Part shown: positions 1 to 64,000 of the stretch, one piece after another
How the letters are laid out: the number at the start of each line of letters is the position of its first letter
How positions within the stretch are numbered: position 1 is the stretch's first letter
Origin: a virus
Length of the DNA: 64,000 nt
Reading direction: 5' to 3' (one strand)
IMG/VR virus record: IMGVR_UViG_3300045988_098110
Coordinates: 14,402-78,401 of that record
The notes under the pieces: model-generated
What the model was told of the DNA's origin: nothing
What the model saw: the letters and a program-made list of their open reading frames with translations, nothing else
Databases searched by the model: none
Translations under genes and position numbers: made by a program

Positions 1-293
1 GGAAGGTCTTTTAGCCTGAAGAAGTAAGGTGGGCCGCCATACAACAGGTTTCTCTCGTACTTGTGGTATTCGTCCACTACGTCCTTGAACCTTTTCTTGA
101 TAGACACACCGTCCGCTGCACGCTTGCGGTATCTCGGGTGTTGCTTCACTTTCCTGAGGGCTTCCAGGCAAGCCATCCAAGCGGCGTTGTTTGCGACACC
201 GCAAGTCGTCTTCACGAGCCCTGATATGATGCCAGCGATTTGAGCCAGCGTCTCCTGCCGCTCTGCCCGTATCGTATGTTTCACTTCTTTCAT
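1..293 (-). CDS. hypothetical early protein (3' end beyond window)
   Basis: Absent from the ORF track because it runs off the edge. ATG at 293-291 (MKEVKHTIRAERQETLAQIAG...) stays open to nt 1, and it is tightly spaced with the next minus-strand genes. Confidence 0.6.
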   Translation of the reverse strand, partial: MKEVKHTIRAERQETLAQIAGIISGLVKTTCGVANNAAWMACLEALRKVKQHPRYRKRAADGVSIKKRFKDVVDEYHKYERNLLYGGPPYFFRLKDL

Positions 294-300
294 GTTCTTT

Positions 301-753
301 CTATCTGTTAGTGCGCCTGCAATACTCTGCGATGAGCAATGCGTCGCAAGTCTTAAGTGTCACTTTCTTTCCGAGCTGCGGGAACAGCGCCTGCGCCTTG
401 GCCTTGAGCATCCTTTTCCATTCTGATTTCTCATGCTTCTTGCTTGTGCCGAGCGAATATGTCTTTTCCCACTTTTGCGGCCTCGCCTTGATTGTCCTAA
501 TGCCAAGCGCGAGGAGCGCCATTTCAAGATGCCCGTTATGCCTTGCGAACCTTGCCGTCGATGATGAAGACTGACCGGGCATGCCCTGCCCAACATCCTC
601 AAGCACGCAAACAGAACCGTCCTTGTAACCCATGAGAAACTGGAATATCTCCATGGGAGTATCGGGCATGTTCACGCACTCTATTACAGAGCCATCATCG
701 TCGAGTATTGCTATCCCGCCGCTTACGCCCGGGTCTATACCTATGTAAACCAT
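301..753 (-). CDS. RuvC-like Holliday junction resolvase
   Basis: ORF 301..831 trimmed to ATG 753. MVYIGIDPGVSGGIAILDDDG is the RuvC/RNase-H-fold first strand with the catalytic Asp; later acidic motifs are VLEDVG and CDALLIAEY. Confidence 0.7.
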   Translation of the reverse strand: MVYIGIDPGVSGGIAILDDDGSVIECVNMPDTPMEIFQFLMGYKDGSVCVLEDVGQGMPGQSSSSTARFARHNGHLEMALLALGIRTIKARPQKWEKTYSLGTSKKHEKSEWKRMLKAKAQALFPQLGKKVTLKTCDALLIAEYCRRTNR

Positions 754-763
754 TCTACCAAAG

Positions 764-1038
764 TTAAAAAATAAAGTTGGGCCGCTTTTGAACGGGGTTG
801 AACGACAGGCTTTGGTATACGTTGTTTCCAAACCGTTGCCATTTTCCCGTCTTGTACTGTACGAGCCAGTCGCCCGTGCGCGCTATTGGTGAACCGTCCG
901 TTGCCTCGTCCTTGAATCGGACTTTATGTCCATTCTCCTGTGCCTGTCTTGGCTCACGCTCACGAACTCAAGGCAGTCGAGAAGCCGTAGCTCCTCGACG
1001 TTGTTGCGCCAAACCCTGATGCTTTTGATAATGTTCAT
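764..1038 (-). pseudogene. small gene split over two reading frames (indel, frameshift or non-canonical start)
   Basis: ATG 1038 gives MNIIKSIRVWRNNVEELRLLDCLEFVSVSQ... and stops at 883. The -1 frame is open from about 975 to stop 764 (..ENGHKVRFKDEATDGSPIARTGDWLVQYKTGKWQRFGNNVY..) but has no ATG/GTG/TTG. It ends 10 nt before the RuvC-like start. Confidence 0.3.
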
Positions 1039-1059
1039 CTTCTTGTCGTCACAAAGTCG

Positions 1060-1305
1060 TTAAATGCCGAACTCATCGTAATGCTTGTCGTCCTCTGCGA
1101 ACGAAACGGCATGTACCGTGAGTGTTCTCTCATCCTCGTCAACGGTTGCCTTGTATCTCTTCACATCCTTGCGTGGATGCTTTTTAGGAGTAGTGTATGC
1201 AAGCACTCGCCCGTTATAGCAAGCCTTGACAGTATCGAGATAGAACACCCTTGTCTCTCCGGGTTTCAGCCTCATGTAGTCCATGTATCCTACTTTTCTT
1301 TCCAT
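1060..1305 (-). CDS. small hypothetical protein (KPGE..VF family, paralog of 3885..4094)
   Basis: 81-aa ORF. LKPGETRVFYLDTVKACYNGRVLAYTT...VKRYKATVDEDERTLTVHAV aligns by eye with IKPGEFKVFVFETTKAAISARSYAYQI...VAKYRTRIDFKSKALVIEAV. Confidence 0.6.
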   Translation of the reverse strand: MERKVGYMDYMRLKPGETRVFYLDTVKACYNGRVLAYTTPKKHPRKDVKRYKATVDEDERTLTVHAVSFAEDDKHYDEFGI

Positions 1306-1322
1306 ATCTTAGTGTTATGCGA

Positions 1323-1613
1323 TTAGAATCTTGTTCCTTCGATGCGCTTTATCTCATCGTTGATGTAGAAGATGGCCTTTCTCAGGTCCTCTATGCGCTT
1401 CTCCTCCTCTGTCTTGTCACCGTCGGCCTTGCCCTTTCTCATAAGGTATTTCAGCGCGTTGCCGATGGAGAAGTCGAAGTGACGGCAGATTTCTATTGGC
1501 TCTACGCCACATAAGTCCTTCAGCCACGCATAATGGGATGGATGGTTGACCTGTTCGCTCTTTTCGGCGTATTTTGGATATAAGCCAAGACCAATATCTT
1601 CTTTCTTAATCAT
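1323..1613 (-). CDS. DUF3310-family phage protein
   Basis: VNHPSHY...PIEI...FSIGNALKYLMRKGKA...EDLRKAIFYI matches the DUF3310 signature (NHPxHY, GNAxKY, DLxKAxxY). Confidence 0.7.
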   Translation of the reverse strand: MIKKEDIGLGLYPKYAEKSEQVNHPSHYAWLKDLCGVEPIEICRHFDFSIGNALKYLMRKGKADGDKTEEEKRIEDLRKAIFYINDEIKRIEGTRF

Positions 1614-1944
1614 AATCTTTATTTTTAATTATGTCTATAATATCCTGCTCTTTAATTTTGAGAAAGCGATAGAAATCTATTCCCTGAACACTTTTTACGC
1701 AGTGAAATTTGCTCAAATCGGCTTCACAATAGTCTATTGCTAAAGTTAATACTTGGTTCCAGCCTGGAGCTTTGAATGGTGCTAAAAACCACTTGCGTTC
1801 AAAGTTGATTTCTTCAACCATTCCGCAAACCATACCTTCGTATTGGAAGACTCCGTTTTCAAAGTTTTCCCTTTCCTGACCTTCGAGGTTTTCGATAAGA
1901 TATGACGCGGGAACGACAAACAGATTCCCTTTGTAACATTTCAT
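1606..1944 (-). CDS. hypothetical protein
   Basis: 112-aa ORF, co-oriented, with an 8-nt overlap with the next gene. No motif recognised. Confidence 0.55.
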   Translation of the reverse strand: MKCYKGNLFVVPASYLIENLEGQERENFENGVFQYEGMVCGMVEEINFERKWFLAPFKAPGWNQVLTLAIDYCEADLSKFHCVKSVQGIDFYRFLKIKEQDIIDIIKNKDYD

Positions 1945-1947
1945 AAG

Positions 1948-2355
1948 CTATTCCTTCTTATCTTTCAGTTCAACAAAATCTCCAATGCCCAAACGAGCGT
2001 TGTTGATGCAAGACGCAATCCACTCTATCAGATATGCGCTGGCCTCTCCGCCGTGCTCCATACCGATGGCCTCCTCTATTGCGTCGCAAACATGGCTCGC
2101 CTCGTGACTTACAACTCCCACTAACCGCATTGTGGCATGGTTGTCGAACACCACAAGCTCGCCAATCTTGTTGTCAGAGCACCTTCGCACCTCGAAGCAT
2201 GTCACGGCCTCGGCCACACAAAGGTCGAAGTCAACAGGCTTTCCTCTCTCGCTCTTAAAAACACCTTCGAGGTCTTCCGGTCCCAACCCTACGGCCACCC
2301 AAAGCCTTCGTGGGTATAGGCCAGGATCATACTCGTAGTATCCGTATCTCTTCAT
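1948..2355 (-). CDS. HExxH zinc-metallopeptidase-like protein
   Basis: ORF 1948..2472. The likely start is ATG 2355 (MKRYGYYEYDPG), though it could extend to 2472. Motif VVSHEASHVCDAIEE contains HEASH (HExxH). Confidence 0.5.
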   Translation of the reverse strand: MKRYGYYEYDPGLYPRRLWVAVGLGPEDLEGVFKSERGKPVDFDLCVAEAVTCFEVRRCSDNKIGELVVFDNHATMRLVGVVSHEASHVCDAIEEAIGMEHGGEASAYLIEWIASCINNARLGIGDFVELKDKKE

Positions 2356-2479
2356 GCACCGTTCTATCTTTTTGTTATTTCTATGTTGGCGAGGAGGTTT
2401 CGGAACCTCACCCTCATGCGGCCTACTCTCATTCATCCGCATTGCCGTGCATCTGTTGACACCACTCGCCACTGCCTTC

Positions 2480-2895
2480 TGTGGTTTCGGTTACGCTCCT
2501 CTTGCCATCATGTGATGGTAGTTAGTCGTCGCTTATCCCTACTCGCACCTTAGGAAGGACTTTCGATGTGCGTGCGTCCGTTCACGGGTCGTTCGCCAGC
2601 CACATATTGTTATGGTCTTGCGAAACAAGGCAGCCTCATTCGCCGCTCGCCGCTACTGTTTTTTCCACGCCATCTGTTTTGTTCCAATAAGCAAAGAGCT
2701 ACTCCTTTCATCTCATTGTGCCTTCATCGGGGATCGAACCCGCCAGTGGGCGCCAGCCGCCCTGAAGGCTTGATAGGAATCCTGATGTCTCATCTGTATT
2801 CCTCTCCCCACGCTTGGGTACCTGTAATAATCCTAACCTCAAACTTTAGATTTTGAAAAATCAAAAATCAATCAATAACTAAAAAATCTATCTAC
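2480..2895 (-). ncRNA. candidate structured non-coding RNA (unknown class)
   Basis: About 440 nt with no credible ORF inside a tightly packed operon. A TATATTTG -7 box lies on the minus strand at 2896-2903. Several hairpins are present, e.g. AGGAAT..GATG-aga-CATC..ATTCCT at 2775-2813 and CCATCA/TGATGG at 2505-2518. Confidence 0.4.
2720..2769 (-). other. tRNA-like minihelix (acceptor-like stem plus T-arm), not a canonical tRNA
   Basis: Minus strand reads GCCTTCA-GG-GGGCG(gctgg)CGCCC-actg-GCGGG-TTCGATC-CCCGA-TGAAGGC-A. It has a 7-bp closing stem, a perfect TTCGATC T-loop and a 5-bp hairpin. Only 36 nt lie between the acceptor strands. Confidence 0.35.
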
Positions 2896-2903
2896 CAAAT
2901 ATA
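2896..2903 (-). promoter_or_regulatory. Bacteroides-type -7 box TATATTTG
   Basis: Plus-strand CAAATATA. It sits directly after the stop of 2912..3172 and ahead of the ORF-free region. Confidence 0.35.
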
Positions 2904-2911
2904 TTAAAGAA

Positions 2912-3172
2912 TTACATAATCCTGTTGTTCTCGATGAGCCTCATTACATCCTTCACCTTGTAAAGGAATGTGTTCCTTAGCTTATAGGTCGGCAACTGCC
3001 CTGACTCCCGAAGGTCCTTGATGAAATCCTTGCTCACGCCGCCGAGAAAGACGGCCAGCGACTTGCTTGTAAGGAACTCCTGTTCCTGCTCCTTCAACGA
3101 CAGAACTTTCTCTACCACGTTGATGTTGAGACTTGCACGGCATCTTGGCCGCTTCTGTTGGCTTGTCTGCAT
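2912..3172 (-). CDS. helix-turn-helix DNA-binding protein (excisionase/MerR-like HTH_17 type)
   Basis: ORF 2912..3271 trimmed to ATG 3172. FLTSKSLAVFLGGVSKDFIKDLRESGQLPTYKLRNTFLYKVKDVMRLIE matches the pattern typical of Bacteroidales mobile-element HTH proteins. Confidence 0.55.
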   Translation of the reverse strand: MQTSQQKRPRCRASLNINVVEKVLSLKEQEQEFLTSKSLAVFLGGVSKDFIKDLRESGQLPTYKLRNTFLYKVKDVMRLIENNRIM

Positions 3173-3174
3173 GG

Positions 3175-3855
3175 CTATTCCTCCTCCTTCTTCTTGTTTT
3201 GCTCGATGAGCGGCATTACGTTGTGCTTCTTCAGCTCCTCGTACAGGAAGAGCCTTCCTTTCTGCGTCCACTTGGTGTGCATCACCGTTCCGTTCGTACC
3301 GTTCTTGTGGACTATTGGGAACGTGTCGGACTGCACGTAGTCTTGCGCTATCTGCGTCGTAGTGACAGTCTCCTTGCTTGCGAGGATCATGTCAACGTAT
3401 GTCACCTTGGGTTCCATTTCAGCTATCACGCCGTTCAGCTCTACAATCTCCTTGGAGTTTGCCTCAAGTTGCCTCTGCTGTTCCTCTATCTGCTCCTGCT
3501 GCTTTGCCGCGAGCATTAGGGCTTCTGCGAACGACTGCGGAACTTGGTACTGGTTTCTCTCTTTCGTCTCAAGCTCTTCCCAGCGCAACACCAGCTTTGC
3601 TCGTGCCTCGTCGTTGAACTTAGTGGCGATGTATAAGCATTCGGTCTTATTGAGAACATAACAAGGAACATCCTTGTATCCTCCGTTAGGCTGAGCCTGC
3701 TTGTATGATGACAACGCAAAATTGCGTCCTGATACTTTCACCCACGCTTCTTCCATGTTTCGGATGCTTCTCATAACATCCGCATGTCTCATCCCTATCA
3801 CCTCAGCTATCTCAAGCGAGGTCATTGTTTCCTTCTTGATAATCAAGTCTGTCAT
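3175..3855 (-). CDS. Rha-family phage regulatory protein / antirepressor with KilAC-like C-terminus
   Basis: N-terminus MTSLEIAEVIGMRHADVMRSIRNM...YVLNKTECLYIATKFNDEARAKLVLRWEELE resembles Phage_pRha. The C-terminal part TTQIAQDY...KGRLFLYEELKK is KilAC-like. Confidence 0.6.
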   Translation of the reverse strand: MTDLIIKKETMTSLEIAEVIGMRHADVMRSIRNMEEAWVKVSGRNFALSSYKQAQPNGGYKDVPCYVLNKTECLYIATKFNDEARAKLVLRWEELETKERNQYQVPQSFAEALMLAAKQQEQIEEQQRQLEANSKEIVELNGVIAEMEPKVTYVDMILASKETVTTTQIAQDYVQSDTFPIVHKNGTNGTVMHTKWTQKGRLFLYEELKKHNVMPLIEQNKKKEEE

Positions 3856-3884
3856 TTCTTTACCTCCTATATACTTTATTGTTG

Positions 3885-4094
3885 CTACTCACACGGGACT
3901 GCCTCAATCACCAAAGCCTTGCTCTTAAAGTCTATCCTCGTCCGATATTTGGCAACACCATCAGGAGGCTCGATGTAGCCTATCTGATAGGCGTATGATC
4001 TGGCAGAAATAGCAGCTTTGGTTGTCTCGAACACGAAAACCTTGAACTCGCCAGGTTTGATGCTCAGAATGTCAGCCTTTGTCACTTTTTTCAT
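3885..4094 (-). CDS. small hypothetical protein, first gene of the early leftward operon (KPGE..VF family)
   Basis: ORF 3885..4190 trimmed to ATG 4094 (MKKVTKADILSIKPGEFKVFVF...). Paralog of 1060..1305. Confidence 0.55.
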   Translation of the reverse strand: MKKVTKADILSIKPGEFKVFVFETTKAAISARSYAYQIGYIEPPDGVAKYRTRIDFKSKALVIEAVPCE

Positions 4095-4130
4095 CTTTGT
4101 TACTTTAATATCCGTTATATTATTTGGAAA

Positions 4131-4190
4131 TGTGCGACAAAAGCAGTATATTTGCAGTGTGATATGTAGATACGCCGCTTTCGGTCGCAC
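4131..4190. promoter_or_regulatory. 8-bp inverted repeat TGTGCGAC / GTCGCACA bracketing a promoter box (candidate operator pair)
   Basis: TGTGCGAC at 4131-4138 and its exact reverse complement at 4183-4190 flank TATATTTG at 4147-4154. Confidence 0.35.
4147..4154 (+). promoter_or_regulatory. -7 box TATATTTG (candidate repressor-gene promoter)
   Basis: Exact TAnnTTTG on the plus strand, about 190 nt upstream of the repressor ATG. Confidence 0.4.
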
Positions 4191-4242
4191 AGTCTTCCGT
4201 TTGTGTCGGTCTTACTTTGTTGTTTTAACCGAACCACGAGTG

Positions 4243-4250
4243 CAAAAGTA
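4243..4250 (-). promoter_or_regulatory. -7 box TACTTTTG (candidate early leftward promoter)
   Basis: Plus strand reads CAAAAGTA. It lies to the right of the plus-strand box, which gives a face-to-face arrangement. Confidence 0.4.
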
Positions 4251-4339
4251 GTGCTTTTATAGTGTAACGCAAAACAAAAGGGCAACTTTCTCACTATATT
4301 TAACACTTCTAAACATTTCGTGCGGTTTTAGTTGCATAT

Positions 4340-5020
4340 ATGACACTAAGGCACACAACTATGGATACAAACATTATCGAAAGAATGGAGATGGTATTAG
4401 CAAAGAGGCATGAAACCAAAAACTCTTTTGCTCTATCTGTTGGGATCGCCACCTCTAACTTCACTCGCAAGATGAAAGGAACGCAAGCATTCACCAAGCG
4501 CGACTTCATGTTGATTTCCAAGGCGACTGGCATCAGTAGGGAATGGCTTGAGTTTGGCGATGGCGACATGATGGCCAAGCAGGGCGCAACCGTTCCACAG
4601 ATGGAAGAAGATAGGCCAACAGTCGAAGGAAAGCCCTTCTACGACGTTGACTTTGCGCTCGGCTTCAACGGAATGTATAATGACGAGCCGAACGTGCCTT
4701 CAAAAATCATCAGCGTACCCGGCTACGAGAAGGCCGATTTTTGGTGCCGAACGTCAGGCGACAGCATGAAGCCGTTCATCAGCAACGGGGACATCATCGC
4801 CCTGAAGGAGATAGAGGACTGGCAGAGCTTCCTTCCCATGAACGAGGTCTACGCCATCATGACCACCAACGACCTGAGAACCGTGAAGGTCGTCCGCAAG
4901 GGCAGCGACGACGAGCACCTGACCCTCCACGCCTACAACGAGGAATACGAGGATCAGGAGATAAGCAAGAGCGCAATAACGAAAGTTTTCAAGGTGATAG
5001 GAGCTTTGAAAACAATGTAG
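4340..5020 (+). CDS. CI/LexA-like repressor (XRE HTH plus S24 peptidase domain)
   Basis: N-terminal HTH (SFALSVGIATSNFTRKMKG) and C-terminal S24 motif SGDSMKPFISNGDIIAL...VVRKG (Ser/Lys dyad). An alternative start is ATG 4361. Confidence 0.8.
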   Translation: MTLRHTTMDTNIIERMEMVLAKRHETKNSFALSVGIATSNFTRKMKGTQAFTKRDFMLISKATGISREWLEFGDGDMMAKQGATVPQMEEDRPTVEGKPFYDVDFALGFNGMYNDEPNVPSKIISVPGYEKADFWCRTSGDSMKPFISNGDIIALKEIEDWQSFLPMNEVYAIMTTNDLRTVKVVRKGSDDEHLTLHAYNEEYEDQEISKSAITKVFKVIGALKTM

Positions 5021-5039
5021 GTGTAAAGAGAGAGATTAA

Positions 5040-5360
5040 ACCAACAATATTTATCCGTACCCAAAACCGTACCCGATATTTCAAATGGACCATAAAGTAC
5101 TGATAGTCATAGGATTACAAATAGTTGCAAACATCTTCATGACGCTTGTCAGGAATTAGAAGCAAAACATCATAACACGCTATGTCTAAGATAGTTGCAA
5201 AATTGCAAGGCGTAAGCACCCATGTGAAAATCGGCGATTTTTCGCCCAAAAACTATAGGTTTATCGGGGTTTATTCGGGTACTTCCGTACCCAAAATCGT
5301 ACCCAACGAAAACAGGGTACGAACGGAAAGGGTCTAACATAAAAAAGGAAAGGGTCTATT
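5040..5360. promoter_or_regulatory. attP-like region with arm-type repeats
   Basis: CGTACCC at 5056, 5068, 5286 and 5298 (12-bp spacing within pairs). Inverted GGGTAC(G) at 5277 and 5315. ATAGTTGCAAA at 5121 and 5191. GGAAAGGGTCT at 5325 and 5347. The region lies between the repressor and the integrase. Confidence 0.55.
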
Positions 5361-6575
5361 ATGAAGTACCGCGTTTACGTAGACACAACGAAAAAGAGGC
5401 AAGACGAGCAAAGCCCGGTCGTGCTAATATTCGAGGACAGTGGAATGAGGTTCAAAATTTCCACGGGCCTGTTCTCTTCCAGGAAGTTCACAGGAAAGGA
5501 GTTTCCAAAAGAAGAGCCCAACCACAAGGCTAAGACTCTCAAACTTGCGGGAAAGCTACTTGACATCGACGAATACCTACTGATGAACAGCAATGTTCCG
5601 TTCAACAAGGCAAAAGAGGAAATCAAGGCGATTTTGAACGGAGAGGGGAACGCCCTGAAGCCAATCACGTTCTACATGGAGGAGCTGGCCAAGACCAAGA
5701 CGCCGAGCACCGCAAAGTTCTATATCAAGACAGCGAGGAAGATCAGGGAGTTCGACCCATCGGCCACCTTCGACACCATAGATGCGGACTGGCTGCAAAA
5801 TTTCGACACGCACATGAAGGAGAACGGGAACACGACTGTCAATGGCCGCGCCATCCACCTTCGCGACATAAAGGCCGTGTTCAACGCCGCCTTGGCCGAT
5901 GAGATAACGACCAAGTACCCATTCAGGAAGTTTAAGATCAAGGCAGACAGCGTCCCCATCAAGAACATAACACTTGAGCAGCTAAGGGAGCTCAGGGATT
6001 GCAAGGTTGAGCCCAACAGCCGCATTTTCCGCGACCTGTTCCTCCTGTCGTTCTACCTTTGCGGCATCAACCCTGTCGATCTGCTGCACCTCACTAAGGC
6101 AAACATCAAGAATGGGCGCATCGTTTATACGAGGAGCAAGACGCACAAGCTGTACGACATACCTCTGCCACCGGAAGCGAAGGAGATTTTCAGGATGTAT
6201 AAGGGGAAAGACTACCTGTTGGAGGTGCTTGACTATTACGGTGATGATTATCTGCATTTCCTGAGCAGATGGAATAAGATGCTGAAAAGAATAGGAAATA
6301 TGAAGATATGCGAGCGTTCGGACGGCAGGAAGGTGCTGAGGATGGGTGAGCCTATATTGCCGAACCTGACTGTTTATTCGGCCAGATACACCTTTGCGAG
6401 CATCGGTGCGGAGCTTGAGATACCGAGAGAGACCATAGCGTTGTGCCTTGGTCACTCTTGGGCCGATGTCACCGCGCATTATATCAGCTATAGCATGAAG
6501 CGTATAGATGATGCGGTAAGGAAGATCATTGACTATGTGAACGCAGACATTTCCAATGAAAATGACGATATATGA
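5361..6575 (+). CDS. int: tyrosine site-specific integrase (Bacteroidales arm-domain type)
   Basis: 404 aa. The N-terminal arm-binding-like MKYRVYVDTTKKRQDEQSPVVLIF, a SAM-like core and the C-terminal catalytic region (TRSKTHK.., ARYTFAS, LGHSWADVTAHYISY) fit the R..HxxR..Y layout. Confidence 0.85.
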   Translation: MKYRVYVDTTKKRQDEQSPVVLIFEDSGMRFKISTGLFSSRKFTGKEFPKEEPNHKAKTLKLAGKLLDIDEYLLMNSNVPFNKAKEEIKAILNGEGNALKPITFYMEELAKTKTPSTAKFYIKTARKIREFDPSATFDTIDADWLQNFDTHMKENGNTTVNGRAIHLRDIKAVFNAALADEITTKYPFRKFKIKADSVPIKNITLEQLRELRDCKVEPNSRIFRDLFLLSFYLCGINPVDLLHLTKANIKNGRIVYTRSKTHKLYDIPLPPEAKEIFRMYKGKDYLLEVLDYYGDDYLHFLSRWNKMLKRIGNMKICERSDGRKVLRMGEPILPNLTVYSARYTFASIGAELEIPRETIALCLGHSWADVTAHYISYSMKRIDDAVRKIIDYVNADISNENDDI

Positions 6576-6584
6576 GGCTTGAAA

Positions 6585-6625
6585 AACAAAAAAGGGAGGT
6601 GCGACAGCCTCCCTTTTTCTTTTTA
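6585..6625. terminator. bidirectional rho-independent terminator
   Basis: GGGAGG (6594-6599) / CCTCCC (6608-6613) stem with an A-run upstream and a T-run downstream, between the convergent int and methylase genes. Confidence 0.7.
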
Positions 6626-6640
6626 TAAAAAATGACTAAG

Positions 6641-7411
6641 TTAGAACAACGTGAGCTGCGCTTGCTCCTGCTTGATGCGCTTGCAAGCCTTGTCGTAATA
6701 CTCCTTGTTGAGCTCAAAGCCGATGAAGTTGCGCTTCTCGCGGATGGCCGCTATGGCGGTGGTGCCGCTACCCATACAGTTGTCTAAGATGGTGTCGCCC
6801 TCGTTGGAGTAGGTGCGGATGAGGTACAGAATAAGAGCTGCCGGCTTTTGCGTAGGGTGCATGTCCCTTTCCTTTTCCTTGTCGAAGAAGAGCACAGATA
6901 TGGGGTATTTCTCGGTGGTCATTTCCTTTGAGTAAACCTCGTTGTTATAACGTCCATAACAAACATTACCTTTCGGCTTACCATACTTATGCCCTCTCGA
7001 ATGGTTGGGAAACCCTGGGCGCATTTGCGGATTAAACGTTGGCAAAGCTCGATAGAACACGGCTATGTCCTCATGGCATCGCATAGGCATCCGCTTTGCG
7101 TTCAAAAAGCCTGTGGGCCTGTCCTTTTGCCATATCAGGTTATAACGCCAGTTCTTAGGCTCGGCCATCATGAGCTTTGCTGTAAACATTCCTTGGCAGA
7201 AAAGGATGATGGGCGCATTCTCTTTTGCAACACGCCAATATTCCTTAAAAAGAGGATCTATGGGAATCATGCAATCCCATTGAGCTTTTTCGTTGCCTCT
7301 GTTCAAAACCTCATACGGCAAGTCGCAGATAATACAATCTACGCTCCCGTCAGGAATCTTCTTCATCCCTTCCAGGCAGTCTTCGTTATATATCTTATTC
7401 AGTTCTATCAT
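6641..7411 (-). CDS. DNA methyltransferase (N6A/N4C beta class, N6_N4_Mtase type)
   Basis: Motif IV IICDLPY comes before motif I DNCMGSGTTAIAA. HPTQKPAALILYLI is typical of this family. Confidence 0.8.
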   Translation of the reverse strand: MIELNKIYNEDCLEGMKKIPDGSVDCIICDLPYEVLNRGNEKAQWDCMIPIDPLFKEYWRVAKENAPIILFCQGMFTAKLMMAEPKNWRYNLIWQKDRPTGFLNAKRMPMRCHEDIAVFYRALPTFNPQMRPGFPNHSRGHKYGKPKGNVCYGRYNNEVYSKEMTTEKYPISVLFFDKEKERDMHPTQKPAALILYLIRTYSNEGDTILDNCMGSGTTAIAAIREKRNFIGFELNKEYYDKACKRIKQEQAQLTLF

Positions 7412-7548
7412 GCTTTGTTACGTTTTAATCGGCACCTTCAACAATCGTAAACCCATGCCTCGCAGCCGTTGTGTCGCGTCGTGCCGAGCGTTTGGTCTCG
7501 CTGTCGTAGCAGACGATGCGAGGGTCGCCTAATGGGTCGGCAAAGTGG

Positions 7549-8010
7549 CTATACTTTCATTTCCGGACTAAATTTCACTATCTTGAGGATAATCTGTAGT
7601 TCGTGAACGTATTTTATTTTACGCAAAAGGGCATATCCGTTCACGTTGAAGTGCTTTATGAACACTGGCCAATTGTATTTGTTTCTTTCTACTGCCAAAT
7701 ATCTGGCAAAATAGTTTTCTTTTCTGTCTTTGATTGGCCTTGTGAAGTACTTGCTCTCAACATCTTCCTTAAAGCCATTGTTGCGAAGGATTTCGGGCGT
7801 GATGGGTACGCCATCGATGTTGTTGCACCATGTTCCCCATGGACCGTCGTCTTCGTCGTTGGCAGCCTTCAGAGTGACGGCTCCCTTCTTGTCATTATAC
7901 TGTCGGTCGGGATGGATATCGGTAACGATACACAATGTGCCTTTCGGAAACGTGCAGTCTTTGTTAGTCTGCACAATGTCGCCTATTCTAAGGTCTTCGG
8001 GGTTAATCAT
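7549..8010 (-). CDS. hypothetical protein
   Basis: 153-aa ORF in the operon. No motif recognised. Confidence 0.55.
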   Translation of the reverse strand: MINPEDLRIGDIVQTNKDCTFPKGTLCIVTDIHPDRQYNDKKGAVTLKAANDEDDGPWGTWCNNIDGVPITPEILRNNGFKEDVESKYFTRPIKDRKENYFARYLAVERNKYNWPVFIKHFNVNGYALLRKIKYVHELQIILKIVKFSPEMKV

Positions 8011-8061
8011 TGTCTCTATGTTTTAATCTATATACTATATATGAGGGCGTGTCAGTCATGC

Positions 8062-8526
8062 TCAATCATGCTTTCCTGCCGCTACCACCTTCAACGCTTC
8101 GAGCAAGGTTTTCTCGCTGATGCCGTTGCCTGATGCCTGGACGCTCTCCCTGAGCTCATCGAGCGTGCGAAGGATTGTGCCGTTGTCTTTGAGCATATTC
8201 TCGTGACAAGCGTTGAACGCACGAATGACATCCGTGCGCAAAGAATCGATAGCGTCCTTGAGTGTGGCTTCATGCTCCTTCTTGATTCCTTCGGCTATGA
8301 CCTGAGAAGGGAGAGGAAAGTCGAAATGGCAGACACCCTGTCTCCCATCAACAAGTTGGTTATTGGCTTGCACACTACGTAATTGTTGACATCCGTCGTC
8401 GAACTTTACGAGATAAATGCCATCACCATTCGGATAATGGTCAACGAAACAATGATCGCTCGTAGGATTCTGTCTCGATTCTTCAATCACACCAGCAATC
8501 GGTATTCTCACTTCTTGTTGCTCCAT
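8062..8526 (-). CDS. hypothetical protein
   Basis: 154-aa ORF in the operon. Confidence 0.55.
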   Translation of the reverse strand: MEQQEVRIPIAGVIEESRQNPTSDHCFVDHYPNGDGIYLVKFDDGCQQLRSVQANNQLVDGRQGVCHFDFPLPSQVIAEGIKKEHEATLKDAIDSLRTDVIRAFNACHENMLKDNGTILRTLDELRESVQASGNGISEKTLLEALKVVAAGKHD

Positions 8527-8542
8527 AATAATTTATGTTAAG

Positions 8543-9025
8543 TTAGTCTTCTTGAATGCCCAGTTTCTTACGCCATTCAGGATCGTGGATAGAACCAACG
8601 ACCTCTGATTTTTTAGTATCGGAACTATTGAGAAAATCTTCTCTTCCAGTCTCATCTTCTGCTGATATAGAATCAGGATTCTTGTGCAGAACAAATATAT
8701 AAGATAAGAAGTCCACGGAATAATAGATTGATAAGTAATAATTACAAACGACGTTTCCGCATTCATCAAAATCCGAGTAATCACTCAGTTCAAACGGATC
8801 AAAACTTAATAAATCTCCCTCGTAAATATCCTTGCCATTCTCGTCGGTTAATCCGGTGAACTGGCAGACGGTATCAGGGTCAACCAATACCGCTTCATTA
8901 CGATTAAGCATAGAATCTTTCTGTCTATCCTTAATGATGTAGGTATTATCACACTCCTTATAGTAATAGCCTTCAATCCACTCACTACTATCAACACTCT
9001 TACCTTTGAATTTGATGGTTCTCAT
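8543..9025 (-). CDS. YopX-family phage protein
   Basis: MRTIKFKGKS...VCQFTGLTDENGKDIYEGDLL...VVGSIHDPEW matches the YopX pattern (REIKFR.., QYTGLKDKNGKEIYEGD, IGNIHDNPEL). Confidence 0.7.
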   Translation of the reverse strand: MRTIKFKGKSVDSSEWIEGYYYKECDNTYIIKDRQKDSMLNRNEAVLVDPDTVCQFTGLTDENGKDIYEGDLLSFDPFELSDYSDFDECGNVVCNYYLSIYYSVDFLSYIFVLHKNPDSISAEDETGREDFLNSSDTKKSEVVGSIHDPEWRKKLGIQED

Positions 9026-9030
9026 AATAT

Positions 9031-9219
9031 CTACTTTTTATGTTTCTTGTGCACCCCTGCGAAAACGTAAAGAAATAATACAAGAATGTTTCCCACCACA
9101 ATTAAGATCATTGGCAGCATTACTAACCACCACGACCAACTGATTGCTCCACAGAGTTTCATCACAATGAAGGCTACCTGAAGCGACACAATCATATAAT
9201 CAATAATTCCAAATTTCAT
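9031..9219 (-). CDS. small two-TM membrane protein
   Basis: 62 aa, two hydrophobic helices and a basic tail (HKKHKK). Confidence 0.5.
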   Translation of the reverse strand: MKFGIIDYMIVSLQVAFIVMKLCGAISWSWWLVMLPMILIVVGNILVLFLYVFAGVHKKHKK

Positions 9220-9243
9220 ATCTCGTTTATAATTTGTTTAGAC

Positions 9244-9525
9244 TTACAACACATTTTTCGACAGCTGGCTCATAATATTATAAGCAGTACCATCTTCCGA
9301 AGATTCTTTCCATAGCTTGGCAAGAGCGCAATCTTGATACAAACCACAATAATGACTAAGTAGCCAGTCGGTAAGTTTACCTTTAACCTTTTTGCAACCT
9401 TCGTCAAGTCGTTTACGACAATGAAAACAACTACATGGCACTTTTATATTTATCCAGTTGTCACGAATTTCATCGTCAGACGTTCCATAAAAGAATTGCT
9501 CGACATCATCAGTTATTATTTCCAT
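9244..9525 (-). CDS. hypothetical Cys-rich protein
   Basis: 93 aa; CSCFHCRKRLDEGC suggests a zinc-binding knuckle. Confidence 0.5.
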   Translation of the reverse strand: MEIITDDVEQFFYGTSDDEIRDNWINIKVPCSCFHCRKRLDEGCKKVKGKLTDWLLSHYCGLYQDCALAKLWKESSEDGTAYNIMSQLSKNVL

Positions 9526-9571
9526 AATATATTCAAATCCTAAATCCAGACAACCTTAAATCCGTTTTCCT

Positions 9572-10138
9572 TCAATCTGACGATATGGGACAAAGTCTGT
9601 CAGGCTTCAACTGCTCGTCCGACAACGACTCCGAGCTATACAGCGACAGGTCATTATGCCAGTGGTCTTCGTCGCCTATATCGATGTAAGGGTTCTCGGG
9701 TATCTCGCAAGTTTTCACACTTGTCACCCACTCGCTCGGTATGTACGAGCCAAACACCTCCATCTTCTTTTGCAAGGGGAACGATTGGTGCAAGGGACAG
9801 TACTTTCCGGCGAACTTATAGCACAATACCCTATGCAGCTTTCCGTCCTGCGACTCAAACGAGACAATATGGCGGTTCCCGCGGTGCAAGGCGGCCATTA
9901 CGCGAAGAAAGTCCTCCCATCCCACATCCCTGTGCAGCTCGCCTCTGATATTGTTGAAATAGCACTCCCAGAGGTCACGGCGCATGAAATACCAAAGAAA
10001 GTCCATGTCCGTTTCGTTCATCTGCGGAATACTCTTCCACACAAACTCACGCCATACGTGCTGACGGAGGTGCGAGCCTCTTGCGAACCCCTCGATGGCG
10101 CAGAGGAAGTCGTGGTGGTCAAGACTGATGGTAATCAT
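9572..10138 (-). CDS. hypothetical protein
   Basis: 188-aa ORF with a 4-nt overlap with the upstream gene. Confidence 0.55.
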   Translation of the reverse strand: MITISLDHHDFLCAIEGFARGSHLRQHVWREFVWKSIPQMNETDMDFLWYFMRRDLWECYFNNIRGELHRDVGWEDFLRVMAALHRGNRHIVSFESQDGKLHRVLCYKFAGKYCPLHQSFPLQKKMEVFGSYIPSEWVTSVKTCEIPENPYIDIGDEDHWHNDLSLYSSESLSDEQLKPDRLCPISSD

Positions 10139-10341
10139 AAGCCACCTCCCTCCTGTTCTGCGTTCAGCTCATCGAGCATGTCCTGCGATACGGCGAGAAG
10201 GTGCTCGTAGTCGCCTGACGTGGCCTCGTCGGCGTACTTGGCCTTTTCCTCGACAGTCCTCCCACATTCATTCATAGCGCGGCCAACGTAACTAATGATG
10301 GCAATGGCGTTTCCGTCCTGCCCTTCTAATGTGTACTTCAT
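10135..10341 (-). CDS. hypothetical small protein
   Basis: 68-aa ORF, translationally coupled to 9572..10138. Confidence 0.5.
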   Translation of the reverse strand: MKYTLEGQDGNAIAIISYVGRAMNECGRTVEEKAKYADEATSGDYEHLLAVSQDMLDELNAEQEGGGL

Positions 10342-10372
10342 ATATACGTGTGTTTTATGGTTTTTCTGTTGT

Positions 10373-11095
10373 TTATTTTAGAGTAAAAAGTCGCTCAATT
10401 GGTCTTTTGGTTGCGACCGGGTTGAGGGAGTTTGTTACCTCCTTCTCCCAGACGCAAGTAAAATCTTCGGGCATGTGATACTCGCTCACGAACACCTTGT
10501 GCCCGGCGCTGGCAACGCTCTTGCACCATGAGTAAAACGCATCATGGTTGAACTTGCCGTAACGGTATCCTGTTTTCCCTTCGTAAGGGATGTCACAGTA
10601 AACAATGGAACGAGGAGGCAAATCGAGGCAGTCGTAAGAGCCTGCAACAAACTCTACGCCTTGCAATGGGTCAATATCCTTCTTGATGTTAGCTATATAC
10701 TCGGCTATGTAGTCACGGACCTTCCCGTCCTTGCCGACTACGTTGTGTCCGGTGTAACCTTGGAAGAACTTTCCGTTGAAGCTCGACATGAACCCTATCC
10801 ACCCTATCTCATCATCTGAGTAGCCCAATTCAATATTTCCACTGGCCTGCATCCTCGCATGGTAATACATCTTCTTTGTGATGGTGGAAGGGAACCTTTG
10901 TCCTGCAAGCAAGGAGCGCCACATGGCAATAAGGTATTCGTTCTTGTCGTTCGCTATGCGCCTGTACGTTGAAGGCACACGCTCAATGACGCTGCAACCT
11001 CCACAGAAGGCGTCAACGAACGTGCTTCGGTCGTTGTCGAGCATGATGGGGAGTATTTCATCCGCTATTCGTCGTTTGCTTCCTATGTATCTCAT
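10373..11095 (-). CDS. dam: Dam-like DNA adenine methyltransferase (D12 class)
   Basis: MRYIGSKRRIADEILPIM...FVDAFCGGCSV (motif I) and IVYCDIPYEG (DPPY-type motif IV) match the MethyltransfD12 layout. Confidence 0.75.
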   Translation of the reverse strand: MRYIGSKRRIADEILPIMLDNDRSTFVDAFCGGCSVIERVPSTYRRIANDKNEYLIAMWRSLLAGQRFPSTITKKMYYHARMQASGNIELGYSDDEIGWIGFMSSFNGKFFQGYTGHNVVGKDGKVRDYIAEYIANIKKDIDPLQGVEFVAGSYDCLDLPPRSIVYCDIPYEGKTGYRYGKFNHDAFYSWCKSVASAGHKVFVSEYHMPEDFTCVWEKEVTNSLNPVATKRPIERLFTLK

Positions 11096-11299
11096 AATAG
11101 ACTGCGATTTTTATCAGTGAGTCAGGGGAAAAATAAAGTAGCCCCACCCTTTGTCCGTGTTGCGATCCGAACTCAGAGTGGGGCAAGTATATAAGAAGTG
11201 AAACGTCCCTATGCTTATTCCGTGTGTCCGCTATCAGGTTCGCAACTACCAACAAGCGAGAGCAAAGATAGGCAATAGGCAGCCATCTTCCAAATACTG

Positions 11300-11307
11300 C
11301 AAAAATA
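11300..11307 (-). promoter_or_regulatory. -7 box TATTTTTG
   Basis: Plus strand reads CAAAAATA, downstream (on the minus strand) of the 11391-11428 terminator and about 200 nt upstream of the dam-like start. Confidence 0.35.
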
Positions 11308-11390
11308 CGTTAATGCGCTGAATGGTGCGTTTTGTTTCGGTTTCGTAAGCTACCTACGAGCGAGCAATTTTCCTATTTATTGTTTATTAA

Positions 11391-11428
11391 CAAAAAGCCC
11401 CACAAGGCTATTGGGATAAGCCATGTGG
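11391..11428 (-). terminator. rho-independent terminator
   Basis: CCACAAGGCT / AGCCATGTGG stem with one mismatch, followed on the minus strand by GGCTTTTTG. Confidence 0.55.
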
Positions 11429-11457
11429 AGCAAAGGGTTCTTGCAGGAAGAAGGCCG

Positions 11458-11751
11458 TCAGATGTTCTGACAGATGGCGTCGTTGACCTCAGATTCCATG
11501 ATCTTCGCCATTGTGCGTGTCATGATGCTTGTCATTGCGTTGTACTGGTTGACGAAGCGGTCTGTGTCCTGATCGCTGATAACACCTCCGTACTCATTGT
11601 TCCCACGTGTGGCCTCTCGCATGAAGTCGCAGTAGACCTTTCGGAGTTGGATGATTATTGATGCGATGCAAGGCTGCTGAACGTTCTCGTACTTGGGGCG
11701 GTCGATAGTATACTCGCCAACTTTCGATGTATCTGTTTCCATTGTTGTCAT
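11458..11751 (-). CDS. hypothetical protein
   Basis: 97-aa ORF. Confidence 0.5.
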   Translation of the reverse strand: MTTMETDTSKVGEYTIDRPKYENVQQPCIASIIIQLRKVYCDFMREATRGNNEYGGVISDQDTDRFVNQYNAMTSIMTRTMAKIMESEVNDAICQNI

Positions 11752-11766
11752 AGTGTTAAAGGGTTA

Positions 11767-12588
11767 TTACTTGAGGTCGATGATGGCCTGCTTACTGATT
11801 CCGACTATCCCAAGGAGTTCGTCGAAAAGGTTGTCGTACCAGCGGGCCTGTGTCTGCTGCTGATACTTGGGGTCTTGTTGGTTCTGTCCGAACCGGTCAT
11901 AGTCGGGGTTGATGACGAACCACTTGTGGATCTTGCCGAACCTTCCAGGGCGTGTGGCCTTTCTCACCACACCCTTGAGCTCAAGCATGCGGTTGAACGC
12001 CTGTGCCGATATGCCCACGTTGCGTTCCTTGAGCAAGTCGGAGGCAGCGTGCAGCACTGGGTTCGTTGTCCCTGCGTTCACGACCGATGGCAGCTCCGCC
12101 GCCAAGCCGAACTTGTCGCTAATCTTCTTCGCCCACGCAATCTTGGAGGCATCGTTGAGGTTGAGGGTCTTGATGGTCCAGTCGGCGAAGGTGAGGTTGG
12201 CCTGGATCTGCTCGTTGAGGCTTGCGCTCTGTTGCTGAATATTGTTGGCTACATGATGGAATACTCTGCGATAAACCTCGAATACTTGGCGAACCTTGCG
12301 AGCAACAAAGTACTCTAAACAGGCGGAAGTGAGATAATAATTATCAAGAGGTCTGCCATCCTTTGAGTTTTCCACATCTTGGTGGATAACTATAAAGTCC
12401 ACATTTTCCATAAAGTTGACCTTTAATGCTCGAACGGCAGCATCCTTGCGTGAGTATGCAAGCATCCAAACATCATCAAGAAATACGGAAAACACTTTGT
12501 CTTGTTGATCTAATGCCAACACGCCACGGAAGTAACGCTCAATTTCGCTTGGGCTACTATCCTTTGATAGAATTACGTTTGTATTCAT
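11767..12588 (-). CDS. antirepressor-like protein (AntA-like N-terminus, KilAC-like C-terminus)
   Basis: LDDVWMLAYSRKDAAVRALKVNFMENVDF is AntA-like. The C-terminal VGISAQAFNRMLELKGVV...WFVINPDY is KilAC-like. Confidence 0.45.
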   Translation of the reverse strand: MNTNVILSKDSSPSEIERYFRGVLALDQQDKVFSVFLDDVWMLAYSRKDAAVRALKVNFMENVDFIVIHQDVENSKDGRPLDNYYLTSACLEYFVARKVRQVFEVYRRVFHHVANNIQQQSASLNEQIQANLTFADWTIKTLNLNDASKIAWAKKISDKFGLAAELPSVVNAGTTNPVLHAASDLLKERNVGISAQAFNRMLELKGVVRKATRPGRFGKIHKWFVINPDYDRFGQNQQDPKYQQQTQARWYDNLFDELLGIVGISKQAIIDLK

Positions 12589-12608
12589 ATCACTAAGTTT
12601 TTAGACAC

Positions 12609-12686
12609 GAAAAAACTGCGCTACGTGTTGTCTAAGGCTCTTAGCAAACCTCCGATGGTAGTTTCCATCCATCGACACGGCGCAGT
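12609..12686 (-). promoter_or_regulatory. Y-shaped RNA structure with U-tract in the 5' leader (attenuator/terminator-like)
   Basis: The minus strand has a 12-bp closing stem with a 2-nt bulge (ACTGCGCCGTGT / ACACG-ta-GCGCAGT). It encloses hairpins CGATGG(10 nt)CCATCG and CTAAG(agc)CTTAG, followed by TTTTT, and ends 21 nt before ATG 12588. Confidence 0.45.
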
Positions 12687-13033
12687 AATCTCTATATAAA
12701 TTACTTTATATTCGTAAGAAGTGGGTACAATAAACGCACCCCCCTTGCAGAAGATGCGGCAACCATACCGCTAAGATTTATTTAGACGTTGCAAATATAC
12801 GCAATATATCACTGACTTGTACTGCGAAAAGCGGATTTTAACCAAACTTTAACACTTGGCAGTTATTAATTCTTCGATTAATTTGTTTTTTACACTATAT
12901 TCCACAAAATAGGCTGACCCAAACAAATGAGCCAGCCAACTTTTTACTTGCCCTTGAATATACAGACAGCTCCATATACTGCAAGGAGAATAATTAAGTA
13001 CAAAAAATGATGTTATATATGTTGGTGAATAGT

Positions 13034-13624
13034 TTACCAATCGTCATTTGATGAACCTGTACCATCGTGATTTTCAGCCATCCAAACTATAAGTGGAGTG
13101 ATGTACGAGTTAATCCAAGAATTGAAATTCCTTACTGCTATTTTCGAATTTACAGAACCATCTGAATTAAACATTGTTACGGTCGGTCCATATTCGGGAT
13201 GTTCCTTACTTGTAAATCGAACACCACCAAGTTTATAGAAGGAACGGACAATTTGGTCGTTTACGTGAATAGACATCTTGTAGCGACCATCTTTGAATTG
13301 AAGCACGATGTTCATATCCACGTCAGCCATATTGCCAACGCCTCTACATCTGTAAGCATCGGTTGCTGCACAATGAATGTTCATTACCTGCTCGCCCATC
13401 GTGTTTAACACTTTGTCGGGATTGCGGTAATTCTGAACTACGTATTGATAGGCTCTCTGATACAAGTCGTGTGCGCTTGCATCTTTGACCTCCATTACAA
13501 TGTATTCTTTTCCGTCTTTTTCAGCTACAACACCTGTCGGTGATGCCTTGAATATCTGTGCATTTGCTTGCACCACCACGGCAATCAAAATTGCCATAAA
13601 CATTAAAATCTTCTTCATAAGCAT
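13034..13624 (-). CDS. secreted protein with signal peptide (DUF4468-like)
   Basis: MLMKKILMFMAILIAVVVQANAQ is a signal peptide. ...VKDASAHDLYQRAYQYVVQNY...LQFKDGRYKMSIHV resembles DUF4468. The gene is isolated by more than 400-nt ORF-free flanks. Confidence 0.6.
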   Translation of the reverse strand: MLMKKILMFMAILIAVVVQANAQIFKASPTGVVAEKDGKEYIVMEVKDASAHDLYQRAYQYVVQNYRNPDKVLNTMGEQVMNIHCAATDAYRCRGVGNMADVDMNIVLQFKDGRYKMSIHVNDQIVRSFYKLGGVRFTSKEHPEYGPTVTMFNSDGSVNSKIAVRNFNSWINSYITPLIVWMAENHDGTGSSNDDW

Positions 13625-13775
13625 GATCTTTTAGTTATTGTTATTAGTTTTGCGAAATTACAAAATTCAGTTAACGCACGCAAGCCTTTTGCCGGATTTA
13701 ACACTTCCAAAACAGGCGCTTTCATGCACCCGAATTTATCGCGTTTCGCAAAATATTACACCGAAATTGCAGTTT

Positions 13776-14078
13776 CGCACGATTTCCGCACGAAACGCGC
13801 ACGATTTCGCACGCCTTTACTCCTATAAATCAGCGAGTTACAAAACACTTGCGCACGTTTTCCGCACGATTTCCGCACGGCTCGCACACTCATATTTCTT
13901 AACACGGGAAATTAAAACCACTTATAGTCAGCGAGTTACATTCGTCGTGGCCTCGGGGAAATTTACAAAATCGGCTAAAATCGGCAAAAATTCATCCTCG
14001 CGCGCGTATTAGTACTATACCAGTATAGTATATTAAATATATATTATATATATTATTTATATTAAATTATTATTATGT
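13776..14078. repeat. iteron cluster plus AT-rich block (origin-like)
   Basis: CGCACGATTTC(C)GCACG at 13776, 13798 and 13863, plus a variant at 13852. TCAGCGAGTTACA at 13830 and 13928. AAAATCGGC occurs twice. An almost pure A/T tract at 14008-14078 contains the palindrome ACTATAC-ca-GTATAGT. Confidence 0.5.
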
Positions 14079-14167
14079 CCGAAATCGAAAATTTTCGTGC
14101 GTGTTCTATGAGAGAGTAATTTTTTTGAGCTTTCCGAACACCCCCAAAGCCCCCTCTTTTTACAGAG

Positions 14168-14205
14168 ACAAAAAAACAATCCCCACCTACGCTTGGCAGG
14201 TGGGG
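14168..14205 (-). terminator. rho-independent terminator
   Basis: CCCCACCT (14181-88) / AGGTGGGG (14198-205) stem followed on the minus strand by a T-run (plus-strand A7 at 14170-77), downstream of 14271..14798. Confidence 0.7.
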
Positions 14206-14270
14206 AGAGAAACGAGAAAACTTTTTAAAGCGTTTGAGTTTTCTACAACGCTCGCTCGATTATCTTGTTG

Positions 14271-14798
14271 TTAGTCTTTGTTGCGGTCAATCAATCCGAT
14301 GGCGTAGTGGTTCGTGTCGTAGGTGTACGACATGGTGCGCTTTTTAATCGTGCTGTAATATTCGCCACAACAAGCCAAAACAAGCTCATCGTCTTCGGCG
14401 TCCTCGATCTCGTCCTTAATCTTCTCCATCTTATCGAGGAAACAACGCAGAGAGTCGAAGTCATCGAAGTCAGATACAAAGGGTTGCACCTCGTTCTCGT
14501 AGAACCCCTCCAAGTCCTTCTTCGAAAATTCACGGTAGTCATCGCCATATTCGTCAGCCGAACGCTCAAAAGGTTCGTGTGCCTGACATCCCGTTCGATA
14601 CCACATGTCCCATCCGTCACGCTTGTGGAAAATCTCAATGCTCAGCCCGTTCTCCTTCGCCAACTCCTCGGCCTGCTCAAATGAGTCGAAGCCGATAATG
14701 GCCTTCTTCAAATCCTGAGGATAACCGTTCCTCGCTGATGTTGTGTCGATCAACTCCAAGCCGTTCTCCGTTGCTATATCTTCAAAGTTGCTAATCAT
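14271..14798 (-). CDS. strongly acidic hypothetical protein
   Basis: 175 aa. Hand count gives 43 D/E against 20 K/R, with runs such as DFDDFDS and EIEDAEDDE. Confidence 0.6.
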   Translation of the reverse strand: MISNFEDIATENGLELIDTTSARNGYPQDLKKAIIGFDSFEQAEELAKENGLSIEIFHKRDGWDMWYRTGCQAHEPFERSADEYGDDYREFSKKDLEGFYENEVQPFVSDFDDFDSLRCFLDKMEKIKDEIEDAEDDELVLACCGEYYSTIKKRTMSYTYDTNHYAIGLIDRNKD

Positions 14799-14841
14799 GA
14801 TAAAATGACTTAACCGTGATGTCGAGGGCTGATGATTGTTG

Positions 14842-15117
14842 TTACCAAATTTCTTCTACTTCAAACTCCACGTTGCCATCCCAGTCGAAGGAGTCGCTAT
14901 CACTCTCCTCTTCTGGCGAGAGATACCAGTATGCGGTCAACCTGCAACCGTCCATTGTGACGGGCACACCTGCATACTCGGCCTTTCCGATATGTTCGGG
15001 GTTCTCGAATGATGGGTACATAACCCTGCTGGTAGGCTCTGCTCCTTGTGACATGGCGGCCTGTACACTCTCCTGGCCGAAGCTCTCGATGGCCTCCTGC
15101 TTTGTAATTCGTTTCAT
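14842..15117 (-). CDS. acidic hypothetical protein
   Basis: 91 aa with an acidic tail, SPEEESDSDSFDWDGNVEFEVEEIW. Confidence 0.55.
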   Translation of the reverse strand: MKRITKQEAIESFGQESVQAAMSQGAEPTSRVMYPSFENPEHIGKAEYAGVPVTMDGCRLTAYWYLSPEEESDSDSFDWDGNVEFEVEEIW

Positions 15118-15174
15118 ATTTACTTTGTTGTTAGATGGTTCTATCTATTTTAGTTATTACTTGTTGCGGCCAGT

Positions 15175-15195
15175 GGCACAATCAAAAATTGTGCC
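15175..15195. repeat. perfect palindrome GGCACAAT-caaaa-ATTGTGCC
   Basis: 8-bp arms located 34 nt past the recombinase stop. ATTGTGCC recurs at 16375-16382 inside the hairpin CGCCCGG..CCGGGCG (16357-16387), upstream of the same gene. Confidence 0.4.
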
Positions 15196-15228
15196 GATAA
15201 GCCAAATTGCGATAAGAAATGCCATGGG

Positions 15229-16335
15229 TTATTCTTCCTCCTTTCTGTCGGTGTCTTGGTTATTGTTATTGAGTTCTTTGTAATACTGCTTAATGTCGGA
15301 GTCGCTCATGCCCTTCTCTCTCATGATCCTGTAGTCTGCACTGTCACGGCGAAGGTTCACGCGGTCCTCGTAGACTGTTCGCAGGTTGTAATAAGCGTTA
15401 CGCACGCGCTCAAGGGTGAGCACCTTCCCGGTCGATGACATGATACCCATTTGTTGAAGGGTGTACGACGCTTGCGAGAAGTTGTTTTTCGTTAGCTCTG
15501 TGAAGTTATTTGTGCATTGACGGACAATTGCCCATATCGCTTTGTTACAAGGCTTCTCAGCGGCTTCTTTCTTACGTCTCTCGGCGGCTGCCGTTCGGGC
15601 TGCTGAAAGGTCGCTTTTCTTCGGGCGCCCGAGCTTCGTTACCACCTTTCCGGATTTGGATGAAATAAACTGGCCGTCCTCCTCGAGTTTTTTCTTCCTG
15701 ACATCCAATGCGCTTTGCGTGCGCTCTTGGATTAACTCCTTCTCCATCTGAGCCGAGAAAGAGAAAGCGAACAGGAGCATTTCGTCGATGGCCCGCAAGT
15801 GGGCGCAATCAAGGTCGATGCCCATCTGGACTATGACAAGGCGCACACCTCTTGGCTTCAACTCGTCGTTAACAAACTTGTTGATATCGCTCATGGAGCG
15901 GCCTATGCGGCTAACCTCTGATACGATAAGGGTATCACCCTTCTTCAGCATAGGTAGCACGATCTTTCCAAGGTTTCTGTCCTTGTAGGTCACACCGCCG
16001 CTTACTCCCTCGTCGCTCACCTCTTGCGTGGCTGTCATGTTATGGTCTTTCAACCACTCGTTGACGGTCCTTTCCTGCTGCTCAAGGGTCTGTTTCTCGG
16101 TTGATACTCGGCTATATATGATAACCTTTGGTTTTTTCTCCTCCTCTTCTTTCGCTTTCTTTTCTCGTATGGAAATCTCGTGCTTAACGTTGCATAGCTT
16201 ATCCCTCCTGCAAACGACCTTGCCGCCTATCACATTGTGACAGACGCACTCCTTGCAGTAAGCTTTGTGGTCGGGAGGAATTATGTCGTAAAACTCCTCT
16301 CGTCCGTCCTGTGTTATGCGCTTTGTTAGTTCCAT
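15229..16335 (-). CDS. serine recombinase (resolvase/invertase catalytic domain) with Cys-rich N-terminal extension
   Basis: KVIIYSRVSTEKQTLEQQ...DEGVSGG...GDTLIVSEVSRIGRS is the resolvase N-terminal domain with the catalytic Ser. An N-terminal extension of about 70 aa contains CKECVCH..CRRDKLC. Confidence 0.8.
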   Translation of the reverse strand: MELTKRITQDGREEFYDIIPPDHKAYCKECVCHNVIGGKVVCRRDKLCNVKHEISIREKKAKEEEEKKPKVIIYSRVSTEKQTLEQQERTVNEWLKDHNMTATQEVSDEGVSGGVTYKDRNLGKIVLPMLKKGDTLIVSEVSRIGRSMSDINKFVNDELKPRGVRLVIVQMGIDLDCAHLRAIDEMLLFAFSFSAQMEKELIQERTQSALDVRKKKLEEDGQFISSKSGKVVTKLGRPKKSDLSAARTAAAERRKKEAAEKPCNKAIWAIVRQCTNNFTELTKNNFSQASYTLQQMGIMSSTGKVLTLERVRNAYYNLRTVYEDRVNLRRDSADYRIMREKGMSDSDIKQYYKELNNNNQDTDRKEEE

Positions 16336-16407
16336 TGTTGTTTACTATTTGATTAACGCCCGGCCTTTCACATTATTGTGCCGGGCGTGCTTATTATATA
16401 ACTAATT

Positions 16408-16866
16408 TTATTTCTTCGGGCTTTCTATTTGGGTGCAAATGGCAACACGCTCGCCGCTCTTTATGAGCTTTGGGAGGTATGTGTCAAGGGCGTGGTGTGG
16501 AAATCCTGCTATCTTTCCAAGCTCTTTTGTGTGGCGATTGGTAAGCGCAATACCAAGGATTTTAGATGCCTTTTCGGCGTCCTCGTTGTAGATTTCATAG
16601 AAATCACCACAACGGAAAAGCAATAAGGCGTCAGGGTGCTTTTCTTTCAGGTCTTTCCATTGCTGGTAAAGGCTTTTGTTCGCTGTCACTGGAGTGTACT
16701 CGCTTTCCGTGTGCTCTATCGAGTCGCTACACATGTAGCTAATCTCTTCCTTCTTGTATCCAAGCTGTGTGAGGTATTGCATAACCTCCTCGCTTGTCCA
16801 GTCGTCCGGACAACCTGTGATCGTGTCGATGGAGGAGTTTCTATAGTTTAAGATTGCAATTTTCAT
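16408..16866 (-). CDS. stand-alone MutS domain I (mismatch-binding domain)-like protein
   Basis: ORF trimmed to ATG 16866 (ATGA overlap with the upstream stop). The C-terminal 90 aa are [45 protein letters not shown]...[30 protein letters not shown]. This aligns with the E. coli MutS N-terminus ([35 protein letters not shown]...[28 protein letters not shown]). Confidence 0.7.
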
Positions 16867-17366
16867 ATTATTTCTGATGTTTGGTTCGCTGGATTTTTTG
16901 CCGCACGAAGGAGTAAAACCCATTGGTCACTGGTAACATACAACTCGAATATGTCGGACTTCTTCCGGCCGCACTCCACGCTCTTTTCCGCAGCGGTACG
17001 CCTGTCTCTGCAAAGAACATACACATCGTTGGTGTCTCTGAAATACCAGTAGCACACGCCAGGGCCATTCAGGAGGAATATCTCTTTGTCACGCTTCCAC
17101 AACTGCTCTCTAAGGAGTAGTTTCTGCCGTTGGATGCACGTTTTGTTGATGTCGCCGGCTTTAAGTGTGGTCACGAACTTGTGCTTGCAACGCTTCTCTA
17201 TCAGCTTGAGGAGGTTGGGGCGCCATGCCTCGTTGTCCACAAATGGGAAGCCTCTGTTCTGGAATGAATACTCCGTGCCGTTAACGCTTACATGTATCTC
17301 GCTTTTGTTCTCGATTGGCGCGTTCTTTACGGCCTCAAGGAGTTTTGAAATCTCTGCTTTTGTCAT
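16863..17366 (-). CDS. hypothetical protein
   Basis: 167-aa ORF, coupled to the MutS-I-like gene. Confidence 0.55.
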
Positions 17367-17397
17367 ATAGCTTAATAATTTAATAATTATGTTTAAG

Positions 17398-17583
17398 TCA
17401 AACGGCGTACACGCCGCGCACGCTGCGCATGTATGTCCAATAATTCACATCGTCCCATTTATAGCAAAGGTATCTGCCTTCTCTTCTGTCGTACTCGTCG
17501 CGAATCCAAACGGGAGCATCTTCGCTGCATGAAAGTCTGAAAAGCCCTCCAAACTTAATCTTTTTAAGCTCAATCTTTTTCAT
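17398..17583 (-). CDS. small hypothetical protein
   Basis: ORF 17398..17646 trimmed to ATG 17583 (MKKIELKKIKFGG...). Confidence 0.45.
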   Translation of the reverse strand: MKKIELKKIKFGGLFRLSCSEDAPVWIRDEYDRREGRYLCYKWDDVNYWTYMRSVRGVYAV

Positions 17584-17708
17584 GATGTCTTGTTTTAAGT
17601 TAAACTTGTTGGCGGCCGTGACTTGCGCACGGCTGTGGGCTGCCATTCGGCTCCCGTCGCCATTCCACCCGCAAAGGGGCTATCTATCATCTATGCAATT
17701 AACTGTTA

Positions 17709-18641
17709 TTAGTCGTCTGAACAGTACGTCCATTTGCGGATCTTCGTTAATCCGTAACGCTTCAGGTAGGAGTCTATCTGCTTCATAAATTTCGCCCGCA
17801 ATATGTACACCGCCCTCAGGTATTTCTCTTTGAGATCGAAGGTCTCCTCCTTGGTTAGCTTGGTAACGCCATCGGTGGTGGCGTAATCCGGGTCGAGGAT
17901 GTAGTAAATAACACCACGTGCTTGATCGCTGTAGCATTTCGCGATGGCTACTTCGTCGCGCCCTTCCAACAACTCCTCGTAACGGCTTACCGTCCTATCG
18001 AACTTCTCAAGGTTCCGGAGCTTAAAGTCCTCCTCGCTGAAAGATTTGCAAGACTCGCTTGCCTCTTCATAGGAGGGACCGTAAAAACTGCTATACCCGA
18101 AACAGAAACTTTTTTCAATCTCTGGTTTGTCGAACTCGAAAAACACCCCGTCGCGCAACTTCATGGCCTTATACAAGCTGTCAGCAAGCCAGCTGCCAGC
18201 GCTCTTCAATATACTCCGCGCCTCTTCGGTCTCGTCATCCAACCAATTGTTACAAGACTTCTTGTTTGCCCGTTTTCCTCTCGCCTGAGCCGTTAAAAAC
18301 TCTTCGATGGCGAATGTATCAGGCGGCCAGCCTTTCGCGTCCAAGAAGTCCGCAAATGAGTCTTGTTTCTTGGTGTTCCAGGTCTTAACTATTGCTAACA
18401 CCTGAAAAATCTCTGGGTCTATCCAAGACTCGGAGTAAAACTCGTCCGGGAGGCACTCTTTATCTTGGAACATGAACTCGGGTTCGTGCTCGTCCTTGTG
18501 CAGCTTTGCGCATGCTTTCAGGAACTCCTCGCCCGTCTTATATTGTGCAAGCTGCATCCAATCGCCATCTATACTCCCGTTGTTGTACTTTCCGTATGTG
18601 CCACAATAAACGGCGGCGTTAAGTATTTCCAATTTTGCCAT
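17709..18641 (-). CDS. ardA: ArdA-like antirestriction protein (N-terminal ArdA domain, long C-terminal extension)
   Basis: Trimmed to ATG 18641. AAVYCGTYGKYNNGSIDGDWMQL...LHKDEHEPEFMFQDKECLP resembles the ArdA N-terminus (Y..LGKYNEGELVGAW.., EYAIHDYE). Confidence 0.55.
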   Translation of the reverse strand: MAKLEILNAAVYCGTYGKYNNGSIDGDWMQLAQYKTGEEFLKACAKLHKDEHEPEFMFQDKECLPDEFYSESWIDPEIFQVLAIVKTWNTKKQDSFADFLDAKGWPPDTFAIEEFLTAQARGKRANKKSCNNWLDDETEEARSILKSAGSWLADSLYKAMKLRDGVFFEFDKPEIEKSFCFGYSSFYGPSYEEASESCKSFSEEDFKLRNLEKFDRTVSRYEELLEGRDEVAIAKCYSDQARGVIYYILDPDYATTDGVTKLTKEETFDLKEKYLRAVYILRAKFMKQIDSYLKRYGLTKIRKWTYCSDD

Positions 18642-18701
18642 AACTGAAAAGATTAAATTTGTTGTTAATGAAAAAGTTGTGCGCTTTCCGTTGTCGCCCA
18701 A

Positions 18702-18997
18702 CGGGTTTTAGGCGTTCGCTCGCCCTTGTGTCATTTTACAACCTTAACAAGATCGGCGGAGGTACAAAGCGCCTCGCGCTGCGTTTGGAGTGCGCCTCTC
18801 GTTTTCTCGCTTTCAGTCCTTTCTTTGTTTGTGGCGGGAAACGGCTCAAAGGGAACTACTATCCGAAAATCTGTAAAACCGCCAGGAGGTTAATGGTACC
18901 TCTTTGTTCCGTTGCCAGCGTCGCTCTGGTATGGTTTCAATCCCCAACGGAAATAATAATAATAGCTGAAAGCTGCCTTAACGCTTCCAAGGAGTTT
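18702..18997 (-). other. ORF-free structured spacer upstream of the ArdA-like gene
   Basis: About 300 nt with only an implausible plus-strand ORF. There are two hairpins with the same stem sequence CCGTTG/CAACGG (18688-18704 and 18908-18951); the second encloses CCAG..CTGG. Confidence 0.3.
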
Positions 18998-19279
18998 CTA
19001 CTCGTGCAACAAGAAATCCAGTGACTCAAAAACTCCAACAAGGTTAAGATCTTGATCGTCTGGCACAACCCCGGTCGCTGCAATGTATAATTTGCAAGCC
19101 CGGGCGCCTAAAACTCCCGCCTCGTTGCCAAGTTGTTCGGCCCGTCTTCTGATACGTGCAAAGCTCGTGTTAACGGTGCTTTCGTTCACGGCCTTAACAA
19201 GTGTTAGGAGCTCATCGTCGATTGAAATAATACGGTATCGGATCTCCTCTAAAAGGAGGTTTAGTCTGCGTTTTCTCAT
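18998..19279 (-). CDS. hypothetical protein
   Basis: ORF 18998..19411 trimmed to ATG 19279 (MRKRRLNLLLEEIRYR...). Confidence 0.5.
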   Translation of the reverse strand: MRKRRLNLLLEEIRYRIISIDDELLTLVKAVNESTVNTSFARIRRRAEQLGNEAGVLGARACKLYIAATGVVPDDQDLNLVGVFESLDFLLHE

Positions 19280-19423
19280 GGTGTTGTTTATTAAGTTGTT
19301 TATTACGTTGAGCAAAACGGCCAAATGTTTGCGCGTGGCGGCCTGTTTCGCGTGTTGTGGTGTTGTTACCCGTCGCAAACATTTGGCGGGCGTGTGGGCG
19401 CTCGTTTGCACCCGGGCGGTGTG

Positions 19424-19513
19424 TTATTCGTTGGTGAATGTGTTCCAGTGCTTACCAACGTAGAGCCCGGCCAAATAAGCCGCGGCAACTGAAAGCAATA
19501 TAAAGTTTGTCAT
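19424..19513 (-). CDS. possible 29-aa hydrophobic peptide
   Basis: MTNFILLSVAAAYLAGLYVGKHWNTFTNE. It is below the ORF-track cutoff and fills the gap between two genes. Confidence 0.25.
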   Translation of the reverse strand: MTNFILLSVAAAYLAGLYVGKHWNTFTNE

Positions 19514-19559
19514 GAAATTAAAGGGGTTGAGGCCCCGCCGCAAATGGCGGGGCGTGTTG

Positions 19560-20384
19560 TTACAACTGTTTGTTAACCTCGTTCAGGAGGTCCTCCTCAC
19601 TGTCTTTATACAAGTCCTTTGTATCAATATAGACGAATTTAGAGAAATGCTTTGCTAAAATAGCTTTGCTTTCCAAGCAAGACAATACGCACCCATAACC
19701 ATTATCTTTTAGTTTACCGTTTTTTTCAACCCAATTACGGCAATGTCTTCTTGAAAAGGAGGGGTTCGCGATCGGATAAGCCACCTTGGTAAGGTTCAGC
19801 GGTTTTCCGCTATCTTTGATTTTCACGACAAGTACGCCGGTGTTTCTGCTTTTACAAAAGTAGGAGATATATGTTATATAAACGTTTAGTCTATACCCTT
19901 TTGATTCCAGGGCTGCAACGACGTTTAACAAATTTACACCAAACGCGGCGAGTTCATCTCCCCCGACGGTGTAGGGTACCGTGTTGTTTATAATCAAATT
20001 AACAACTTTCGTACTTTTGTACGACTGGGAGCGCACGAAAAACATATTGTTTGGATTACCCGAAAGGTACGCCGGGATATTTGGAACGAAGCCAACCGGG
20101 CCGCGTGTTATGGTGTTCTTTACGCCCTTTGCCTGTTTGATGTTACGCGCTTTCGCGTTCATCTTTTTCGCCGTCTCTAAATCCACGTTCATTAAAAGGT
20201 CGTCGGCCTCCTCGAATGATTTCGTACCCGTGAAAGCGGTTCGCGATTCGCCCGTTCGGTGTGATATAAGAATATCTTTGTAAAAAGGATCGACCGGGCG
20301 GGCGTTCATGGTATTAACAAATTCGCTAATACTTTCGTAACGCTCGAAAACGTCCTTATTTGTTGTTGTTGTTTTTTTTCTCAT
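19560..20384 (-). CDS. hypothetical protein partnered with the AAA+ ATPase (possibly degenerate vWA/CobT-like)
   Basis: 274 aa, immediately downstream of the ATPase. The strand-helix pattern VVNLIINNTVPYTVGGDELAAFGVNLLNVVAALESKGYRLNVY is Rossmann/vWA-like but lacks a clear MIDAS motif. Confidence 0.55.
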   Translation of the reverse strand: MRKKTTTTNKDVFERYESISEFVNTMNARPVDPFYKDILISHRTGESRTAFTGTKSFEEADDLLMNVDLETAKKMNAKARNIKQAKGVKNTITRGPVGFVPNIPAYLSGNPNNMFFVRSQSYKSTKVVNLIINNTVPYTVGGDELAAFGVNLLNVVAALESKGYRLNVYITYISYFCKSRNTGVLVVKIKDSGKPLNLTKVAYPIANPSFSRRHCRNWVEKNGKLKDNGYGCVLSCLESKAILAKHFSKFVYIDTKDLYKDSEEDLLNEVNKQL

Positions 20385-20440
20385 GTGGTTATTGTGTTGA
20401 TCGCCCCGTTCGTATCTGGAACGGGGCGCGGTGGAAAATG

Positions 20441-21724
20441 TTACTTAATCATTCCAACAAGGGCGGCGGCGAACCGGTTACCCTTGAGGCTTGAAAGGTT
20501 GACGCTCAATTCTCTAATATCGTCTACTTGCATTCCACGAAGAACGAAGCCGTTCAGGAGGTCGGCGGCGTCCATGTCGTAGTACTTGTTTAGCTTCGTT
20601 ATTGCGCGGTAACCGCAAATAAGTGGGAGTTGCAAGGTAGCGGCGGCCGTTCTCAAGGCGCGCACGAACTCGATAACGTCCGGGTGTTCGCTTGAAATGG
20701 CTTCTTCTATTCGTGGATCATAGTCCACTTTGTAAAAGAAAAAGCGGTCGCGGCTTGATTCGTCCATCTTGTAGCGGCCGCAATACTCCTCCGTGGCACC
20801 CTGGCCGTTCGTGTTACCCGCGGCGACGCAATAGAAATTCTTATGTGCTGCAACCTTACCAACGCCGGGAAAGGTGTAGTAACCGTTTGCGAGGGCGGCG
20901 TTGAGGGCAACCAGGGCTTCAGCCTGGGAGTTATCGCATTCGTCGAGCATGAAAAGGCCGCCCTTTGTCCATGCCTTGTAAAATTCGGTTTCCTCGAATT
21001 CGCCCCCGGCGTTCTTATAGCCTGAAATATCGAATTTTGTAAGAATTGTGTTTTGATAATAGAAATCTACACCCAGGGCGGCGGCGAGCTCCTCGCAAAG
21101 TACGTTCTTTCCAGAGCCCGCGGGGCCGTAAAGGTATATATTTTCGTGAGATCCGAGCATGTTAACCAACATCTTAAAGCCCTTGTCTAAGATTTTAGGA
21201 GTCTCGTGTGTGTGTGTAACGCCGTCGATCGTTACGTTAATGGTCGTACCCGTCCCGGCCTTCTGGGCGGCCTCAAGTTGGTTTTTAAGGTCCTCGATCG
21301 TAGCGGCGGCCTCCTGTTTCGCTGCCTGGTAGCCCGCAAGGCGTTTTGCCTCAAATAAGCCGCCAAGCGCGGTTAACACGCCGTCGGTGCCTTGAGCGGG
21401 CGCCGGGGTGGGAGGAGTTGTCGGTTTTGGTGTGGTCGGTGTGGTGGGTGTTGTGTTCTGTTTTCGCCCGCCCTCGTAGTCGCTGAATGTAACTTCAAGG
21501 GAGCGTCCCTTGCTTACCCAGACAACGCGCGCGCCCGCCTCGTCGATTCGCTCAACTCTCATTTCCTGAGCGCTTGAGCCGTACCGCGGGTGTCCGGGCA
21601 CGCCGTTAAATGTTGAGCCGGCCTCGAGGGTGTCGGTGTGCTCTGCTGCATAGTTCAACACTTGAGCTTCAAATTCGGTAAATCCGCCTTCTTTGCGGAG
21701 TTTACCAATAGATAATTTGCACAT
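20441..21724 (-). CDS. AAA+ ATPase (AAA_5 / MoxR-CobS-like) with N-terminal domain and Pro/Thr linker
   Basis: Walker A YLYGPAGSGKN, Walker B GLFMLDECD and a sensor region CVAAGNTNGQG. The linker is TTPTTPTTPKPTTPPTPAP. Confidence 0.75.
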   Translation of the reverse strand: MCKLSIGKLRKEGGFTEFEAQVLNYAAEHTDTLEAGSTFNGVPGHPRYGSSAQEMRVERIDEAGARVVWVSKGRSLEVTFSDYEGGRKQNTTPTTPTTPKPTTPPTPAPAQGTDGVLTALGGLFEAKRLAGYQAAKQEAAATIEDLKNQLEAAQKAGTGTTINVTIDGVTHTHETPKILDKGFKMLVNMLGSHENIYLYGPAGSGKNVLCEELAAALGVDFYYQNTILTKFDISGYKNAGGEFEETEFYKAWTKGGLFMLDECDNSQAEALVALNAALANGYYTFPGVGKVAAHKNFYCVAAGNTNGQGATEEYCGRYKMDESSRDRFFFYKVDYDPRIEEAISSEHPDVIEFVRALRTAAATLQLPLICGYRAITKLNKYYDMDAADLLNGFVLRGMQVDDIRELSVNLSSLKGNRFAAALVGMIK

Positions 21725-21787
21725 GATAGATAGATATTTAATTTGTTAATAATTCCAAATTAGTTTTTTTGCCAGAATAAAATAACC

Positions 21788-21870
21788 TATCTTTGCACCG
21801 CGTTAGGTCCTTGATAGATTTAATTTTATCGAGGCCGCCCGGTTAGCTATTTGTTAGCCGGGCTTTTTTA
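21788..21870 (+). ncRNA. candidate small RNA (promoter box, two hairpins, U-tract)
   Basis: TATCTTTG at 21788-95. Hairpin CCTTGATA/TATCGAGG at 21809-34. Terminator-like GCCCGG/CCGGGC at 21837-63 followed by TTTTTT. Confidence 0.3.
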
Positions 21871-22056
21871 TTGTACCCCGCAGCGCTTCGATCGCTGCAC
21901 GTTAGCCGCCCGAGAATATACCAATTTTGGAGGGGTCATAGGCTTTCATTTATCATGTAATTCATTTCGTTACTCTAACTTTTCACTACTCACTTAACAT
22001 GTTTCAGCGCTTCCGAATTATATAGCTCCCAGGTTTCCCAGTTCTAAAAGGGTCCG

Positions 22057-22073
22057 TATATATATATATATAT
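22057..22073. repeat. (TA)8 microsatellite
   Basis: tatatatatatatatat, followed by the hairpin ACGGATAA-atga-TTATCCGT plus a T-run (22080-22105). Confidence 0.9.
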
Positions 22074-22462
22074 GAGAGAAACGGATAAATGATTATCCGT
22101 TTTTATTACAAGTCTTTCCCGTGCCTACACGGGGCTTCAGTGTATCAATATATCAATGAGCGCTTGTCGTGGGATATAGGATTTCTTTTGCGTTAGGCCC
22201 TTGTGTCCTGTTGACGATTGCAAAGGTACGCACTTTTTCAACACGCCCAAAACTTTTCACGCGTTTTTTCGCAAAAATGCGCTTTTTTCTTTGCTTTTTC
22301 GGTTTAGTGTGCGTTTGCCCCTTTCGTTTTGTAATTTCGGATATAGCAATTGCACCCTTAATGTGGATTATTAGGCATTATTATCGGTGTATTAGTATTG
22401 TATCACACCGATATAGCGCTGCACGTCGCCCCTGGTACGTGTTTATTAGATGTTTAGCACAT

Positions 22463-22546
22463 GCCACGTGCGTGTAATCACGTACGCATGTACGCTCGTG
22501 TATGTGCGTACGCATGCGTTAATATGCGTACACGTACGCGCACGCC
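22463..22546. repeat. cluster of GTACGC/GCGTAC motifs
   Basis: CGTACGCATG occurs twice (22491, 22507), with further GCGTAC/GTACGC copies within 84 nt. Confidence 0.7.
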
Positions 22547-22677
22547 TTAAATCCGCCCGTTTGCGTCCGTCTCGCGCTCTCTACACTCGCCCGCCCTTAT
22601 TGTACCACACACGCGCCCGGATCGCCTTAAGCACACGATAACACCCCCCCTACAGTCCGACGCCGAAAATACGCAAA

Positions 22678-22708
22678 GGTAGCAGCATGGTAGCAGCTTG
22701 GTAGCAGA
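22678..22708. repeat. three direct GGTAGCAG(C) repeats with 11-bp phasing
   Basis: GGTAGCAGCatGGTAGCAGCttGGTAGCAGa, starting at 22678, 22689 and 22700. Confidence 0.9.
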
Positions 22709-22726
22709 TAGAAAACTCGGAGGAGG

Positions 22727-23035
22727 TTTTGGGTTTTCTGAGGTGTTTTTACTCCTACTCCTTGTAAGTTTTTAAGATGTTCTATTTCTTCGTGCTTTTC
22801 GCCGCCATATAATGTACGCCCGTTTCGCTTTTTCGCTTACTTTTGCGGTTAAACGTCCGTTTTTGTCGCAAATAACATCCTTATTTTCAGGGTTTTATGC
22901 GTTTTTACCCCACCCTCCCCCGATGTGAGGCGCCCACCCCGACCCCGCTCACTTCCAAAATTTTTTTATTTTTTTTCAGGATTTGCACTCTATATTTTGT
23001 AAGTTTTTACGAGTGCTTTTATTTTTGGGTTTTCT
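22727..23035. repeat. dispersed duplicated 13-mers in T-rich DNA
   Basis: TTGTAAGTTTTTA at 22762 and 22997. TTTTGGGTTTTCT at 22727 and 23023. TTCTATTTC and GTGCTTTT are also duplicated. Confidence 0.7.
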
Positions 23036-23485
23036 ATTTCGTTTTGCTCGTTTTTGGGCTTTGCGCACTTAGGGTCTATCTACGCCCCTGTTTTTGCACG
23101 AACGATGGATTATGTCACCGATGGACTTTCGAGGTCGTGTGCAGCGTTTTTCGCACATTCTTGTCGCATCCTTCTGTTCGGTCGTTGGTTTACGTGTTTT
23201 TGCGGCAAACTATGCTCATGTTGTCGTTTAATGCTCGTTTTGCAAGTTCGGGTTTAGCATTTGCACGGTATCGCTCATGGGTTGGTAAAGCCGTTCAGCT
23301 GCGTCAGCCTTTCCTCTTAGGGGGCCAGTATACTGTAAGTATACGGGGGTTGAGGTCCCCTACTACGGCTGCGTGTGTGCGAACCTTGTTTTAGTGCAGG
23401 TTATTATATAATAAACTTGACAAAAAACTTTTTGCGTTGTGAAATTTTGTTGCCCTGGATTTTTGGTTTATTCGGGAGGAAAAGT

Positions 23486-23493
23486 TATTTTTG
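23486..23493 (+). promoter_or_regulatory. -7 box TATTTTTG for the rightward operon
   Basis: Exact TAnnTTTG located 33 nt upstream of ATG 23526. Confidence 0.5.
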
Positions 23494-23525
23494 CGCTTAT
23501 GATTAACCAAACATGTTGATGCGTC

Positions 23526-24083
23526 ATGGGAGCAGGGAAGTTTCATATTGCGAGATACGTCATGGACGAGGCCACTGGTGCTTACGTCGCCGATGGTGCC
23601 GTGAGGAGCTTGGAGGACGACTTCGGCTTTTGCCGGTACAAGTCAATCACGGGCATTAACGCCATTGGCAAGCAGAAGGGTGTTTACACCGAGAGCTATC
23701 CGGAGAGTGACAGCCTTCGTGTTTACGTTGACCCATCAGCGAGGCAGGAGGCCACCAGCTCAACGCTTTCTGTCTGCGTGTTTGGTTCTAACCCTTCACT
23801 CCCATCAACGCTGAGCACCGAGGAGTTGATTAAGTCCGCCGAGGATAGCTGGCATGAGCTTGTTGGTTTCCTCCGTGGTGGCCTAATCCTTTGGACCGAC
23901 GATTACAGGCAGCGAAAGGCGTTGTTTGTCTTACAGGACGCCATCGAGCCGACAACTGACAGCATCAAGGGCTTGCCGTACTTGGATTGCCAAGTTAAGC
24001 TGCAAAACATCTTTGGCGAGACCTTTGGGAGTGCCGATGATACGATTGAGAACTGGCTCAAGCTGGGAGGAAAGGGGGCCTGA
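23526..24083 (+). CDS. hypothetical protein
   Basis: 185-aa ORF, the first gene of the plus-strand operon. Confidence 0.6.
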   Translation: MGAGKFHIARYVMDEATGAYVADGAVRSLEDDFGFCRYKSITGINAIGKQKGVYTESYPESDSLRVYVDPSARQEATSSTLSVCVFGSNPSLPSTLSTEELIKSAEDSWHELVGFLRGGLILWTDDYRQRKALFVLQDAIEPTTDSIKGLPYLDCQVKLQNIFGETFGSADDTIENWLKLGGKGA

Positions 24084-24085
24084 GC

Positions 24086-24691
24086 ATGGCAAAGGACTGG
24101 AGCGGAAACGGCAAGTCAGTGTTTGTGACGCTTGGAGCATCCAATCACACGGACAAAGAGCGAGAGGCTAACGACTTCTATGCCACTGACCCCATAGCCA
24201 TTGACAAGCTCATCGGGTCTATCGGGTTTATCCCGAGCATTGTTTGGGAGTGTGCCTGCGGGACAGGTTGTTTATCAGAAAGGCTTGAACAATATTGCCA
24301 CGGAGTTGTTTCCACCGATGTCATTGACCGTGGCTACGGCCAAGTTCAAGATTTTTTGCTTGCGAAAGAAATGCCGAGTGGTTGCTCCTGCATAATCACC
24401 AACCCACCCTACAAACTCGCCACTGAGTTTATTCTTCACGCATTGAGTTTGCTACCCGACGGTGGCCGGTGCATAATGTTTCTGAAAACCACGTTCCTTG
24501 AAGGAGAGAAACGCCATAGGCTTCTATTTAGCAAATACCCCCCCCTACGCATATTACAGTTCTCCAAGCGTGTCCTTTGCGCAAAGAACGCAGAGTTTCA
24601 GAAAATGCGCAAAGTAGGCTCGGCAGTCTCCTACGCATGGTTCGTTTGGGAGAAGGGCTACAAAGGGGAGACTACAATAACATGGATTTAG
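24086..24691 (+). CDS. DNA N6-adenine methyltransferase (NPPY type)
   Basis: Motif I WECACGTGCLS and motif IV CIITNPPYK. Confidence 0.75.
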   Translation: MAKDWSGNGKSVFVTLGASNHTDKEREANDFYATDPIAIDKLIGSIGFIPSIVWECACGTGCLSERLEQYCHGVVSTDVIDRGYGQVQDFLLAKEMPSGCSCIITNPPYKLATEFILHALSLLPDGGRCIMFLKTTFLEGEKRHRLLFSKYPPLRILQFSKRVLCAKNAEFQKMRKVGSAVSYAWFVWEKGYKGETTITWI

Positions 24692-24719
24692 CTCATCGAC
24701 ACATCGCTTAACACAGAAT

Positions 24720-25730
24720 ATGAAAACCGCAAAAGAGACATCACTAAGCAGGGCGTTAGAGGAGGCCCGCCTACAAAACAAAGGTCTTCCTCCAAGATAC
24801 CAAGATGGCAAAGACCCGTTTTGGATCAAGGCCATTGTGCTTGTCATGAAGCGAAACATGGAAGAATGTTATTGTTTTTACGAGCAGAACGCAGACAGAT
24901 ATATGAGGCTCATTCAGGACTTTGGCACTCCAAGCCCTGTTATTAGCATCAAGAGCATTCATCCGTTCATGTACCTTGATAGCGACCAGTTTATCCCAAG
25001 GGGAGGAATAGATGCAAAGCGTGCGTACCTCAAAGAGCTTTTGGACAACGACACTGACGGAATTGATGTAGATAATCTTAGTGCATCTGAAGTTGAGCAC
25101 ATCTTGCTCGAAAAAGCCATTGCCCAGCAACTCCTCAACGATGAGGTTAACAGGCAACAGAACCTCCGCAACGAGGGCAGCGATATTGACGGCTCCAACT
25201 TTGATGAGGCCGACCGTGTCCGTTTTGAGATGGAGCTTGACGCCATGAAGAGGGACGGAAGCTCACAAGAGGAGATGGATGCCTTCAAGTATGCCTTTGA
25301 GCATCGTAACGACCCAACTGGCGAAGATTTGCCTTATCTGTCAGTGGAGGACAGAACGAGACTTGAGATGGAACTCAAGGATGAGAAGCAAAACGAGAAA
25401 TCCGTTAGTGTCGAAGGCGAGTTTGACGAACCGGATATTGACATTGACAAGCTTAGGAAGGCCAGCGAGGAGTATCGCAAGGAGCAAATCAAGATCGCCA
25501 AGCGTAAGTGGAAGCGTGCGTTTGATGGCGACGCCAACCTGCGCAAGGGCTTTGTTTGTGAGAATGAGTTTGGCGAGAAGGAGGAGATTGAAACATTGCA
25601 GCTCCCTGATGCCGAACAAAAGCCAGAGGTGAAGCGGGCGCCGGGCAGACCGAGGAAATCGGCCAAAAAGACTACGGCCCGCAAGAGCACCGGCACAAGA
25701 AAGTCCACATCGAGAAAAACGAAAAAGTAA
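24720..25730 (+). CDS. acidic protein with basic AT-hook-like C-terminal tail
   Basis: 336 aa with D/E-rich central repeats. The tail is KRAPGRPRKSAKKTTARKSTGTRKSTSRKTKK (GRP core). Confidence 0.6.
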   Translation: MKTAKETSLSRALEEARLQNKGLPPRYQDGKDPFWIKAIVLVMKRNMEECYCFYEQNADRYMRLIQDFGTPSPVISIKSIHPFMYLDSDQFIPRGGIDAKRAYLKELLDNDTDGIDVDNLSASEVEHILLEKAIAQQLLNDEVNRQQNLRNEGSDIDGSNFDEADRVRFEMELDAMKRDGSSQEEMDAFKYAFEHRNDPTGEDLPYLSVEDRTRLEMELKDEKQNEKSVSVEGEFDEPDIDIDKLRKASEEYRKEQIKIAKRKWKRAFDGDANLRKGFVCENEFGEKEEIETLQLPDAEQKPEVKRAPGRPRKSAKKTTARKSTGTRKSTSRKTKK

Positions 25731-25942
25731 TGATGCGCCGATACTACAACAAGAGGCCGCCGTTCACTCCTGACCCTGAGCATTGGACGAAAAAGGTTCG
25801 CTCGTGGAAAGCGAAGGTCGCTTATGGGACTGAGGATGACGCCTGGGAGTACTTGAAGCAGAATCCAAGACTTATTGAACAGGGCATGACGGTATATAGG
25901 TGCCATGTGTGCAGCATGTGGCATATAGGTCACAAAAGATAA
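25730..25942 (+). CDS. small hypothetical protein (possible zinc ribbon)
   Basis: 70 aa with a TAATG overlap. The C-terminus is VYRCHVCSMWHIGH. Confidence 0.5.
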   Translation: MMRRYYNKRPPFTPDPEHWTKKVRSWKAKVAYGTEDDAWEYLKQNPRLIEQGMTVYRCHVCSMWHIGHKR

Positions 25943-25960
25943 CTTAAAGTATATATAATT

Positions 25961-26542
25961 ATGGCAAGAATCGCAAAAAAGAAGAAAGTTGACAATAATG
26001 CAGGTTTGCTTAATGTTATTGACGGTATTAAGCGCACTGACGTAACAGAAGTTGCCGACTTTGGCCCATTCTTCATAGTCTTATTGAAGGACGGAGCAAT
26101 CTATCACACGCATTTTGGCTACGAGGTGCGTTGCAAGCGTTGGCTCATGGACCTTAACGGAGGCACAAACGAGACCACGCTTTACAACTGGCTCTACAAC
26201 TTGGTTCAGATGAAGAAAGCAACCTCAGGCCACGAGGACGAGATGTTCCCCGAGACAGACCAGACAAAGGAGCAGATGCTTGAGTATAGCAAGCTAATCA
26301 CGGATGCGAACATGCTGCACCCAGTGACAGCCTTCTCTGACTTAGAGACCGCTACAAAGTTTGCTAACGACCGCATCAATTACCTTCGAGAATCCTCCCA
26401 GAAGCTTGACTCCGCGATGAACAGCAAGGTAAAAGAAGAGTCAGAGGAGGATTTGAAGAAGAATTTCGAGCAAGGCCAGCAAGAAATTATTGCAGACCAA
26501 CTTCGCCAAGAGCTCAAAAACGAGGAGGGCGCTTTGGAGTAG
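25961..26542 (+). CDS. hypothetical protein
   Basis: 193-aa ORF. Confidence 0.55.
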   Translation: MARIAKKKKVDNNAGLLNVIDGIKRTDVTEVADFGPFFIVLLKDGAIYHTHFGYEVRCKRWLMDLNGGTNETTLYNWLYNLVQMKKATSGHEDEMFPETDQTKEQMLEYSKLITDANMLHPVTAFSDLETATKFANDRINYLRESSQKLDSAMNSKVKEESEEDLKKNFEQGQQEIIADQLRQELKNEEGALE

Positions 26543-26553
26543 CGTTATGCCCT

Positions 26554-26913
26554 ATGGATAGCATTAAAAACGACATGACGAAGATGCGTTCATGGTACGC
26601 TGCTATCAAATTCGGCATGTACCGTGATTATCGCATAGTGAGGATGGCGGACGCAAATGGAAACAAGAGGGATGGCATTTTTATTCCTTTTATCCAAAAT
26701 GGCATATATTGGAAAGGAGTAGGCGACAGAAATCCAGCCCAGTACCTAAAGCCAATATGGATTCCAAAGGACGGAGCAAAAATCCACAGGCTCGTTCCAT
26801 TTGTGAGCGCAAAATACCGTCAGGAAATGATCAACGAGGGTGTTATTTCGCCTGACGACAAGTATCCTTGCGACCCAGTTGGTTTCATTTACAGAGATAT
26901 AGATAAACGTTAG
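26554..26913 (+). CDS. hypothetical protein
   Basis: 119-aa ORF. Confidence 0.55.
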   Translation: MDSIKNDMTKMRSWYAAIKFGMYRDYRIVRMADANGNKRDGIFIPFIQNGIYWKGVGDRNPAQYLKPIWIPKDGAKIHRLVPFVSAKYRQEMINEGVISPDDKYPCDPVGFIYRDIDKR

Positions 26914-26920
26914 ATTTCCT

Positions 26921-27265
26921 ATGGCAACGAACAATGAAGTGATGTTAAAGGTAGAGGATATGGTTTGCGAATGTGTGAATATCGCGCTCCTTATCAGCGA
27001 AGGCTCAATGGTTACAAGCGAGAATGTTTATTCAGGCAAGAAAAACATCCCGTTTGCGAGAGCTGTGGCCCGCAATTTTATCTTTGATGTTCTTCATAAC
27101 AAATATGGCTTCTCTTATGCGGTTGTTGCGCAACGCGGCAACTGCAACAGGGAGTCGGTGATGCGTTGCGTTAGGAAGTGTCACTATCTCGCATTTACTG
27201 ACAAGATATACAAGGAGGTGCGGGAACTGATTACGAGCAAACTACAGGAATGGTATGGAGAATAA
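26921..27265 (+). CDS. DnaA-C-terminal-domain-like HTH protein
   Basis: IPFARAVARNFIFDVLHNKYGFSYAVVAQRGNCNRESVMRCVRKC resembles the DnaA domain IV pattern (R.IAMYL.RE....S...IG..FG.RDHSTV.HA..K). Confidence 0.45.
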   Translation: MATNNEVMLKVEDMVCECVNIALLISEGSMVTSENVYSGKKNIPFARAVARNFIFDVLHNKYGFSYAVVAQRGNCNRESVMRCVRKCHYLAFTDKIYKEVRELITSKLQEWYGE

Positions 27266-27797
27266 TACAAAGAACACAGATCTGCTGACCCTCAAGCGCA
27301 ACTCTCTCATGATGGGCCTATGCGAAAAGTACAAACACAAATGGGACTCATGCACAACCAAGAGACAGCTTATCGACTTGGCGCTTGACAGTAACGGCGT
27401 TGAGTTTATGGCAGACTCTATTGCTTTTGGATGGGGCTTGGGGAAAGATTACCTTGTAAAGGAATTTGCAGAGTACATAAATGGGGCTTATATCCGTGAC
27501 AAGGATGGTTACACAAGCGAGCTGTTTGTTGGCGCTCGTGGGGTAATAGAACTACGCTCGACACTTCTTCTTGTTGCATATTGCGATGGGTTGGAGATAA
27601 AAATCCCCAAAGGCTCTGTTGGGCAGATTTATGTTTGCGGTGGAAGCAAAATTAGGATAGAAAATGACGGATATGTAGATATTCGGGAATATGGAAGTGT
27701 AAACAATATTGATATAATTGCCCACAATGGCTCAAATTCTTCGCACAAGCGTGTTTTATCGTCCGAATGGGCAACTAATAGGCATAGTGAAAAATAA
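27255..27797 (+). CDS. hypothetical protein
   Basis: 180-aa ORF, the last gene of the operon. Confidence 0.55.
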   Translation: MENNTKNTDLLTLKRNSLMMGLCEKYKHKWDSCTTKRQLIDLALDSNGVEFMADSIAFGWGLGKDYLVKEFAEYINGAYIRDKDGYTSELFVGARGVIELRSTLLLVAYCDGLEIKIPKGSVGQIYVCGGSKIRIENDGYVDIREYGSVNNIDIIAHNGSNSSHKRVLSSEWATNRHSEK

Positions 27798-27892
27798 CCC
27801 GTTATACGCAAAATATGAATGGTTAATATAGTGTCGAATATTTCTAATTTTAGAGCTTGTAATTGACACAAGCGTGTGTTAGGTTTTGGAAA

Positions 27893-27935
27893 GGGCGCCC
27901 TCAGTCGTGATAGACCAGGGGCGCCCATGTTTTAT
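27893..27935. terminator. hairpin between convergent operons
   Basis: GGGCGCCC (27893-900) pairs with GGGCGCCC (27919-26), which is self-complementary, followed by ATGTTTTA. Confidence 0.5.
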
Positions 27936-27956
27936 AACCGTTCGCTTAGCGTTATT

Positions 27957-30900
27957 TTAGTTTAAGAAAACCTTCAATCCTGCTCCTCCCTTGGAGTGTC
28001 CGAGTTTCATGACGCTGCTCCAGTTGTCGCAAACCTGCCGCAAGTACCCAACTTGCTGCTGCATTAAACTCACCATGATATTGTTGGCGCCGTCTCCTGA
28101 CTGTGACGCAATACCGCCAAGGCGCTGCAACAGGGTGTCCTTGATAACCCTTACGTCCGCCTGTTGCGTCGCAAGGTAGTAGCGTATCGAGTTGATGATG
28201 CTCTCCAATGCCTGAGCGGTTGCTTCGGTCACAGATTGAATACCCTGTTGCAGAGATGAGATATTGGAGGTTCCTGTAGGATTTACTCCAAGCATCTCAA
28301 ACATCTTTTTCAGATATTCGTTGTAAGCTTCAAGGTTTTGGTCTTTCATCTTCTTGATTTCCGCAAGCTCATTTGCGGTGACATCGAGTCCGTTGTTTCC
28401 TCCCTCGCTACCTTTGGTCACCGCCTTGTCAATGCTTTCCAATATCGGCTTGATGAACTTTTCTGATGCTCGCTGCGTAACCTGCTTTGTAAGCAAGTTG
28501 TTGAAATATTCGTCAAACTTCTCGTTAAGTGCATCAAGCGAGTCGCTGCCTTCATTGAAAGCATCAACCCAAGCGTTCGCAAAGGCTTCTGCTGCCGACT
28601 TATAGTTGGCCTGTGAACCAAAACCTCCAAGTTCCTCTGTGAGCGTCTCTGAAAGCTCTGTTATGGTGTCGTTGATAGAGTCTATCTCTGAACGCCAGCT
28701 TTGGATCTTGTCTTCGTCTGCATGCTTTCTCCCTTGCTCAGCCTTAATCATGGCTTCATAGGCCGCTTTCTCTTTCTCCAAGGCTTCAACAGACTGCTGG
28801 TTGTACTTATACAGTCGCTCTGTGCTGAAAGCGTCATCCATTGATTTTTTCAGCTCCTCGTATCTCTTTTGGAGTTTGGTTATGGCTCGCTCCTGCCGCT
28901 TAATCTCTTTGTCTATGCTACTTTCGTTGTTGAATAGCTTAACAACACCAGTAAGAGCTCCAACAGCGCCGGAGACAACTCCTGCATAGTTTCCGCTATA
29001 GCTATAGTATGAACCTACCGCTTGACCGATGCTGTCAACAATGCCTAACGTGTTTTGCAGTTGTTCATCGGAGCCACCGAGGGCTTCAAACAAGCCACTG
29101 AACGCCGATGCCATTGACGAAACAATATCAGTGATGTCTGTAACTGACTTGGAGAACTTTGCCTTCGCTTGCTCTTCTTCGGTCATAATCGTTCCGAGCT
29201 TCGCAATCTGTTGGTCTGTCAGGTTGAGTTGGCTTTTGAGGCTATCCCTGATGCCTTTATTGATAGACAACCTGAATGCTGCGGCCTTTGCCTCGTCGCT
29301 CCCTTTCCCGTTAATCTTCTCTATCTCGTTGTACTGCAACTCCAGCAACTCAACAAGTCTGTTAGATGCCTCAAGCTGAACCTTTAGGTTCTGACTTTGG
29401 TCGTTAAGCTCAACGTATCTGGCAACACCACCATTCTTTTTCAAGTCCTTACCAGCCTTAATCATTTCCTTAAGACCACTTGTGAACGCCTTGAATGGAT
29501 TACGGGAGTTGCGAACATCGTCAACTTTCTTGATTTGGTCCACGACGGCCTTCAACTGTGTTGGGTCGAGGTTCTTCAAGTTGTCGCGCATATCACGAAG
29601 GCGTGTGGCCATTGCGTCGAGCGCCTTAGAGGAAACTTGGTCAAGATTCTCAAATAGTCGTACATACATGTCGCTATTCTGAAAATCCTTCCATTTGTTT
29701 TCGTCAGTCTTACGCTTGTACTGCGTATCAAGATTCTCTTGTAGCTGCTTCTGCAAATCAGGAGTCTTTGATATTTCAGTATTGTTTTGCAGTTTGTTTC
29801 TTTCTGCAATATACCAACTGTCAAGCTGGAGTTGGTCGCTAAGCTGCTGCTTGTATGCCTTAATCAGCTCTTGCGCCTGATCCACTTGGTCTTGATGCTC
29901 CTGCTTGTTGACATTCTTAACACGGCTCTGGTAATCCTTATAAATGTCGCTATCACCAAAGCGCTCCTTGAGAACATTTGCCGTGTTGGCAATGTCGTTG
30001 TTATATCGCTTGATAACATCCTCTCCCCATTTGTTGATGTTGCTTCCGTACGTACTCTCGTAATCCTTGAAGATGTACTTGTTGAACTCGTCGTCAATGG
30101 CATTGCGCACATCATCGAAAGACGTAGCGATGTTGCCAAACATAGACTTGATATATCTGTCTGACAAGCCCTCTCCTTTGAGCTTCTTGTAAAGCTGCAA
30201 CCCGTTGAAGGCCTCGTCGATGTTGCTCGAGATACCTTCGCGCATCTTTTCATACTCCTTCTCTGAGATATGGAGCCTGATTTCTGCAGAAGTACGGAAC
30301 GCACCGCTTTTCTTGACGAGTTCTTTGTATTTAGCGCCAAGTTTTTCTATCTCTCTTGCTGTTGTGGCATCATCAGGAAGAATAGAGTTGGCGTTAAGAC
30401 CTACGTTCTGTGCAGCCAGCTTGAACATGGAGCGTGTCTTTGTTAGGGCTTGCTCCTTGCTCTCTGACTTTAGCAATGTGTTGTACTGCTGATTCATATC
30501 CTTCAGGAGTGATATGCGCTCTTGAAGGATGTCACGCTGCGCCTTGTTATTGGTATGAGTTTTTCTATTCTTTTTCTCAAAAGGATCAATACCAAATAAA
30601 TTCTTAGAAGAAATTGTATTTTCTCGCATTCGGCTTTTAGCCAAAGCCATTAACTGCTTTTTTGTAATAGTTTTTGCATCTGCAAAAAGAGTGCCTTGTA
30701 GTAAGTCTTTAAGCTTACCTACTACATTGTATTCTTTAACAGTAGCCTTTGATACGTTTTTGTAGAATTGCTTCCATTCTTTTGCAGTTTCAGCAAACTC
30801 TTTGCTTTTATCGAGATACTCCTTAATACTACTTGTGTTCTTGATTTCGTTAACAGATAGAGTAATCCCGTATCTTTTCTCCGCAAAGAACCTGCTAATA

Positions 30901-33900
30901 AAGTCATCAACCCAACTAACTTCTTTTTGTGTGTTATTTTTGTCAATATTAACCTTGATACTATAAGCCTTATAGAGCATATCTTTTTCGATATCGCCCC
31001 ATCCTCTTTTTAGAGCTTCGTTATCTATTTGTATTTTTAGTTTCTTTTTCGAAGCCTCGTCTTTGTATTTGCTTACGTCACCAAAAACACTTTGTGCCTC
31101 TTTGCGCACTTCTTCCAAATTGTTTATGTAGGTTTCGTAAGCCAACGTGAATTTAGATAATTGCTCATCCGCATTTGCACCAATACCCCAATCATAGCCA
31201 TTGTTCCCTGTACCTCCAAGAATACCGACCATGTTTTGCTTTGAGCCAAACCATCCGCTCTGTATGTATCCAATTTCTTTTAATGCATTGGCAACTTTAG
31301 CGTAGTAATCGAGAAGGTCTTGTCCCTTTTGAGGACCAGCTGAGAGCTGCTTGAACATTTCCTTTTGGCTATCAGTAAGATTTACGCTTTCTTTTGACAC
31401 CTGCGCAAGAATAGAACGTATATCGTCACCTTTTTGCAAAAACTCACCCATTGAAGAAGTATATTCTTGCATATCAGTTTCAATATCATCGTCCCCCATA
31501 AGCCAGCCTTTCTTTTTGTTAGCCTCGTACTTTGCATCAATAGCACGCATATTATCAAGGAACTCTTGATAGTCTTTAAGGAATATGTCATATTGTTTCC
31601 TCGCTTCTTCTTCGGAAATGTTCACCCCTATTGTTACCTCGAAGCCCTTCTGATTCATTTCTTTTACAAGATCTTGTAAGGCTTTCTGGATATTTGTTTT
31701 AGCTTCAGCATCTATCTCTTCAACCCTAACCTGTGCCGTATAGTATTCTTCGGTGTTTTTAGCCATTGCTTCTTTGTACTCGTTGTTAACACTTACGAGT
31801 TCCTGAACCAAAGCTATAACGGAAGTTAATGCAGCAAGAGGTAAAGATGCTTTGAAGGTATTTCCTAATGCGGTAAAGGCTGAACCTAATTTGCCTGTAT
31901 CACCTGTTAGTGCAGCCATAAGAGCCTTGAATACGCCAAGCCTTTTATGCGAAGCCATAATATTTGCAGCTGTTTGTCCCCAAGCTCCGTTCGTAAGCTT
32001 TGTTGTGACATAGATAGAAGCAAGAAGTCCTGCGAATATTTTCGCTACATTAACAATAGTTCTCCAACTATTCAAAAGTTCTGTTACACTACTAATCAGG
32101 CCTTTGAATGTACCTTCGTTAGACTTGCCAATGTCGTTGAGCATCACATCAAAAGCATCCTTCAAGTTGGAAATCTTACCTTGGAGAGTTTCTGCCTGGA
32201 TCTCTTGCATATTGTAAAAGATCCCTCCTTTGTCGGTCATGCGTTGAAATATGGCCTCAACATCCTCAAATGTAACCTTTCGCTTAGAAATCATATCCAC
32301 GATTTGCGCCGTGGTGTATGCCTCACCCTTGACCTCCTTGAAATAATCCTGAAGCTCTCCGTATATATTGATACCAGCCTCGGTAAACTGGCGCACCTCA
32401 GAGCCGCGGAGGTATGCAGCGGCCTTGACTTGTCCGTAAGCAAGGATAAGCCGACTCAGGTCAACACCAAGTCCAGCCGACACATCGGCAAGGCGTTTGG
32501 TTGTGTCGTAAAGTTTATCAGACTCTATGCGGTATGCAGAGAGTTGGCGCGTGTAGTCTACCAAATCCTTGATGCGGAATGGCGACTTAACGGCAAGCTC
32601 AACTGTCTTGTTGAAGATTTCGTCAGCCTTTGTCTTGTTCTGCAAGATAGCTTCAAGTGAACGCTCTGAAAGCTCGAACTGGCCTCTCACCTCCGCGACT
32701 TGCCCTATAAAGTTCTTGATTGTATCAAGAGAGAAAGTGAAGGCAACACGTTGTGCCAAGCGTGACAGATAGCCTGCCATGTATGATGTTTGCTCTCCTA
32801 AGTTACGTGCGTTCACTCCTGCCTCTTTCAAAACCTTGGAGTGCTGCTTTATGGCCTCGTTTACGGATGCGAGATTCTGTTTGTAGTTCTTGTCGGTCGT
32901 ATTAAGGCTAAGCCTTGCCTGCTGCAACTCCTTTATGGCTGCAACATGCTCTCGCAATGTGGCTGCGCTGCCTGTATTTGTGAGTACGGCATTTGTGTCG
33001 GCGTAGTATGCAGAGCCACTATTTGCCCTTTGACTTGCCGCCTTGGCTTCTTGGAGTACCTTGTTATGGCGCTCTATTGATGCGTTGAGCGTGTCAAGTT
33101 TTTGCTTGTATTCAGCATCCGTAACAGATAGTTTTCTCTTGGCTGCTTCAAGGTACTGCACGGCCTTTGCTTGTCTGTTTAGCGTGTTAGCAGACTCCGA
33201 GAAGCTTAATGCCCCTTGGTACGTTGTGTTTTGCTTATAGTTGCTTGCTTGGTAAGCCTTTTGCTTTGCGGTGTACTCTTTTTGTGCTGCGGCCTCAACA
33301 CGCCTCGCTTTTGCTTCTTCTGCCTTGGCTTCTGTTTCGGCGGCCTTCTTCGACTCAGCTTCTTTCTTTGCCCGGAGCTGAATTGACTCTTTGAGCATCT
33401 GCATCTCTGCTTTGTAGCGAGCGTCAGACATGGGGAAATCTTGGCCGTACTGCTTAAGCGACTTCGCCAAGGCAACCTGTTGGTTAATAGCTTGGTTGTT
33501 TTGGATAATGGCCTGTTGCTTCTCTCTCAGAGATGCGATAACCTGCCTGTTGGTCTCGTACTCCTTGACGTTTGCCGCATAGAGAGCCTTTTCGTCATTA
33601 TAAACGACGCCACCTTTTCCTTCTTTAATGCGCTGCTGAGTGTACTCGTATTGGCGCATAGACTTCGTTAACTCCTCCTGTCGCTTGGTGGTCTTGTCGA
33701 TCTGTGCTTGAATGTTTTGCCAGTCGGACACAGATTTTGATAAGTCAGGAGAAGATGCGGCTTTGTGTTGGGATGCCGCCATACGGTCGATGTGTTGCGC
33801 AGTCTGACTTACGACGTCGCCCATCTTTGAAAAACCTTGTGTTACCTTGGCTGTTCCAAGGCTTGACAGGCTGCCTGACATTGTGCCTGCTGCCGTCTTG

Positions 33901-34106
33901 ATGGTTCCAAGCTTTTGAATTATTTGGTCGAGCGCACCGATGAACCCATCTGTCGAGCCCTTCATAGACTGACATGATGCGTTTATAACAGCGGCGGTTT
34001 GCTCCGATGTTTTTTGCAACTTCTCCAACCTTTCGTCAGCCTCTTTTATCTTCTTTAAGGCTGACTCGGGTATGAGAAGGACGCTTCCTAATGCAGATTC
34101 GCTCAT
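27957..34106 (-). CDS. tail tape measure protein
   Basis: 2049 aa, largely coiled-coil. The TMP core motif is LSERSLEAILQNKTKADEIFNKTVELAVKSPFRIKDLVDYTRQLSAYRI...AGLGVDLSRLILAYGQVKAAAYLRGSEVRQFTEAGI. It follows the chaperone pair. Confidence 0.9.
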   Translation of the reverse strand: MSESALGSVLLIPESALKKIKEADERLEKLQKTSEQTAAVINASCQSMKGSTDGFIGALDQIIQKLGTIKTAAGTMSGSLSSLGTAKVTQGFSKMGDVVSQTAQHIDRMAASQHKAASSPDLSKSVSDWQNIQAQIDKTTKRQEELTKSMRQYEYTQQRIKEGKGGVVYNDEKALYAANVKEYETNRQVIASLREKQQAIIQNNQAINQQVALAKSLKQYGQDFPMSDARYKAEMQMLKESIQLRAKKEAESKKAAETEAKAEEAKARRVEAAAQKEYTAKQKAYQASNYKQNTTYQGALSFSESANTLNRQAKAVQYLEAAKRKLSVTDAEYKQKLDTLNASIERHNKVLQEAKAASQRANSGSAYYADTNAVLTNTGSAATLREHVAAIKELQQARLSLNTTDKNYKQNLASVNEAIKQHSKVLKEAGVNARNLGEQTSYMAGYLSRLAQRVAFTFSLDTIKNFIGQVAEVRGQFELSERSLEAILQNKTKADEIFNKTVELAVKSPFRIKDLVDYTRQLSAYRIESDKLYDTTKRLADVSAGLGVDLSRLILAYGQVKAAAYLRGSEVRQFTEAGINIYGELQDYFKEVKGEAYTTAQIVDMISKRKVTFEDVEAIFQRMTDKGGIFYNMQEIQAETLQGKISNLKDAFDVMLNDIGKSNEGTFKGLISSVTELLNSWRTIVNVAKIFAGLLASIYVTTKLTNGAWGQTAANIMASHKRLGVFKALMAALTGDTGKLGSAFTALGNTFKASLPLAALTSVIALVQELVSVNNEYKEAMAKNTEEYYTAQVRVEEIDAEAKTNIQKALQDLVKEMNQKGFEVTIGVNISEEEARKQYDIFLKDYQEFLDNMRAIDAKYEANKKKGWLMGDDDIETDMQEYTSSMGEFLQKGDDIRSILAQVSKESVNLTDSQKEMFKQLSAGPQKGQDLLDYYAKVANALKEIGYIQSGWFGSKQNMVGILGGTGNNGYDWGIGANADEQLSKFTLAYETYINNLEEVRKEAQSVFGDVSKYKDEASKKKLKIQIDNEALKRGWGDIEKDMLYKAYSIKVNIDKNNTQKEVSWVDDFISRFFAEKRYGITLSVNEIKNTSSIKEYLDKSKEFAETAKEWKQFYKNVSKATVKEYNVVGKLKDLLQGTLFADAKTITKKQLMALAKSRMRENTISSKNLFGIDPFEKKNRKTHTNNKAQRDILQERISLLKDMNQQYNTLLKSESKEQALTKTRSMFKLAAQNVGLNANSILPDDATTAREIEKLGAKYKELVKKSGAFRTSAEIRLHISEKEYEKMREGISSNIDEAFNGLQLYKKLKGEGLSDRYIKSMFGNIATSFDDVRNAIDDEFNKYIFKDYESTYGSNINKWGEDVIKRYNNDIANTANVLKERFGDSDIYKDYQSRVKNVNKQEHQDQVDQAQELIKAYKQQLSDQLQLDSWYIAERNKLQNNTEISKTPDLQKQLQENLDTQYKRKTDENKWKDFQNSDMYVRLFENLDQVSSKALDAMATRLRDMRDNLKNLDPTQLKAVVDQIKKVDDVRNSRNPFKAFTSGLKEMIKAGKDLKKNGGVARYVELNDQSQNLKVQLEASNRLVELLELQYNEIEKINGKGSDEAKAAAFRLSINKGIRDSLKSQLNLTDQQIAKLGTIMTEEEQAKAKFSKSVTDITDIVSSMASAFSGLFEALGGSDEQLQNTLGIVDSIGQAVGSYYSYSGNYAGVVSGAVGALTGVVKLFNNESSIDKEIKRQERAITKLQKRYEELKKSMDDAFSTERLYKYNQQSVEALEKEKAAYEAMIKAEQGRKHADEDKIQSWRSEIDSINDTITELSETLTEELGGFGSQANYKSAAEAFANAWVDAFNEGSDSLDALNEKFDEYFNNLLTKQVTQRASEKFIKPILESIDKAVTKGSEGGNNGLDVTANELAEIKKMKDQNLEAYNEYLKKMFEMLGVNPTGTSNISSLQQGIQSVTEATAQALESIINSIRYYLATQQADVRVIKDTLLQRLGGIASQSGDGANNIMVSLMQQQVGYLRQVCDNWSSVMKLGHSKGGAGLKVFLN

Positions 34107-34124
34107 ATTTCTGTTATTTCCTGA

Positions 34125-34903
34125 TTAAACAATAGGTATTCCGAGGTCGTTGACATTTTTCAGATCGTCAGCTCCCCTGATTATCGTCGCGTTACTCAAG
34201 TTCCTCGTCTTTTCGTTGGTATGTTTTTTGTCATCGTCGAGATATTCGATGTGGGTAAAATCCATTGACGCAAGTCTGACTTGAGGTACTGTCATTCCCC
34301 ATTTGTATTCTTCCTGCGAGCACCAAGTGTTTGCCCTAAGAAAGTCTATCATTTGGCCGTATTCTGTCCTTGAAGGGATAATTCGGCTGTTTGTGTCTTT
34401 CTGGTCAGCGCTTGCTTGCGAACGGTCGCAATCACATTGGTACTCGCGAAGAAAAAATCCACATCAAGAAGATTTAAGATTTCGATGAGCAGCGTTGCCC
34501 AATCCTTGATGTCGTAATCGCCCCACAGGAGTTGGTCGTAGACTTGTTGGTATTCATCAGAGTTGATGCGTTCCTTGTCGTTGAGCAATGCTATTGTGAT
34601 AACCCTTGCTACTGATGGTATGTTGGATGCAAACTCCTTGATAACGTCTCCCATCGCCAAGTTCTCTTTCTTGATGATCTTGCACGCCTCTTCGGCAATC
34701 ATCCACTGGGCGCCGGGCTTTAGCGCTTTTATCTGCCACTCAGTGCCCTGCAACTTTACAATAGTTGGAGAGTCGTTCATGATTTGCGCAAGCCGTTCCA
34801 TTGCAGCATCAGACAATGGCGAGATGGGGGTTGTCTCGTCTGATATATTCTCTGTTTGCCTCTTTGGCTTACCAGTTCCTTTTTTTGCTCTGTATACTGT
34901 CAT
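34125..34903 (-). CDS. tail assembly chaperone -1 frameshift product (gpGT analogue)
   Basis: The -1 frame is open without a stop from the slippery site through ORF 34125..34352. I translated ..DFF|LREYQCDCDRSQASADQKDTNSRIIPSRTEYGQMIDFLRAN... Confidence 0.6.
34349..34903 (-). CDS. tail assembly chaperone (gpG analogue)
   Basis: 184 aa, directly upstream of the tape measure gene. It contains a slippery heptamer near its 3' end. Confidence 0.7.
   Translation of the reverse strand: MTVYRAKKGTGKPKRQTENISDETTPISPLSDAAMERLAQIMNDSPTIVKLQGTEWQIKALKPGAQWMIAEEACKIIKKENLAMGDVIKEFASNIPSVARVITIALLNDKERINSDEYQQVYDQLLWGDYDIKDWATLLIEILNLLDVDFFFASTNVIATVRKQALTRKTQTAELSLQGQNTAK
34451..34457 (-). promoter_or_regulatory. 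-1 programmed ribosomal frameshift slippery heptamer T_TTT_TTC
   Basis: Minus strand reads gtg gaT TTT TTC ttc in the zero frame (plus-strand GAAAAAA at 34451-57). This is the canonical X_XXY_YYZ pattern. Confidence 0.6.
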
Positions 34904-34912
34904 ATTTACCGA

Positions 34913-35386
34913 TTAGATTTTTCTGCCTTTTGACAATCCAACCACATAAGCTCCTCCGTACTTTGCGGACAACTCTTGTAGCTTTTGAAAAGACATGGAT
35001 ATTACTCGATATTTGTGTTTCAATCTTCCTCCACCTTCTTCAAGAATCTCGGCATAGGGCATTGCGGCAGCTATCACGAGTTCAAATGTTCCTTTCGTTG
35101 CCTTATACTCTTCAAAAAACCGCTTGATTTCATTTCTTCCGAAGATGGGTCTTTTGTTATCTCCCTTTCCCCAGTATTTGAAATCGGTTGCGCGTTGGTA
35201 TGGCGACAAGAAGCCCATGTTCTTTATGTACCCATCGTAATACACGCACCATCCGTATGAATCGTAAAGGTTGTAGGTTCTATGAGTATATGTAATCTCG
35301 TTTATGCAGGCATCTATAACCTTTCTTCCATCATCGGATAGTTTTTCTGTGATATACTGGATAGCCATTGCTCTGAACTTGCCCAT
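34913..35386 (-). CDS. tail/neck component (HK97 gp10-like motif)
   Basis: ORF 34913..35437 trimmed to ATG 35386. AAAMPYAEILEEGGG resembles the gp10-family ..YA..vEfGt motif. Confidence 0.35.
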   Translation of the reverse strand: MGKFRAMAIQYITEKLSDDGRKVIDACINEITYTHRTYNLYDSYGWCVYYDGYIKNMGFLSPYQRATDFKYWGKGDNKRPIFGRNEIKRFFEEYKATKGTFELVIAAAMPYAEILEEGGGRLKHKYRVISMSFQKLQELSAKYGGAYVVGLSKGRKI

Positions 35387-35470
35387 GGTCAGAAAACTTA
35401 AAAGGGGCAAACGGCAATAAAGCCGCCGCCCCAGCATTTATATAGTCGAGAATCGTTAAAGAAGCCCTTT

Positions 35471-36061
35471 TTACACAGAGGCCGTAGGAAGAGTGTACTT
35501 GTGGTTGATATAGAACGGAGTTCTGACATTCTTGCCACCGATAGTGAGCGCAATATCCTTAGCGGTTCCTGCCAAAGAAATTCTTGCCAAGTTGGAGTTC
35601 AAGGACTCAATCAGCAACTTGGTGTTAAGCTGAACCTTTGGGAGCACGTAGGCAACCATAGTGGTTCCGTCGGGCTGAACCTGCACCACATCAACCTTTG
35701 CGTACAAAGCCTTGTAGGTGGAAGGAGCAATTGTGCGATTTCCTGTTGTGTCACTCGTGAAACCCGCGAGGGCCACCAAGAGATCCTTCTGTGTGTCGCC
35801 AATCTCAGAGGCCAACTGCCATTTGCCGAGCTTGATAATAGAGATAATGGGCGAATCTGAGGTTTCGCACTCGATGTCAGTAGTCTCGTTGTCGTCCTGC
35901 GAGATAGACGTGGTATCTTCTACAACATCCTCAAGGATGAAAGAATCGCCTTCGGGAGCTGATTCGTCCTTGTCACTGCCAGTAAACAATGTGGCCACGA
36001 TATAGTCAGGCTTGATGAACTTGAAAGCGCCTGCGCCTGTGTTTATTACTTTCTTTGCCAT
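35471..36061 (-). CDS. putative major tail tube protein
   Basis: 196 aa. The call rests on size and position (after the connectors, before the chaperones). It contains an acidic insert. Confidence 0.4.
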   Translation of the reverse strand: MAKKVINTGAGAFKFIKPDYIVATLFTGSDKDESAPEGDSFILEDVVEDTTSISQDDNETTDIECETSDSPIISIIKLGKWQLASEIGDTQKDLLVALAGFTSDTTGNRTIAPSTYKALYAKVDVVQVQPDGTTMVAYVLPKVQLNTKLLIESLNSNLARISLAGTAKDIALTIGGKNVRTPFYINHKYTLPTASV

Positions 36062-36110
36062 AATCGTATTATTTTTAATGTTTGTTATCCTGTTATGCTT
36101 TACCAGTTGT

Positions 36111-36509
36111 CTATCGTGTGATTACAGAAACCGAAATCATCTGAAAATGGAACTGACGGTTAGAGTCGTATCCGCTATCACGATAAAGCTCATGGATTGT
36201 GTAATCCTTGTCATTTGAGCCGTTTATGATATCATCGAGCTTACCCTCCATCTTATCAAGCAATTTCACATTCTTTCTCAGCGGCGTACCTTTTGGTCTT
36301 GCGTAAAGATAGATGTTTACATAACCCGATGAGTATGCGCCCTTGTCACGCTGCTGCCCAACATCAACGTTAACAAAATCGTCCCAATCCTTATCGGTGG
36401 TCGGAGGGAGTTCTCCAATGAAGATATTCTTGGATATTCCCTTGTTTGTGAGGAGAATCGAGAAGAAATTCTCGATACGGGATAGTCTGCGCTGTGTTCG
36501 TTGTGTCAT
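36111..36509 (-). CDS. head-tail joining / tail completion protein (positional)
   Basis: 132-aa ORF in the connector block. Confidence 0.4.
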   Translation of the reverse strand: MTQRTQRRLSRIENFFSILLTNKGISKNIFIGELPPTTDKDWDDFVNVDVGQQRDKGAYSSGYVNIYLYARPKGTPLRKNVKLLDKMEGKLDDIINGSNDKDYTIHELYRDSGYDSNRQFHFQMISVSVITR

Positions 36510-36517
36510 CCTGCTTT

Positions 36518-36919
36518 TTATATATCAGTTCCCTTGATGTAAGCTACGCATCCGTGCATCTGTGTCGGATAGACTCCTATGACCATGCCGTCAACATCCA
36601 TTCCTGACATTTTGCTCCTAAAGCGTATACCCGGTACAAGTCCCTCTGGAATAAACTCTTCGCATCCATCTTCTTTCGTAGGCATGGGGAAGTACAAAGT
36701 GTATCCCATCGTTACAACTCCTGAGTTGAATAGCTTGTTGGTCTCTTGTATGTCGCAAACTGTTTCAAGGATGATAGTCTCAACCTCGTCACCTTCATCA
36801 AGCAAATTTCCGTCATCGGGTAGCTTGCTCTCTTTTTTGTAGAACACCCCATTGTAAGCGTATTCTTTTAATGCGTTGCGATCTGTATACATAGAGCTAA
36901 CAATATTCGGTTTCATCAA
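36518..36919 (-). CDS. head-tail joining protein (positional)
   Basis: 133-aa ORF. The start may instead be ATG 36892, which would avoid a 23-nt overlap. Confidence 0.4.
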   Translation of the reverse strand: MMKPNIVSSMYTDRNALKEYAYNGVFYKKESKLPDDGNLLDEGDEVETIILETVCDIQETNKLFNSGVVTMGYTLYFPMPTKEDGCEEFIPEGLVPGIRFRSKMSGMDVDGMVIGVYPTQMHGCVAYIKGTDI

Positions 36920-37286
36920 TCCATCTCACCTCTCCAGTGGCGTCATTCAGAGCTTCGATCTTGTCGTCTTCTCCGTACTTGTTGTATAGTCTCCGAAGTT
37001 CAGACTTGATACTTGCAAGCGAAGCTGACGTGATGGTCTGCGCTCCAACTGACATGGTGTATGCACCATGTTGGTTTGTAGACGAAGCAGTTTGGTAAGG
37101 ACCGAAAACAATAGTCTCAAGAAGAGCCGCCTTGCATCTATCCTTATCCTCCTGCGTAAGTTCTACATAAGAGCCAGCATCTATCACTCCGCAATCAATA
37201 GCAACCCGGTTCAACACAGACTTGTCGAACACGAAACTTGTCATTCCGCTTAGGTATTCTAATATGTCAAACTTTTGTGATGCCAT
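36897..37286 (-). CDS. head-tail adaptor (positional)
   Basis: 129-aa ORF immediately after the major capsid gene. Confidence 0.4.
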   Translation of the reverse strand: MASQKFDILEYLSGMTSFVFDKSVLNRVAIDCGVIDAGSYVELTQEDKDRCKAALLETIVFGPYQTASSTNQHGAYTMSVGAQTITSASLASIKSELRRLYNKYGEDDKIEALNDATGEVRWIDETEYC

Positions 37287-37344
37287 GTTGATGAGTGAGA
37301 TGGGTTGATGTTTGTAATCACATAATAATTATTGCGGTGTGGCG

Positions 37345-38526
37345 TTATTTGCCAGCCGTAGAAGTGTCGATAATGACGTGGTTCATGAAGTCGATGAGTG
37401 CCGGGCAGGCTGACATCATAACCTTTGTCTGCCACTCTCTGAAGGCTCCGTTGTCTGTTGCGTAGTTTCCTACGGTTACGAGGCCGTCGGCGATGGAAGC
37501 CCAAGAAACGTCAATGTTCTTTGCTCCATACTTCTTCTGGAGTGTCTGGTCGTAAATAGGAGTCCACATGAACTCCACGGCGTCACCTGCAGGGCGAAGC
37601 ACGACGACCTTGTCATCCCAACCCTGAACGAATGTGTCTGAAGAGGCAGTCTTGTTGCGCTCTTTCTCAACCACAATCTCGATAGGAGAAAGACCTGTCA
37701 TGTCGGAAAGAGAGTTCTTGAAATCCTCATCAAGCACCTGCATCTCGTCAGTGTAGGCCTTGTAGTGTGCGAGACACCACTTCTTGTACCACTCCTTAAC
37801 CTCGGTGTTCTGCAAGAACACTTCGCGGTACATCTTGCGTGTCATTTGCCAAACAAGAGGAATCTCGGTACCTCCACGCTCGTCGCGGTAATCGTCCTCA
37901 ATCTTGCGCATCTGCGAGATAATATGGCAGTCGGCATCAGTCCAAACCTTGTCGCCGGCCTTCTTTCTGTTCTCTTCGGGGAAAGCACTGACCTTCTGAA
38001 TGAACTGCTGCAAACCCTCACCCTTTCCCTGCCAAGTCATCTTGGCGGTAGACAAAAGCTGTGCAGTAAGGTTAGAGAGTGTGGCCTCTGCGGAGTTTTT
38101 GCCCGTCTGCACAACATCACGCACCCAAGCGGCTATAAGGTCCGCGTCGTTTCCAAACTGCTGGAACAGTTGCTCCTTGTATTCGCGCTGACGCGCATTC
38201 TCTGTCCACTTGTAGCCGATAAAGTCGGGGATGGTTCCAGTGTAGATTTCCAGACCATCGTTGTCGAGCTCTGGCGCATCGCCAAGAGGAGCGCGAAGGT
38301 GCATCAGCGGGGCGGCCTCTGCCTTACGTGATTTAATAGTGAACGAAGCGGTTCCGTCGTAGTCAGTTGGCGTAGGCATTGAAGCCTTGTGCCCCTGTGT
38401 GAGATACCAGCCGTAGTTTGTATAGAGCAACCCCTTGGTGTTCAAGAAGCTCCTCAAAAAGTTAATGTTATCCTTTGAAGAGAACAGCTTTGCGTATCTC
38501 GAATTGTTAAAATCGAATTGCTGCAT
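37345..38526 (-). CDS. major capsid protein (lambda gpE-like family)
   Basis: 393 aa. The C-terminus GAFREWQTKVMMSACPALIDFMNHVIID parallels lambda E ..AREFTMIQSAPLMLLADPDEFVSV. The gene order scaffold / D-position / E-position matches lambda. Confidence 0.65.
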   Translation of the reverse strand: MQQFDFNNSRYAKLFSSKDNINFLRSFLNTKGLLYTNYGWYLTQGHKASMPTPTDYDGTASFTIKSRKAEAAPLMHLRAPLGDAPELDNDGLEIYTGTIPDFIGYKWTENARQREYKEQLFQQFGNDADLIAAWVRDVVQTGKNSAEATLSNLTAQLLSTAKMTWQGKGEGLQQFIQKVSAFPEENRKKAGDKVWTDADCHIISQMRKIEDDYRDERGGTEIPLVWQMTRKMYREVFLQNTEVKEWYKKWCLAHYKAYTDEMQVLDEDFKNSLSDMTGLSPIEIVVEKERNKTASSDTFVQGWDDKVVVLRPAGDAVEFMWTPIYDQTLQKKYGAKNIDVSWASIADGLVTVGNYATDNGAFREWQTKVMMSACPALIDFMNHVIIDTSTAGK

Positions 38527-38578
38527 ATCCTGAATGTTGTTTTGTTATCCTGTTAAACCTATTGAAGAAAAGAGCGAA

Positions 38579-39352
38579 TTAGAGGTTGAACCAACCAGGG
38601 ATCTTGCTCTTGTTGAGCGCAAGAATTGCAGGAGGCAACTTGTTGCACTTTGCCAAATTCAAGACCGTGTCCTCGTTAGCGCGGGCAGGAGTATAGAAAT
38701 ACCGTGCTCCTTCTCCCTCTTCTGCGTTTGTAGACATGTTGGGCTCGTAGAAGAAGTCGTTGTCTCTGTCAAAGTATGCGTTCGGGTTAGTCACCATAGC
38801 GGTAGTGTTCGCGCCAACCTTTGCTGCCTCAACGAAAATATCGCCCTTCTTGGGTGTTGCGCCTACCTGAGCGCCAAGGGTAACCTCCCAAACATCTGAA
38901 CCTCCGTCAGTAGAGGCAGTTACTCCGACAATGGTAATGCCTGTACCCTTTGCGGTAAGTGTAGCTGGGGCAACCATGATGTTGTCACCGACAAAAGGAA
39001 TATGATGGTATCCGTCACGAACGAGCTTGATGGTCTGCTCGGTGGAAGCTGCCACATCTTTCGCAAGCTCAAAATACTTTAGGATTTTGATGGTCTGCCC
39101 ACCGTTTTTTCCATACACGTCAGGGTCAAACTCGCAAAGGTCGCCTGCGTAAGCCTTAGCACGGCCTCGGAACGGATTCACTACGACTCCACCGATTGGT
39201 ACATAGACAAACTGGCTCTTGTTGCCGTCGGTAAGTGTTACAAAAACACTTCTGTGGCCGCCAATCTTACCATGGGCCTGAATGAGGGTCCTGCCGCCAA
39301 AGTGACCGCCATACCCACGCTTCAAATAGAAATCATCTGCTGATGCTGTCAT
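38579..39352 (-). CDS. capsid accessory protein in the decoration (gpD) position
   Basis: 257-aa Gly/Val-rich ORF between the scaffold and the major capsid gene. The call is positional only. Confidence 0.35.
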   Translation of the reverse strand: MTASADDFYLKRGYGGHFGGRTLIQAHGKIGGHRSVFVTLTDGNKSQFVYVPIGGVVVNPFRGRAKAYAGDLCEFDPDVYGKNGGQTIKILKYFELAKDVAASTEQTIKLVRDGYHHIPFVGDNIMVAPATLTAKGTGITIVGVTASTDGGSDVWEVTLGAQVGATPKKGDIFVEAAKVGANTTAMVTNPNAYFDRDNDFFYEPNMSTNAEEGEGARYFYTPARANEDTVLNLAKCNKLPPAILALNKSKIPGWFNL

Positions 39353-39385
39353 AATTGTACTTTTTAATGTGAATGAAATCTCCCG

Positions 39386-40030
39386 CTACTCGCCAGCTGA
39401 CGGGTTTACGATGCCAACAACGTCAGAGAAATCAATCTTCCCATCTCCGTCTTCTTGGCCGCTTACGTCTGGCGTGTTGGCCTTTCTTGACGAGTGAGAT
39501 ATGTTGTAGAACTCCTCTGCGTCCGACAGCTCCTTCTCGATGTCGGAGTCTTTTGTCAACGTCAGCTTTTTCATGTAGGCGTCAATCCACTTGGTGTCAT
39601 TGATGCCTTTTTCCTTCAGCTTGGCAAGAAGTTCACTACGTTTACCCGAGACAAGTCTCTCGGCCTCATGTTCGGCGTCACGTTGCTCCAAAGCCTCCAG
39701 TCTTTTGAGCAACTTGCTTATAGAGTCGTTTGACTCCTTGCCTTCCTTGCCGTTCTCTCCAGGCTCCTCCTCGAGGTTCTTCTGCGGATGCTCTTTGTTC
39801 CACTTTTTTATGAAATCCGCATTATCCTTCTCGTAGTTTCCGTTTAGAGAAACAAACTGTGGCAAAAGTTTTGAAACCAAGTTGTCCAGCTCTGTCTCTT
39901 CGTTAACCAAAAGATCGAAATGGGAGTCACTCAAACTTTTGATTGTCTTGTCACTGATGGAAAGGTGTTTTCCATTTGCAGTGAGCTTCGCTTTTAGGGT
40001 GTCCAAAAGCTGTTGTTTTGTAAACTTCAT
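39386..40030 (-). CDS. scaffolding protein
   Basis: 214 aa, charged and helical (LLKRLEALEQRDAEHEAERL...). It is the first gene of the head operon. Confidence 0.55.
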   Translation of the reverse strand: MKFTKQQLLDTLKAKLTANGKHLSISDKTIKSLSDSHFDLLVNEETELDNLVSKLLPQFVSLNGNYEKDNADFIKKWNKEHPQKNLEEEPGENGKEGKESNDSISKLLKRLEALEQRDAEHEAERLVSGKRSELLAKLKEKGINDTKWIDAYMKKLTLTKDSDIEKELSDAEEFYNISHSSRKANTPDVSGQEDGDGKIDFSDVVGIVNPSAGE

Positions 40031-40065
40031 AAATAGCTTTGTTTAGTTTTTTGAGCAAAAATAAG

Positions 40066-40073
40066 AAGTAATA
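40066..40073 (-). promoter_or_regulatory. -7 box TATTTTTG (late leftward promoter)
   Basis: Plus strand reads CAAAAATA, 36 nt upstream of ATG 40030. Confidence 0.45.
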
Positions 40074-40159
40074 ATCATGAAGCAAAGTTTATAACAACCT
40101 CTATTTGACTGCTATCCAATAATTTGTAGTATTTTATTCAATAATGTTTTTTCATGTTA

Positions 40160-40167
40160 TAACTTTG
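40160..40167 (+). promoter_or_regulatory. -7 box TAACTTTG (late rightward promoter)
   Basis: Exact TAnnTTTG ending 4 nt before GTG 40172. Confidence 0.4.
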
Positions 40168-40171
40168 TGTT

Positions 40172-41779
40172 GTGGCAGAAATAAAAGATATAGAAATTAG
40201 ACCACAAGAAGGGTTTCAGATGTCCTTTGCAAGCAGTAATGCAGATGTGGTTTTCGGCGGAGGAAATCTCGGCGGAGGCAAATCGTATGGTCTTGTGCTT
40301 GCTATGGCTGAGCCTCTAATGACCGATCCTGATTTCCGTGCTATGATTTCTCGCCGTTCACTCGGAAACCAAAAGGCTGGCGGTGGCTTCGTTGAGAAGT
40401 TCAAGCAGATATTTGGAGCCGACTATGTAAAAATCAGGGAAAGCGAGAACCCTCGCGTAACATTTCCAAACGGAACATTCGTTGACTTAACCTATTTGGA
40501 TGACACGAATATGGATAAGCTGCGAGAGCGTGCAAAGGGATGGGAGTATGACCTGATTGCAATCGACGAGCTAACAGAGATGTCTTGGGAGGTGTTCTCT
40601 TACGTAATGACACGAAACAGAGGACAAAGCAAAACGTTTACGGGAAAATTCTTCGCCACACTAAACCCCAAGAGAAGCCACTGGACGAGAATATTCCTCG
40701 ACTGGTATATCGGTCCTGACGGATTCATTATTCCCGAGAGAGACGGTGTTGTTAGGTACTTCTATTGCGCAGGACCCACAGTCAAAGATGTCGTGTGGGG
40801 AATGACAAAGGAGGAGGTCTACAACAAATGCAGGATAGACATTGATAGAAAGCTAAAAGCCGTAGGCGGAAACTTTAGCTACGATGTAATGATAAAGAGC
40901 TTCGTGTTCTATCAGGGAAAGCTCGGAGCAAACAAGAAGATGCTCGAAAACAACTCTGGTTATTTGGGTTCTGTAGCGGCTTCAGGCGGTAGAATGGCAC
41001 AAGCTCTTATGGAGGGTAATTTTAACGTTGATCCCGAGGAGAAAGAAGACATTCCCATCCCAAGCCAATCTGCAAGAGATTGCTTCGTTAACGACCCAGC
41101 AGTTAATGGCGACAAGTGGATAACAATAGACTTGGCTGACTACGGAACCGACAATACTCTCATGCTTTCTTGGAATGGATTTCATGTCACCAATTATGAA
41201 ATCGTGATGCGTGCCACACCAAGGATGAATGCCGAGAGAGCGAAAGAGTTTGCTTCAAGAGAGGGAGTTGCAGAGTCGCACATCATATACGATGCCACTG
41301 CGGGAAGATATTTCAACGACTATATACCGGAAGCTATTCCTTACATATCAGCATCAAAGCCTCGTGGCATCTACTATTTGTCAGCAATGAGCGTAAAAGA
41401 CTTGTGCTACTTACGCCTTTGTTACATGATAAAGCGAGGTCAGTTGACTTTCGAGGACAGCGTGGCGAACGCCACATATACGCACCAAAACCTCAAATAT
41501 AAGGTAACTATTCAAAACGAGTTCCTTGAGGAGTGTGCAGTTGTTCGCTTCGACAAAATGCAGAGCGGCAAGAGAAAATTGCAAAGCAAAAAGGAAATGA
41601 ACAGAAACCTTGGAAAAGGCCGTTCAATGGACTTGCTTGATCCTTGCGCAATGCGTATGTATCCGTGCGTTGATATGGAATATGGAAGTGAGCTTCACGC
41701 TGGTTTTCAGACTATACAGGATGAAGAAAGAGTAAGTCCGAATGCCCAAAGCATTTATGACGACACCTTGTGGTATTAA
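40172..41779 (+). CDS. terminase large subunit (terL): terminase large subunit
   Basis: IRPQEGFQ...VVFGGGNLGGGKSYG (Walker A), YDLIAIDELTE (Walker B) and a C-terminal nuclease-size domain. The start is GTG 40172; the alternative is ATG 40220. Confidence 0.85.
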   Translation: MAEIKDIEIRPQEGFQMSFASSNADVVFGGGNLGGGKSYGLVLAMAEPLMTDPDFRAMISRRSLGNQKAGGGFVEKFKQIFGADYVKIRESENPRVTFPNGTFVDLTYLDDTNMDKLRERAKGWEYDLIAIDELTEMSWEVFSYVMTRNRGQSKTFTGKFFATLNPKRSHWTRIFLDWYIGPDGFIIPERDGVVRYFYCAGPTVKDVVWGMTKEEVYNKCRIDIDRKLKAVGGNFSYDVMIKSFVFYQGKLGANKKMLENNSGYLGSVAASGGRMAQALMEGNFNVDPEEKEDIPIPSQSARDCFVNDPAVNGDKWITIDLADYGTDNTLMLSWNGFHVTNYEIVMRATPRMNAERAKEFASREGVAESHIIYDATAGRYFNDYIPEAIPYISASKPRGIYYLSAMSVKDLCYLRLCYMIKRGQLTFEDSVANATYTHQNLKYKVTIQNEFLEECAVVRFDKMQSGKRKLQSKKEMNRNLGKGRSMDLLDPCAMRMYPCVDMEYGSELHAGFQTIQDEERVSPNAQSIYDDTLWY

Positions 41780-41796
41780 AGCGATAACGACAAGAT

Positions 41797-42378
41797 ATGC
41801 TGAAAAAGGAAAATATCAAAATGGTCTTAGAGACCGTCCGGGCAGATTGGGAGAAGGCTGACGAAAAAGACGTTGCCTTTGCAATCCTATGTGATGCGTT
41901 TGAGGATAAAACGCTTGCATACCGCATTGCTTACAGAAAAACGGACAAAGAGGCTGATAAATTCTATCAGACGCCACGTTTCAAGAAACTGCTCGAAGTA
42001 CTTGAGCCGTTCGGCATCGGTAACGTGAATAACAATGCCATAACAAGAGAGGAAAACAAAAACGAGCTATTAAAAATGCTCGACAAGATACAAGAGGCCG
42101 TCGCTCGCCACGAGATCGAAACCAAGGACGCGCTGAAAATGCAGACCGACATCCGCGTCAAGCTGAACGATAAGTTTGAGATGGAGGAAAGCCAAAAGCA
42201 AAAGAGAATAATCGTTGTGCCAAGCAAGCACGACATTGTTTGCCCGATGACTCGAAGAGAGTGCAACTTTTGGCCGACAAGAAAGGCTTGTGTGAAACAC
42301 TTCGGCCTTATTGATCCACAAGAAGGAGGAAACGGGAAATCAGTTGTAGAATCACCAATAAGCAAAAAGGATGAGTAG
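41797..42378 (+). CDS. hypothetical protein between terminase and portal
   Basis: 193 aa, helical and charged. The C-terminus has the Cys motif CPMTRRECNFWPTRKAC. Confidence 0.55.
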   Translation: MLKKENIKMVLETVRADWEKADEKDVAFAILCDAFEDKTLAYRIAYRKTDKEADKFYQTPRFKKLLEVLEPFGIGNVNNNAITREENKNELLKMLDKIQEAVARHEIETKDALKMQTDIRVKLNDKFEMEESQKQKRIIVVPSKHDIVCPMTRRECNFWPTRKACVKHFGLIDPQEGGNGKSVVESPISKKDE

Positions 42379-43927
42379 AAGGAGGCAAGACATAATAAAT
42401 GACTATTTGGAGAATCCGCAAAAGATGCTTCTGAAGAGACCTTTCTTCAGAGGTTCGGAAAGTATTGGCATAAACGACCCTACGGAAGGGTGTAATGTCA
42501 AGACAAACCAACTGCGTGAAGCAGAGCTTCCTGAGGTAAACAGAAGAATAGTCTCGCAAGAGCGCTTTATGAGGGAGCTCGACCCTAATTGTCATAACGT
42601 AATATTCGACAACAACCTTCCGAGTATATGCGTAAAACTTGAAGATGGAAGCTACTCCGAGATTCAGTTTAAGAGATTTGGCATTCCTATGCAGAGGGCT
42701 ATTGTGAAAGCGCAAACGCTTTACCTTGCAGGAAACAAGCGCGTTCATATACTACATGATAGCAATCCTTCGGACACGCTTAAAAACAACTTCGCGGACT
42801 TCAAATGGCATTGGCTTAACGACAACATGGATGGCGTTGGCTATCGTGCCGTGAAGGTTCAAAAGAGCTTCGGAGACGTTGGCGTTCTAATGTATATGAA
42901 TGAGAAGAATGAGATAAAGTCACGTATCTTCTCATACGAGGACGGATACCAAGTCATTCCTCACAAGGACGACAACGGAGAACCGCTCCTTGATTGTGTG
43001 TATTATAAAACGAGTGATGGCGTGCGACATATCGACGCTTACGACGACACTAACCATTACCATTTTAGTGACTACTTCCCAAGCGGAAACGATGGCGGCG
43101 AGAACACCAAGAGCGGATGGTATATGGATTACAAGGAGGAGCATGGATTTAACGAGAGTCCATTGGTAACAAAGCGAGGCGCTCCTGCTTGGGATAACGG
43201 AGAGGATCTGATAGAGCTCTTTGAGATAATATATAACCTCTTTGCCGTTATTCAAAAAAGACACGGATGGGGAATCCTGTACATCAAGGGAAAGTTCAAC
43301 GAGACCGCAAAGAAGATCGCCGGCTCCGTGATATTGAACGACACATCCGTTGAAGGCAATGGCTCCGCCGAGTTCAAAGCTCCTCCGAGCCCACAAAACA
43401 TGATTGATTTCATGCAGGCTATTCTCGATCAAATACAGATAGCAACAGGCGCAACGTTTATCTTGCCAAAAGACATCAAGTCGAGCGGTGACGTGAGCGG
43501 ACTTGCTATTCAAATGACCCGTTCGCTCGACATTGTTGAATCTTCAGACTCTGTTATTGAGTGGCAGAATTTTGCGAGCAAGATGTCACGCTTATATAAG
43601 GAGGGGCTTGCGAAGCAGCTTGTGTCAAGTGGCGAGAACCCAACAGCCATCACCGATTTTACAAAGATGAAAGTCAGCACATCGTTCAAGCCTTGGCAGC
43701 CATTCGATGAGAGCACTTGGAATCAAATGTTATGCACAATGAAGGGGGCTGGAGTGATTTCAACAAAGACCGCTGTCGAAAAGAACACAATATCCGCACC
43801 GGATGAGGAGGTAAGGCTGCAAAAAGAGCAAGAAATCGCTTCGAGGTTGGAAGCTTTGAATAGTAGCATCGAACAGAGCGCCCAACAGCAAATCGCAGAC
43901 TTGACTAACGAGAGTAATAACGAATAG
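42371..43927 (+). CDS. portal protein
   Basis: 518 aa. Size and position downstream of terL support the call. No strong motif was recalled. Confidence 0.65.
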   Translation: MSRRRQDIINDYLENPQKMLLKRPFFRGSESIGINDPTEGCNVKTNQLREAELPEVNRRIVSQERFMRELDPNCHNVIFDNNLPSICVKLEDGSYSEIQFKRFGIPMQRAIVKAQTLYLAGNKRVHILHDSNPSDTLKNNFADFKWHWLNDNMDGVGYRAVKVQKSFGDVGVLMYMNEKNEIKSRIFSYEDGYQVIPHKDDNGEPLLDCVYYKTSDGVRHIDAYDDTNHYHFSDYFPSGNDGGENTKSGWYMDYKEEHGFNESPLVTKRGAPAWDNGEDLIELFEIIYNLFAVIQKRHGWGILYIKGKFNETAKKIAGSVILNDTSVEGNGSAEFKAPPSPQNMIDFMQAILDQIQIATGATFILPKDIKSSGDVSGLAIQMTRSLDIVESSDSVIEWQNFASKMSRLYKEGLAKQLVSSGENPTAITDFTKMKVSTSFKPWQPFDESTWNQMLCTMKGAGVISTKTAVEKNTISAPDEEVRLQKEQEIASRLEALNSSIEQSAQQQIADLTNESNNE

Positions 43928-43945
43928 GTTTACGTATAGGCCATA

Positions 43946-46900
43946 ATGAAGAAAGGTGATTTATACATAAAAACATCATCTGTTGATAGTAGCGGGAAAG
44001 AGGTTGTTTCTCTTTTCCCGTCAGAAACTCATGCTCTTAGGCTTGGCTCATATACGTACAATAGCAAGAGAATGGGAGGTGCGCCAACATTAACTGCAAC
44101 AGTGTACTCTCGCAAACCCATTATATGGGAAAAAGACGTATTTGTCGAGTTTCTTGGAGAGCGATACTACGCAAGTTATACTCCGAGCATGAGCGAGGAC
44201 AACACCTCTATGATGTTTAAGTATGACATAGAGTTTGTTTCAAGACGTGAACTGCTTGACAATACACTTTTCTTCGATGTTGTTTCTGACAATGAACAGA
44301 CACAGGATTCAGACAAATATCGCTCAAATCAAACATCGTTCAAATTCGGTGGAACAATAAGCGAGTTCGTTTCTCGCATCAATAGCTCTATGGCCTATTG
44401 TGGACTTTACTTGCCAAACTCGAAAGATAAGGGGTATCATGTTGTTATTGATGAAGGTTACGGGACAGATGATGTAAAAGAGGTTTCTTTTGAGGATCAG
44501 TATCTCTCAAATGTGCTCCAGCTTATCTATTCAACCTTTGGCCTCACCTATTATTGGATTGGTAAAGAGTGTCATGTTGGCAAGCAGCAAAACGACTTGA
44601 GCGTAAGCGGTAATTACGGAAAGAAATACGCGCTTCGTTATGGCAGAAACGATTCCTTTTTGTCGGTTAGTAAACAAAACTCCAACAACAAGATTGTTGA
44701 CATGGTAACTGGCCATGGTTCATCGGACAATATACCTTATTACTATCCGAACGACGACGAGTACGGAAAGGCAGTTTATAGCACAGAAAACTTTGACGAG
44801 TCTTTAGTAAAGAATATAGACCTTGGAAAAGTTTTTGGATGGGACGCAAACATATATAACGACACGCTCATTCTTGGGAATAACAAGAGAAAGGAGTACA
44901 CTGCATCTATCTTCGGTGCATCAAAGTACCTTGTTTCTACCTATTCAACAAAAATTGCAGAAGGCATAGGGGAGTCTGTGCGAAAAGTGGCCTCTACATG
45001 TCAGATGGGCGAAAGGGTGAGTAGCTGGAATAGCGGTTCGTCAAGCCGTCTTGTCGGGGAGAATGTTATGTATCTTATGTTTGAGCTGAACGGTATATCG
45101 AACGGAAGCATCAAGCTTGACGACATTTCATTCAACGCAACCGAGGATGATGGCCAGGAGAAACTTGGACTCACGTTCAAGTACGAAAACTCATATTATG
45201 TGTTTGATGATGCAGATATAAATACCGCATTTAACGCACTAAAAAACGCTGGAAAAGAAAAAGAAAACTCAGGGAATGATGGATATTTCGCTGGTGGCGG
45301 GTCAATAAGCTCTAATGCTTCAAGCTCAAAAGAGTGGGAGTTCGGAGATAGCCTGACAGGTTCATCCAACTACACAAGATCTGACGGAAAGACGGTTGTG
45401 TTCATCAAATCGGGAAAGTGTACAATAGTTATCGGATGCAAGGTTTCCGCTACGAATATTACTGTCGCTTCTGGGACTAAACGTATGACAAATGTATCTA
45501 TGGTTGCCAAAGGCAATTTGTCATACACGTATAAGCCCAAAAGCGTTTACTATTTCGACTATGGCAACGGAAAGAGTATAGGCTACGAAGATAGTGGTGT
45601 CGTTATTAACAACATAGACAGTATACCAAGTAACGAAATTGAGTTTTTCTTCAACGGGATAGAATGGAAGACTTCAAGCAACATCAGTAACAGCGCGTCA
45701 AAAATCCGCATTACTGATCGTGTTTGGATATTGCCTACGCAATACCTAATGCCAAGCATTTACAGGAATAGCCTTGGAGTTGAACGGTTCTATTACGCTC
45801 TTAACGGAACGCACAAAAAGCAAGACGGAAGTGACGAGTATTACTCATTTCAAAACGAGTATAAGCAAGGCAACCCTCATCAAGGAAGCGTGTCTTTTGA
45901 AGACATAAAGCCTACCATAAACGGGGTGAGGAACGATGTTATACAGAAAGACGGACTTGGTCAGTTGTTCGGAGAAATTGCCGATGTTGCCTTTGATAGC
46001 GCAGATAGCGATGTCAAAGACGACAATGACAATTACATACACTCATATTTCTATATCAAACTCCATAAGTTTAGCGGAGAGTTTGGATTTGACCTGTTCA
46101 AGCATGCGTTAGCAAACGAAACGGCAAAGATAAATCTAATCAAGAGCAACGGGTGCCCAGCCTGTTCTTTTGAGATAGGATGTCATTGGGATGCACAAAA
46201 GGCCAACTGTTACAATATTGTGCAGACAGATGAGGATGGAAACTTAAAATCTTACCGTAAAGACTATAATGATTACATCCTTCCCGATGCGTTGGTAGAG
46301 GAGCAGAAGAGAAACCAAAACTCTGAGCTTGAAGAGTTGTGGATATGTGTCAAAAAAGACACATCCACGCTTGGAGTCATTATGCCTAATGCAAGTGCAG
46401 GATTCAAGCCGCAGAAGGGCGACATGTTTGTTATAACAGGAATAAAGCCACCAAAGACTCTTACTACAGCAGCAGAGAAAAGGCTGGATGATGCCTTGAT
46501 AAAATATATGAGTGAGAACAATGAGGATCAATTCAGCTACTCTGTCAAATTCTCACGAATATTCCTTCAGGAAAACAAGGACTTTGCCGAAAAACTAAAC
46601 GAGAACACCAAACTCTCTATTCATATCGACGGAGAGTATGATGATGATGGTAACGAAGTGTTTCATGACGTTTTCGTAAGCGAATACACTGTTAAAGCAG
46701 ATGATAACACTTTGTGCGAAATCAGTGTTTCCCTATCCAACTCACTTTCCGCAACAGAAAGCGATACAAAGAATATTGTCAATGCTGTTAAGGGAGATAT
46801 TCTTCAAGGTATTGCCGGAAGCCTTTCAGGAGTTAGTAGCGGTTTTAACGCAAGCGTAGCCGATAAATACTACCTCTCAAAACGAACGTATGACACCGCT

Positions 46901-49900
46901 CGAGGATATATAGTTTTCAACAAGGGGTTATCCTCAAAAGCAGATGTGAGTATTGAGGGCAATACGTATGTAGACGGAAGCATTTCCGCAAACATGTGGT
47001 TGAAAGTAAAACAAGACGTCACCATAGGAGGTGGCCTTGGTGTGACAGGCAACGCTACGCTGACCGACGTGGTTGTTGATCGTGTGCATGACGCGAAGTC
47101 AACGCCAGCCGAGCGTGTCATCGTGGGGGCGCAGGGCTTCGACCTCTATATGGGCGAGGATGGCAAGAGCCATCTTTACATCGACTACCTCACGGCTCGC
47201 ACGAAGTTCTTTGCGGCCTCTGCCGAGGTGCGCAAGGTGAGCTATTCGGGCGGCACAACGCTCTTCTCCAACGCGGGCAGCACCATCATGAAGGTGGTGG
47301 ATGTGCTCAACGAGAGCAAGGTCGTGATAGCCTACAAGTGTTACGCCCTGGCAGACGACGGCACGACCAAAACGATGAATTGGTGGCATCCGGGCATGAT
47401 GGCTCTTTGCCAGACTTTTAATGTCAAGGCGGGCGATACGGCCAACCTTGCCAATCGTTATTATTGGCGATTGGTGGTTGGAGTAGGCCAAGAAACGCTC
47501 AACGATGGCAAGCTATACGATTATGTCATTCTCTCGAACAAAAAGACCTTCGTCGGCAACGAGGCCGTGGTTCCCGTGGGTTCTACACAGGTCATAGGAT
47601 GGAACGGCCAGCCCTTGGTGTTCGGCAATGTGGCCATCGAGGTTGGCTCTAAAGGCGGCATGGAGAGCTTCGCTACCATGGTGGCCGACTATGAGGGTCT
47701 GACTAACGACGAGTCGGGAACGGCCATCGCCTCCCGTGTGTTCTACGGCTATGAGCCTGCCGCCGATGGTGGAGAGCCCGACGCTCCCCTGCCCTACGAT
47801 GTCATTGTGCAGGCTGGCGATCAGGTGCAATGGGGCAAGTATGGCAACCTCATTAAGCTCACTACCTCTGTGGAGGATGGTGTTGATGCTGCCAACGCTC
47901 CCTCCATAGCCATGTACCATAACATGGGAGCGCCCTATAAGGTGGGCAACATGATCAATCCCTATCAATGGAAAACGCTCACGTCGCTTGACTCGCCTGA
48001 GCTGGTCCTTAAGAACGCCAACAACTTCAAGTTCTTCACCGACGATGACCCCAACAACGTCATCGACCCCATCACGGTATCGTATGAGATAAATGCGAGC
48101 ACCGATTTCGTCATTCGCAAGCCTACCACGCAGACAGCCACGCCCACCGACATGACGTTTACCGTCACCAAGCGCACGGGCAGCAAGACGGAGGATGTCA
48201 CGGCAACCGTCAATCTCTTTGCCGACTACACCACGACCGACGGAGTATCTAAGGCAGATGTGCCCATCAAGCGCCTGGCCGACCTTGGCGTAAGTTTTTA
48301 CACGCTTTCCTCTGTTTTCATCAAGGCAAAGGATAAGAGTGGCGGCGATACGCTTGCCACTCTCAGCATCCCTGTCTTGTCGGATGGCGCACAGGGTAGC
48401 ACAGGAGCGCAAGGACAACCCGGGCAGGATGGCAAGAATGGTGTTGACGGAAAGGACGGGCAAGACGGAAAGACCCCATCGGTTATGTCTACGACCTACA
48501 AGTATGCCGTAACGGCTACTCCTGTGAAGCCTTCAGATAACACTTGGCAAACGACCATGCCTGATCCGTCAAAGAACGAGGGTAAGTTCATGTGGACCAA
48601 GACCACAACGACTTGGAGCACAGGCGATGCGACCGACACCTACACTTGTACCTATATAGGCAAGGATGGCGAGAATGGTACGAGCGTAACCATCAAGGGT
48701 ACGTTTGATAGCGTGTCTCAACTCCCCACAACAGGTAAAGAAAACGAGAGTTACATTATCAATGGAGACTTGTGGGCTTATACAGGAACGAGCAAAGAGG
48801 ATGCCGAGAACCATAACGGATTTACCAATATGGGCCGCATCAAGGGCGAGGATGGCAAATCTGCCATTCAGTACTACATCCATACCGCATGGATGAAGGC
48901 GGCTGACGGCACAGGATTCACCATCGCTAATCCGCAGGGCACGGCCTATCCCTACATCGGCACACTTATCGACACCAACGACAAGGACTCTACGAATTGG
49001 CGTGATTATAAGTGGACCTATGTCAAGGGCGACACAGGTTCAAAAGGCGATAAGGGAGACCAAGGAGAGAGGGGTGAGCAGGGAGAAAAGGGCGAGCAGG
49101 GCTTGCAAGGAGTGAAAGGTGATAAGGGAGAGAAAGGAGACAAGGGCGACCAAGGCTTAAAAGGCGACAAGGGAGAGCGAGGCGAGCAGGGTATCAAGGG
49201 CGACAAGGGCGACCCCGGCAACGATGGCCAGCCCGGCAAGGACGGCACCAATGGCACAAACGGCAAGGATGCCGTGGAGTTCGTCATCAAGGACGCTCCC
49301 ATGGTGTTCGACACGGCCACCGATGGCGTTGTGCCCACCGACACGAGCAAGACCGCCAAGATCTACGTCTACCGTGGTGGCGCGAACGTCAGCACCCAGC
49401 CCATCGCAGGCATCGTTGACCAACAGGGATGCTCTGGCGCAAGGGTGACGAAGTTTTCCGACCATTTCGAGGTGACGCTTGAGGGCCGCTACATCAAGAA
49501 GGATGGCGGTGTGAGCGTGACGAGCGGATATGTCGCCGTGCAACTCACCTACGACGGCAAGGCTTATGTGCAGCAGGTGCCGTTCCTCGTCAATGTGGCG
49601 AAGTTCACGGGCATGGTTAGCTCCAACAACACGGAGCTGAGCAGCAAGTACACCGAACTCTCCAACAAGCAGACGCAGACCGCGAAAGACGTGTCGGGCT
49701 TACAGACTACGCTAAATGGCGTACCCATCAAGAATAATGACGACCTCACCAAGTACACCTCGGAGATTAAGCAGACCGCACGTGAGATTTCTGTCGAGGT
49801 GAGCTCAGAGGCCGTGCGCACAGGCCGTAACATGCTCCTTGGCTCTGATTTCCACCGCCAAGGCTACGGCTATGTGCCCAACGGCACGGCCTTCACGGAG

Positions 49901-51952
49901 AGCAACCTGAAGATACGCACCTACGATGGCTTTGCCGGTTGCAACTCCCTGTTTATCGAGCAGACGGCCATCGGCAACAGCTATGCTGGCGTGAGGTGGG
50001 CCGACGTGCCCGTCACGGGTGGCAAGACCTATGTCATTTCCGCTTGGCTCAAACGCATGAGCGACACCTTCGGCGACCGATGCTCCATCATCGTGCATGA
50101 GTATGCTGGCAACGGCACGACAATAGCGAAGAACAACTCCTTCACGGCGCTTGATGCCGATGCCGACCCGAAGGGCACGTGGCGCAAGAAGGCGTTTACC
50201 GTCACCTTGCAGGCCACCACAACAAGGGTGAACGTCATTTTCTGCCTTGGCTCAACGGGCGCTTTCTCGCTCTGCCAACCGATGATGGAGGAAGGCACGG
50301 AGAGCAACGGGTGGACGCTCGCGACCGCCGACTACGGTTACATCATGGGCAACCGTATTGTTGGCAGTCTTGCGCTCACGAAGAACGCCGCTGCCCTTGC
50401 GCAGGATGGCTCTACGGCAAGCATCGCTGGCCTCTATGGCACGGTAATCAAGGGCGAGGATGGCGTGGCGACGGTGGAACGCGACGCGCAGGCCACCAAG
50501 ACGCAGCTCGCCATCGTGGTGCAGGGCTACCTGAAGGCCAACACCGACTATGTGCTCTCGTTCGATGTTCGTCGCATCGACGGTAAGGATGATGGTTGCG
50601 CCTTCGTGTCTTTTGTGCGCAAGGTGCTCTATTCGGAGCTTTACTCTGGAAAGGTCTCCATCTACTCGAAGGAAAACGGCAACGCCACCGAGAGCGGCTA
50701 CTTGGAGATCAAGCCCTCGGGCGACTGGCAGCGTGTGTGGGTGCATTTCCGTCTGTCGGCGGACTGGACCGACTCGACGGGAAAGAATTTCAACATCGGT
50801 GTTTTTGGAGGCAATGGCACGGGCAACAGCATCCGTGCGCAGTTCCGTCGCCCAAAGTTGGAGGCGTGTGCGGCCATGACCGAGTACACCGACGCGCAGG
50901 CCGACTACATCGAGGACGAGGACATCTCAAAGAAGTTGCGCCGTACTGGTATCGACATCACCAATGAGCGCATCACGCTCGATGCCAAAAAGACCACCGT
51001 CACGGGCGACCTGACGGTTCAGGGCATCATTACCGACTCCACGAGTTATGTGGATATGGACGGCACGCTTTGGTCGCCCAATGACGTGGGCGAGCTGGTG
51101 AACACGAAGAAGAACCTCAGGACCGTTGATGGTGGCGTGTTCGCTCCCATCGACATGACGACCATCAAGAGCCTTCAAATACAGACTGCCGACCCGTCGG
51201 CCTTTGGAGTTGAACCAACGGACCCCTATTTTCCATCGCCAGCCTTAGTGACGCTCCCTATGTATAATGCCGTTGACCTCGGTTGTGGTATTACTATTCC
51301 TGCTTACCGTCGCTCGGGCACGCATGTGCTCATCCGCAACGGCTTCTCGCTCGCTTACGGCATGTGGGCGAAGAGCGCAAGCTGGGGCGACGCTAACAAC
51401 AAGTACACGGCCTTGCGGCAGAACATAGCCAATGCATCTGTCTATATCTGCACAGACCCGCGACTGCTTGCCTTAAGCAACTATGCAGGGAGCACGCCCA
51501 CCATCACGCCCGACGGTCAGGATGACAACGGGGCTTCGGCCACCGCCGAGTGGTTCAAGGGCGGCTGCTTCCTCAATGGTCGTCGTGGCCGATGGATTGC
51601 GCTCCTGCCTGGCCAGGAGATAGAGCTGGTGTCGGTCATCACCATGTGGAAGACGGGCACCAACACCGCCGTGCCATACCTTGCTTGGTATGTGGTGGGC
51701 GGTAGCAACATCGACTGGCTCGACAAGCTCATATCTATCCGTCCGGCTGATAGCGCCTACAATGGCTATGATGGCTATTTTGAGCAAGAAATAACGGGTG
51801 GGCAGAATTTCGGAGTGGGTTCTATCGACAAGTACCGTGACGCTTTCTTCGGGCCTCGCCAACTGAGCGACGGTTACGTTGACGGTCTCGCCGCCCAGAC
51901 GGTGGTTGTCACGCTATCGACAAACGAAGCGCCCTATCTCTCGGTTCAATAA
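43946..51952 (+). CDS. giant tail-tip / fibre (anti-receptor) protein with collagen-like repeats and jelly-roll carbohydrate-binding-like domains
   Basis: 2668 aa. The N-terminus resembles phage minor structural / Tal-type proteins. GXY tracts and two CBM-like segments are listed as separate features. Confidence 0.85.
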   Translation: MKKGDLYIKTSSVDSSGKEVVSLFPSETHALRLGSYTYNSKRMGGAPTLTATVYSRKPIIWEKDVFVEFLGERYYASYTPSMSEDNTSMMFKYDIEFVSRRELLDNTLFFDVVSDNEQTQDSDKYRSNQTSFKFGGTISEFVSRINSSMAYCGLYLPNSKDKGYHVVIDEGYGTDDVKEVSFEDQYLSNVLQLIYSTFGLTYYWIGKECHVGKQQNDLSVSGNYGKKYALRYGRNDSFLSVSKQNSNNKIVDMVTGHGSSDNIPYYYPNDDEYGKAVYSTENFDESLVKNIDLGKVFGWDANIYNDTLILGNNKRKEYTASIFGASKYLVSTYSTKIAEGIGESVRKVASTCQMGERVSSWNSGSSSRLVGENVMYLMFELNGISNGSIKLDDISFNATEDDGQEKLGLTFKYENSYYVFDDADINTAFNALKNAGKEKENSGNDGYFAGGGSISSNASSSKEWEFGDSLTGSSNYTRSDGKTVVFIKSGKCTIVIGCKVSATNITVASGTKRMTNVSMVAKGNLSYTYKPKSVYYFDYGNGKSIGYEDSGVVINNIDSIPSNEIEFFFNGIEWKTSSNISNSASKIRITDRVWILPTQYLMPSIYRNSLGVERFYYALNGTHKKQDGSDEYYSFQNEYKQGNPHQGSVSFEDIKPTINGVRNDVIQKDGLGQLFGEIADVAFDSADSDVKDDNDNYIHSYFYIKLHKFSGEFGFDLFKHALANETAKINLIKSNGCPACSFEIGCHWDAQKANCYNIVQTDEDGNLKSYRKDYNDYILPDALVEEQKRNQNSELEELWICVKKDTSTLGVIMPNASAGFKPQKGDMFVITGIKPPKTLTTAAEKRLDDALIKYMSENNEDQFSYSVKFSRIFLQENKDFAEKLNENTKLSIHIDGEYDDDGNEVFHDVFVSEYTVKADDNTLCEISVSLSNSLSATESDTKNIVNAVKGDILQGIAGSLSGVSSGFNASVADKYYLSKRTYDTARGYIVFNKGLSSKADVSIEGNTYVDGSISANMWLKVKQDVTIGGGLGVTGNATLTDVVVDRVHDAKSTPAERVIVGAQGFDLYMGEDGKSHLYIDYLTARTKFFAASAEVRKVSYSGGTTLFSNAGSTIMKVVDVLNESKVVIAYKCYALADDGTTKTMNWWHPGMMALCQTFNVKAGDTANLANRYYWRLVVGVGQETLNDGKLYDYVILSNKKTFVGNEAVVPVGSTQVIGWNGQPLVFGNVAIEVGSKGGMESFATMVADYEGLTNDESGTAIASRVFYGYEPAADGGEPDAPLPYDVIVQAGDQVQWGKYGNLIKLTTSVEDGVDAANAPSIAMYHNMGAPYKVGNMINPYQWKTLTSLDSPELVLKNANNFKFFTDDDPNNVIDPITVSYEINASTDFVIRKPTTQTATPTDMTFTVTKRTGSKTEDVTATVNLFADYTTTDGVSKADVPIKRLADLGVSFYTLSSVFIKAKDKSGGDTLATLSIPVLSDGAQGSTGAQGQPGQDGKNGVDGKDGQDGKTPSVMSTTYKYAVTATPVKPSDNTWQTTMPDPSKNEGKFMWTKTTTTWSTGDATDTYTCTYIGKDGENGTSVTIKGTFDSVSQLPTTGKENESYIINGDLWAYTGTSKEDAENHNGFTNMGRIKGEDGKSAIQYYIHTAWMKAADGTGFTIANPQGTAYPYIGTLIDTNDKDSTNWRDYKWTYVKGDTGSKGDKGDQGERGEQGEKGEQGLQGVKGDKGEKGDKGDQGLKGDKGERGEQGIKGDKGDPGNDGQPGKDGTNGTNGKDAVEFVIKDAPMVFDTATDGVVPTDTSKTAKIYVYRGGANVSTQPIAGIVDQQGCSGARVTKFSDHFEVTLEGRYIKKDGGVSVTSGYVAVQLTYDGKAYVQQVPFLVNVAKFTGMVSSNNTELSSKYTELSNKQTQTAKDVSGLQTTLNGVPIKNNDDLTKYTSEIKQTAREISVEVSSEAVRTGRNMLLGSDFHRQGYGYVPNGTAFTESNLKIRTYDGFAGCNSLFIEQTAIGNSYAGVRWADVPVTGGKTYVISAWLKRMSDTFGDRCSIIVHEYAGNGTTIAKNNSFTALDADADPKGTWRKKAFTVTLQATTTRVNVIFCLGSTGAFSLCQPMMEEGTESNGWTLATADYGYIMGNRIVGSLALTKNAAALAQDGSTASIAGLYGTVIKGEDGVATVERDAQATKTQLAIVVQGYLKANTDYVLSFDVRRIDGKDDGCAFVSFVRKVLYSELYSGKVSIYSKENGNATESGYLEIKPSGDWQRVWVHFRLSADWTDSTGKNFNIGVFGGNGTGNSIRAQFRRPKLEACAAMTEYTDAQADYIEDEDISKKLRRTGIDITNERITLDAKKTTVTGDLTVQGIITDSTSYVDMDGTLWSPNDVGELVNTKKNLRTVDGGVFAPIDMTTIKSLQIQTADPSAFGVEPTDPYFPSPALVTLPMYNAVDLGCGITIPAYRRSGTHVLIRNGFSLAYGMWAKSASWGDANNKYTALRQNIANASVYICTDPRLLALSNYAGSTPTITPDGQDDNGASATAEWFKGGCFLNGRRGRWIALLPGQEIELVSVITMWKTGTNTAVPYLAWYVVGGSNIDWLDKLISIRPADSAYNGYDGYFEQEITGGQNFGVGSIDKYRDAFFGPRQLSDGYVDGLAAQTVVVTLSTNEAPYLSVQ
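48385..48474 (+). repeat. collagen-like GXY tract 1 (10 triplets, coding)
   Basis: GAQGSTGAQGQPGQDGKNGVDGKDGQDGK. Confidence 0.9.
49028..49270 (+). repeat. collagen-like GXY tract 2 (27 triplets, coding)
   Basis: GDTGSKGDKGDQGERGEQGEKGEQGLQGVKGDKGEKGDKGDQGLKGDKGERGEQGIKGDKGDPGNDGQPGKDGTNGTNGKD. Confidence 0.9.
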
Positions 51953-51974
51953 CAAGCATCAAATCCTATAAAGT

Positions 51975-52772
51975 ATGAAGAAAATAGTTAAAGGTAACGA
52001 TTTCACGCTTCGCATCCCTGTCTGCCGCATGGTGAACGGGGAGGCGGTGCCCTTCCCCTTGCCGGGATGCACCGACATCGTGGTGAACGTGGTGAGCAGC
52101 TACCGCCGACTCTCCCTGCCTTACGCCATCGACGTTTCCGACGACCACATCATCAACGCGCGTGTGGAGGGCGACGCTATCGCTCGTGGCATTTACGCCT
52201 TGGAGGTGAAGGGCAAGTTCCTGGGCAACGACTGGCGAAGCAACGAGTATGAGCAGTTTAGCATCGTGGACAACAACGCTTCGGGCGACACGGCCTTCAC
52301 GCCACAGGAGGGTGAGGACAGCGTGCTGATGGACACGGCCCTCATCATCCTCGCTCCCGACGTGGCGCTGGGCGGACTGATCGCCGATGCCGAGAAAGCC
52401 ATCGCCAAGGTGGACGAAAAGCTGGCCGACGTTGACTCCACGGTTGGCGATGCCGTGCGCAAGGCCGATGCCGCCACTGAGCAGGCCACCACGGCGGCAG
52501 CCAACGCCAACACGCAGGCCGACCGTGCAAAGGCCGTGGCCGACCACCCTGCCAAGATCGGGGAGGACGGCTATTGGTACAGGTGGGACGAGGGGCTGGC
52601 CGACTATGTGCGCACCGACGCGTATAGCCGTGGCTCGCTCGACTTCCCTTCTTTCTACGTTGACAACGACACGGCTGACCTCTACGTGGCTATTACCGAT
52701 GGCAGCGACAAGCGTTTTGAGCTGACGGAGGATGGCGACCTCATCATGCAACCAAACATCATCATTAAATAA
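51975..52772 (+). CDS. tail fibre protein
   Basis: 265 aa with an Ala-rich coiled segment (ATEQATTAAANANTQADRAKA) and a C-terminal RFE..LIM tag. Confidence 0.65.
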   Translation: MKKIVKGNDFTLRIPVCRMVNGEAVPFPLPGCTDIVVNVVSSYRRLSLPYAIDVSDDHIINARVEGDAIARGIYALEVKGKFLGNDWRSNEYEQFSIVDNNASGDTAFTPQEGEDSVLMDTALIILAPDVALGGLIADAEKAIAKVDEKLADVDSTVGDAVRKADAATEQATTAAANANTQADRAKAVADHPAKIGEDGYWYRWDEGLADYVRTDAYSRGSLDFPSFYVDNDTADLYVAITDGSDKRFELTEDGDLIMQPNIIIK

Positions 52773-52781
52773 CATAGAAGT

Positions 52782-53582
52782 ATGAATTACACACCAATCA
52801 AATTAGGGCGTGTGGGCTATGTAAGCAAAGGCGCATACGACGCTGGTACGGTCTACGGCGAGAAAAACACCGTGACCTACCAGAACACCACCTATTGGAG
52901 CAAGCAGGAGAACAACGTTGGCCATGAGCCGCACGGAGAGGATGAGTGGTGGGGCGTTATGGTTGACGGACAGGCGGCCTACGACGCTGCTGACAAGGCC
53001 AACAAGGCGGCCGACCGCGCCAACGCCGCTTCCGAGGAGGAGGAACGCATCAACAAGGCCGTGCAGGAGGCCGAGGCCATTCGTATCCAAGCGGAGAACG
53101 TGCGCATCCAAGCGGAGAAGAATCGTGCGCTGGCCGAGGAGGGACGCTGCACGGCAGAGGCCAACCGCCAGACAGCTGAGGACGGGCGCACCGAGGCCGA
53201 GGGGGAACGTGCCCAGGCGGAGACGCAGCGTGTCTCTTCCGAGGTGTCGCGTGTGTCGGCTGAGAGCATGCGCAAGACCGACGAGGCAACGCGCATCCGT
53301 CAGGAGAATGAACGCAAGGCATCGGAGGATGAGCGCATAGCCAACGAGACCGCTCGCCTTAGCGCAGAGGAGACGAGAGCTGCCTCGGAGCAGCAGCGCG
53401 TCTTAGACGAGCAGGCACGAAACGACGCAGAAGCCGAGCGCATCAAGGCGGCCCAGGATAACAAGACTGCCACAGACCAAGCGGTGAAGGACTGCCAGCA
53501 GGCCGTGGCCGACGCAAAGGTGAGCGTGCGCTTTGACCATGCGTCTAAATCGTTAATCATCAGAACGGGAAGGGAGGGGTGA
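52782..53582 (+). CDS. tail fibre protein with E/R-rich heptad-like repeats
   Basis: The N-terminal YDAGTVYGEKNTVTYQNTTYWSK..EWWG is CBM5/12-like. About 18 xAExxRx units follow. The C-terminus is VRFDHASKSLIIRT. Confidence 0.65.
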   Translation: MNYTPIKLGRVGYVSKGAYDAGTVYGEKNTVTYQNTTYWSKQENNVGHEPHGEDEWWGVMVDGQAAYDAADKANKAADRANAASEEEERINKAVQEAEAIRIQAENVRIQAEKNRALAEEGRCTAEANRQTAEDGRTEAEGERAQAETQRVSSEVSRVSAESMRKTDEATRIRQENERKASEDERIANETARLSAEETRAASEQQRVLDEQARNDAEAERIKAAQDNKTATDQAVKDCQQAVADAKVSVRFDHASKSLIIRTGREG

Positions 53583-53586
53583 GCGT

Positions 53587-53865
53587 ATGGCTGATTCTTT
53601 GAACACAGTAAATGTCGTAGCCCTCACGGAAGCAGCCGACCTCAAGGATGGCGACACCCTGTTGCTTATCCGCGACGATGGTCAGGGAGGTAAGACGTGC
53701 TACCGCATCGAGGGACGGTCGTTCCGTGGCAAGAGCGCCTATGAGGTGGCGAAGGAGAATGGCTATACGGGTACGGAAAACGACTGGGCGGCACAGGCCG
53801 CCAAGGTCGCCAATTTCAATGTCCGCTTTGACCCAAGTTCAAAAAGTTTAATCATCAAAAAATAA
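53587..53865 (+). CDS. small tail-fibre-associated protein
   Basis: GKSAYEVAKENGYTGTENDWAAQ is the common fibre SAYE motif. The C-terminus is VRFDPSSKSLIIKK. Confidence 0.6.
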   Translation: MADSLNTVNVVALTEAADLKDGDTLLLIRDDGQGGKTCYRIEGRSFRGKSAYEVAKENGYTGTENDWAAQAAKVANFNVRFDPSSKSLIIKK

Positions 53866-53874
53866 GATAGAATT

Positions 53875-56349
53875 ATGGCAGAAACTATTATTTCTAATAA
53901 CGCGGAGGAGGTTCGTGTAAAGATTATTCCTGAGAAGGCCGGAACAGCCTATGATGCGAATAAGGCTTATCGCTTACTCGACTACATCGTTATCGACAAC
54001 ACGGAAATGTATATCTGTACCAATGTTGACGAGACGACAAACACGTGTGTCGGCAAGCCTCTGACTGACACCAACTATTGGGACAAGTGCATCAGCATGG
54101 CGGACATCAAGGCCGCGGCGGAGAAGGCCACCACGGCGGCCACCACGGCGGCCAAGAGCGCCAACGACGCGGCCACCGCCGCCAACACCGCCAAGACAAA
54201 CGCCGATGCCGCCACGAAGAAGGCTACCGATGCGGCAGGTGCGGCCACCACGGCCACTACAAATGCCAACACGGCAACGCAAAAGGCCAACGACGCAGCA
54301 ACGGCTTCCGAGAAGGTGAACGCCTCCATCACCGCCGAGAACGTGCTGGAGGTGACTGACCGCACGGGCACGAAGAAGACGCTGGCGCTGGCCGACAACG
54401 CTACGACGGTGGCGAAGATTGCCGCCCTGGAGGCAACCGATGAGCGGCACATGAAGCGCATCGTGGCGTTGGAGCAGTCGGTGGCCGACCTTGGAGGCAC
54501 ATCCGATGCTTACTACTACGCCTCGCAGGACACGTCGCAGGCCAGCCCCGACCTTGTGAACCCGCAGACCAATGTCAGCGTACAGATGTTGCAGGACATG
54601 TACCGCCCCTTCCTCGTCGACCACACCGAGGCGAAGGAGGGCGTGGAGGTCATGCCCGCCGACGAGCTGAAACGCAACAACTGGCTGCGCTATGCCGATG
54701 GCTCGTTCGCTCCTGCCGTGGGCATCACAGAGGAGATGCGTGCTGAGTGTGACGTGGAGCTCTATCTCGATGCCGAGCACACCGAGAAGTATTGCGACGC
54801 GGGCGCGTTCAACGCTGAGCGTTTCTACAACGAGTATGGCATGACGCAGAAGCTCTACGATGCCAACGGCAAGGCCGTGCGCATCCTACGCCCCTGGGAG
54901 ACGACAAGCAAGGACTACTCCATCATGGTGGGCGATCCCAGCGGCACGTATCTCCTCGATGATTACTCCACGAAGGAGGGCGAGCAGGACATCATGTATA
55001 AGGGCATCAGCAAGAGCTACCGTGAGGTGGCGGGATGCAAGCCTCGCTATCTCGCACCTACGCTCCTCGCTCCCTGTCACGCCACGAGCGTCAAGGGCGC
55101 GGACGGCAAGATTCGCTTCAGCTCCTTCCCGTTCCTATACAATCCTTGCGACGACAACACCAAGGGCGGGTTCAACTCCGATTTTGGCGTGAAGATGTTT
55201 TACGACAACGGCTGCTACCCTCGTGTGAACGATGTGTCGCAGGTGTCGTCCATTAAATATTCACGAAACAACAACTTCGACCAATCGAAGTCGTATCCGT
55301 TTGCGGAGGCGGGCTACCACGCCTACAACACGTTCCTCGTAGCCCATGAGCTGCTTTACGGCACCAACTATATCAACAACCCTGATACGCTATTCTCGTC
55401 GGGCACGTCGTCCACCGATTGGATTGCTGAAAACGATGAGGATGGTTGGCGCAGATACGGTGGCATAAGGGTCAAGGCTGGCAACGACGGTCAGTGGAGG
55501 CATCTGGTATGGAGCGCCAAACCGGCGTTTATGTGCAAGGATGCCAACGGAACGAAGATCAATGCGAGCATGACGGTGTTCGTCAACAACGATTTTCCCA
55601 AATGGCGCGAGATGGAGGCGCAGCTTGTCCTGTCGTTCGCGGCGGAGCTCGGCATACAGGAGAACACCGACTTTGAGGTTTATGGCCAGACCTACCGCTA
55701 TGTCACTCCCTCAAAGGCCAAGGGACTGGCGGATGGCTACATGAACGCCATCGTGTATAAGGTGGTGCCGGGTGAATGGCAAGGCTACGACGCCAACGGC
55801 AACGCCGTGACATGGAAATTTGAGGTGAACCTTCGGCAAGGCATCATCGACGGCCTGACGACATCGGGCGACATCTACCATTCTCGTGGAGGAGGCTACG
55901 AGCAGGTGGCCACCAACCATTACACATCACAAACGGGGCAAGCCGGTGGGAACGAAATAGACTTATACATAGAGACCGATCAGCGCAAATGGCACTCGGA
56001 GACATTGCCGATCAAGCCCGACCTCGGCGTGTTCGACTTCGAGAGCCATTATGAAAAAATGGCTCATATCTCGGACTTTATCACAGGGTGGCTCAAGCAA
56101 CGTGTTCCCCACACGTCGTTCTACAAGGTGGTGGGAGGACTACGCAACACGTATGTGACAGGCTACAACTCCAACGAGAACTATTATTCTTCTAATCCCA
56201 ACGAGCGCGTTCGCTTGTCCGCGCGTTCTGGCGGATATACAACCTGGATCGGTTGCGCTTCGCGCTGTCTGTTTGCGACCTCTTCTGTTCTGTCTGCGGT
56301 TCGGTACATTGGAGGTTCTGCTCAATGTCTTTTCAAGAAACGCCGTTAG
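53875..56349 (+). CDS. tail fibre / receptor-binding protein
   Basis: 824 aa. The N-terminal YDANKAYRLLDYIVIDNTEMYICT..NYWDKC is followed by an Ala/Thr-rich coiled stalk and a large globular C-terminus. Confidence 0.7.
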   Translation: MAETIISNNAEEVRVKIIPEKAGTAYDANKAYRLLDYIVIDNTEMYICTNVDETTNTCVGKPLTDTNYWDKCISMADIKAAAEKATTAATTAAKSANDAATAANTAKTNADAATKKATDAAGAATTATTNANTATQKANDAATASEKVNASITAENVLEVTDRTGTKKTLALADNATTVAKIAALEATDERHMKRIVALEQSVADLGGTSDAYYYASQDTSQASPDLVNPQTNVSVQMLQDMYRPFLVDHTEAKEGVEVMPADELKRNNWLRYADGSFAPAVGITEEMRAECDVELYLDAEHTEKYCDAGAFNAERFYNEYGMTQKLYDANGKAVRILRPWETTSKDYSIMVGDPSGTYLLDDYSTKEGEQDIMYKGISKSYREVAGCKPRYLAPTLLAPCHATSVKGADGKIRFSSFPFLYNPCDDNTKGGFNSDFGVKMFYDNGCYPRVNDVSQVSSIKYSRNNNFDQSKSYPFAEAGYHAYNTFLVAHELLYGTNYINNPDTLFSSGTSSTDWIAENDEDGWRRYGGIRVKAGNDGQWRHLVWSAKPAFMCKDANGTKINASMTVFVNNDFPKWREMEAQLVLSFAAELGIQENTDFEVYGQTYRYVTPSKAKGLADGYMNAIVYKVVPGEWQGYDANGNAVTWKFEVNLRQGIIDGLTTSGDIYHSRGGGYEQVATNHYTSQTGQAGGNEIDLYIETDQRKWHSETLPIKPDLGVFDFESHYEKMAHISDFITGWLKQRVPHTSFYKVVGGLRNTYVTGYNSNENYYSSNPNERVRLSARSGGYTTWIGCASRCLFATSSVLSAVRYIGGSAQCLFKKRR

Positions 56350-56404
56350 TCGCAGCCACCGTGTGTGTATTAAATAATCTTTTAACAAGAAATGCAAGAA
56401 AGAT

Positions 56405-57166
56405 ATGATAGCAAAAAATTACATGGAGTTGCCCACCGAAGGGCTGACAAGAGGGTGCATGCTCGACGAGGGCAATGCGGTGACGGTGTATCTCGACGCG
56501 CACGAGGTGGTGCGGCAGGTGCCCGACGGCAACCCCGAAGAGGGGAAGGTGAAGGACGAGAAGGTGCGCGTGGGCTATGCCGTGCGCTGCCTGAAGCCGT
56601 TTAGCGAGGACAGGGCGGTGGATTCCGCCATACAAACGGCCTTCGGCTTGCGCGATGGCGAGGTGTCGCGATTCAATGCTGACATGGCGATGAAGATCGC
56701 CGATGGTAGCGACGACGCTACGGTGGCCGAATACAAGAGCTTCGTTAAGTGGTTACGTTTGGAGCTGGCCAAGGCGCTCGGCACTTTGGATGCACTCACG
56801 GCGGCAAAGGAGCAGAAGATAGCGGAGATTGATGCCTACGACCAATCATCCGCCGTGAACGGCTTTACGCTCAACGGTGCTACCGTGTGGCTCGACAAGG
56901 CCACGCGTGTGGGCCTGATGAACTCCACCAACATCGCCAAGGCTTCGGGTAGCGCAAACACGACGCTGTGGCTGGGTGGCGAGCGCATGGTGGTGCCGTG
57001 CGACAAGGCCATACTGTTGCTCTCGGCATTGGAAATGTACGCCCTCGGATGCTTCAACGTCACGGCGGCGCACAAGAAGGCGGTGAGTGAGCTGACAACC
57101 CTCGACGAGGTGCTGGCCTACGACTATACGAAGGGCTATCCAGAACAGTTGAAGATGGAGGTGTAA
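56405..57166 (+). CDS. DUF4376-like protein (fibre assembly/accessory)
   Basis: AAKEQKIAEIDAYDQSSAVNGFTLNGATVWLDKATRVGLMNS...LSALEMYALGCFNVTAAHKKAVSELTTLDEVLAYDYTKGYP fits the DUF4376 pattern. Confidence 0.45.
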   Translation: MIAKNYMELPTEGLTRGCMLDEGNAVTVYLDAHEVVRQVPDGNPEEGKVKDEKVRVGYAVRCLKPFSEDRAVDSAIQTAFGLRDGEVSRFNADMAMKIADGSDDATVAEYKSFVKWLRLELAKALGTLDALTAAKEQKIAEIDAYDQSSAVNGFTLNGATVWLDKATRVGLMNSTNIAKASGSANTTLWLGGERMVVPCDKAILLLSALEMYALGCFNVTAAHKKAVSELTTLDEVLAYDYTKGYPEQLKMEV

Positions 57167-57171
57167 GGCGT

Positions 57172-57645
57172 ATGGTAGTGTTTGTTCCAATATTTATCTA
57201 TGCCCTGACGCTCCTGCTCATTGCGCTCTACTCGCGCGACATGGGGCGACCCACGATGATCAGCGAGATGTATTATGGCTGGGGGCGCTCCTGGGGGATG
57301 CCCTGCGTGTTGGTGTCGCTCGCCCTGTCGTTCCTGCCTATGATGCTCGACCTCGGAGGCCAGCAGTGGCTCGCCTTCCTGACGTGCATGGGGTTGGCCT
57401 TCGTGGGTGCGGCCCCCGCCTACCTGAGCGTGTGTGAGCGTGGCGTGCATAAGGGAGCCGCCATCCTGTCGGCCTTGGCGGGCACGCTGTGGTGCCTGAC
57501 GATGGAGCCGTGTGTGGTGGCCGTGGCCGCCCTCATGGCCGTCATAGCCTCGCTCGCCGACCGCCGTTGCTGGCTGTTCTGGTGCGAGGTGTGCGCCCTG
57601 TCGTCGGTGGCCGCCACGTTGATGCTAAAGACATTTGGCGCATGA
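57172..57645 (+). CDS. multi-pass membrane protein
   Basis: 157 aa with 4-5 hydrophobic helices. Confidence 0.55.
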   Translation: MVVFVPIFIYALTLLLIALYSRDMGRPTMISEMYYGWGRSWGMPCVLVSLALSFLPMMLDLGGQQWLAFLTCMGLAFVGAAPAYLSVCERGVHKGAAILSALAGTLWCLTMEPCVVAVAALMAVIASLADRRCWLFWCEVCALSSVAATLMLKTFGA

Positions 57646-57863
57646 GCAGGCTCTTCCAACTCAACAGGCGCGACTGCATCGGCCTCGCCTGTTGGCTTCT
57701 CGTCTCGCTCGCTATCGGCCTATGGTCGCTCCCGCTGATGGTGGCCCGCGAGCTCTACCAATGGCGGCGCTACCACCTGTCACGCTTCGAGTGGGAGGAC
57801 GTGGCGAGATACGCCGTGGTGATCATCGCAGGGTGTGTGGTGCGATTTTTATTGACAAGATAG
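57642..57863 (+). CDS. small two-TM membrane protein
   Basis: ATG 57642 lies within ORF 57489..57863 (MSRLFQLNRRDCIGLACWLLVSLAIGLW...) and has an ATGA overlap. Confidence 0.45.
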   Translation: MSRLFQLNRRDCIGLACWLLVSLAIGLWSLPLMVARELYQWRRYHLSRFEWEDVARYAVVIIAGCVVRFLLTR

Positions 57864-57919
57864 CGCAATTATGAAAAATATGTTGTAATTTTACAAAAAC
57901 ACAAAAACAGGAATAAGGT

Positions 57920-58480
57920 ATGGTAACAACAGAGGTGGTGGGTAATACAGGTACGCGGTTTCTCGGCAGCGTACTAAGCATCGAGTTCGTAACTGTTCTC
58001 GACGATATGCGGTGGATGCTGCTATTGATAGTATTATGCGTCATAGCCGACTTTCGCTACGGATGGGGCGAGAGCTCCAAGCGGTACGAGGAGGCGAAGC
58101 GAAATGGTGACAAGATACTGATGATGCAATACGCTTGGCGCACATCCAGGGCGTTACGCAGGACAATCAATAAGCTCATCGACTATGTGGTGTGGGCAGT
58201 TGTCGGCATGGCTGTCGGCATGGCTATATTGGAGCCTATGGGCGTAAACCACATCTTCGGTGGAGTGGTGGCGACAGCAATCGCCGTGCTATGTGAGGCC
58301 AAGAGTTTCTTCGGGCATTTCTTCTATCTGCACGGCGTGACTTATAACGATAGGACCTTCATGGGATTTGCAAAGGCGTTCATCGTGGCGCTCGCCAAAC
58401 GCAAGAGTGAGGACATGGGGGCGGCGCTTGAAGAGAGCCTTAATGACGAAGAACAGGAGAAGCACCATGAAAGCAAGTGA
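57920..58480 (+). CDS. holin-like membrane protein
   Basis: 186 aa with three TM helices and a charged C-terminal tail. It overlaps the endolysin start. Confidence 0.55.
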   Translation: MVTTEVVGNTGTRFLGSVLSIEFVTVLDDMRWMLLLIVLCVIADFRYGWGESSKRYEEAKRNGDKILMMQYAWRTSRALRRTINKLIDYVVWAVVGMAVGMAILEPMGVNHIFGGVVATAIAVLCEAKSFFGHFFYLHGVTYNDRTFMGFAKAFIVALAKRKSEDMGAALEESLNDEEQEKHHESK

Positions 58481-58892
58481 CATATTGATAGCGAAGATCA
58501 AGGAGTTTGAGGGTTACATGTCTCGGGCCTACCGTGATGCGGTAGGCGTGTGGACCTGCGGCTACGGCCACACAAGAGGAGTGACAGCAAAGACCTCATG
58601 CACACAGGCACAGGCCGACGCATGGTTGCGACAAGATCTTGCGCCCATCGAAAAGAAGCTGGGTGGCATCAAGGAGATAGACTCACAGGGTAAGCTCGAC
58701 GCTTGCCTTGACTTCTGTTTTAATCTTGGCTTGGGCAGCTTCCTACGCTCCACACTCCTAAGAACAATCAAGACAGGCATGGACGAAAAGCGCATCAAGG
58801 CAGAGTTCATGAGGTGGGTCTACGCAGGAGGCCGAAAGCTCGACGGCCTTGTTAAGAGAAGAGAATGGGAGGCCGAGCGGTTCTTTCAGTAA
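58467..58892 (+). CDS. endolysin, GH24 (T4/lambda-type) lysozyme
   Basis: Trimmed to ATG 58467. IKEFEGYMSRAYRDAVGVWTCGYGHT is the catalytic Glu and GxGHT signature. Confidence 0.85.
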   Translation: MKASDILIAKIKEFEGYMSRAYRDAVGVWTCGYGHTRGVTAKTSCTQAQADAWLRQDLAPIEKKLGGIKEIDSQGKLDACLDFCFNLGLGSFLRSTLLRTIKTGMDEKRIKAEFMRWVYAGGRKLDGLVKRREWEAERFFQ

Positions 58893-58913
58893 CAACAATA
58901 AAACAACATAGCT

Positions 58914-59336
58914 ATGAGAAGATATTGGTTACAATGGCTCACGTTCGCTATACTGGCCGTGATGCTCATGACGCTGGCGGGATGCAGGAGTGTGAAATAC
59001 GTTCCTGTCACGGAGTACAGGGACAGGTACGTAAGCAAGACGGACAGCTTCATCAAGACGGATAGCGTCTATCTGCACGATAGCGTATCAGTCTTTTCGG
59101 AAGGTGACACCGTCTACATTGCCAAGACACGCTATAAGGATAGATTCAAAATCGTCTACCACACCAAGACCGACACCGTAGCCGTGCATGACTCCATACC
59201 CTATCCTGTCAAGGTGGAGGTGGAGAAAAGGCAGTCGGCCATCGACAAGGTGTTCGCATGGCTTGGCAAGATGGCAGGTATTTTGTTTGTCGTGTTCACC
59301 GTGCTCATCGTGTATAACCTCGTCAGGAAACATTAG
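58914..59336 (+). CDS. unimolecular spanin candidate
   Basis: Lipobox LMTLAGC at the N-terminus and a single C-terminal TM (AGILFVVFTVLIVYNLV). It lies directly after the endolysin. Confidence 0.55.
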   Translation: MRRYWLQWLTFAILAVMLMTLAGCRSVKYVPVTEYRDRYVSKTDSFIKTDSVYLHDSVSVFSEGDTVYIAKTRYKDRFKIVYHTKTDTVAVHDSIPYPVKVEVEKRQSAIDKVFAWLGKMAGILFVVFTVLIVYNLVRKH

Positions 59337-59435
59337 AAAACGTTCTTTTAGTTTTGATTTAGATAGGTTCAAGTTAGTTTTTAGGTAGTACTTCTTTGGA
59401 GAAAGAAGATTGGTTTTTATTCAGGTTAACGCACG

Positions 59436-59480
59436 CCCTGCTCTCCCGTGACGGGACGGCAGGGTTTTATATTTTTAATT
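59436..59480 (+). terminator. rho-independent terminator of the late operon
   Basis: CCCTGC..(CCCG tga CGGG)..GCAGGG extended hairpin followed by TTTTATATTTTT. Confidence 0.7.
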
Positions 59481-59517
59481 TTTCAAGGCTGATATGTCGC
59501 ATATACAAAAAATTTAC

Positions 59518-59525
59518 TACCTTTG
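59518..59525 (+). promoter_or_regulatory. -7 box TACCTTTG
   Basis: Located 31 nt upstream of ATG 59556. Confidence 0.5.
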
Positions 59526-59555
59526 CAAATGTCAATCTGACCAAAGGAGGAACTT

Positions 59556-60062
59556 ATGACAAAGGAAGAGGAAGGCGTTATCCTTTCATTCATGCAAGGA
59601 AAGGATGTGAGCGAGGTGTTATCGTTGTTGATTAAGAACGGCAATAGGTATTCAAGGCGCATATTGAAGTTTTTCAAATGGTTCTGCAAGTGGGCGCCAA
59701 TAGTCATCATGTGTTTTCACGCTTATGGAATGGTGGATTTCAGCACTCATCCGAGAGAAATGTTCCTCCCATACAAGGAGAACACGGCCTGTTACCTGTT
59801 CATCTACTTTATGGTGTATGTGCTACCGATAGTCATTATCTTGGCCTCCCGTTTCTTTTTCCTATGTTGGAAGTATCGTGTGCCGTTCTTTTATTATTTT
59901 GGAGTGAACGCCATCCACATTTGTTTCGGTAGCATCTTCACGACAAACGAAATGATCATGCCTCACTTTTGCTTGATGGCAATGATAGCGAGCATGTACC
60001 TGTATGGCATGGCCGACTGGTTCTTGAAGAACACGGCGATCGGAAGAAAGTTTTTCTCATAA
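59556..60062 (+). CDS. multi-pass membrane protein (cargo/moron)
   Basis: 168 aa, an AT-rich gene with its own promoter box. About 4 TM helices follow a soluble N-terminus. Confidence 0.6.
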   Translation: MTKEEEGVILSFMQGKDVSEVLSLLIKNGNRYSRRILKFFKWFCKWAPIVIMCFHAYGMVDFSTHPREMFLPYKENTACYLFIYFMVYVLPIVIILASRFFFLCWKYRVPFFYYFGVNAIHICFGSIFTTNEMIMPHFCLMAMIASMYLYGMADWFLKNTAIGRKFFS

Positions 60063-60101
60063 CTGTCATTTCTGTGAAAATATCACAAAATCCCGCTTGA
60101 T

Positions 60102-60443
60102 ATGAAAAAGATGTTCAACTATTACACCTTGGCCTTGATATTGAAGTCGCTCTACGAAAGCTGCATGAAAGCGTGGGAGCAACAACAGAAAGGCGAGAAG
60201 GTAACGGCCTGTGGCATGAGCGACGAGGATATTGACGAGTTGTGTCAAGACATCCTCCCCAACATGCTCAACCCTATGATGAGCACCGAGGAGGTGAAGG
60301 AGAAGCTGCGTGTGAGCGACGCCACGCTTAACAGGCTTGTGGCCAAGGGCGACCTACCGAATGGCGAGTGCAAGAGGCGTGGCCATACGAGGTATTGGAA
60401 GAAATGGGATATTCTTCATTTTCTACGCAATAGGAAGAAGTAG
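60102..60443 (+). CDS. HTH DNA-binding protein (excisionase/AlpA-like)
   Basis: LRVSDATLNRLVAKGDLP...RYWKKWDILHFL. Confidence 0.5.
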   Translation: MKKMFNYYTLALILKSLYESCMKAWEQQQKGEKVTACGMSDEDIDELCQDILPNMLNPMMSTEEVKEKLRVSDATLNRLVAKGDLPNGECKRRGHTRYWKKWDILHFLRNRKK

Positions 60444-60535
60444 TAAAACAAGAGTCAATCAATGCCCAAACGTTAAGATTTGCAGTGCTTTGTTAATAAT
60501 AGCCCAAAATCCTTGCATTTTTCATTTAACAACAT

Positions 60536-60543
60536 TATCTTTG
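60536..60543 (+). promoter_or_regulatory. -7 box TATCTTTG
   Basis: Located 23 nt upstream of ATG 60566. Confidence 0.5.
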
Positions 60544-60565
60544 CAACTGCAAAATTACAATTACC

Positions 60566-60760
60566 ATGAAATCGATAATGAGCAAAACGAAGAGAAGCGC
60601 AAGCTATACCCCTGGTTTTTGGGATGGACTCGCTTCTATTTTTGGATTCGCTATACCTATTGAAGGAGAAAAGGTAAGCGACCAAGACGCAATGCGCTCA
60701 GATTGGGAAAACGTAGGTAATGACATAAGAAATGCTATGGGCAAAATATCTCTACAATGA
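60566..60760 (+). CDS. small hypothetical protein
   Basis: 64 aa with an ATGA overlap with the next gene. Confidence 0.5.
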   Translation: MKSIMSKTKRSASYTPGFWDGLASIFGFAIPIEGEKVSDQDAMRSDWENVGNDIRNAMGKISLQ

Positions 60761-61134
60761 GAAACAAGCAACAAGGATTAAGCAAAGAGACAACTACCGT
60801 TGTTTCGATGCAGCAGCATTATAGCGGTCCTCTGCCTCCTGCGCAAGAGTTCAAGGCTTATGGAGAGGTATTACCAAACGCCCCAGAGCGCATCCTTGCA
60901 ATGGCAGAAGGAGAGCAAAAACACCGTCATAAGAAAGAAATCCGAGCCTTAAACGCAAGAGCATTTGTTAGCATTCTTGGCATGCTCTTTGGAGTTGGAA
61001 TAGTTATCATGTGTATATGGTTTGCGTATAAGCTCGGAATGAGCGGCCATGATTGGCTTGCTGGTTCTATTGTCGCAATTACAACCAGTTGTGCTATGAT
61101 ATTCGTTCTCAGAAGGAAACCCAACAAAGAATAA
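60757..61134 (+). CDS. DUF2335-like membrane protein
   Basis: HYSGPLPPAQEFKAYGEVLPNAPERILAMAEGEQKHRH followed by two TM helices matches the DUF2335 pattern. Confidence 0.6.
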   Translation: MRNKQQGLSKETTTVVSMQQHYSGPLPPAQEFKAYGEVLPNAPERILAMAEGEQKHRHKKEIRALNARAFVSILGMLFGVGIVIMCIWFAYKLGMSGHDWLAGSIVAITTSCAMIFVLRRKPNKE

Positions 61135-61145
61135 TAAAATATTTC

Positions 61146-61177
61146 AGCCTGCCTCGCATTGAGGTAGGCTTTTTTGT
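61146..61177 (+). terminator. rho-independent terminator
   Basis: AGCCTGCCTC / GAGGTAGGCT stem followed by TTTTTTG. Confidence 0.75.
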
Positions 61178-61375
61178 TTCAGTAGTAAAGGATTACTTTA
61201 CAACTGAAATGTTAAACATGTTAACGTAATAGGCTTTTCTTAACATGAACCATACGACGTATTAACAAACTCCAGTTTTGTTAACATGATAGAACCGCCT
61301 ATCACCTTATCTTTCTCGTTATCTGCGTGTTACAAAAAGTGTGAGCGAGTTATGCACTTATCCATTATGAAGGAC

Positions 61376-61383
61376 TAACTTTG
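61376..61383 (+). promoter_or_regulatory. -7 box TAACTTTG
   Basis: Upstream of GTG 61403 / ATG 61445. Confidence 0.45.
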
Positions 61384-61444
61384 CCTACGTAACGTTACAA
61401 TAGTGTTAGTTCAAATAAGGTATAACAAGAAAGATTGTATTATC

Positions 61445-62152
61445 ATGGATATGACAGATGCAAAAGTAGTAGAGAAGAAAATCTACGAAGATGGAAAGAA
61501 AGAGTATGCCAGCAAGGGCTTGGCAGGAACAGCCCTTGGCATTGGTATAGGTGGCCTTGCGCTCGCGCTTCTCAACGGAGGTGGTCGAGGCGTATTCGGC
61601 TCCCTCGGTGGTGGCAATATGCCCGAGAACGTGAACATCAACGCTTATGGAGCTAACGCAAGCTCCAATCAGCCAACCGCCTTACAGGTAATGGAGAAGG
61701 AATGCGCTGACGAGGTGAAGCTGCTTACCGATATGTTCGGTTTGAAGCTCGACACCGCCAACAAGTTCTACGCTATGCGTGAGACAGACATCGCCGAGAA
61801 ATTCTCTATGTACAAGGGTGGCGTAGAGGCTATCAATGCCGAGAACCGCCGTGCTATGCAAGCAGAGTTCGGTCTGTATAAATCTCAGATTGATGCGGAC
61901 TTCGGCCTCTACAAGAACCAGCGAGACAACTACGACAACTTGCAGGCCAAGTATTGCGAGCTCGACAAGAAGGTGGCCGTGATGGAAGCCCTCACTCCCT
62001 ACAAGGAGAAGCTGATGATGGCTTACGTTAACGAGAAGACTTGCGACTGTATTCATGGACAGTTGGTGCTCCCCTCTACGCCAGTTGTTTCTGGTTACGG
62101 GAGTTACGGTTGTAACTGCAAGGTCGCATCAGCGCCCTCCACAGGAGCGTAG
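61445..62152 (+). CDS. hypothetical protein (Gly-rich TM segment plus coiled region)
   Basis: ORF 61403..62152; ATG 61445 is preferred (MDMTDAKVV...). The segment GLAGTALGIGIGGLALALLNGGG is hydrophobic. Confidence 0.55.
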   Translation: MDMTDAKVVEKKIYEDGKKEYASKGLAGTALGIGIGGLALALLNGGGRGVFGSLGGGNMPENVNINAYGANASSNQPTALQVMEKECADEVKLLTDMFGLKLDTANKFYAMRETDIAEKFSMYKGGVEAINAENRRAMQAEFGLYKSQIDADFGLYKNQRDNYDNLQAKYCELDKKVAVMEALTPYKEKLMMAYVNEKTCDCIHGQLVLPSTPVVSGYGSYGCNCKVASAPSTGA

Positions 62153-62277
62153 CAGGTCAGCGAAGAAGTCCGTAAGACGGGCCAAGAAGAAATGAGTTGG
62201 TGAGGGGCGTTTGCCCTCGTTGGTGGACGCCCTCTCACCTCTCCATAAAACATATCACCAACTTAAAGATATTGATC

Positions 62278-62763
62278 ATGATGAATTTCGCAAACAGTCC
62301 ATTGTTGGATATGGGCACAGGCCAGCAGCCGCAGATGATGGATGCTGAGTTGCAGAAGATATACGAAGCGCTACAACAAAAGCGTGCGTCCATCAACATG
62401 CAAGCGCAGCAATCGCCTACTCCATTATGGGACGAGATAGACAAGATAGAGGACTCGCTCACAGGCGCCCAAAGGAAATACCTATCCCAAAACAAGGAGT
62501 ATGTCGATAGCTTGCAGTACGTTACAAAGCTCGTGCAGGACGAGGAGCTACGCATCATACGCCCACGAATAGAGGCGACGCAGCAAGGACAGGAGGCATT
62601 GAGGAAGCATCTGTCTCTCATGCAGAAATTGCGCAAGGAGGTAGCTCAGGCAGAGGAGCAGAAAACCGCCTTGCTCAACGACTACATGGAAAACCATAGC
62701 GATAAGACATGGCAAGAATATCTCACCATGATACAAGGCAAGAAAGGAGGAGCTAAGAAATGA
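62278..62763 (+). CDS. hypothetical coiled-coil protein
   Basis: ORF 62197..62763 trimmed to ATG 62278 (MMNFANSPLL...). Confidence 0.5.
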   Translation: MMNFANSPLLDMGTGQQPQMMDAELQKIYEALQQKRASINMQAQQSPTPLWDEIDKIEDSLTGAQRKYLSQNKEYVDSLQYVTKLVQDEELRIIRPRIEATQQGQEALRKHLSLMQKLRKEVAQAEEQKTALLNDYMENHSDKTWQEYLTMIQGKKGGAKK

Positions 62764-63191
62764 AGATAGAGGCATTGAAAGAAAAGCTCATGTCGTCCGT
62801 TGACCTTTGGGCAGACGCACAGATTGACGACATGGTAAAAGGGAACCCCATGCTCGCCATCCCATCTGTGTATATAAAGAGGGCGGCCCACAACATCATA
62901 GCCAAGAATAAGGGCAAATGGAGCGAGCAAATAGACAATGCCGCCCTGTTCATAGCTGACGAGAACGGAATTGTTGATGCCGGGACAGTGTTCGATGACA
63001 TGATGCAGATGTTAAAGGCCATCGACGACTACCAGTTTGACATCGGTATTATCCATGGGCATATCGGAGGTGGCATGATAAGCATCGACCTTCCTGACAA
63101 CATCGCTATGACGTTATTGTTCGGGAGCAAGAGAAACATCAATATCACGACGGAAGACTTTGCCGAGCTTAGATCGTTGCTTACGGATTGA
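62760..63191 (+). CDS. hypothetical protein
   Basis: 143 aa with a 4-nt overlap. Confidence 0.5.
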   Translation: MKIEALKEKLMSSVDLWADAQIDDMVKGNPMLAIPSVYIKRAAHNIIAKNKGKWSEQIDNAALFIADENGIVDAGTVFDDMMQMLKAIDDYQFDIGIIHGHIGGGMISIDLPDNIAMTLLFGSKRNINITTEDFAELRSLLTD

Positions 63192-63233
63192 TCGACAAGA
63201 AACCATAAACCTAACAACAAATAACTAACAACC

Positions 63234-63662
63234 ATGAACGAGACGTTAAACAAAGTAATGGCCTGTGACGACATCAATGCCATCAAGAATGTTGTCGCCA
63301 TCATGGCCGAGAGCGCAGAGGAAGGCATGGACGGAAAGTCGCGCCTCTTGATGTTGAAACAGATTCAATCCGAGATTTCCGGTTGCCACTACGACGAGCC
63401 GCTTTCAGGACTTCACCTGTCCCTAATCGGAAGGCTGTGCTCAAAGGAAGTACCAATGCACTACTGGAAGCTGAACAGGTTCCAGGGTGTAACCGTTTAC
63501 GACTGGCTTGTGTTATGGGGCGAGATGGAACGCCGTCACGGAAAGAAGATACGCCAGTGGTTCCCTCGCATCACAGACGAGGAGTATTGCGACAAGCTGT
63601 TTGACGAGTGCAAGGCTTTTCTTGAAAGCGGAGGCGACCCATTCAGAGATCTAAACCCATAA
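63234..63662 (+). CDS. hypothetical protein
   Basis: 142-aa ORF. Confidence 0.5.
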   Translation: MNETLNKVMACDDINAIKNVVAIMAESAEEGMDGKSRLLMLKQIQSEISGCHYDEPLSGLHLSLIGRLCSKEVPMHYWKLNRFQGVTVYDWLVLWGEMERRHGKKIRQWFPRITDEEYCDKLFDECKAFLESGGDPFRDLNP

Positions 63663-63666
63663 ACGC

Positions 63667-63706
63667 AAAAAGGGGCGGCCGCCTGTTACAGACAACCGCC
63701 CCTTTG
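63667..63706. terminator. bidirectional terminator
   Basis: GGGGCGG (63672-78) / CCGCCCC (63696-702) stem flanked by an A-run and a T-run, between convergent genes. Confidence 0.65.
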
Positions 63707-63724
63707 CATGTATATGATTGCTAC

Positions 63725-64000
63725 TTATCTGTTGTCACCACTACCATGGAGCTTTCCTCGCAACTGACGCGAGTGGAGCTTGTCATAGTTCATCTTGGCG
63801 ATGTCTCCGAGCTTATATCCGATGTCGTGCGAGAGGGTTGCGATATACCAAAGAACGTCGCCAACCTCCTTGGCAATTTCCAACTTCTTTTCATCTGTAA
63901 AAACAGAATCGTTATCACGCAACACTTTCTTAACCTTATCGGAAACTTCACCAGCTTCACCTGTCAATCCCAATGTAGGATAAATGATAGGGTTAGGATA
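63725..64000 (-). CDS. mazG: MazG-like nucleotide pyrophosphohydrolase (5' end beyond window)
   Basis: GLTGEAGEVSDKVKK...EIAKEVGDVLWYIATLSHDIGYKLGDIAKMNYDKLHSR is the MazG EExxE / ELGDxLWY signature. The frame stays open to nt 64000. Confidence 0.75.
   Translation of the reverse strand, partial: YPNPIIYPTLGLTGEAGEVSDKVKKVLRDNDSVFTDEKKLEIAKEVGDVLWYIATLSHDIGYKLGDIAKMNYDKLHSRQLRGKLHGSGDNR

Follow-up and report, generated by a model that had tools for sequence, protein, structure and literature searches.

Clusters of tRNA genes in phages are usually viewed as a plain supply of decoding tRNAs. Other RNAs can lie among them, as in the tRNA cluster of phage T4, where species 1 and 2 (rnaC/rnaD) are small stable RNAs, of a function that is not known, matured from shared transcripts by tRNA-processing enzymes. 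Parts of the tRNA fold also occur in other RNAs; tmRNA and the bacterial Y RNA (YrlA) are tRNA mimics with an acceptor or a T-arm elbow and no anticodon arm, a long helix or an RNA body standing in its place. From established enzymology, the acceptor stem together with the T arm is what RNase P, RNase Z, the CCA-adding enzyme and the T-loop-modifying enzymes need. GOLLD and ROOL are large structured RNAs that often lie in prophages and near tRNAs, possibly being co-transcribed with them, and their biochemical role is not known (PMC5737381). In gut phages of Bacteroidota, RNA elements encoded by the phage that mature tRNA ends have been described, namely the theta (minimal HDV-like) ribozymes, which lie directly 3' of tRNA genes and are proposed to act in tRNA end maturation (PMC10879173).

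The locus described here occupies an ORF-free gap of 556 nt at positions 2356-2911 of the 64,000-nt stretch of viral DNA that was analysed (the window), in an early minus-strand operon and directly after an HTH_17 gene. Our best reading of it, which we hold with about even confidence, is a co-transcribed tRNA-cluster RNA locus in which a truncated tRNA would be kept as a processing handle, for RNase P and RNase Z, of an unclassified structured RNA. The initial annotation had treated the region as an isolated insert of 440 nt at 2473-2911. It was right that the region is ORF-free, but its extent has to be redrawn, and the insert is better described as a slot for RNA genes, conserved behind the HTH_17 gene across a phage group, that mostly holds tRNA-Arg(CCU) and further tRNAs. 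The gap reaches 2356 because relatives of the downstream protein (139 in number) align from the residue after the Met at 2355-2353, which places the start of the downstream HExxH gene (1948..2355, minus strand, 135 aa, outside the RNA locus) at this ATG and not at 2472. A Pfam search with the HExxH protein returned no match. Among its more distant relatives, another ORF ends at most 22 nt upstream of the gene in 77 of the 79 that were kept, and no RNA domain or tRNA was found upstream of the gene in those 77. The gap could have been a decayed ORF of that kind, but tblastn of those ORFs against the gap gave no match and we reject this origin.

Could the gap encode a protein of its own? One plus-strand ORF of 96 aa is present (2566..2856), which had been called spurious from the outset, and the comparison bears this out: the frame is not conserved in relatives, indels of 7 nt and 76 nt break it between close, near-identical relatives, and the gap resembles none of the relatives' proteins. 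A real protein from this ORF is rejected on these grounds, and comparison with the relatives shows the stretch 2356-2911 to be non-coding. By its MFE z-score (-1.15), the gap as a whole does not stand out.

The RNA locus is common to approximately 12-14 related phage lineages, which are temperate phages of Bacteroidales, probably with Prevotella hosts; an integrase, an S24 repressor and Rha/ANT are found near the locus. Its conserved upstream anchor is the HTH_17 gene (2912..3172, minus strand), which encodes an 86-aa excisionase-like helix–turn–helix protein with 85 homologues and a Pfam HTH_17 score (E=8.6e-6, 26.4 bits) just below the curated cut-off of 27. In every RNA-bearing locus found, the RNA region sits directly after this gene. 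The order of modules in lineages A-N is HTH gene, leader hairpins H1/H2, a first tRNA or tRNA-like element, and a structured domain that we call domain 1, which is followed on its 3' side by more hairpins, tRNA-like elements or tRNAs; tRNAs flank domain 1 in the relatives. Six lineages have tRNA-Arg(CCU) as the first element, one has tRNA-Asn and one tRNA-Ser; in lineages A/B, C/N and L an anticodon-less minihelix stands there, with sequences that are mutually unrelated, and in lineage M a degenerate cloverleaf. Homology, module order and covarying helices are thus shown by comparison of the sequences. The family is narrow in range, at about 14 lineages. When 185,579 reference genomes were scanned by motif for a host copy, 39 matches came up, all of them random (in other phyla or inside unrelated sequence), and motif scans of metagenomes and of viral sequences revealed no lineage beyond those already known. 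When the window region and lineage I were compared with GenBank phage records by blastn, the only match was that of a 53-nt piece of the tRNA-Arg gene to a Lactobacillus phage. We found no description in the literature of the motif strings or of such Prevotella prophage RNA motifs.

The most conserved element of the locus is domain 1 (2553..2699, minus strand) and not the minihelix; it was absent from the initial annotation, whose suggestion of a structured non-coding RNA is nevertheless borne out, as the region does hold a conserved structured RNA. Domain 1 is defined by a covariance model, R1, and consists of three helices: P1 is a long-range helix that pairs 2674-2666 with 2574-2565 around one bulge, P2 has conserved AGUA and GAA on its flanks, and P3 is expanded in the window copy; the internal loops are purine-rich. 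The model has a single match in the window (40.2 bits, E=1e-6) and one match in each RNA-bearing locus (19 of 19), with none in 496 kb of related phage DNA comprising 79 control loci. Over 19 sequences, in an alignment fitted to model R1, 93.3% of cells pair, against 14-46% in slid controls, and compensatory changes are seen in 13 of the 19 pairs; covariation scores 0.51, where shuffles give 0.13. The G.U pairs and the matches on one strand only place the structure on the sense strand of the operon. In 12 of 13 lineages, domain 1 begins 11-57 nt past the first tRNA or tRNA-like element; in lineage D the distance is 246 nt. Rfam 15 holds no family that matches domain 1 in the window or in nine relatives. 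More broadly, it gave nothing at gathering thresholds over the whole window, and a search of 2300-3050 at E<=10 brought up nothing but noise, namely a snoRNA and an opposite-strand match to Plastid-ycf2; in the nine relatives, at E<=1, it reported tRNAs only.

A further helix, P0 (UCUUU/AAAGA), was left out of the model, as it is not maintained in lineage G and clashes with a pairing of AUUG(A/G)N to the 3' tail. The AGUA and GAA flanks of P2 might be read as a Loop-E, a suggestion that agrees with their conservation in most lineages but not with lineage I. An RNase P RNA was rejected: by eye, the short motifs GAUGAAC, ACAGAA and GGUAAG resemble some of its own, but their order differs and Rfam gives no match. 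The rod shape of domain 1, taken from its modelled fold, and its conserved purine-rich internal loops suggest a protein-binding scaffold or a decoy.

Just upstream of domain 1 lies the minihelix, or tRNA-like element 1, a 51-nt element at 2719..2769 on the minus strand that is drawn from the sequence, the MFE fold and its homologues. From 2769 to 2719 it reads GCCTTCA-GGGCG GCTGG CGCCC-ACTG-GCGGG TTCGATC CCCGA-TGAAGGC-A, which gives a 7-bp acceptor stem (GCCUUCA/UGAAGGC), one hairpin (GGGCG GCUGG CGCCC) and a T arm (GCGGG UUCGAUC CCCGA) with four Watson-Crick pairs, one G.A and a canonical T loop that fits UUCRANY. The discriminator is A and CCA is not encoded. The MFE fold agrees with this drawing. 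A 5' leader and a 3' trailer are present, and the acceptor and T stems are predicted to stack coaxially with the T loop intact. The acceptor-like stem, the T arm and the 36-nt spacing that had been reported for this element are all found in the minus-strand sequence; of the letters then given, two G before the hairpin were surplus, and the count of 36 nt between the acceptor strands was correct. It had also been called tRNA-like and not a normal tRNA, and neither ARAGORN nor Rfam makes a tRNA call: ARAGORN found 0 tRNA and 0 tmRNA genes in the 64,000 nt, and RF00005 had no match to the region at E<=10. A canonical tRNA is rejected, as the 36 nt between the acceptor strands hold a single 5-bp hairpin with a 5-nt loop and no cloverleaf. 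A tmRNA is likewise rejected, with none in the tmRNA mode of ARAGORN, no RF00023 match in the region and an acceptor pair 3-70 that is C-G instead of G3.U70. The combination of acceptor and T arm occurs just once in the real window; of 200 dinucleotide shuffles, 8 contained it, with a mean of 0.045. Pairing in the acceptor and T stems is complete (100%) across six homologues, two pairs being compensatory, while the interior differs by an 18-nt indel. The T loops are UUCGAUC and UUCGAUU in lineages A/B and UUCGACU in C/N and L, and the loop of the internal hairpin has GG in every minihelix. This GG-bearing loop could imitate the D-loop side of the tRNA elbow and is available to contact the T loop.

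The same stems bear on two other readings of the minihelix. The first takes the T arm and the 3' acceptor strand as a tRNA fragment left by integration at an attP/attB site, in keeping with tmRNA 3'-end-like fragments near repressor or integrase ends in relatives. The complementary 5' acceptor strand is present and covarying, though, and the minihelix is found 2.6 kb away from the integrase, in an internal position that all relatives conserve. The comparative data already contradict this reading, together with that of a protein from the plus-strand ORF, and we give the pair almost no credence. In the second reading, the anticodon-less RNAs would act as mimics that soak up a host factor binding the tRNA acceptor end or elbow (acceptor-end-targeting toxins, defence nucleases or tRNA-modifying enzymes are candidates) and so shield phage or host tRNAs during infection. 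Phage tRNAs do counter tRNA-targeting defences, the locus lies in the early operon beside phage tRNAs, and the parts retained are exactly those bound by elbow- and acceptor-binding proteins. Set against this, a minihelix with no anticodon loop cannot lure anticodon nucleases, no candidate defence or toxin partner was identified, and most lineages have a normal tRNA at the slot, which would make a decoy role lineage-specific. We consider such a decoy improbable.

Upstream of the minihelix, at the 5' edge of the locus, are a putative promoter and two leader hairpins. The box TATATTTG (2896..2903, minus strand) fits the Bacteroidota -7 promoter consensus TAnnTTTG and is present as first reported, but the claim of a promoter belonging to the insert rests on this one common 8-mer; TAnnTTTG occurs 54 times in the 64,000 nt where about 40 are expected, and TATATTTG alone therefore proves little. 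A search for a sigma-70-type promoter found none. The hairpins formerly noted at 2775-2813 and 2505-2518 exist, the former corresponding to H1 and H2 (2818-2772) and the latter being part of 2527-2499. H1 (2807..2818, minus strand; CCCA-AGCG-UGGG, with loop pattern xGyG) has counterparts in 12 lineages, placed ahead of their first tRNA or tRNA-like element, and 96.7% of cells pair, with compensatory changes in four of the five pairs, in segments that were chosen by eye. H2 (2772..2806, minus strand; GAGAGGAAU...AUUCCUAUC, with an inner GAUG-AGA-CAUC stem) comes from the MFE fold of the region. Compared by eye, its position holds GGGGUG/CAUCCC and GGUUG/CAGCC in lineage B and an unrelated GC-rich hairpin in other lineages, and it appears by eye to vary compensatorily.

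These hairpins raise the alternative that the region acts only in cis on the downstream early genes, controlling transcription read-through, stability or translation, for instance as a put- or nut-like antitermination RNA formed by H1 and H2, and that no free RNA is made. The conservation of H1/H2 at the 5' edge, with the conserved loop xGyG, is consistent with such a leader, as are the location of the locus inside an operon in all cases and the lack of an intrinsic terminator between the locus and the next gene; the search for terminators brought up a single terminator-like site, against 0.6 expected by chance. Yet the downstream genes vary by lineage (HExxH protein, DUF1064, RuvC-like and others), and in most lineages the next ORF follows domain 1 only after tRNAs and hundreds of bases, an unusual spacing for a cis-regulator. 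A leader of this type has, in our estimate, a slim chance of being the right description.

Toward the 3' end of the locus, domain 2 (2499..2527, minus strand) has the form GACUAACUA-[CCAUC ACAU GAUGG]-CAAGAG and contains the hairpin formerly placed at 2505-2518. It has homologues in 10 lineages with conserved flanks (G)AACU(A/G) and (U/C)AAG, and 98.2% of cells pair, with compensatory changes in five of the six pairs, in a hand-built alignment from which loops had been removed. A lack of covariation had been named as something that would refute the initial proposal; the outcome is no refutation, since pair counts show covariation in the minihelix stems, in H1 and in the 2527-2499 hairpin. Alignments with close relatives place the junction of a 76-nt deletion at 2473..2474 (minus strand). 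The hairpin module missing there is kept in three relatives (L002, L166 and L095) and partly in L165. Beyond the junction lies tRNA-like element 2 (2386..2471, minus strand), a cloverleaf-like structure recognized with RNAalifold and nhmmer that does not appear in the initial annotation. Its acceptor-like stem (UGGCGAG/CUCGCCA) is 7 bp long and its T-like arm reads GAGG UUCCGAAA CCUC; a D-like arm and a hairpin with a loop of 15 nt are also present. Neither ARAGORN nor Rfam calls the element, and it does not amount to a canonical tRNA. RNAalifold on six sequences from lineages A, A2, B, G and H gave 24 pairs, eight of them with compensatory changes, and nhmmer found homologues in lineages H and G. 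The window copy is 86% identical to that of lineage B, compared with 69% for the adjacent HTH gene DNA, and the RNA modules other than the minihelix and domain 1 are 79-87% identical between lineages A and B, against the same 69%.

These data also bear on whether the minihelix and tRNA-like element 2 are simply dying pseudogenes of a former tRNA array, decaying neutrally, so that only the adjoining domain, if anything, is functional. Intact tRNAs (tRNA-Arg(CCU), tRNA-Asn or tRNA-Ser) occupy the slot of the minihelix in sister phages, and tRNA pseudogenization does occur at this slot, since lineage M has a degenerate cloverleaf of intermediate form. Decay is also suggested by the 76-nt deletion in the window copy and by the mismatches that build up in the interior hairpin of the minihelix in L165 and L166. 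The T arm of L165, ATGGGTTCGATTCCCAA, matches that of the lineage D tRNA-Arg, ATGGGTTCGATTCCCAT, at 16 of 17 positions, which fits descent from that tRNA. Wholly neutral decay is harder to reconcile with acceptor and T stems in which compensatory changes keep pairing at 100% even as the interior varies freely, with the convergence of the A/B, C/N and L minihelices, whose sequences are unrelated, on an acceptor, one GG-loop hairpin and a T arm, or with a tRNA-like element 2 that covaries and remains 86% identical between lineages where the HTH gene DNA is at 69%. We regard neutral decay of both elements as rather unlikely, although part of the locus may be decaying, to judge from the lost 76-nt module and the drifting interior of the minihelix.

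Under the reading that we prefer, a processed tRNA-cluster locus, the slot is ordered as H1 and H2, the first tRNA position, domain 1, domain 2 and a second tRNA-like element, with the first tRNA here cut down to an anticodon-less minihelix in which the acceptor stem, the T arm and the GG-loop hairpin remain. From this arrangement we infer the transcription, processing and function of the locus. It would be transcribed along with the HTH gene or from just downstream of it, and the tRNA-like elements would serve as punctuation, with host RNase P cutting on their 5' side and RNase Z on their 3' side; the cuts would split off the upstream mRNA, release the structured RNA as a stable molecule and free the downstream mRNA. 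Of the roles that the initial annotation had proposed, a processing signal appears to fit the comparative data best. It is possible, if somewhat doubtful, that the locus is a previously unclassified class of phage RNA, linked to tRNAs in the manner of GOLLD and ROOL and with a biochemical role of its own, such as an anti-defence or tRNA-metabolism scaffold, and that a decoding tRNA was stripped to acceptor and elbow, independently in three or more lineages, and kept only as an RNase P/RNase Z signal. Such a signal would be a counterpart in bacterial viruses of the mammalian MALAT1-mascRNA principle.

The locus suggests that the tRNA cluster in this group of gut Bacteroidales phages centres on a conserved structured RNA that is missing from Rfam 15, and that a tRNA adjacent to such an RNA can shed its decoding parts and retain its processing parts. 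If this is true, selection on the minihelix may stem from RNA maturation and not from translation, and the new family would join the few prophage-borne, tRNA-adjacent RNAs (GOLLD, ROOL and the T4 stable RNAs), whose functions are poorly understood. It would also provide a natural bacterial case of tRNA-like elements as transcript punctuation and, with about 150 nt and the 51-nt minihelix, an experimental system of small size.

How does the locus compare with the systems already described? As with GOLLD and ROOL, it is a modular RNA region with embedded tRNAs or tRNA-like elements, adjacent to tRNAs in a temperate-phage context. However, the Rfam models of those families have no match at E<=10 in the window or at E<=1 in the nine relatives, and domain 1 is only ~110-150 nt long, has a narrow taxonomic range and is built of other helices and conserved loops. 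Theta ribozymes share with domain 1 the position 3' of a phage tRNA and the same kind of phage and host, but their site lies within approximately 5 nt of the tRNA 3' end, whereas domain 1 starts 11-57 nt after it (246 nt in lineage D), and their nested double pseudoknot (P1, P1.1, P2 and P3, with a catalytic C in J4/2) contrasts with the nested three-helix rod modelled for domain 1. The spacer of lineages H, K, L and M holds a motif with the potential for an H-type pseudoknot, in which only 7 nt lie where P3 belongs. A theta ribozyme was set aside, given a topology that appears not to fit and the lack of any match to the HDV-type models of Rfam in the window and the nine relatives. Compared with tmRNA and YrlA, the acceptor strands here are separated by just 36 nt, and the conserved domain is not part of the tRNA-like fold; the Y RNA model of Rfam has no match in the region. 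The T4 stable RNAs have the same arrangement as the one proposed here, in an unrelated phage and host, and the likeness is by analogy only. The minihelix resembles the tRNA minihelix substrates and the mascRNA of MALAT1 in its 7-bp acceptor beside a canonical T arm, the smallest arrangement that RNase P, RNase Z and the CCA-adding enzyme take, and in its place just upstream of an RNA that cleavage could release. While those substrates are laboratory constructs or eukaryotic, the element described here is natural and phage-encoded, carries an extra hairpin with a GG loop and has no encoded CCA.

The early operon of this phage contains a locus that is non-coding and modular, built of covarying helices on the operon's sense strand, and located in the slot where sister phages have tRNA genes. 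The initial annotation had placed an ORF-free insert at 2473-2911; the gap is real but these limits are too short, because alignments with relatives of the HExxH protein encoded downstream begin at the residue following the Met at 2355-2353, which gives an ORF-free stretch of 2356-2911 (556 nt). The plus-strand ORF at 2566..2856 was rightly regarded as spurious, its frame not being maintained among relatives. Against IMG/VR contig 3300045988_101743, a relative with 96% identity, the gap shows indels of 7 and 76 nt, and ORFs sited upstream of the HExxH gene in other phages show no similarity to it. The TAnnTTTG-type box TATATTTG, taken to be the locus's own promoter, is present at 2903-2896 (minus strand), but the motif is common (54 occurrences in the window versus about 40 expected), and a promoter here is thus only plausible.

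The genes near the gap (integrase, S24 repressor, Rha/ANT antirepressor, HTH_17, DUF3310 and RuvC-like) are those of a temperate phage, with terminase, portal and tape measure genes farther along the window. The tape measure protein (27957-34106, minus strand) has 2049 aa, a 2668-aa ORF with collagen triple-helix repeats (43946-51952, plus strand) comes right after the portal gene, and a serine recombinase (15229-16335, minus strand) is present besides the tyrosine integrase (5361-6575, plus strand). When the flanking HExxH and HTH_17 genes were tested separately for association with the RNA region, sequence comparison indicated that the region is carried with the latter and not with the former. 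Of the 79 more distant relatives kept, 77 have the end of another ORF at most 22 nt before the HExxH gene, and in the remaining two the spacing is 48 and 169 nt. The RNA domain model has no match in these 79 loci, and ARAGORN, run on 25 of them, found no tRNA. A gene-free gap of 0.5-2 kb lies 3' of the HTH gene in almost all relatives, comprising IMG/VR relatives and the contigs of 11 further HTH homologues, an exception being locus L167, in which ordinary ORFs follow the HTH gene and the RNA domain is absent. Among the HTH homologues, one bears the source name "uncultured Prevotella sp." and another "Caudoviricetes sp.". With the same slot recurring so widely, the view of the gap as an insert does not hold.

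Across the related lineages (A-N, A being the window's own), the first position of the gap is occupied by tRNA-Arg(CCU) (D, F, G, H, I and K), tRNA-Asn(GUU) (E), tRNA-Ser(GCU) (J), a degenerate cloverleaf uncalled by ARAGORN (M) or an anticodon-less minihelix (A, B, C/N and L), and is usually followed by more tRNAs (Met, Phe, Gln, Lys, Ser, Arg). The window's minihelix (2769-2719, minus strand) consists of a perfect 7-bp acceptor-like stem (GCCTTCA/TGAAGGC), a single 5-bp hairpin (GGGCG GCTGG CGCCC), ACTG, a T arm (GCGGG TTCGATC CCCGA) and a discriminator A; the T arm has a canonical UUCGAUC loop on a stem of four Watson-Crick pairs and a G.A, and the whole has the shape of the predicted minimum-energy fold. 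Stem, T arm and the 36-nt spacing between acceptor strands are as first described, apart from two surplus G in the sequence as written. The acceptor and T-arm arrangement occurs once in the real window versus 8 of 200 dinucleotide-preserving shuffles. That this is not a normal tRNA agrees with ARAGORN, which calls zero tRNAs and zero tmRNAs in the whole window, and with Rfam 15, which gives no match at gathering thresholds and only noise for 2300-3050 at E<=10.

The acceptor and T arms of the minihelix appear to be under selection: none of the 11 acceptor and T-stem pairs is broken in any of six homologues (lineages A and B), which show two two-sided changes (acceptor U-A to C-G, T stem C-G to U-A) and, in the interior, an 18-nt indel and many substitutions. 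The A/B, C/N and L minihelices are unrelated in the sequence of both stems, yet follow a like plan of 7-bp acceptor, a single hairpin (a pair of them in lineage B) and T arm. Neutral decay of a tRNA array and a tRNA-mimic decoy are rival accounts of such elements. Anticodon and D arms lost several times over, with the acceptor and T arms kept, would be expected if processing and not decoding were selected, and we infer this to be the selected function at the first slot. GG occurs in every internal hairpin loop (GCUGG, GAUGG, AAAGG/GAGGG, AGGGC, CGGA, CGGU). Since the D-loop G18-G19 touches the T loop in real tRNAs, these loops may mimic it. The T arm of an A-lineage relative (L165) is identical at 16 of 17 positions to that of the lineage D tRNA-Arg, which fits, without proving, descent from this tRNA through internal deletion.

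Other tRNA-like elements in relatives' arrays (L083 3765-3842, L151 ~3515-3625, L084 2859-2926) have acceptor and T arms with odd or expanded cores and are uncalled by ARAGORN or sub-threshold in Rfam; these phages seem to build up aberrant tRNA-like genes. In the lineage-E contig L141, a 411-aa RRXRR + HNH (IscB-like) ORF (8953-10188, minus strand) directly follows the tRNA array and is lacking in the near-identical L091 and L092, as if an IS200/605-type RNA-guided nuclease had recently entered the RNA locus. Several related prophages have sub-threshold matches to the tmRNA 3' end (T-arm region) beside their repressor or integrase end (L084 10-49, L086 329-368, L083 1637-1651, L161 2006-2020 and L172 352-366, all minus strand). 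These matches probably mark attachment sites in the ssrA gene of the host, and no fragment of this kind occurs in the window.

A conserved block, domain 1, lies 11-57 nt 3' of the first tRNA or tRNA-like element (246 nt in lineage D), with the strings CUUUG..AUUG, (G)UAUGCGUG, AAAGUA, CGUGAC and GAAAAGGACGCACGACAUACGAAAG. RNAalifold found its long-range helix P1, and single-sequence folds found P1 and P2. The covariance model R1, built from five lineages (P1, 9 bp plus bulge; P2 and P3, 5 bp each), has exactly one match in each of 19 RNA-bearing loci, including 2699-2553 (minus strand) in the window (40.2 bits, E=1e-6); a search of 496 kb of related phage DNA gave no match. Its alignment has 93.3% of cells paired and 13 of 19 pairs changed on both sides, counts somewhat inflated by fitting to the model; slid controls are only 14-46% paired. 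The covariation score, based on pair counts and ignoring phylogeny, is 0.51 versus 0.13 in shuffles, none of 500 reaching 0.51. P1 is GUAUG-CGUG/CACG-A-CAUAC in most lineages and GCAUGUG/CACAUGC in lineage G; P2 appears as GCGG/CCGU, UCGG/CCGA, GUGG/CCAC, GCCGG/CUGGC, GGUG/CGCC and ACAUC/GGUGU. Because the effect is large and the pair types diverse, a chance origin is unlikely. From G.U pairs and strand-specific matches, the strand bearing the structure is the sense strand of the operon. The data contradict two other readings of the region, as an att-site remnant and as coding sequence. P0 or else an AUUG-tail helix is a candidate for the outer pairings of domain 1. The family has a narrow range, about 14 lineages (probably Prevotella phages), all from gut-type metagenomes, as seen in pattern-based collection scans that may miss diverged members.

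P3 has a window-specific expansion of ~40-50 nt. Within it sits a terminator-like site (2630-2646, minus strand; GCGGCGAAUGAGGCUGC then CUUGUUUCGC), the only one in 2200-3100 and not in excess of chance, by which 0.6 are expected. Lineages H, L and M have in common, between the first element and domain 1, the motif AUUCC-AA-GUUCC-GUUGUAA-GGAAU-CGA-GGAAC, with a diverged counterpart at the same place in lineage K (L161 3967-4010, L171 3386-3430, L172 2158-2200 and L170 3457-3500 in all); its two stems pair without mismatch only when crossed, as in an H-type pseudoknot, and an HDV-like fold does not fit.

The extra hairpins noticed initially (2775-2813 and 2505-2518) correspond to further modules, all on the minus strand. 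Leader hairpin H1 (2818-2807, CCCA-AGCG-UGGG, loop pattern xGyG) has equivalents in 12 lineages, with 96.7% of cells paired and 4 of 5 pairs compensatory, and domain 2 (2527-2499) has conserved flanks and a stem covarying in 10 lineages (98.2% of cells, 5 of 6 pairs), both in hand-assembled alignments that favour pairing. H2 (2806-2772), judged by eye, is a hairpin of differing sequence at this place in every lineage. The consensus of a second tRNA-like element (2471-2386) resembles a cloverleaf, with compensatory changes in 8 of 24 pairs. This element has homologues in lineages H and G; its AGAUACCGUUCUUAUCG insert can also be read in the lineage E "tRNA-???" called by ARAGORN, a locus that nhmmer did not report. 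Modules are 79-87% identical between the window and lineage B, versus 69% for the adjacent HTH gene DNA. A 76-nt module with the hairpin GUCGG-CUCUCA-CCGAC, missing from the window at the 2474/2473 junction, is kept in L002, L166 and L095 and partly in L165.

The locus would either form part of the operon's transcript or have a promoter of its own directly behind the HTH gene. Its tRNAs and tRNA-like elements would then be cut by RNase P and RNase Z of the host; a stack of acceptor stem and T arm suffices for both, as it does for the CCA-adding enzyme and T-loop modification enzymes. Such cuts would free the structured RNA and part the flanking mRNAs. A cis-acting leader or antitermination element is the rival to a released RNA, for which the rod shape and conserved purine-rich internal loops (UAAAAAAGUA opposite GAAAAGGACG) suggest a protein-binding scaffold or decoy.

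The tRNA cluster of phage T4 has stable RNAs, to which the locus can be likened by analogy alone. The tRNA-like domains of tmRNA and Y RNA are unlike the minihelix in architecture. Bacteroidota gut phages carry theta ribozymes (PMC10879173), RNA elements likewise located 3' of phage tRNAs, which differ from domain 1 in topology and spacing. The closest known kind is GOLLD and ROOL, prophage-borne structured RNAs adjoining tRNAs (PMC5737381), which are alike in genomic context; their models have no match in the window or the relatives scanned, the literature searched holds no description of the domain 1 motif strings, and GenBank phage records gave no similar sequence. What we class as new here is, among tRNA-linked phage RNAs, a family that Rfam 15 lacks, and with it a set of naturally truncated tRNA-like elements.

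Follow-up and report, generated by a model that had tools for sequence, protein, structure and literature searches.

The gene at positions 16408 to 16866 (minus strand) of a 64-kb stretch of viral DNA, referred to here as the window, almost certainly encodes a two-domain phage accessory protein of 152 aa, the second part of which is a copy of MutS domain I derived from Bacteroidota. With the same near certainty, the protein belongs to the MutS-I modules of mobile elements, which include Msl and the MutS-I domains of polyvalent proteins. This class has been known since 2017-2018 and is already annotated automatically, and the 152-aa protein is one more member of it.

Gene and predicted product

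The gene and its parts are listed below; here and throughout, coordinates are positions in the 64-kb window.

16408..16866, minus strand: MutS_I gene, encoding the 152-aa two-domain protein, stop codon included (open reading frame listing and sequence)
16693..16866, minus strand: N-terminal domain, residues 1-58 (profile search, AlphaFold2, BFVD)
16414..16671, minus strand: MutS domain I, residues 66-151 (PF01624, Foldseek against the PDB, alignment with E. coli MutS)
16594..16608, minus strand: GDFYE motif, residues 87-91 (sequence and alignment)

The translated open reading frame begins with MKIAIL and ends with ESPKK before the stop codon. An alternative, longer reading frame of 171 aa starts from an ATG at 16923. 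The start that gives 152 aa was favoured because homologues begin with M[KED]I and because the upstream gene ends at 16863, and the 152-aa form was also called by gene callers on other contigs. Translational coupling to the upstream 167-aa gene had been proposed in an earlier note on this DNA, and the corresponding ATGA overlap was seen in the sequence, with the ATG of the gene at 16866-16864 and the TGA of the 167-aa reading frame at 16865-16863. An identical 152-aa protein was present on 11 metagenome contigs, and dN/dS was 0.12-0.47 for close pairs and subfamily relatives. The gene is intact and under purifying selection.

MutS domain I in the C-terminal half

Residues 66-151 matched Pfam MutS_I (PF01624) with E=1.8e-28 and 99.4 bits, above the gathering cut-off of 20.6; the match spanned positions 3-90 of the 113 profile positions, so that the domain did not count as complete. 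In PHROGs, the same residues matched the N-terminus of an 853-position profile without assigned function. The GDFYE motif aligned to G34-E38 of E. coli MutS, with Phe89 corresponding to Phe36 and Glu91 to Glu38, the mismatch contacts. The AlphaFold2 model, built on 121 sequences, had a mean pLDDT of 86 and ~90 over the MutS_I domain. When the model was compared with the PDB by Foldseek, the top matches were all MutS/MSH chains (best E=1.7e-8), and ~84 residues superposed at ~2 A rmsd with 43-49% identity to these chains. The earlier note had read the C-terminal ~90 aa as the N-terminus of MutS with its Phe-x-Glu, and had proposed a search for Pfam MutS_I and a structure prediction as checks; the HMM, the motif and the predicted domain I fold agree with its reading.

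Matches to the NCBIfam models of full-length MutS were confined to the first ~90 positions and reached 112 and 103 bits, far below the cut-offs of 480 and 642, indicating that domain I alone is present. Domains II-V of MutS (connector, core, clamp and ABC ATPase) were found in the 152-aa protein by neither Pfam nor NCBIfam, as expected from the previous description of a protein without ATPase or clamp. The parts needed for repair signalling, namely the connector, lever, clamp, ABC ATPase and dimerisation helix, are almost certainly all missing. The protein had also been said to stop right after domain I. Instead, it ends before the end of this domain, at about residue 101 of E. coli MutS and ~15 residues short, and the last beta strand of canonical domain I is missing. 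With a pI of 8.9 for residues 63-152, the MutS_I half is basic.

Compared with canonical MutS (E. coli, PDB 1E3M), the domain I fold and the Phe-x-Glu wedge are shared, while domains II-V and the last strand of domain I are absent from the 152-aa protein. The domain was 43-49% identical to domain I of E. coli and Taq MutS and 63-68% identical to that of Bacteroidota MutS.

The N-terminal domain and its connection to MutS domain I

The N-terminal domain is acidic (pI 4.25 for residues 1-62) and was predicted to fold as beta-beta-alpha-beta, with an AlphaFold2 pLDDT of ~90 over residues 1-47. Pfam contained no family for it. A profile of the domain retrieved 171 matches at E<=1e-3 among 1.84 billion representatives, most of them stand-alone proteins 55-70 aa in length; in a few, the domain was joined to a different, unrelated C-terminal part. 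Its matches in BFVD were phage proteins of 62-71 aa, some from crAss-like phages. The ~60-aa N-terminal part, previously described as unrelated to MutS, is a separate family of small acidic phage proteins. Since this family is mostly stand-alone, the gene is a common small phage module fused to MutS domain I. A circular permutation, in which the N-terminal strand would substitute for the missing last strand, was also considered and was unsupported, the N-terminal part being an independent small-protein family.

The AlphaFold2 model had a pTM of 0.52 despite its high pLDDT, and the homologous BFVD model deviated by 10 A rmsd over the whole protein. Both values suggest a flexible link between the halves, which almost certainly fold independently.

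Phage and local gene neighbourhood

The window is a tailed prophage. The phage is almost certainly a temperate siphophage of gut Bacteroidales, and its host probably belongs to the genus Prevotella or Segatella. Lysogeny genes in the window comprised that for a SAM_5-containing tyrosine integrase and those for an S24 repressor and an antirepressor of the Rha/KilAC type, and the structural genes comprised those for a tape measure protein, a terminase, an SPP1-type portal and a 2,668-aa fibre with collagen repeats. The phage origin stated in the earlier note is borne out by these genes. Three DNA methyltransferases and a YopX protein were also encoded in the window. ArdC was found nowhere in it, and no recombinase that would generate heteroduplexes was recognised there. 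The gene block of the window also occurred on human gut metagenome contigs, and the region 14200-22000 displayed no nucleotide similarity to deposited phages.

The order of features on the minus strand around the MutS_I gene was ArdA-like gene, 82-aa gene, 167-aa gene, MutS_I gene, hairpin and serine recombinase.

17709..18701, minus strand: ArdA-like anti-restriction gene (Pfam ArdA, E=9.8e-11 over residues 31-119; phrog_2059)
17398..17646, minus strand: 82-aa gene, between the ArdA-like and 167-aa genes
16863..17366, minus strand: 167-aa gene, with its stop overlapping the start of the MutS_I gene
16356..16388, minus strand: GC-rich 9-bp hairpin, starting ~20 nt past the MutS_I stop codon
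15229..16335, minus strand: serine recombinase of resolvase/invertase type with a Cys-rich N-terminal extension (Pfam Resolvase, E=1.3e-25)

The MutS_I gene belongs to the early, anti-restriction region of the phage, where it probably forms an operon with the ArdA-like gene. The family matched by the ArdA-like gene, phrog_2059, is an anti-restriction protein, and a gene caller picked a later start that gives a protein of 310 aa. The distance of two genes between the MutS_I and ArdA-like genes was as described before, but, following transcription, the MutS_I gene comes after the ArdA-like gene, downstream of it and not upstream as stated.

Homologues of the 82-aa gene were found in several phage loci carrying UG27. 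The 167-aa protein had no match in Pfam, PHROGs, NCBIfam or PADLOC, and its AlphaFold2 model (pLDDT 51.6) was too low in confidence for a structure search. The dN/dS of ~0.3 indicates that this reading frame is coding. Its family is narrow, with 71 matches that are all at least 78% identical. The pair formed by the 167-aa gene and the MutS_I gene recurred in locus L255, and a homologue of the 167-aa gene was located directly upstream of a reverse transcriptase (RT) in loci L252-L254.

The RNA fold of the hairpin had an energy of -18.3 kcal/mol (z=-3.06), and none of 200 shuffled sequences folded equally well. It has no clear U tract and was absent from the output of a simple terminator scan; the hairpin probably marks the end of the transcription unit. 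The serine recombinase located beyond it had a below-cut-off NCBIfam match to the Mpi invertase family.

MutS_I proteins on mobile elements

A search of 5.8 billion proteins yielded 3,672 matches, and the best 120 of these were all short (101-261 aa) and contained MutS_I only. Among 121 aligned mobile-element homologues, G87 and Y90 were kept in every sequence (121/121), and F89 and E91 were each kept in 118. In 41 of the 121, the protein ends at most 12 residues from the AICD strand, as the 152-aa protein does. The same two-domain architecture was detected in relatives of 45-58% identity, and relatives were located on metagenome contigs of Prevotella and other Bacteroidales.

The domain had a mean identity of 63% to domain I of host Bacteroidota MutS, with a maximum of 68% in a Prevotella MAG. 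The mean identity of the mobile-element copies to each other was 60%, and that of the host copies was 77%. These values fit a derivation from Bacteroidota MutS. In a neighbour-joining tree based on the 86-column domain, the mobile-element and host copies were not separated, and a single capture was indistinguishable from several.

A set of 57 dereplicated mobile-element MutS_I proteins was assembled from 80 viral loci, non-MutS genome loci and metagenome contigs. Their architectures included the domain alone (81-127 aa) and many forms extended at the N- or C-terminus. Fusions were found of ArdC-N, a zincin metalloprotease and MutS_I (671-818 aa) and of ParB_N, HTH_ParB and MutS_I (392-701 aa). 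MutS_I also occurred in SNF2 helicase proteins of ~2,040 aa and in one giant protein of 4,885 aa. The commonest neighbour was ArdC, which accompanied 17 of the 57 homologues, and ArdA adjoined a 220-aa form of the MutS_I protein. PcfJ/PcfK, the anti-Pycsar protein Apyc1, DNA methyltransferases and integrases were further neighbours in other loci. The pairing with ArdC-N, a binder of ssDNA, fits a general binding of unpaired DNA and an antagonism of repair equally well.

Relation to described proteins

MutS-I domains outside MutS have been described on mobile elements of Bacteroidetes and Firmicutes as parts of polyvalent proteins (Iyer, Burroughs, Anand, de Souza and Aravind, 2017; PMC5512222). 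In that paper, ~80% of the polyvalent-protein MutS-I domains co-occur with ArdC-N; the domain is traced to MutS, and its suggested ligand is unpaired DNA of the element while it enters or replicates. The 152-aa protein shares with them the domain, the Bacteroidetes lineage and the context of counter-defence or establishment. Unlike those giants, it has two domains and belongs to a phage without an ArdC-N partner, and the portion of PMC5512222 consulted does not name its acidic N-terminal module as a partner domain of MutS-I.

Msl denotes small (112-283 aa) MutS-like accessory proteins found in 16 diversity-generating retroelements (DGRs) (Wu et al., 2018; PMC5758913). In Bacteroides, three of five DGR elements studied contained Msl, and deletion of the host mutS raised DGR mutagenesis 5-10-fold (bioRxiv 10.1101/2024.11.15.621889). 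By description, the 152-aa protein resembles Msl as a small protein of Bacteroidota mobile elements that is recognisable by its MutS domain I, and its length falls within the Msl range. However, Msl is defined by the DGR cassette (RT, Avd, TR/VR), and none of these components is in the window. The searchable literature yielded no experiment in which an Msl or MutS-I protein had been tested.

In Bacteroides phage B124-14, the "putative mismatch repair protein" ORF064c consists of the MutS_I domain alone (81 aa). A serine recombinase adjoins this gene too, and it is 32% identical to the recombinase of the window. The same two-domain architecture as in the 152-aa protein was found in DAH81092.1, DAM98513.1 and UniProt A0A8S5PPT8 (~53% identity). 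These orthologues are entered in NCBI nr and UniProt as "DNA mismatch repair protein [Caudoviricetes sp.]", preceded in the NCBI titles by "MAG TPA:". The titles and the B124-14 label are automatic annotations.

Reverse transcriptases and the UG27 system

Repeat searches at two stringencies detected no TR/VR-like repeats in the 64 kb, and an RT profile detected no reverse transcriptase in the six-frame translation of the window at E<=10. RVT_1 was likewise absent from the genes within 10 kb of the MutS_I gene. A DGR in the window was therefore rejected, neither a repeat pair nor an RT having been found. The RT_UG27, RTas337 and RTas346 genes of the UG27 system (Mestre et al., 2022) were also not found in the window.

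UG27 systems were located at most 10 kb downstream in four of the six dereplicated groups that share the two-domain architecture; they followed the MutS_I gene directly in three of these groups and lay ~8 kb away in the fourth. The PADLOC calls were RTas346 (E=1.1e-41), RTas337 (E=1.2e-100) and RT_UG27 (E=8.7e-221). For four further MutS_I architectures, a UG27 RT was found no more than 10 kb away. UG27 has been described as a phage-borne RT system of viruses of gut Bacteroidetes and Firmicutes, with MutS unmentioned (PMC9226505), and no link between UG27 and MutS was found in the literature searched.

In the reverse test, MutS_I was found within 10 kb in 3 of 80 UG27 loci, whereas RTas337 and RTas346 were found in 77 of 80, in a narrow sample of RTs that were 77-81% identical to one RT. 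Among the large-RT loci, one of six had MutS_I within 10 kb and three of six had ArdC next to the RT. No other RVT_1 proteins were detected in the 57 representative loci, and an Rfam search of the UG27-bearing relatives gave no match. MutS_I as an obligate fourth component of UG27 was rejected on the counts from the UG27 and large-RT loci. The most economical interpretation is that related phages have a variable early island for counter-defence, which houses MutS_I genes, ArdA/ArdC and UG27 alike.

Proposed role and alternatives

As its most likely role, the 152-aa protein may bind mismatched or unpaired DNA non-catalytically and mask the bound sites from host MutS-MutL; we give this somewhat less than an even chance. 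The protein would be expressed from the early anti-restriction operon formed by the ArdA-like, 82-aa, 167-aa and MutS_I genes and would bind mismatched, looped or locally unpaired DNA via the Phe-x-Glu wedge on its basic surface. The sites occupied would lie in phage DNA intermediates, which may be heteroduplexes from recombination or, in relatives, hybrids of cDNA and DNA. Because a protein with domain I only could not recruit MutL, such sites would be masked, and host MutS-MutL repair or anti-recombination would be kept off them. As a matter of speculation, the N-terminal domain may provide a protein contact or self-association that raises the affinity.

The conservation of Phe and Glu in 118 of 121 homologues would be expected if mismatch contact were still under selection, and the 5-10-fold rise in DGR mutagenesis on loss of mutS suggests that masking heteroduplexes from MutS would pay off. 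Also counted in favour of this role were the agreement of Pfam, NCBIfam, fold and motif on the identity of the domain, the two-domain architecture kept at 45-58% identity, the low dN/dS, the basic MutS_I half beside an acidic N-terminal half, the closeness to host MutS domain I, and the mobile-element context of ArdA, ArdC and MutS_I fusions. Binding of mismatched or branched DNA, capping of heteroduplexes and a decoy function had been put forward in the earlier note, and these ideas coincide with the proposals made for the class in the literature. Stable mismatch binding by MutS uses the clamp domains and a dimer. An isolated domain I minus one strand may bind weakly, which counts against the masking role. 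The window also contains no RT, no DGR repeats and no recognised heteroduplex-generating recombinase, and this again speaks against masking.

It seems unlikely that the protein instead binds unpaired or junction DNA in general, independently of host mismatch repair, and so protects or marks the DNA of the element at entry or replication alongside anti-restriction functions of the ArdC/ArdA type, a proposal made before for polyvalent proteins. Such a binder would agree with ArdC as the commonest neighbour (17/57), with the ArdC-N-MutS_I fusions, with the ParB-MutS_I fusions that tether the domain to DNA, with the operon shared with the ArdA-like gene and with the ~80% co-occurrence with ArdC-N reported in PMC5512222. 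However, generic ssDNA binding would not need a near-invariant, mismatch-specific Phe-x-Glu wedge, and the phage of the window has no ArdC. A tailed phage with dsDNA exposes little ssDNA at entry, which is a further point against a general binder. The identity of 63-68% to host Bacteroidota MutS domain I and the acidic N-terminal domain, which could serve as a protein-binding handle, would also suit a decoy at the protein level, in which a mimic of the MutS N-terminus titrates a host partner or enters MutS complexes without binding DNA. MutS dimerises and contacts MutL mainly via its connector, ATPase and C-terminus. These contacts therefore lie mainly in other domains than the one retained, and the conserved residues include the DNA wedge, making a decoy improbable.

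A low probability is likewise given to an orphaned RT accessory, either a DGR Msl or a partner of UG27, which would act on cDNA only and be idle or vestigial in the phage of the window. Msl is a recognised DGR accessory (PMC5758913), UG27 is found within 10 kb downstream in four of the six subfamily groups, four other MutS_I architectures occur near UG27, and homologues of the 167-aa gene stand directly upstream of the RT in L252-L254. Against these associations, MutS_I accompanied only 3 of 80 UG27 and one of six large RTs, the 57 representative loci held no other RVT_1 protein, and the window has no RT, RTas337, RTas346 or TR/VR repeats yet its gene is intact and evolves under purifying selection. 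An obligate partnership with an RT is largely refuted. The incomplete domain (profile positions 3-90 of 113) and its similarity to host MutS might also be taken as signs of a non-functional fragment of host mutS acquired by the phage. This is highly improbable and already contradicted by the conservation data: the two-domain architecture is kept across relatives of 45-58% identity, dN/dS is well below 1, and the best 120 of the 3,672 matches are all short. Recurrent fusions of MutS_I to other functional domains and the translational coupling to the upstream gene are also at odds with a dead fragment.

Implications for phages of gut Bacteroidales

Beyond the masking role proposed for this one protein, the MutS-I modules, stand-alone and fused, might form a widespread anti-mismatch-repair class, with the N-terminal domain as a reusable phage adaptor; we put this forward tentatively and consider it rather less than likely. 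The targets of such a class would be recombination heteroduplexes, DGR or UG27 cDNA hybrids and freshly replicated incoming strands, and phages would fuse the acidic N-terminal adaptor to different effector domains. Host mismatch repair restricts recombination between diverged sequences, and it reverses the variation made by DGRs. Gut phages carry this class in great abundance, and a role as an antagonist of mismatch repair is plausible. If these proteins block MutS, phages would encode in them a simple switch by which mosaic recombination and targeted hypermutation are increased in gut Bacteroidales, and the proteins could provide recombineering tools for organisms in which repair is hard to disable.

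Modules of the MutS_I protein

The N-terminal module of the two-domain MutS_I protein (residues 1-58 of 152 aa; window 16693-16866, minus strand) belonged to a widespread family of acidic phage proteins of 55-70 aa, with the consensus M.I.vlNY.t..v..i.n.PDEW..E.IE.YL...L.l..s.iyYM. The family, whose members include P0126, P0128, P0131 and P0136, corresponded to no Pfam family. Occasionally, as in P0135, P0144, P0148, P0156 and P0229, the module was joined to other, unrelated C-terminal domains.

MutS_I itself was a recurring module in several multidomain proteins of mobile elements:

ArdC-N + MPTase + MutS_I: L026, L029, L036, L039
ParB + MutS_I: L032, L035, L059, L062
SNF2 + MutS_I, ~2040 aa: L129, L139, L160
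MutS_I-containing giant protein, 4885 aa: L089:1018-15675

In the ParB fusions MutS_I was located at either end of the protein. The consulted passages of the 2017 paper on MutS-I in polyvalent proteins (PMC5512222) do not list ParB among the partners of MutS-I.

Serine recombinase and other genes of the phage

The MutS_I gene had a serine recombinase gene as its immediate neighbour in the window prophage (15229-16335) and likewise in Bacteroides phage B124-14, a lytic phage (L011:1847-2500). The two recombinases shared 32% identity, and that of the window carried a Cys-rich N-terminal extension of ~70 aa. The window phage also encoded a tyrosine integrase and three DNA methyltransferases. Upstream of the ArdA-like gene was a conserved gene pair encoding a 274-aa DUF7192 protein and a 427-aa ATPase of the AAA_5 (MoxR/dynein) type; the pair was also detected in locus L255. 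The tail-fibre region (48000-58000) had a GC content of 0.55-0.59 vs ~0.42-0.50 for the rest of the window, and displayed long antisense ORFs, e.g., 51966-52775 (minus) opposite 51975-52772 (plus).

6641-7411, N6_N4_Mtase
10373-11095, D12-class adenine methylase
24086-24691, phrog_799 methyltransferase
19560-21724, DUF7192 and AAA_5 ATPase pair
49024-49219, collagen-like GXY repeats inside a 2,668-aa ORF (43946-51952)
52461-54290, Ala-rich repeats, tail-fibre region

Association with UG27 reverse-transcriptase systems

In related phages (viral loci L013, L017-L025 and L047; e.g., L021:10001-13539 and L017:10001-13877), a UG27 system was located at most 10 kb downstream of the two-domain MutS_I gene, directly adjoining it in most of them, with the gene order RTas346, RTas337, non-coding gap, RT_UG27. 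The UG27 paper (PMC9226505) makes no mention of a link to MutS. In the reverse test MutS_I was present at only 3 of 80 UG27 loci; the association is non-reciprocal.

Homologues of the 167-aa gene (window 16863-17366, minus strand), ~80% identical, were identified at L252:6001-6486, L253:3496-3981 and L254:3360-3845, where they fill the interval between the RT and a ~330-aa gene that is, by its position, a candidate RTas337. For other UG27 systems, the corresponding interval has been reported as a region of non-coding RNA. The dN/dS of the 167-aa ORF was ~0.3, indicating purifying selection.

Large-RT UG27 systems, in which the RT is fused to an RTas346-like C-terminus, were represented by loci including L260-L264 (e.g., L260, with ArdC at 6599-7645 and the RT at 8663-10327). 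The ArdC gene was immediately upstream of the large RT in three of six loci, which hints that UG27 sits in an anti-defence island.

What the first reader, a model, noticed from the sequence alone, without database searches (positions are those of the whole stretch)
21725..23525. 1.8-kb ORF-free, strand-skewed, repeat-dense region between two divergent operons
Genes elsewhere in this phage are separated by 0-60 nt, yet here 1.8 kb has no ORF of 60 aa or more on the minus strand. The plus strand carries only two low-complexity, T-driven ORFs.

The region holds many distinct elements:
- a promoter/hairpin/terminator unit at 21788-21870
- (TA)8 at 22057
- a 9-bp inverted repeat TATCGGTGT/ACACCGATA around 22381-22412
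- a GTACGC/GCGTAC cluster with CGTACGCATG twice (22463-22546)
- three GGTAGCAGC repeats phased at exactly 11 bp (22678-22708), i.e. on one helix face
- duplicated 13-mers (TTGTAAGTTTTTA, TTTTGGGTTTTCT) about 235-295 bp apart in T-rich DNA
- a GTATAC-tgtaa-GTATAC palindrome (23328-23344)

This is the architecture expected of a replication origin, a packaging (pac/cos) recognition region, a partition-type centromere or a long non-coding transcript. No small terminase gene and no replication initiator gene is recognisable in the window, so the proteins that would read these repeats are unidentified.
Basis: partly seen in the sequence, partly recalled or inferred. Interest (0 to 1): 0.75.

Follow-up and report, generated by a model that had tools for sequence, protein, structure and literature searches.

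The report
Phage control region with antisense RNA
The 1.8-kb gene-free stretch is a conserved regulatory region of an uncultured gut Bacteroidales phage family, and its clearest part is a small antisense RNA of about 72 nt whose first bases match, and co-evolve with, the start of the long leader of the neighbouring operon; nothing points to a packaging site, and a replication origin is neither shown nor excluded.

Summary
Window 21725-23525 has no credible gene under any genetic code, is T-rich on the + strand, and holds nearly all the listed repeats. A gap of 1.8-3.2 kb sits upstream of the same gene in every relative found, with four collinear conserved blocks.

The conserved parts are:
- Host-type Bacteroides promoters.
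- A small RNA gene (promoter, 5' seed, hairpin, terminator; about 21797-21870, + strand).
- A leftward promoter (22251-22221) giving a leader of about 490 nt to the AAA_5 ATPase gene.
- A structured + strand element (23318-23362).
- A T-tract/C-tract block (22838-22976).
- Alternating purine-pyrimidine tracts.

The key result is that the sRNA's 5' 12-17 nt recur in the first ~35 nt of the leftward leader. Sixteen seed/target variants co-vary, including three single-base double changes between near-identical strains. Internal mismatches are G·U-compatible only in the sRNA/leader sense.

I read this as RNA-RNA control of the leftward operon. It resembles P4 CI RNA, P1 c4 or plasmid countertranscripts, but the target lies 0.4-3 kb from the sRNA gene.

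A packaging site or centromere has no support. An origin, possibly RNA-primed, remains an open rival. Nothing has been tested for expression.

The parts
21768..21795 (+). Promoter of the small RNA. The Bacteroides-type -33 TTTG is at 21768-21771, followed by a 16-nt spacer and the -7 box TATCTTTG at 21788-21795.
   Evidence: A TAnnTTTG box sits 1-5 nt before the seed in W, L001, L002, L004, L010 and the L011 clade. The consensus itself is from my own knowledge (Bayley et al. 2000).
21797..21870 (+). Predicted small RNA of about 72 nt. It has a 5' seed GCGTTAGGTCCTTG (21800-21813), hairpin 1 (21806-21836), a terminator hairpin (21837-21863) and a T6 run.
   Evidence: The fold is -35.9 kcal/mol with z = -7.3. 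The terminator was found. The same layout recurs in five other lineages with unrelated sequence. Expression was not tested.
21964..21992 (-). Block A. On the minus strand it is a tandem AGTAGYGAA motif with a 16-nt period. It lies inside the leftward leader.
   Evidence: It is conserved at 85-89% in 8 of 10 lineages. No consensus structure was found. It is unique in the window. Its function is unknown.
22057..22073 (.). (TA)8.5 microsatellite, lineage-specific.
   Evidence: It does not fall in any block aligned with relatives.
22118..22133 (-). Leader hairpin CCCGTG-ccta-CACGGG.
   Evidence: Stem changes are compensated in L001 (CCACGG-ccta-CCGTGG) and L004 (GCGGC-tacg-GCCGC).
22190..22203 (-). 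Target of the sRNA seed. The + strand reads GCGTTAGGCCCTTG, so the leftward RNA carries its complement about 12-30 nt after the predicted start.
   Evidence: These are the only two copies in the 64-kb window. Sixteen co-varying seed/target variants were found. The cognate duplex for W is -26.5 kcal/mol.
22221..22251 (-). Leftward operon promoter. The -33 TTTG runs 22251 to 22248, then a 19-nt spacer, then the -7 box TACCTTTG from 22228 to 22221. It gives a 5' leader of about 490 nt to the AAA_5 gene.
   Evidence: The -7 box is conserved in W, L001, L002, L004, L006, L010 and L011. The -33 TTTG at 19 nt is present in all of these except L010. W has no other minus-strand TAnnTTTG between this promoter and 21724.
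22260..22291 (+). A/T-rich hairpin CGCGTTTTTTCGCAAAAATGCG followed by a T run, just upstream of the leftward promoter.
   Evidence: It is partly conserved in block B. Its role is unknown.
22382..22413 (.). 9-bp inverted repeat TATCGGTGT / ACACCGATA with 14 nt between the arms.
   Evidence: No aligned relative covers this part.
22465..22545 (.). Alternating purine-pyrimidine tract. 76 of 81 nt lie in four perfect runs.
   Evidence: Such tracts occur in the gap of 8 of the 9 lineages examined: a 99-nt tract of 12-bp tandem repeats in L010, 47 nt in L001 and 34 nt in L009. They are 3-28 times denser than in the flanking DNA.
22674..22708 (-). Three GGTAGCAG repeats in 11-bp phase, overlapping a minus-strand TACCTTTG box (22681 to 22674) that has no -33 element.
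   Evidence: Only L009 has a GGTAGC-containing tandem repeat at a similar place.
22838..22976 (+). Block C. It holds AAACGTCCGTTTTTGTCGCAAATAA (22851-22875), a C-rich tract (22907-22948) and CCAAAATTTTTTTATTTTTTTT (22955-22976).
   Evidence: It aligns in all 11 gap sequences compared (9 distinct lineages). Conservation is of primary sequence, with almost no covariation. It is the best candidate for a DNA-level site.
22996..23027 (+). Candidate distal rightward promoter: TTTG, a 20-nt spacer, then TATTTTTG.
   Evidence: L010 and L011 have similarly placed boxes, but not at the same aligned position.
23318..23375 (+). Block D. The outer stem pairs 23318-23326 with 23354-23362. It encloses hairpin GTATAC-tgtaa-GTATAC (23328-23344) and a G-run, and is followed by the conserved CTACGGCTGCGTG.
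   Evidence: The inner stem has seven different, perfectly complementary versions. The outer stem has compensatory and G·U changes, and the wobbles work only on the + strand. It is unique in the window. All 44 IMG/VR contigs carrying its 19-mer are relatives.
23462..23493 (+). Proximal promoter of the rightward operon: TTTG, a 20-nt spacer, then TATTTTTG. It ends 32 nt before the ATG at 23526.
   Evidence: A TAnnTTTG box starts 15-48 nt before the start codon in eight of nine lineages examined; L004 is the exception.

Best explanation
The gap is the non-coding control region between the leftward operon and a rightward operon. The leftward operon holds AAA_5 ATPase, DUF7192, ArdA, methylases and a recombinase. 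The rightward operon begins with a tail-tube/Dit-like protein.

**Shown by sequence comparison**
1. A host-type promoter at 22251-22221 would drive a leftward transcript with an untranslated leader of about 490 nt.
2. A small RNA gene (about 21797-21870) is encoded antisense inside that leader, with its own promoter and intrinsic terminator.
3. The first 12-17 nt of this RNA are the exact complement of a segment within about the first 35 nt of the leader. This seed/target pair changes in step from phage to phage while the flanks stay constant.
4. A + strand structured element (23318-23362) is conserved.
5. A primary-sequence block with a long T-tract (22838-22976) is conserved.

**Inferred**
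- The small RNA base-pairs with the 5' end of the nascent or finished leader and lowers expression of the leftward operon.
- The route is more likely RNA decay or Rho-dependent termination than an intrinsic attenuator, because no minus-strand terminator is seen in the leader.
- Many seed variants exist among almost identical strains. I therefore think the pair acts as a specificity code: a resident phage silences incoming phages of the same type, and matched seed/target changes escape this.
- The direction of regulation and the biological role are inference only.
For: **The gap is conserved**
- A gap of 1.8-3.2 kb lies upstream of the same gene in all relatives, although that protein is only 48-70% identical.
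- The gaps share four collinear blocks.

**Promoters**
- TAnnTTTG boxes occur at 3.3 per kb in the gap against 0.84 per kb in the window.
- The leftward -7 box is conserved in 7 lineages, six of them with the -33 TTTG at 19 nt.

**The small RNA**
- It folds at -35.9 kcal/mol with z = -7.3.
- The layout of promoter, seed, hairpin and terminator recurs in 6 lineages with unrelated sequence.
- Its position varies from 0.4 to 2.9 kb from the target, but it is always intergenic and antisense in the leftward unit.

**Seed/target matches**
- Exact or one-mismatch matches of 12-19 nt occur in 16 variants.
- Cross-lineage best matches are 7-11, with one of 13.
- In the L011 clade the promoter and terminator are invariant and variation is concentrated in the seed.
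- That clade shows three single-base changes mirrored in the leader 0.8-1.0 kb away: G/C in L100 against L109, C/G in L011 against L115, and A/G in L095 against L127.
- All four internal mismatches (W, L002 and L104 are T/C; L010 is G/A) form G·U in the sRNA(+)/leader(-) sense. None forms A·C.
- Cognate duplexes average -25.0 kcal/mol against -13.8 (sd 4.3) for non-cognate pairs.
- The seed occurs only at these two places in the 64-kb window.

**Block D**
- The nested fold is the minimum-energy structure in 9 of 11 variants.
- The + strand fold is at least 1.7 kcal/mol more stable than the minus-strand fold in 8 of the 11 variants and within 0.3 kcal/mol in the other three.
Against: - There are no expression data of any kind. 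Transcription starts and ends are predicted from consensus motifs.
- L006 and L007 lack a recognisable sRNA module. They carry four copies of an AAGATAC motif, which looks more like protein-binding sites.
- One non-cognate pair (L001 sRNA with the L002 leader, -28 kcal/mol) is predicted to bind better than L001's own pair at -24.
- No intrinsic terminator that the pairing could switch is seen in the leader.
- The middle 0.5 kb is left without a tested function. So are block A, block C, the purine-pyrimidine tracts and the strong T-run bias.
- The sRNA is in any case fully complementary to the leader where its own gene lies, so the need for a second, displaced site is not obvious.
Confidence: 0.6

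Rival explanations
1. The gap holds the phage replication origin. There are two versions. In the first, block C (a conserved binding-type motif, a C/G-rich tract and a long T-tract) is an unwinding region with an initiator site. In the second, the origin is ColE1-like and RNA-primed: the long leftward untranslated RNA is the pre-primer, and the small RNA is the copy-number and incompatibility regulator that pairs with its 5' end.
For: - Block C is conserved as primary sequence without RNA covariation and contains an A/T tract of 20 nt or more.
- No replication initiator was recognised among the roughly 45 window ORFs scanned against Pfam or PHROGs.
- A long untranslated RNA of about 0.5 kb, plus a small RNA complementary to its 5' end with type-specific co-variation, is the logic of ColE1 RNA II / RNA I.
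- RNA-based prophage origins in non-coding regions are documented in mycobacteriophages (PMC7157519).
- Lineage-specific tandem repeats lie in the middle of the gap.
Against: - There is no DnaA-box cluster, only one site with a mismatch.
- No iteron family is conserved in position or sequence among relatives.
- The leftward RNA runs straight into protein-coding genes with no other promoter in between, so it is most simply an mRNA leader.
- In L010 the sRNA lies beyond two genes, 2.9 kb from the target. This does not fit a compact origin.
- The phage has an integrase and a repressor, so plasmid-type copy control is not obviously needed.
- GC skew follows gene orientation only.
Confidence: 0.18
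2. The co-varying 12-17-bp sequences are not RNA pairing partners. They are two DNA operators for a lineage-specific DNA-binding protein, which co-regulates the small convergent promoter and the leftward promoter.
For: - Both copies lie just downstream of promoters, where repressors often bind.
- L006 shows a repeated AAGATAC motif, one copy of which lies in the leader, with no sRNA-like module.
- Phage immunity regions commonly diversify operators together with repressors (own knowledge).
Against: - The sequences are not palindromic. They are in direct orientation while the two promoters converge.
- In near-identical strains only the two short patches differ, with no mosaic swap of a neighbouring gene.
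- All four internal mismatches are transitions in the one direction that keeps G·U pairing.
- One copy always starts within 1-5 nt of a -7 box and is followed by a hairpin and an intrinsic terminator.
Confidence: 0.1
3. The region is the DNA packaging recognition site (pac or cos), or contains the physical genome ends.
For: - Three independent assemblies end inside the gap. L008 and L009 end about 1.15 kb upstream of the gene and L139 ends 596 nt upstream.
- L008 starts about 20 nt after the position of the purine-pyrimidine tract in its close relative L011.
Against: - The large terminase and portal genes are 16.6 kb away.
- Three contigs of about 76-79 kb carry the gap internally at different distances from their ends.
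- The three break points differ from one another and coincide with low-complexity tracts that break assemblies anyway.
Confidence: 0.04
4. The region is a partition centromere or another array of protein-binding repeats such as GGTAGCAG x3 or the 13-mers.
For: - Three repeats lie in 11-bp phase.
- Repeated k-mers are modestly above chance.
Against: - These repeats are absent from relatives.
- No ParA/ParB-like family appeared among the ORFs I scanned against Pfam or PHROGs.
- The GGTAGCAG array overlaps a promoter-like box and is only 30 bp long.
Confidence: 0.03
5. The region is coding after all, through missed small genes or an alternative genetic code.
For: Plus-strand ORFs of 102 and 165 aa exist.
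Against: - All three stop codons occur in all six frames.
- The ORFs have no family hits.
- A frameshifting indel is present in a relative at 92% nt identity.
- Conservation is frame-independent.
- Gene callers placed only 30-50-aa calls in the gaps of relatives.
Confidence: 0.02

Closest known systems
Satellite phage P4 immunity: CI RNA pairing with seqA/seqC in the leader of the operon it controls
   Same: - A small stable RNA is encoded inside the untranslated leader of the operon it regulates.
- Short complementary sequences in that leader are its targets.
- Regulation acts on the leader rather than through a protein repressor (P4 facts from PMC4825925).
   Different: - P4 CI RNA is processed from the same-strand leader transcript. 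Here the RNA has its own convergent promoter and terminator.
- P4 acts by premature termination, whereas no intrinsic terminator is seen here.
- There is no sequence or structure similarity, since Rfam gave no hit.
- The host phylum differs.
P1/P7 c4 antisense RNA controlling the antirepressor (immI heteroimmunity)
   Same: A short RNA-RNA complementarity acts as a type-specific determinant. The two partners differ between related phages by matched changes (own knowledge).
   Different: - c4 is co-transcribed upstream of its target.
- The target here is the start of a long leader of an ATPase/anti-restriction operon, not an antirepressor ribosome-binding site.
- There is no Rfam C4 match.
Plasmid countertranscripts (ColE1 RNA I/RNA II, R1 CopA/CopT, pT181) and RNA-based prophage origins of mycobacteriophages
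   Same: - A small antisense RNA from a convergent promoter acts on the 5' part of a long untranslated RNA.
- Specificity is set by a few nucleotides, which is the basis of incompatibility groups (own knowledge; ColE1 and the phage precedent are described in PMC7157519).
   Different: - In those systems the antisense RNA is encoded directly opposite its target, so co-variation is automatic.
- Here the conserved pairing site is 0.4-2.9 kb from the sRNA gene, so two separate mutations are needed.
- Replication priming is not shown here.
Iteron/DnaA-type replication origins and pac/cos sites
   Same: Both are long non-coding stretches with an A/T tract and repeats, lying between divergent transcription units.
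   Different: - No DnaA-box cluster is present.
- Repeats are not conserved.
- The terminase gene is distant.

Membership tests
Base-pairing small regulatory RNA with its own transcription unit | Promoter of the host type directly upstream | tested here: met
   A TAnnTTTG box lies 1-5 nt before the seed in 6 lineages. A -33 TTTG at 16-20 nt is seen in W, L001, L002, L004 and most of the L011 clade.
Base-pairing small regulatory RNA with its own transcription unit | Intrinsic terminator defining a short RNA | tested here: met
   A GC-rich hairpin plus T-run lies 55-95 nt after the -7 box in W, L001, L002, L004, L010 and the L011 clade.
Base-pairing small regulatory RNA with its own transcription unit | Complementarity to a target RNA that is kept through co-variation | tested here: met
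   Sixteen seed/target variants were found, including three mirrored single-base changes. Wobble direction is consistent with RNA pairing.
Base-pairing small regulatory RNA with its own transcription unit | The RNA is expressed and changes target expression | not testable with these tools
   No transcriptome or genetic data are available.
Rfam families C4, IsrK/P4 seqA-type and other described phage sRNAs | Match to the family covariance model | tested here: not met
   There were no matches at gathering score in the window and only chance-level hits at E up to 1 in 21600-23650. No relevant match was found in five related loci.
Iteron/DnaA-type replication origin | Array of three or more regularly spaced direct repeats, kept at the same place in relatives | tested here: not met
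   W has only three 11-bp repeats. Relatives have unrelated repeats or none.
Iteron/DnaA-type replication origin | Cluster of DnaA boxes | tested here: not met
   One site with one mismatch lies in the gap, and the window as a whole is barely above chance.
Iteron/DnaA-type replication origin | A/T-rich unwinding element | tested here: inconclusive
   The conserved CCGAAAATTTTTTATTTTTTT tract could serve. Unwinding cannot be tested here.
Iteron/DnaA-type replication origin | Replication starts here | not testable with these tools
   This needs marker-frequency mapping or an autonomous-replication assay.
pac/cos packaging site | Adjacent to the terminase genes | tested here: not met
   TerL is at 40172-41779 and portal at 42371-43927.
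pac/cos packaging site | Virion DNA ends map here | tested here: inconclusive
   Three contigs end in the gap, but at three different low-complexity places. Three long contigs span it. No read data are available.
Partition centromere | Repeat array next to parA/parB-type genes | tested here: not met
   No ParA/ParB family appeared among the ORFs I scanned. This was not an exhaustive scan of every ORF. The repeats are not conserved.

The most novel reading that the evidence does not exclude
Gut Bacteroidales phages of this lineage carry an RNA-based self/non-self code. It consists of a 12-17-nt seed at the 5' end of a small RNA and a physically separate matching site at the start of the leftward operon leader.

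The pair diversifies under selection so that each type silences, or is incompatible with, only its own kind. This would be an RNA-programmed heteroimmunity or incompatibility system in a phylum without Hfq or ProQ. It may be coupled to an RNA-primed origin in the same gap.
Probability: 0.3. Interest if true: 0.75.

Novelty: new variant of a known kind. Interest (0 to 1): 0.6.

Why it matters
**Biology**
- Regulatory RNAs of Bacteroidota phages are almost unknown.
- This lineage is uncultured but common: 44 IMG/VR contigs carry the block D motif.
- A seed/target pair that co-varies between near-identical strains is a natural record of compensatory evolution. It points to type-specific interference between related phages in the gut.
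- That is directly testable by seed-swap experiments.

**Practical uses**
- The matching rule gives a sequence-only way to sort these phages into predicted immunity or incompatibility types.
- It also offers a compact, reprogrammable RNA switch for Bacteroides genetics.

**Annotation**
- A large "empty" gap in a phage genome can be a dense stack of promoters and RNA elements rather than an origin or packaging site.

Tried and rejected
**Alternative readings tested and dropped**
- Stop-codon recoding (codes 4 and 15, or TAA as sense) was rejected because every frame has all three stops.
- Known RNA families and tRNA/tmRNA gave nothing.
- The mir-297/466/3149 hits are artefacts of the purine-pyrimidine tract.
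- A DnaA-box cluster is absent.
- Phased A/T tracts (static curvature) gave only a weak ~10.5-bp signal, which I do not claim.
- A conserved divergent + strand promoter near 22300 reaches consensus only in L001, so I dropped it.
- A second paralogous sRNA starting at 22190 was rejected, because L001 has no promoter-like box there.
- A switchable intrinsic attenuator in the leader was not found.
- RNA structure in block A and block C has no support.
- The 32-nt repeat 22324-22355 / 23235-23266 is not a conserved pair. Both copies occur only in W.

**Searches that gave nothing**
- DNA similarity of the gap to deposited phages found no match.
- The 185-aa protein has no match in deposited phages or in PDB sequences.
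- The genome-contig scan with the block D 19-mer returned only chance hits in high-GC Actinomycetota.
- A search for more W-like lineages with the leftward-promoter 20-mer found only L001's contig.
- The metagenome scan with the 185-aa protein added one close relative (L139) that covers only the right third of the gap, plus copies of L001.
- Additional copies of block D or the seed elsewhere in the window do not exist.
Full report

Window 21725-23525 lies between the start of a minus-strand gene (20441-21724, a 427-aa AAA_5/CobS-like ATPase) and a plus-strand gene (23526-24083, 185 aa).

- The longest minus-strand ORF in the gap is 51 aa. The plus strand has ORFs of 102, 63, 165 and 67 aa.
- All six frames contain TAA, TAG and TGA, so no alternative code yields a gene.
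- The two largest ORFs have no Pfam or PHROG hit.
- A relative with 92% nucleotide identity (L139) has a net +1 indel inside the 165-aa ORF.
- The similarity of relatives to the gap appears in several frames and on both strands at once. That is what nucleotide-level conservation looks like.
- The + strand is T-rich: 35.8% T against 20.8% A, 23 runs of T5 or longer against 2 of A5 or longer, and 27 TTTG against 10 CAAA.
- All listed elements exist, with small coordinate and spelling corrections.
- Once (TA)8.5 is set aside, repeated 11- to 13-mers exceed dinucleotide shuffles only modestly. The fraction of shuffles reaching the observed count is 0.02-0.04.
- No tRNA and no Rfam family is present.

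**2. Context**

The window is a temperate tailed phage.
- It encodes an S24 repressor (4340-5020), a tyrosine integrase (5361-6575), a Rha/KilAC protein, ArdA (17709-18701) and a small serine recombinase.
- It also encodes a tape-measure protein (27957-34106, minus strand), a major head protein, TerL (40172-41779) and portal.
- TerL is only about 27% identical to the nearest deposited phages, Bacteroides phages LoVEphage and C3_41T2LP.
- The promoters fit the Bacteroides TTTG / TAnnTTTG type. That consensus is from my own knowledge (Bayley et al. 2000).
- The 185-aa protein has no sequence family. Its AlphaFold model (pLDDT 87.8) has a tail-tube/distal-tail-protein fold.
- The rightward unit therefore starts with a likely virion protein. 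It is not an obvious replication module.

**3. Relatives**

I found homologues of the 185-aa protein (48-98% identity) and fetched their contigs.
- Wherever the contig reaches far enough, a gene-poor gap of 1.77-3.17 kb precedes the gene.
- T exceeds A on the + strand in all of them.
- The gaps are collinear and share four blocks:
  - A: 21941-22011
  - B: 22109-22351
  - C: 22830-23054
  - D: 23301-23411

**4. Left third: convergent promoters, a small RNA and a long leader**

Six TAnnTTTG boxes lie in the gap, 3.3 per kb against 0.84 per kb in the window.

*The leftward promoter.* One minus-strand box (TACCTTTG, 22228 to 22221) has a -33 TTTG at a 19-nt spacing. The -7 box is conserved in seven lineages, and six of them keep the -33 element. 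No other minus-strand box lies between it and the ATPase start codon. The leftward operon would therefore carry a leader of about 490 nt, or 0.5-0.65 kb in relatives.

*The small RNA.* Facing this promoter, a + strand promoter (TATCTTTG, 21788-21795) is followed by a two-hairpin RNA of about 72 nt ending in a strong intrinsic terminator. The fold is -35.9 kcal/mol with z = -7.3.

*The seed and its target.*
- The sequence right after the -7 box, GCGTTAGGTCCTTG (21800-21813), recurs once in the 64-kb window. It appears as GCGTTAGGCCCTTG at 22190-22203.
- That copy sits 16 nt from the leftward -7 box, so the leftward RNA carries its complement about 12-30 nt after the predicted start.
- The same arrangement exists in L001, L002, L004/L005, L010 and the L011/L008 clade, each time with a different sequence. 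The arrangement is promoter, 1-5 nt, a 12-19-nt seed, a hairpin, a terminator, and a copy of the seed 13-25 nt from the leftward -7 box.
- The sRNA gene is 0.4-0.6 kb from the target in W, L001, L002 and L004. It is about 0.8-1.1 kb away in the L011 clade and 2.9 kb away in L010, beyond the ATPase and DUF7192 genes.
- It is always intergenic and antisense within the leftward unit.

*Strength of the co-variation.*
- Best cross-lineage matches are 7-11, with one of 13.
- By my estimate, a chance exact 12-mer between a 25-nt and a 66-nt window has probability about 5e-5.
- Within the L011 clade, the sRNA promoter and terminator are invariant and variation is concentrated in the seed.
- Each variant is mirrored in the leader, including three single-base changes: L100 against L109, L011 against L115, and L095 against L127.
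- The four internal mismatches are all transitions that give G·U in the sRNA(+)/leader(-) sense. None gives A·C. With equal odds for either direction, that outcome has probability 1/16.
- Predicted duplexes average -25.0 kcal/mol for cognate pairs and -13.8 (sd 4.3) for non-cognate pairs. There is one exception, L001 sRNA with the L002 leader.

*Exception.* L006 and L007 have no such module and show a repeated AAGATAC motif instead.

**5. Other leader features**

- A hairpin at 22118-22133 keeps its stem through three compensated versions.
- Block A is a tandem AGTAGYGAA motif on the minus strand. It is conserved as sequence in 8 of 10 lineages, has no consensus structure, and is unique in the window.
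- No minus-strand intrinsic terminator is found in the leaders of W, L011 or L001.

**6. Right part**

*Block D.*
- The inner stem occurs in seven different, perfectly complementary versions.
- The outer stem shows compensatory and G·U changes in W, L139, L006, L010 and L115. Those wobbles would be A·C mismatches on the minus strand.
- The nested fold is the minimum-energy structure in 9 of 11 variants. The + strand fold is at least 1.7 kcal/mol more stable than the minus-strand fold in 8 of the 11 variants and within 0.3 kcal/mol in the other three.
- It is single-copy in the window.
- All 44 IMG/VR contigs carrying its flanking 19-mer are relatives.
- It lies about 120 nt upstream of the proximal promoter (23462-23493). 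That promoter is positionally conserved 15-48 nt before the start codon.
- A block D RNA would therefore need an upstream promoter. The box at 22996-23027 is a candidate but is not strictly conserved.

*Block C.* It is conserved as primary sequence: AAACGTCCGTTTTTGTCGCAAATAA, a C-rich tract, and CCGAAAATTTTTTATTTTTTT. It shows almost no covariation. It is the best candidate for a site that works as DNA.

**7. Middle part**

- The segment 22352-22830 does not align with relatives, but one property is shared. Alternating purine-pyrimidine tracts occur in the gap of 8 of the 9 lineages examined.
- In W, 76 of 81 nt at 22465-22545 lie in such runs. L010 has a 99-nt array of 12-bp tandem repeats, L001 has 47 nt and L009 has 34 nt.
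- These tracts are 3-28 times denser than in the flanking DNA.
- Three assemblies break inside the gap, at three different low-complexity places.
- I regard this as a repeat effect. A hypervariable or Z-DNA-prone tract between divergent promoters is possible but untested.

**8. Mechanism and rivals**

*Best reading.* The small RNA pairs through its 5' end with the start of the leftward leader and lowers expression of that operon. No switchable terminator is visible, so decay or Rho-dependent termination is more likely than intrinsic attenuation.

*Why repression.* There are many seed types among near-identical strains, and each needs two separate mutations. This argues for selection on specificity. 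It fits trans-repression of incoming phages of the same type better than activation. This step is inference.

*Rivals.*
- An origin in the gap (confidence 0.18). This could be block C, or a ColE1-like system in which the leader is a pre-primer. RNA-based prophage origins are known in mycobacteriophages (PMC7157519).
- DNA operators for a variable protein (0.10).
- A pac/cos site (0.04).
- A centromere (0.03).
- Missed coding sequence (0.02).
- The origin rival and the best reading are not mutually exclusive.

**9. Comparison and novelty**

- The logic is that of P4 CI RNA with seqA/seqC (PMC4825925), of P1/P7 c4, and of plasmid countertranscripts (own knowledge).
- It differs in three respects:
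  - The RNA has its own convergent transcription unit.
  - The conserved pairing site is displaced 0.4-2.9 kb from the RNA gene, so co-variation is not automatic.
  - The hosts are Bacteroidales.
- No described RNA family matches.
- I rate it a new variant of a known kind.
- The main limit of this work is that every transcript is predicted. No expression or genetic test was possible.

Noticed in passing
window 23526-24083: The first gene right of the gap (185 aa) has no Pfam, PHROG or PDB-sequence match. Its model (pLDDT 87.8) has a tail-tube/distal-tail-protein fold. In relatives it heads an operon that also holds methylase, DUF3310 and dUTPase genes.
   Followed up: partly
window 22465-22545; L010 5044-5142; L001 4807-4853; L009 829-862: Alternating purine-pyrimidine tracts are a shared property of the gap in 8 of the 9 lineages examined, although their sequences differ. 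In L010 the tract is a 12-bp tandem array of about 8-10 copies. The L008 contig starts about 20 nt after the tract position of its relative L011.
   Followed up: partly
window 43946-51952 and 47000-58000: A 2668-aa ORF with collagen-type repeats lies in a 52-61% GC stretch. The rest of the window is mostly 40-50% GC.
   Followed up: no
L006 1627-1677 (-) and 3077-3127 (-): Two near-threshold matches to the Rfam DUF2693-FD RNA motif score 42 and 34.6 bits against a gathering score of 44.5. They lie in or close to intergenic spots of the leftward unit of a relative that lacks the sRNA module.
   Followed up: no
window 22324-22355 and 23235-23266: A 32-nt direct repeat (84% identity) brackets the central 0.9 kb. 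Each copy has homologues in some relatives, but both copies together occur only in this window.
   Followed up: partly
window 16408-16923, 17709-18701, 15229-16335: The leftward unit carries a small protein with a MutS domain I, an ArdA anti-restriction protein and a 368-aa serine recombinase. A separate tyrosine integrase and S24 repressor lie at 4.3-6.6 kb.
   Followed up: no
L139 1-600 against window 22930-23525: In the closest relative, substitutions cluster in 23055-23110 and 23215-23300. Block C's T-tract, block D and the proximal promoter are almost invariant. The only change in block D is in the hairpin loop (TGTAA to TGAAA).
   Followed up: yes
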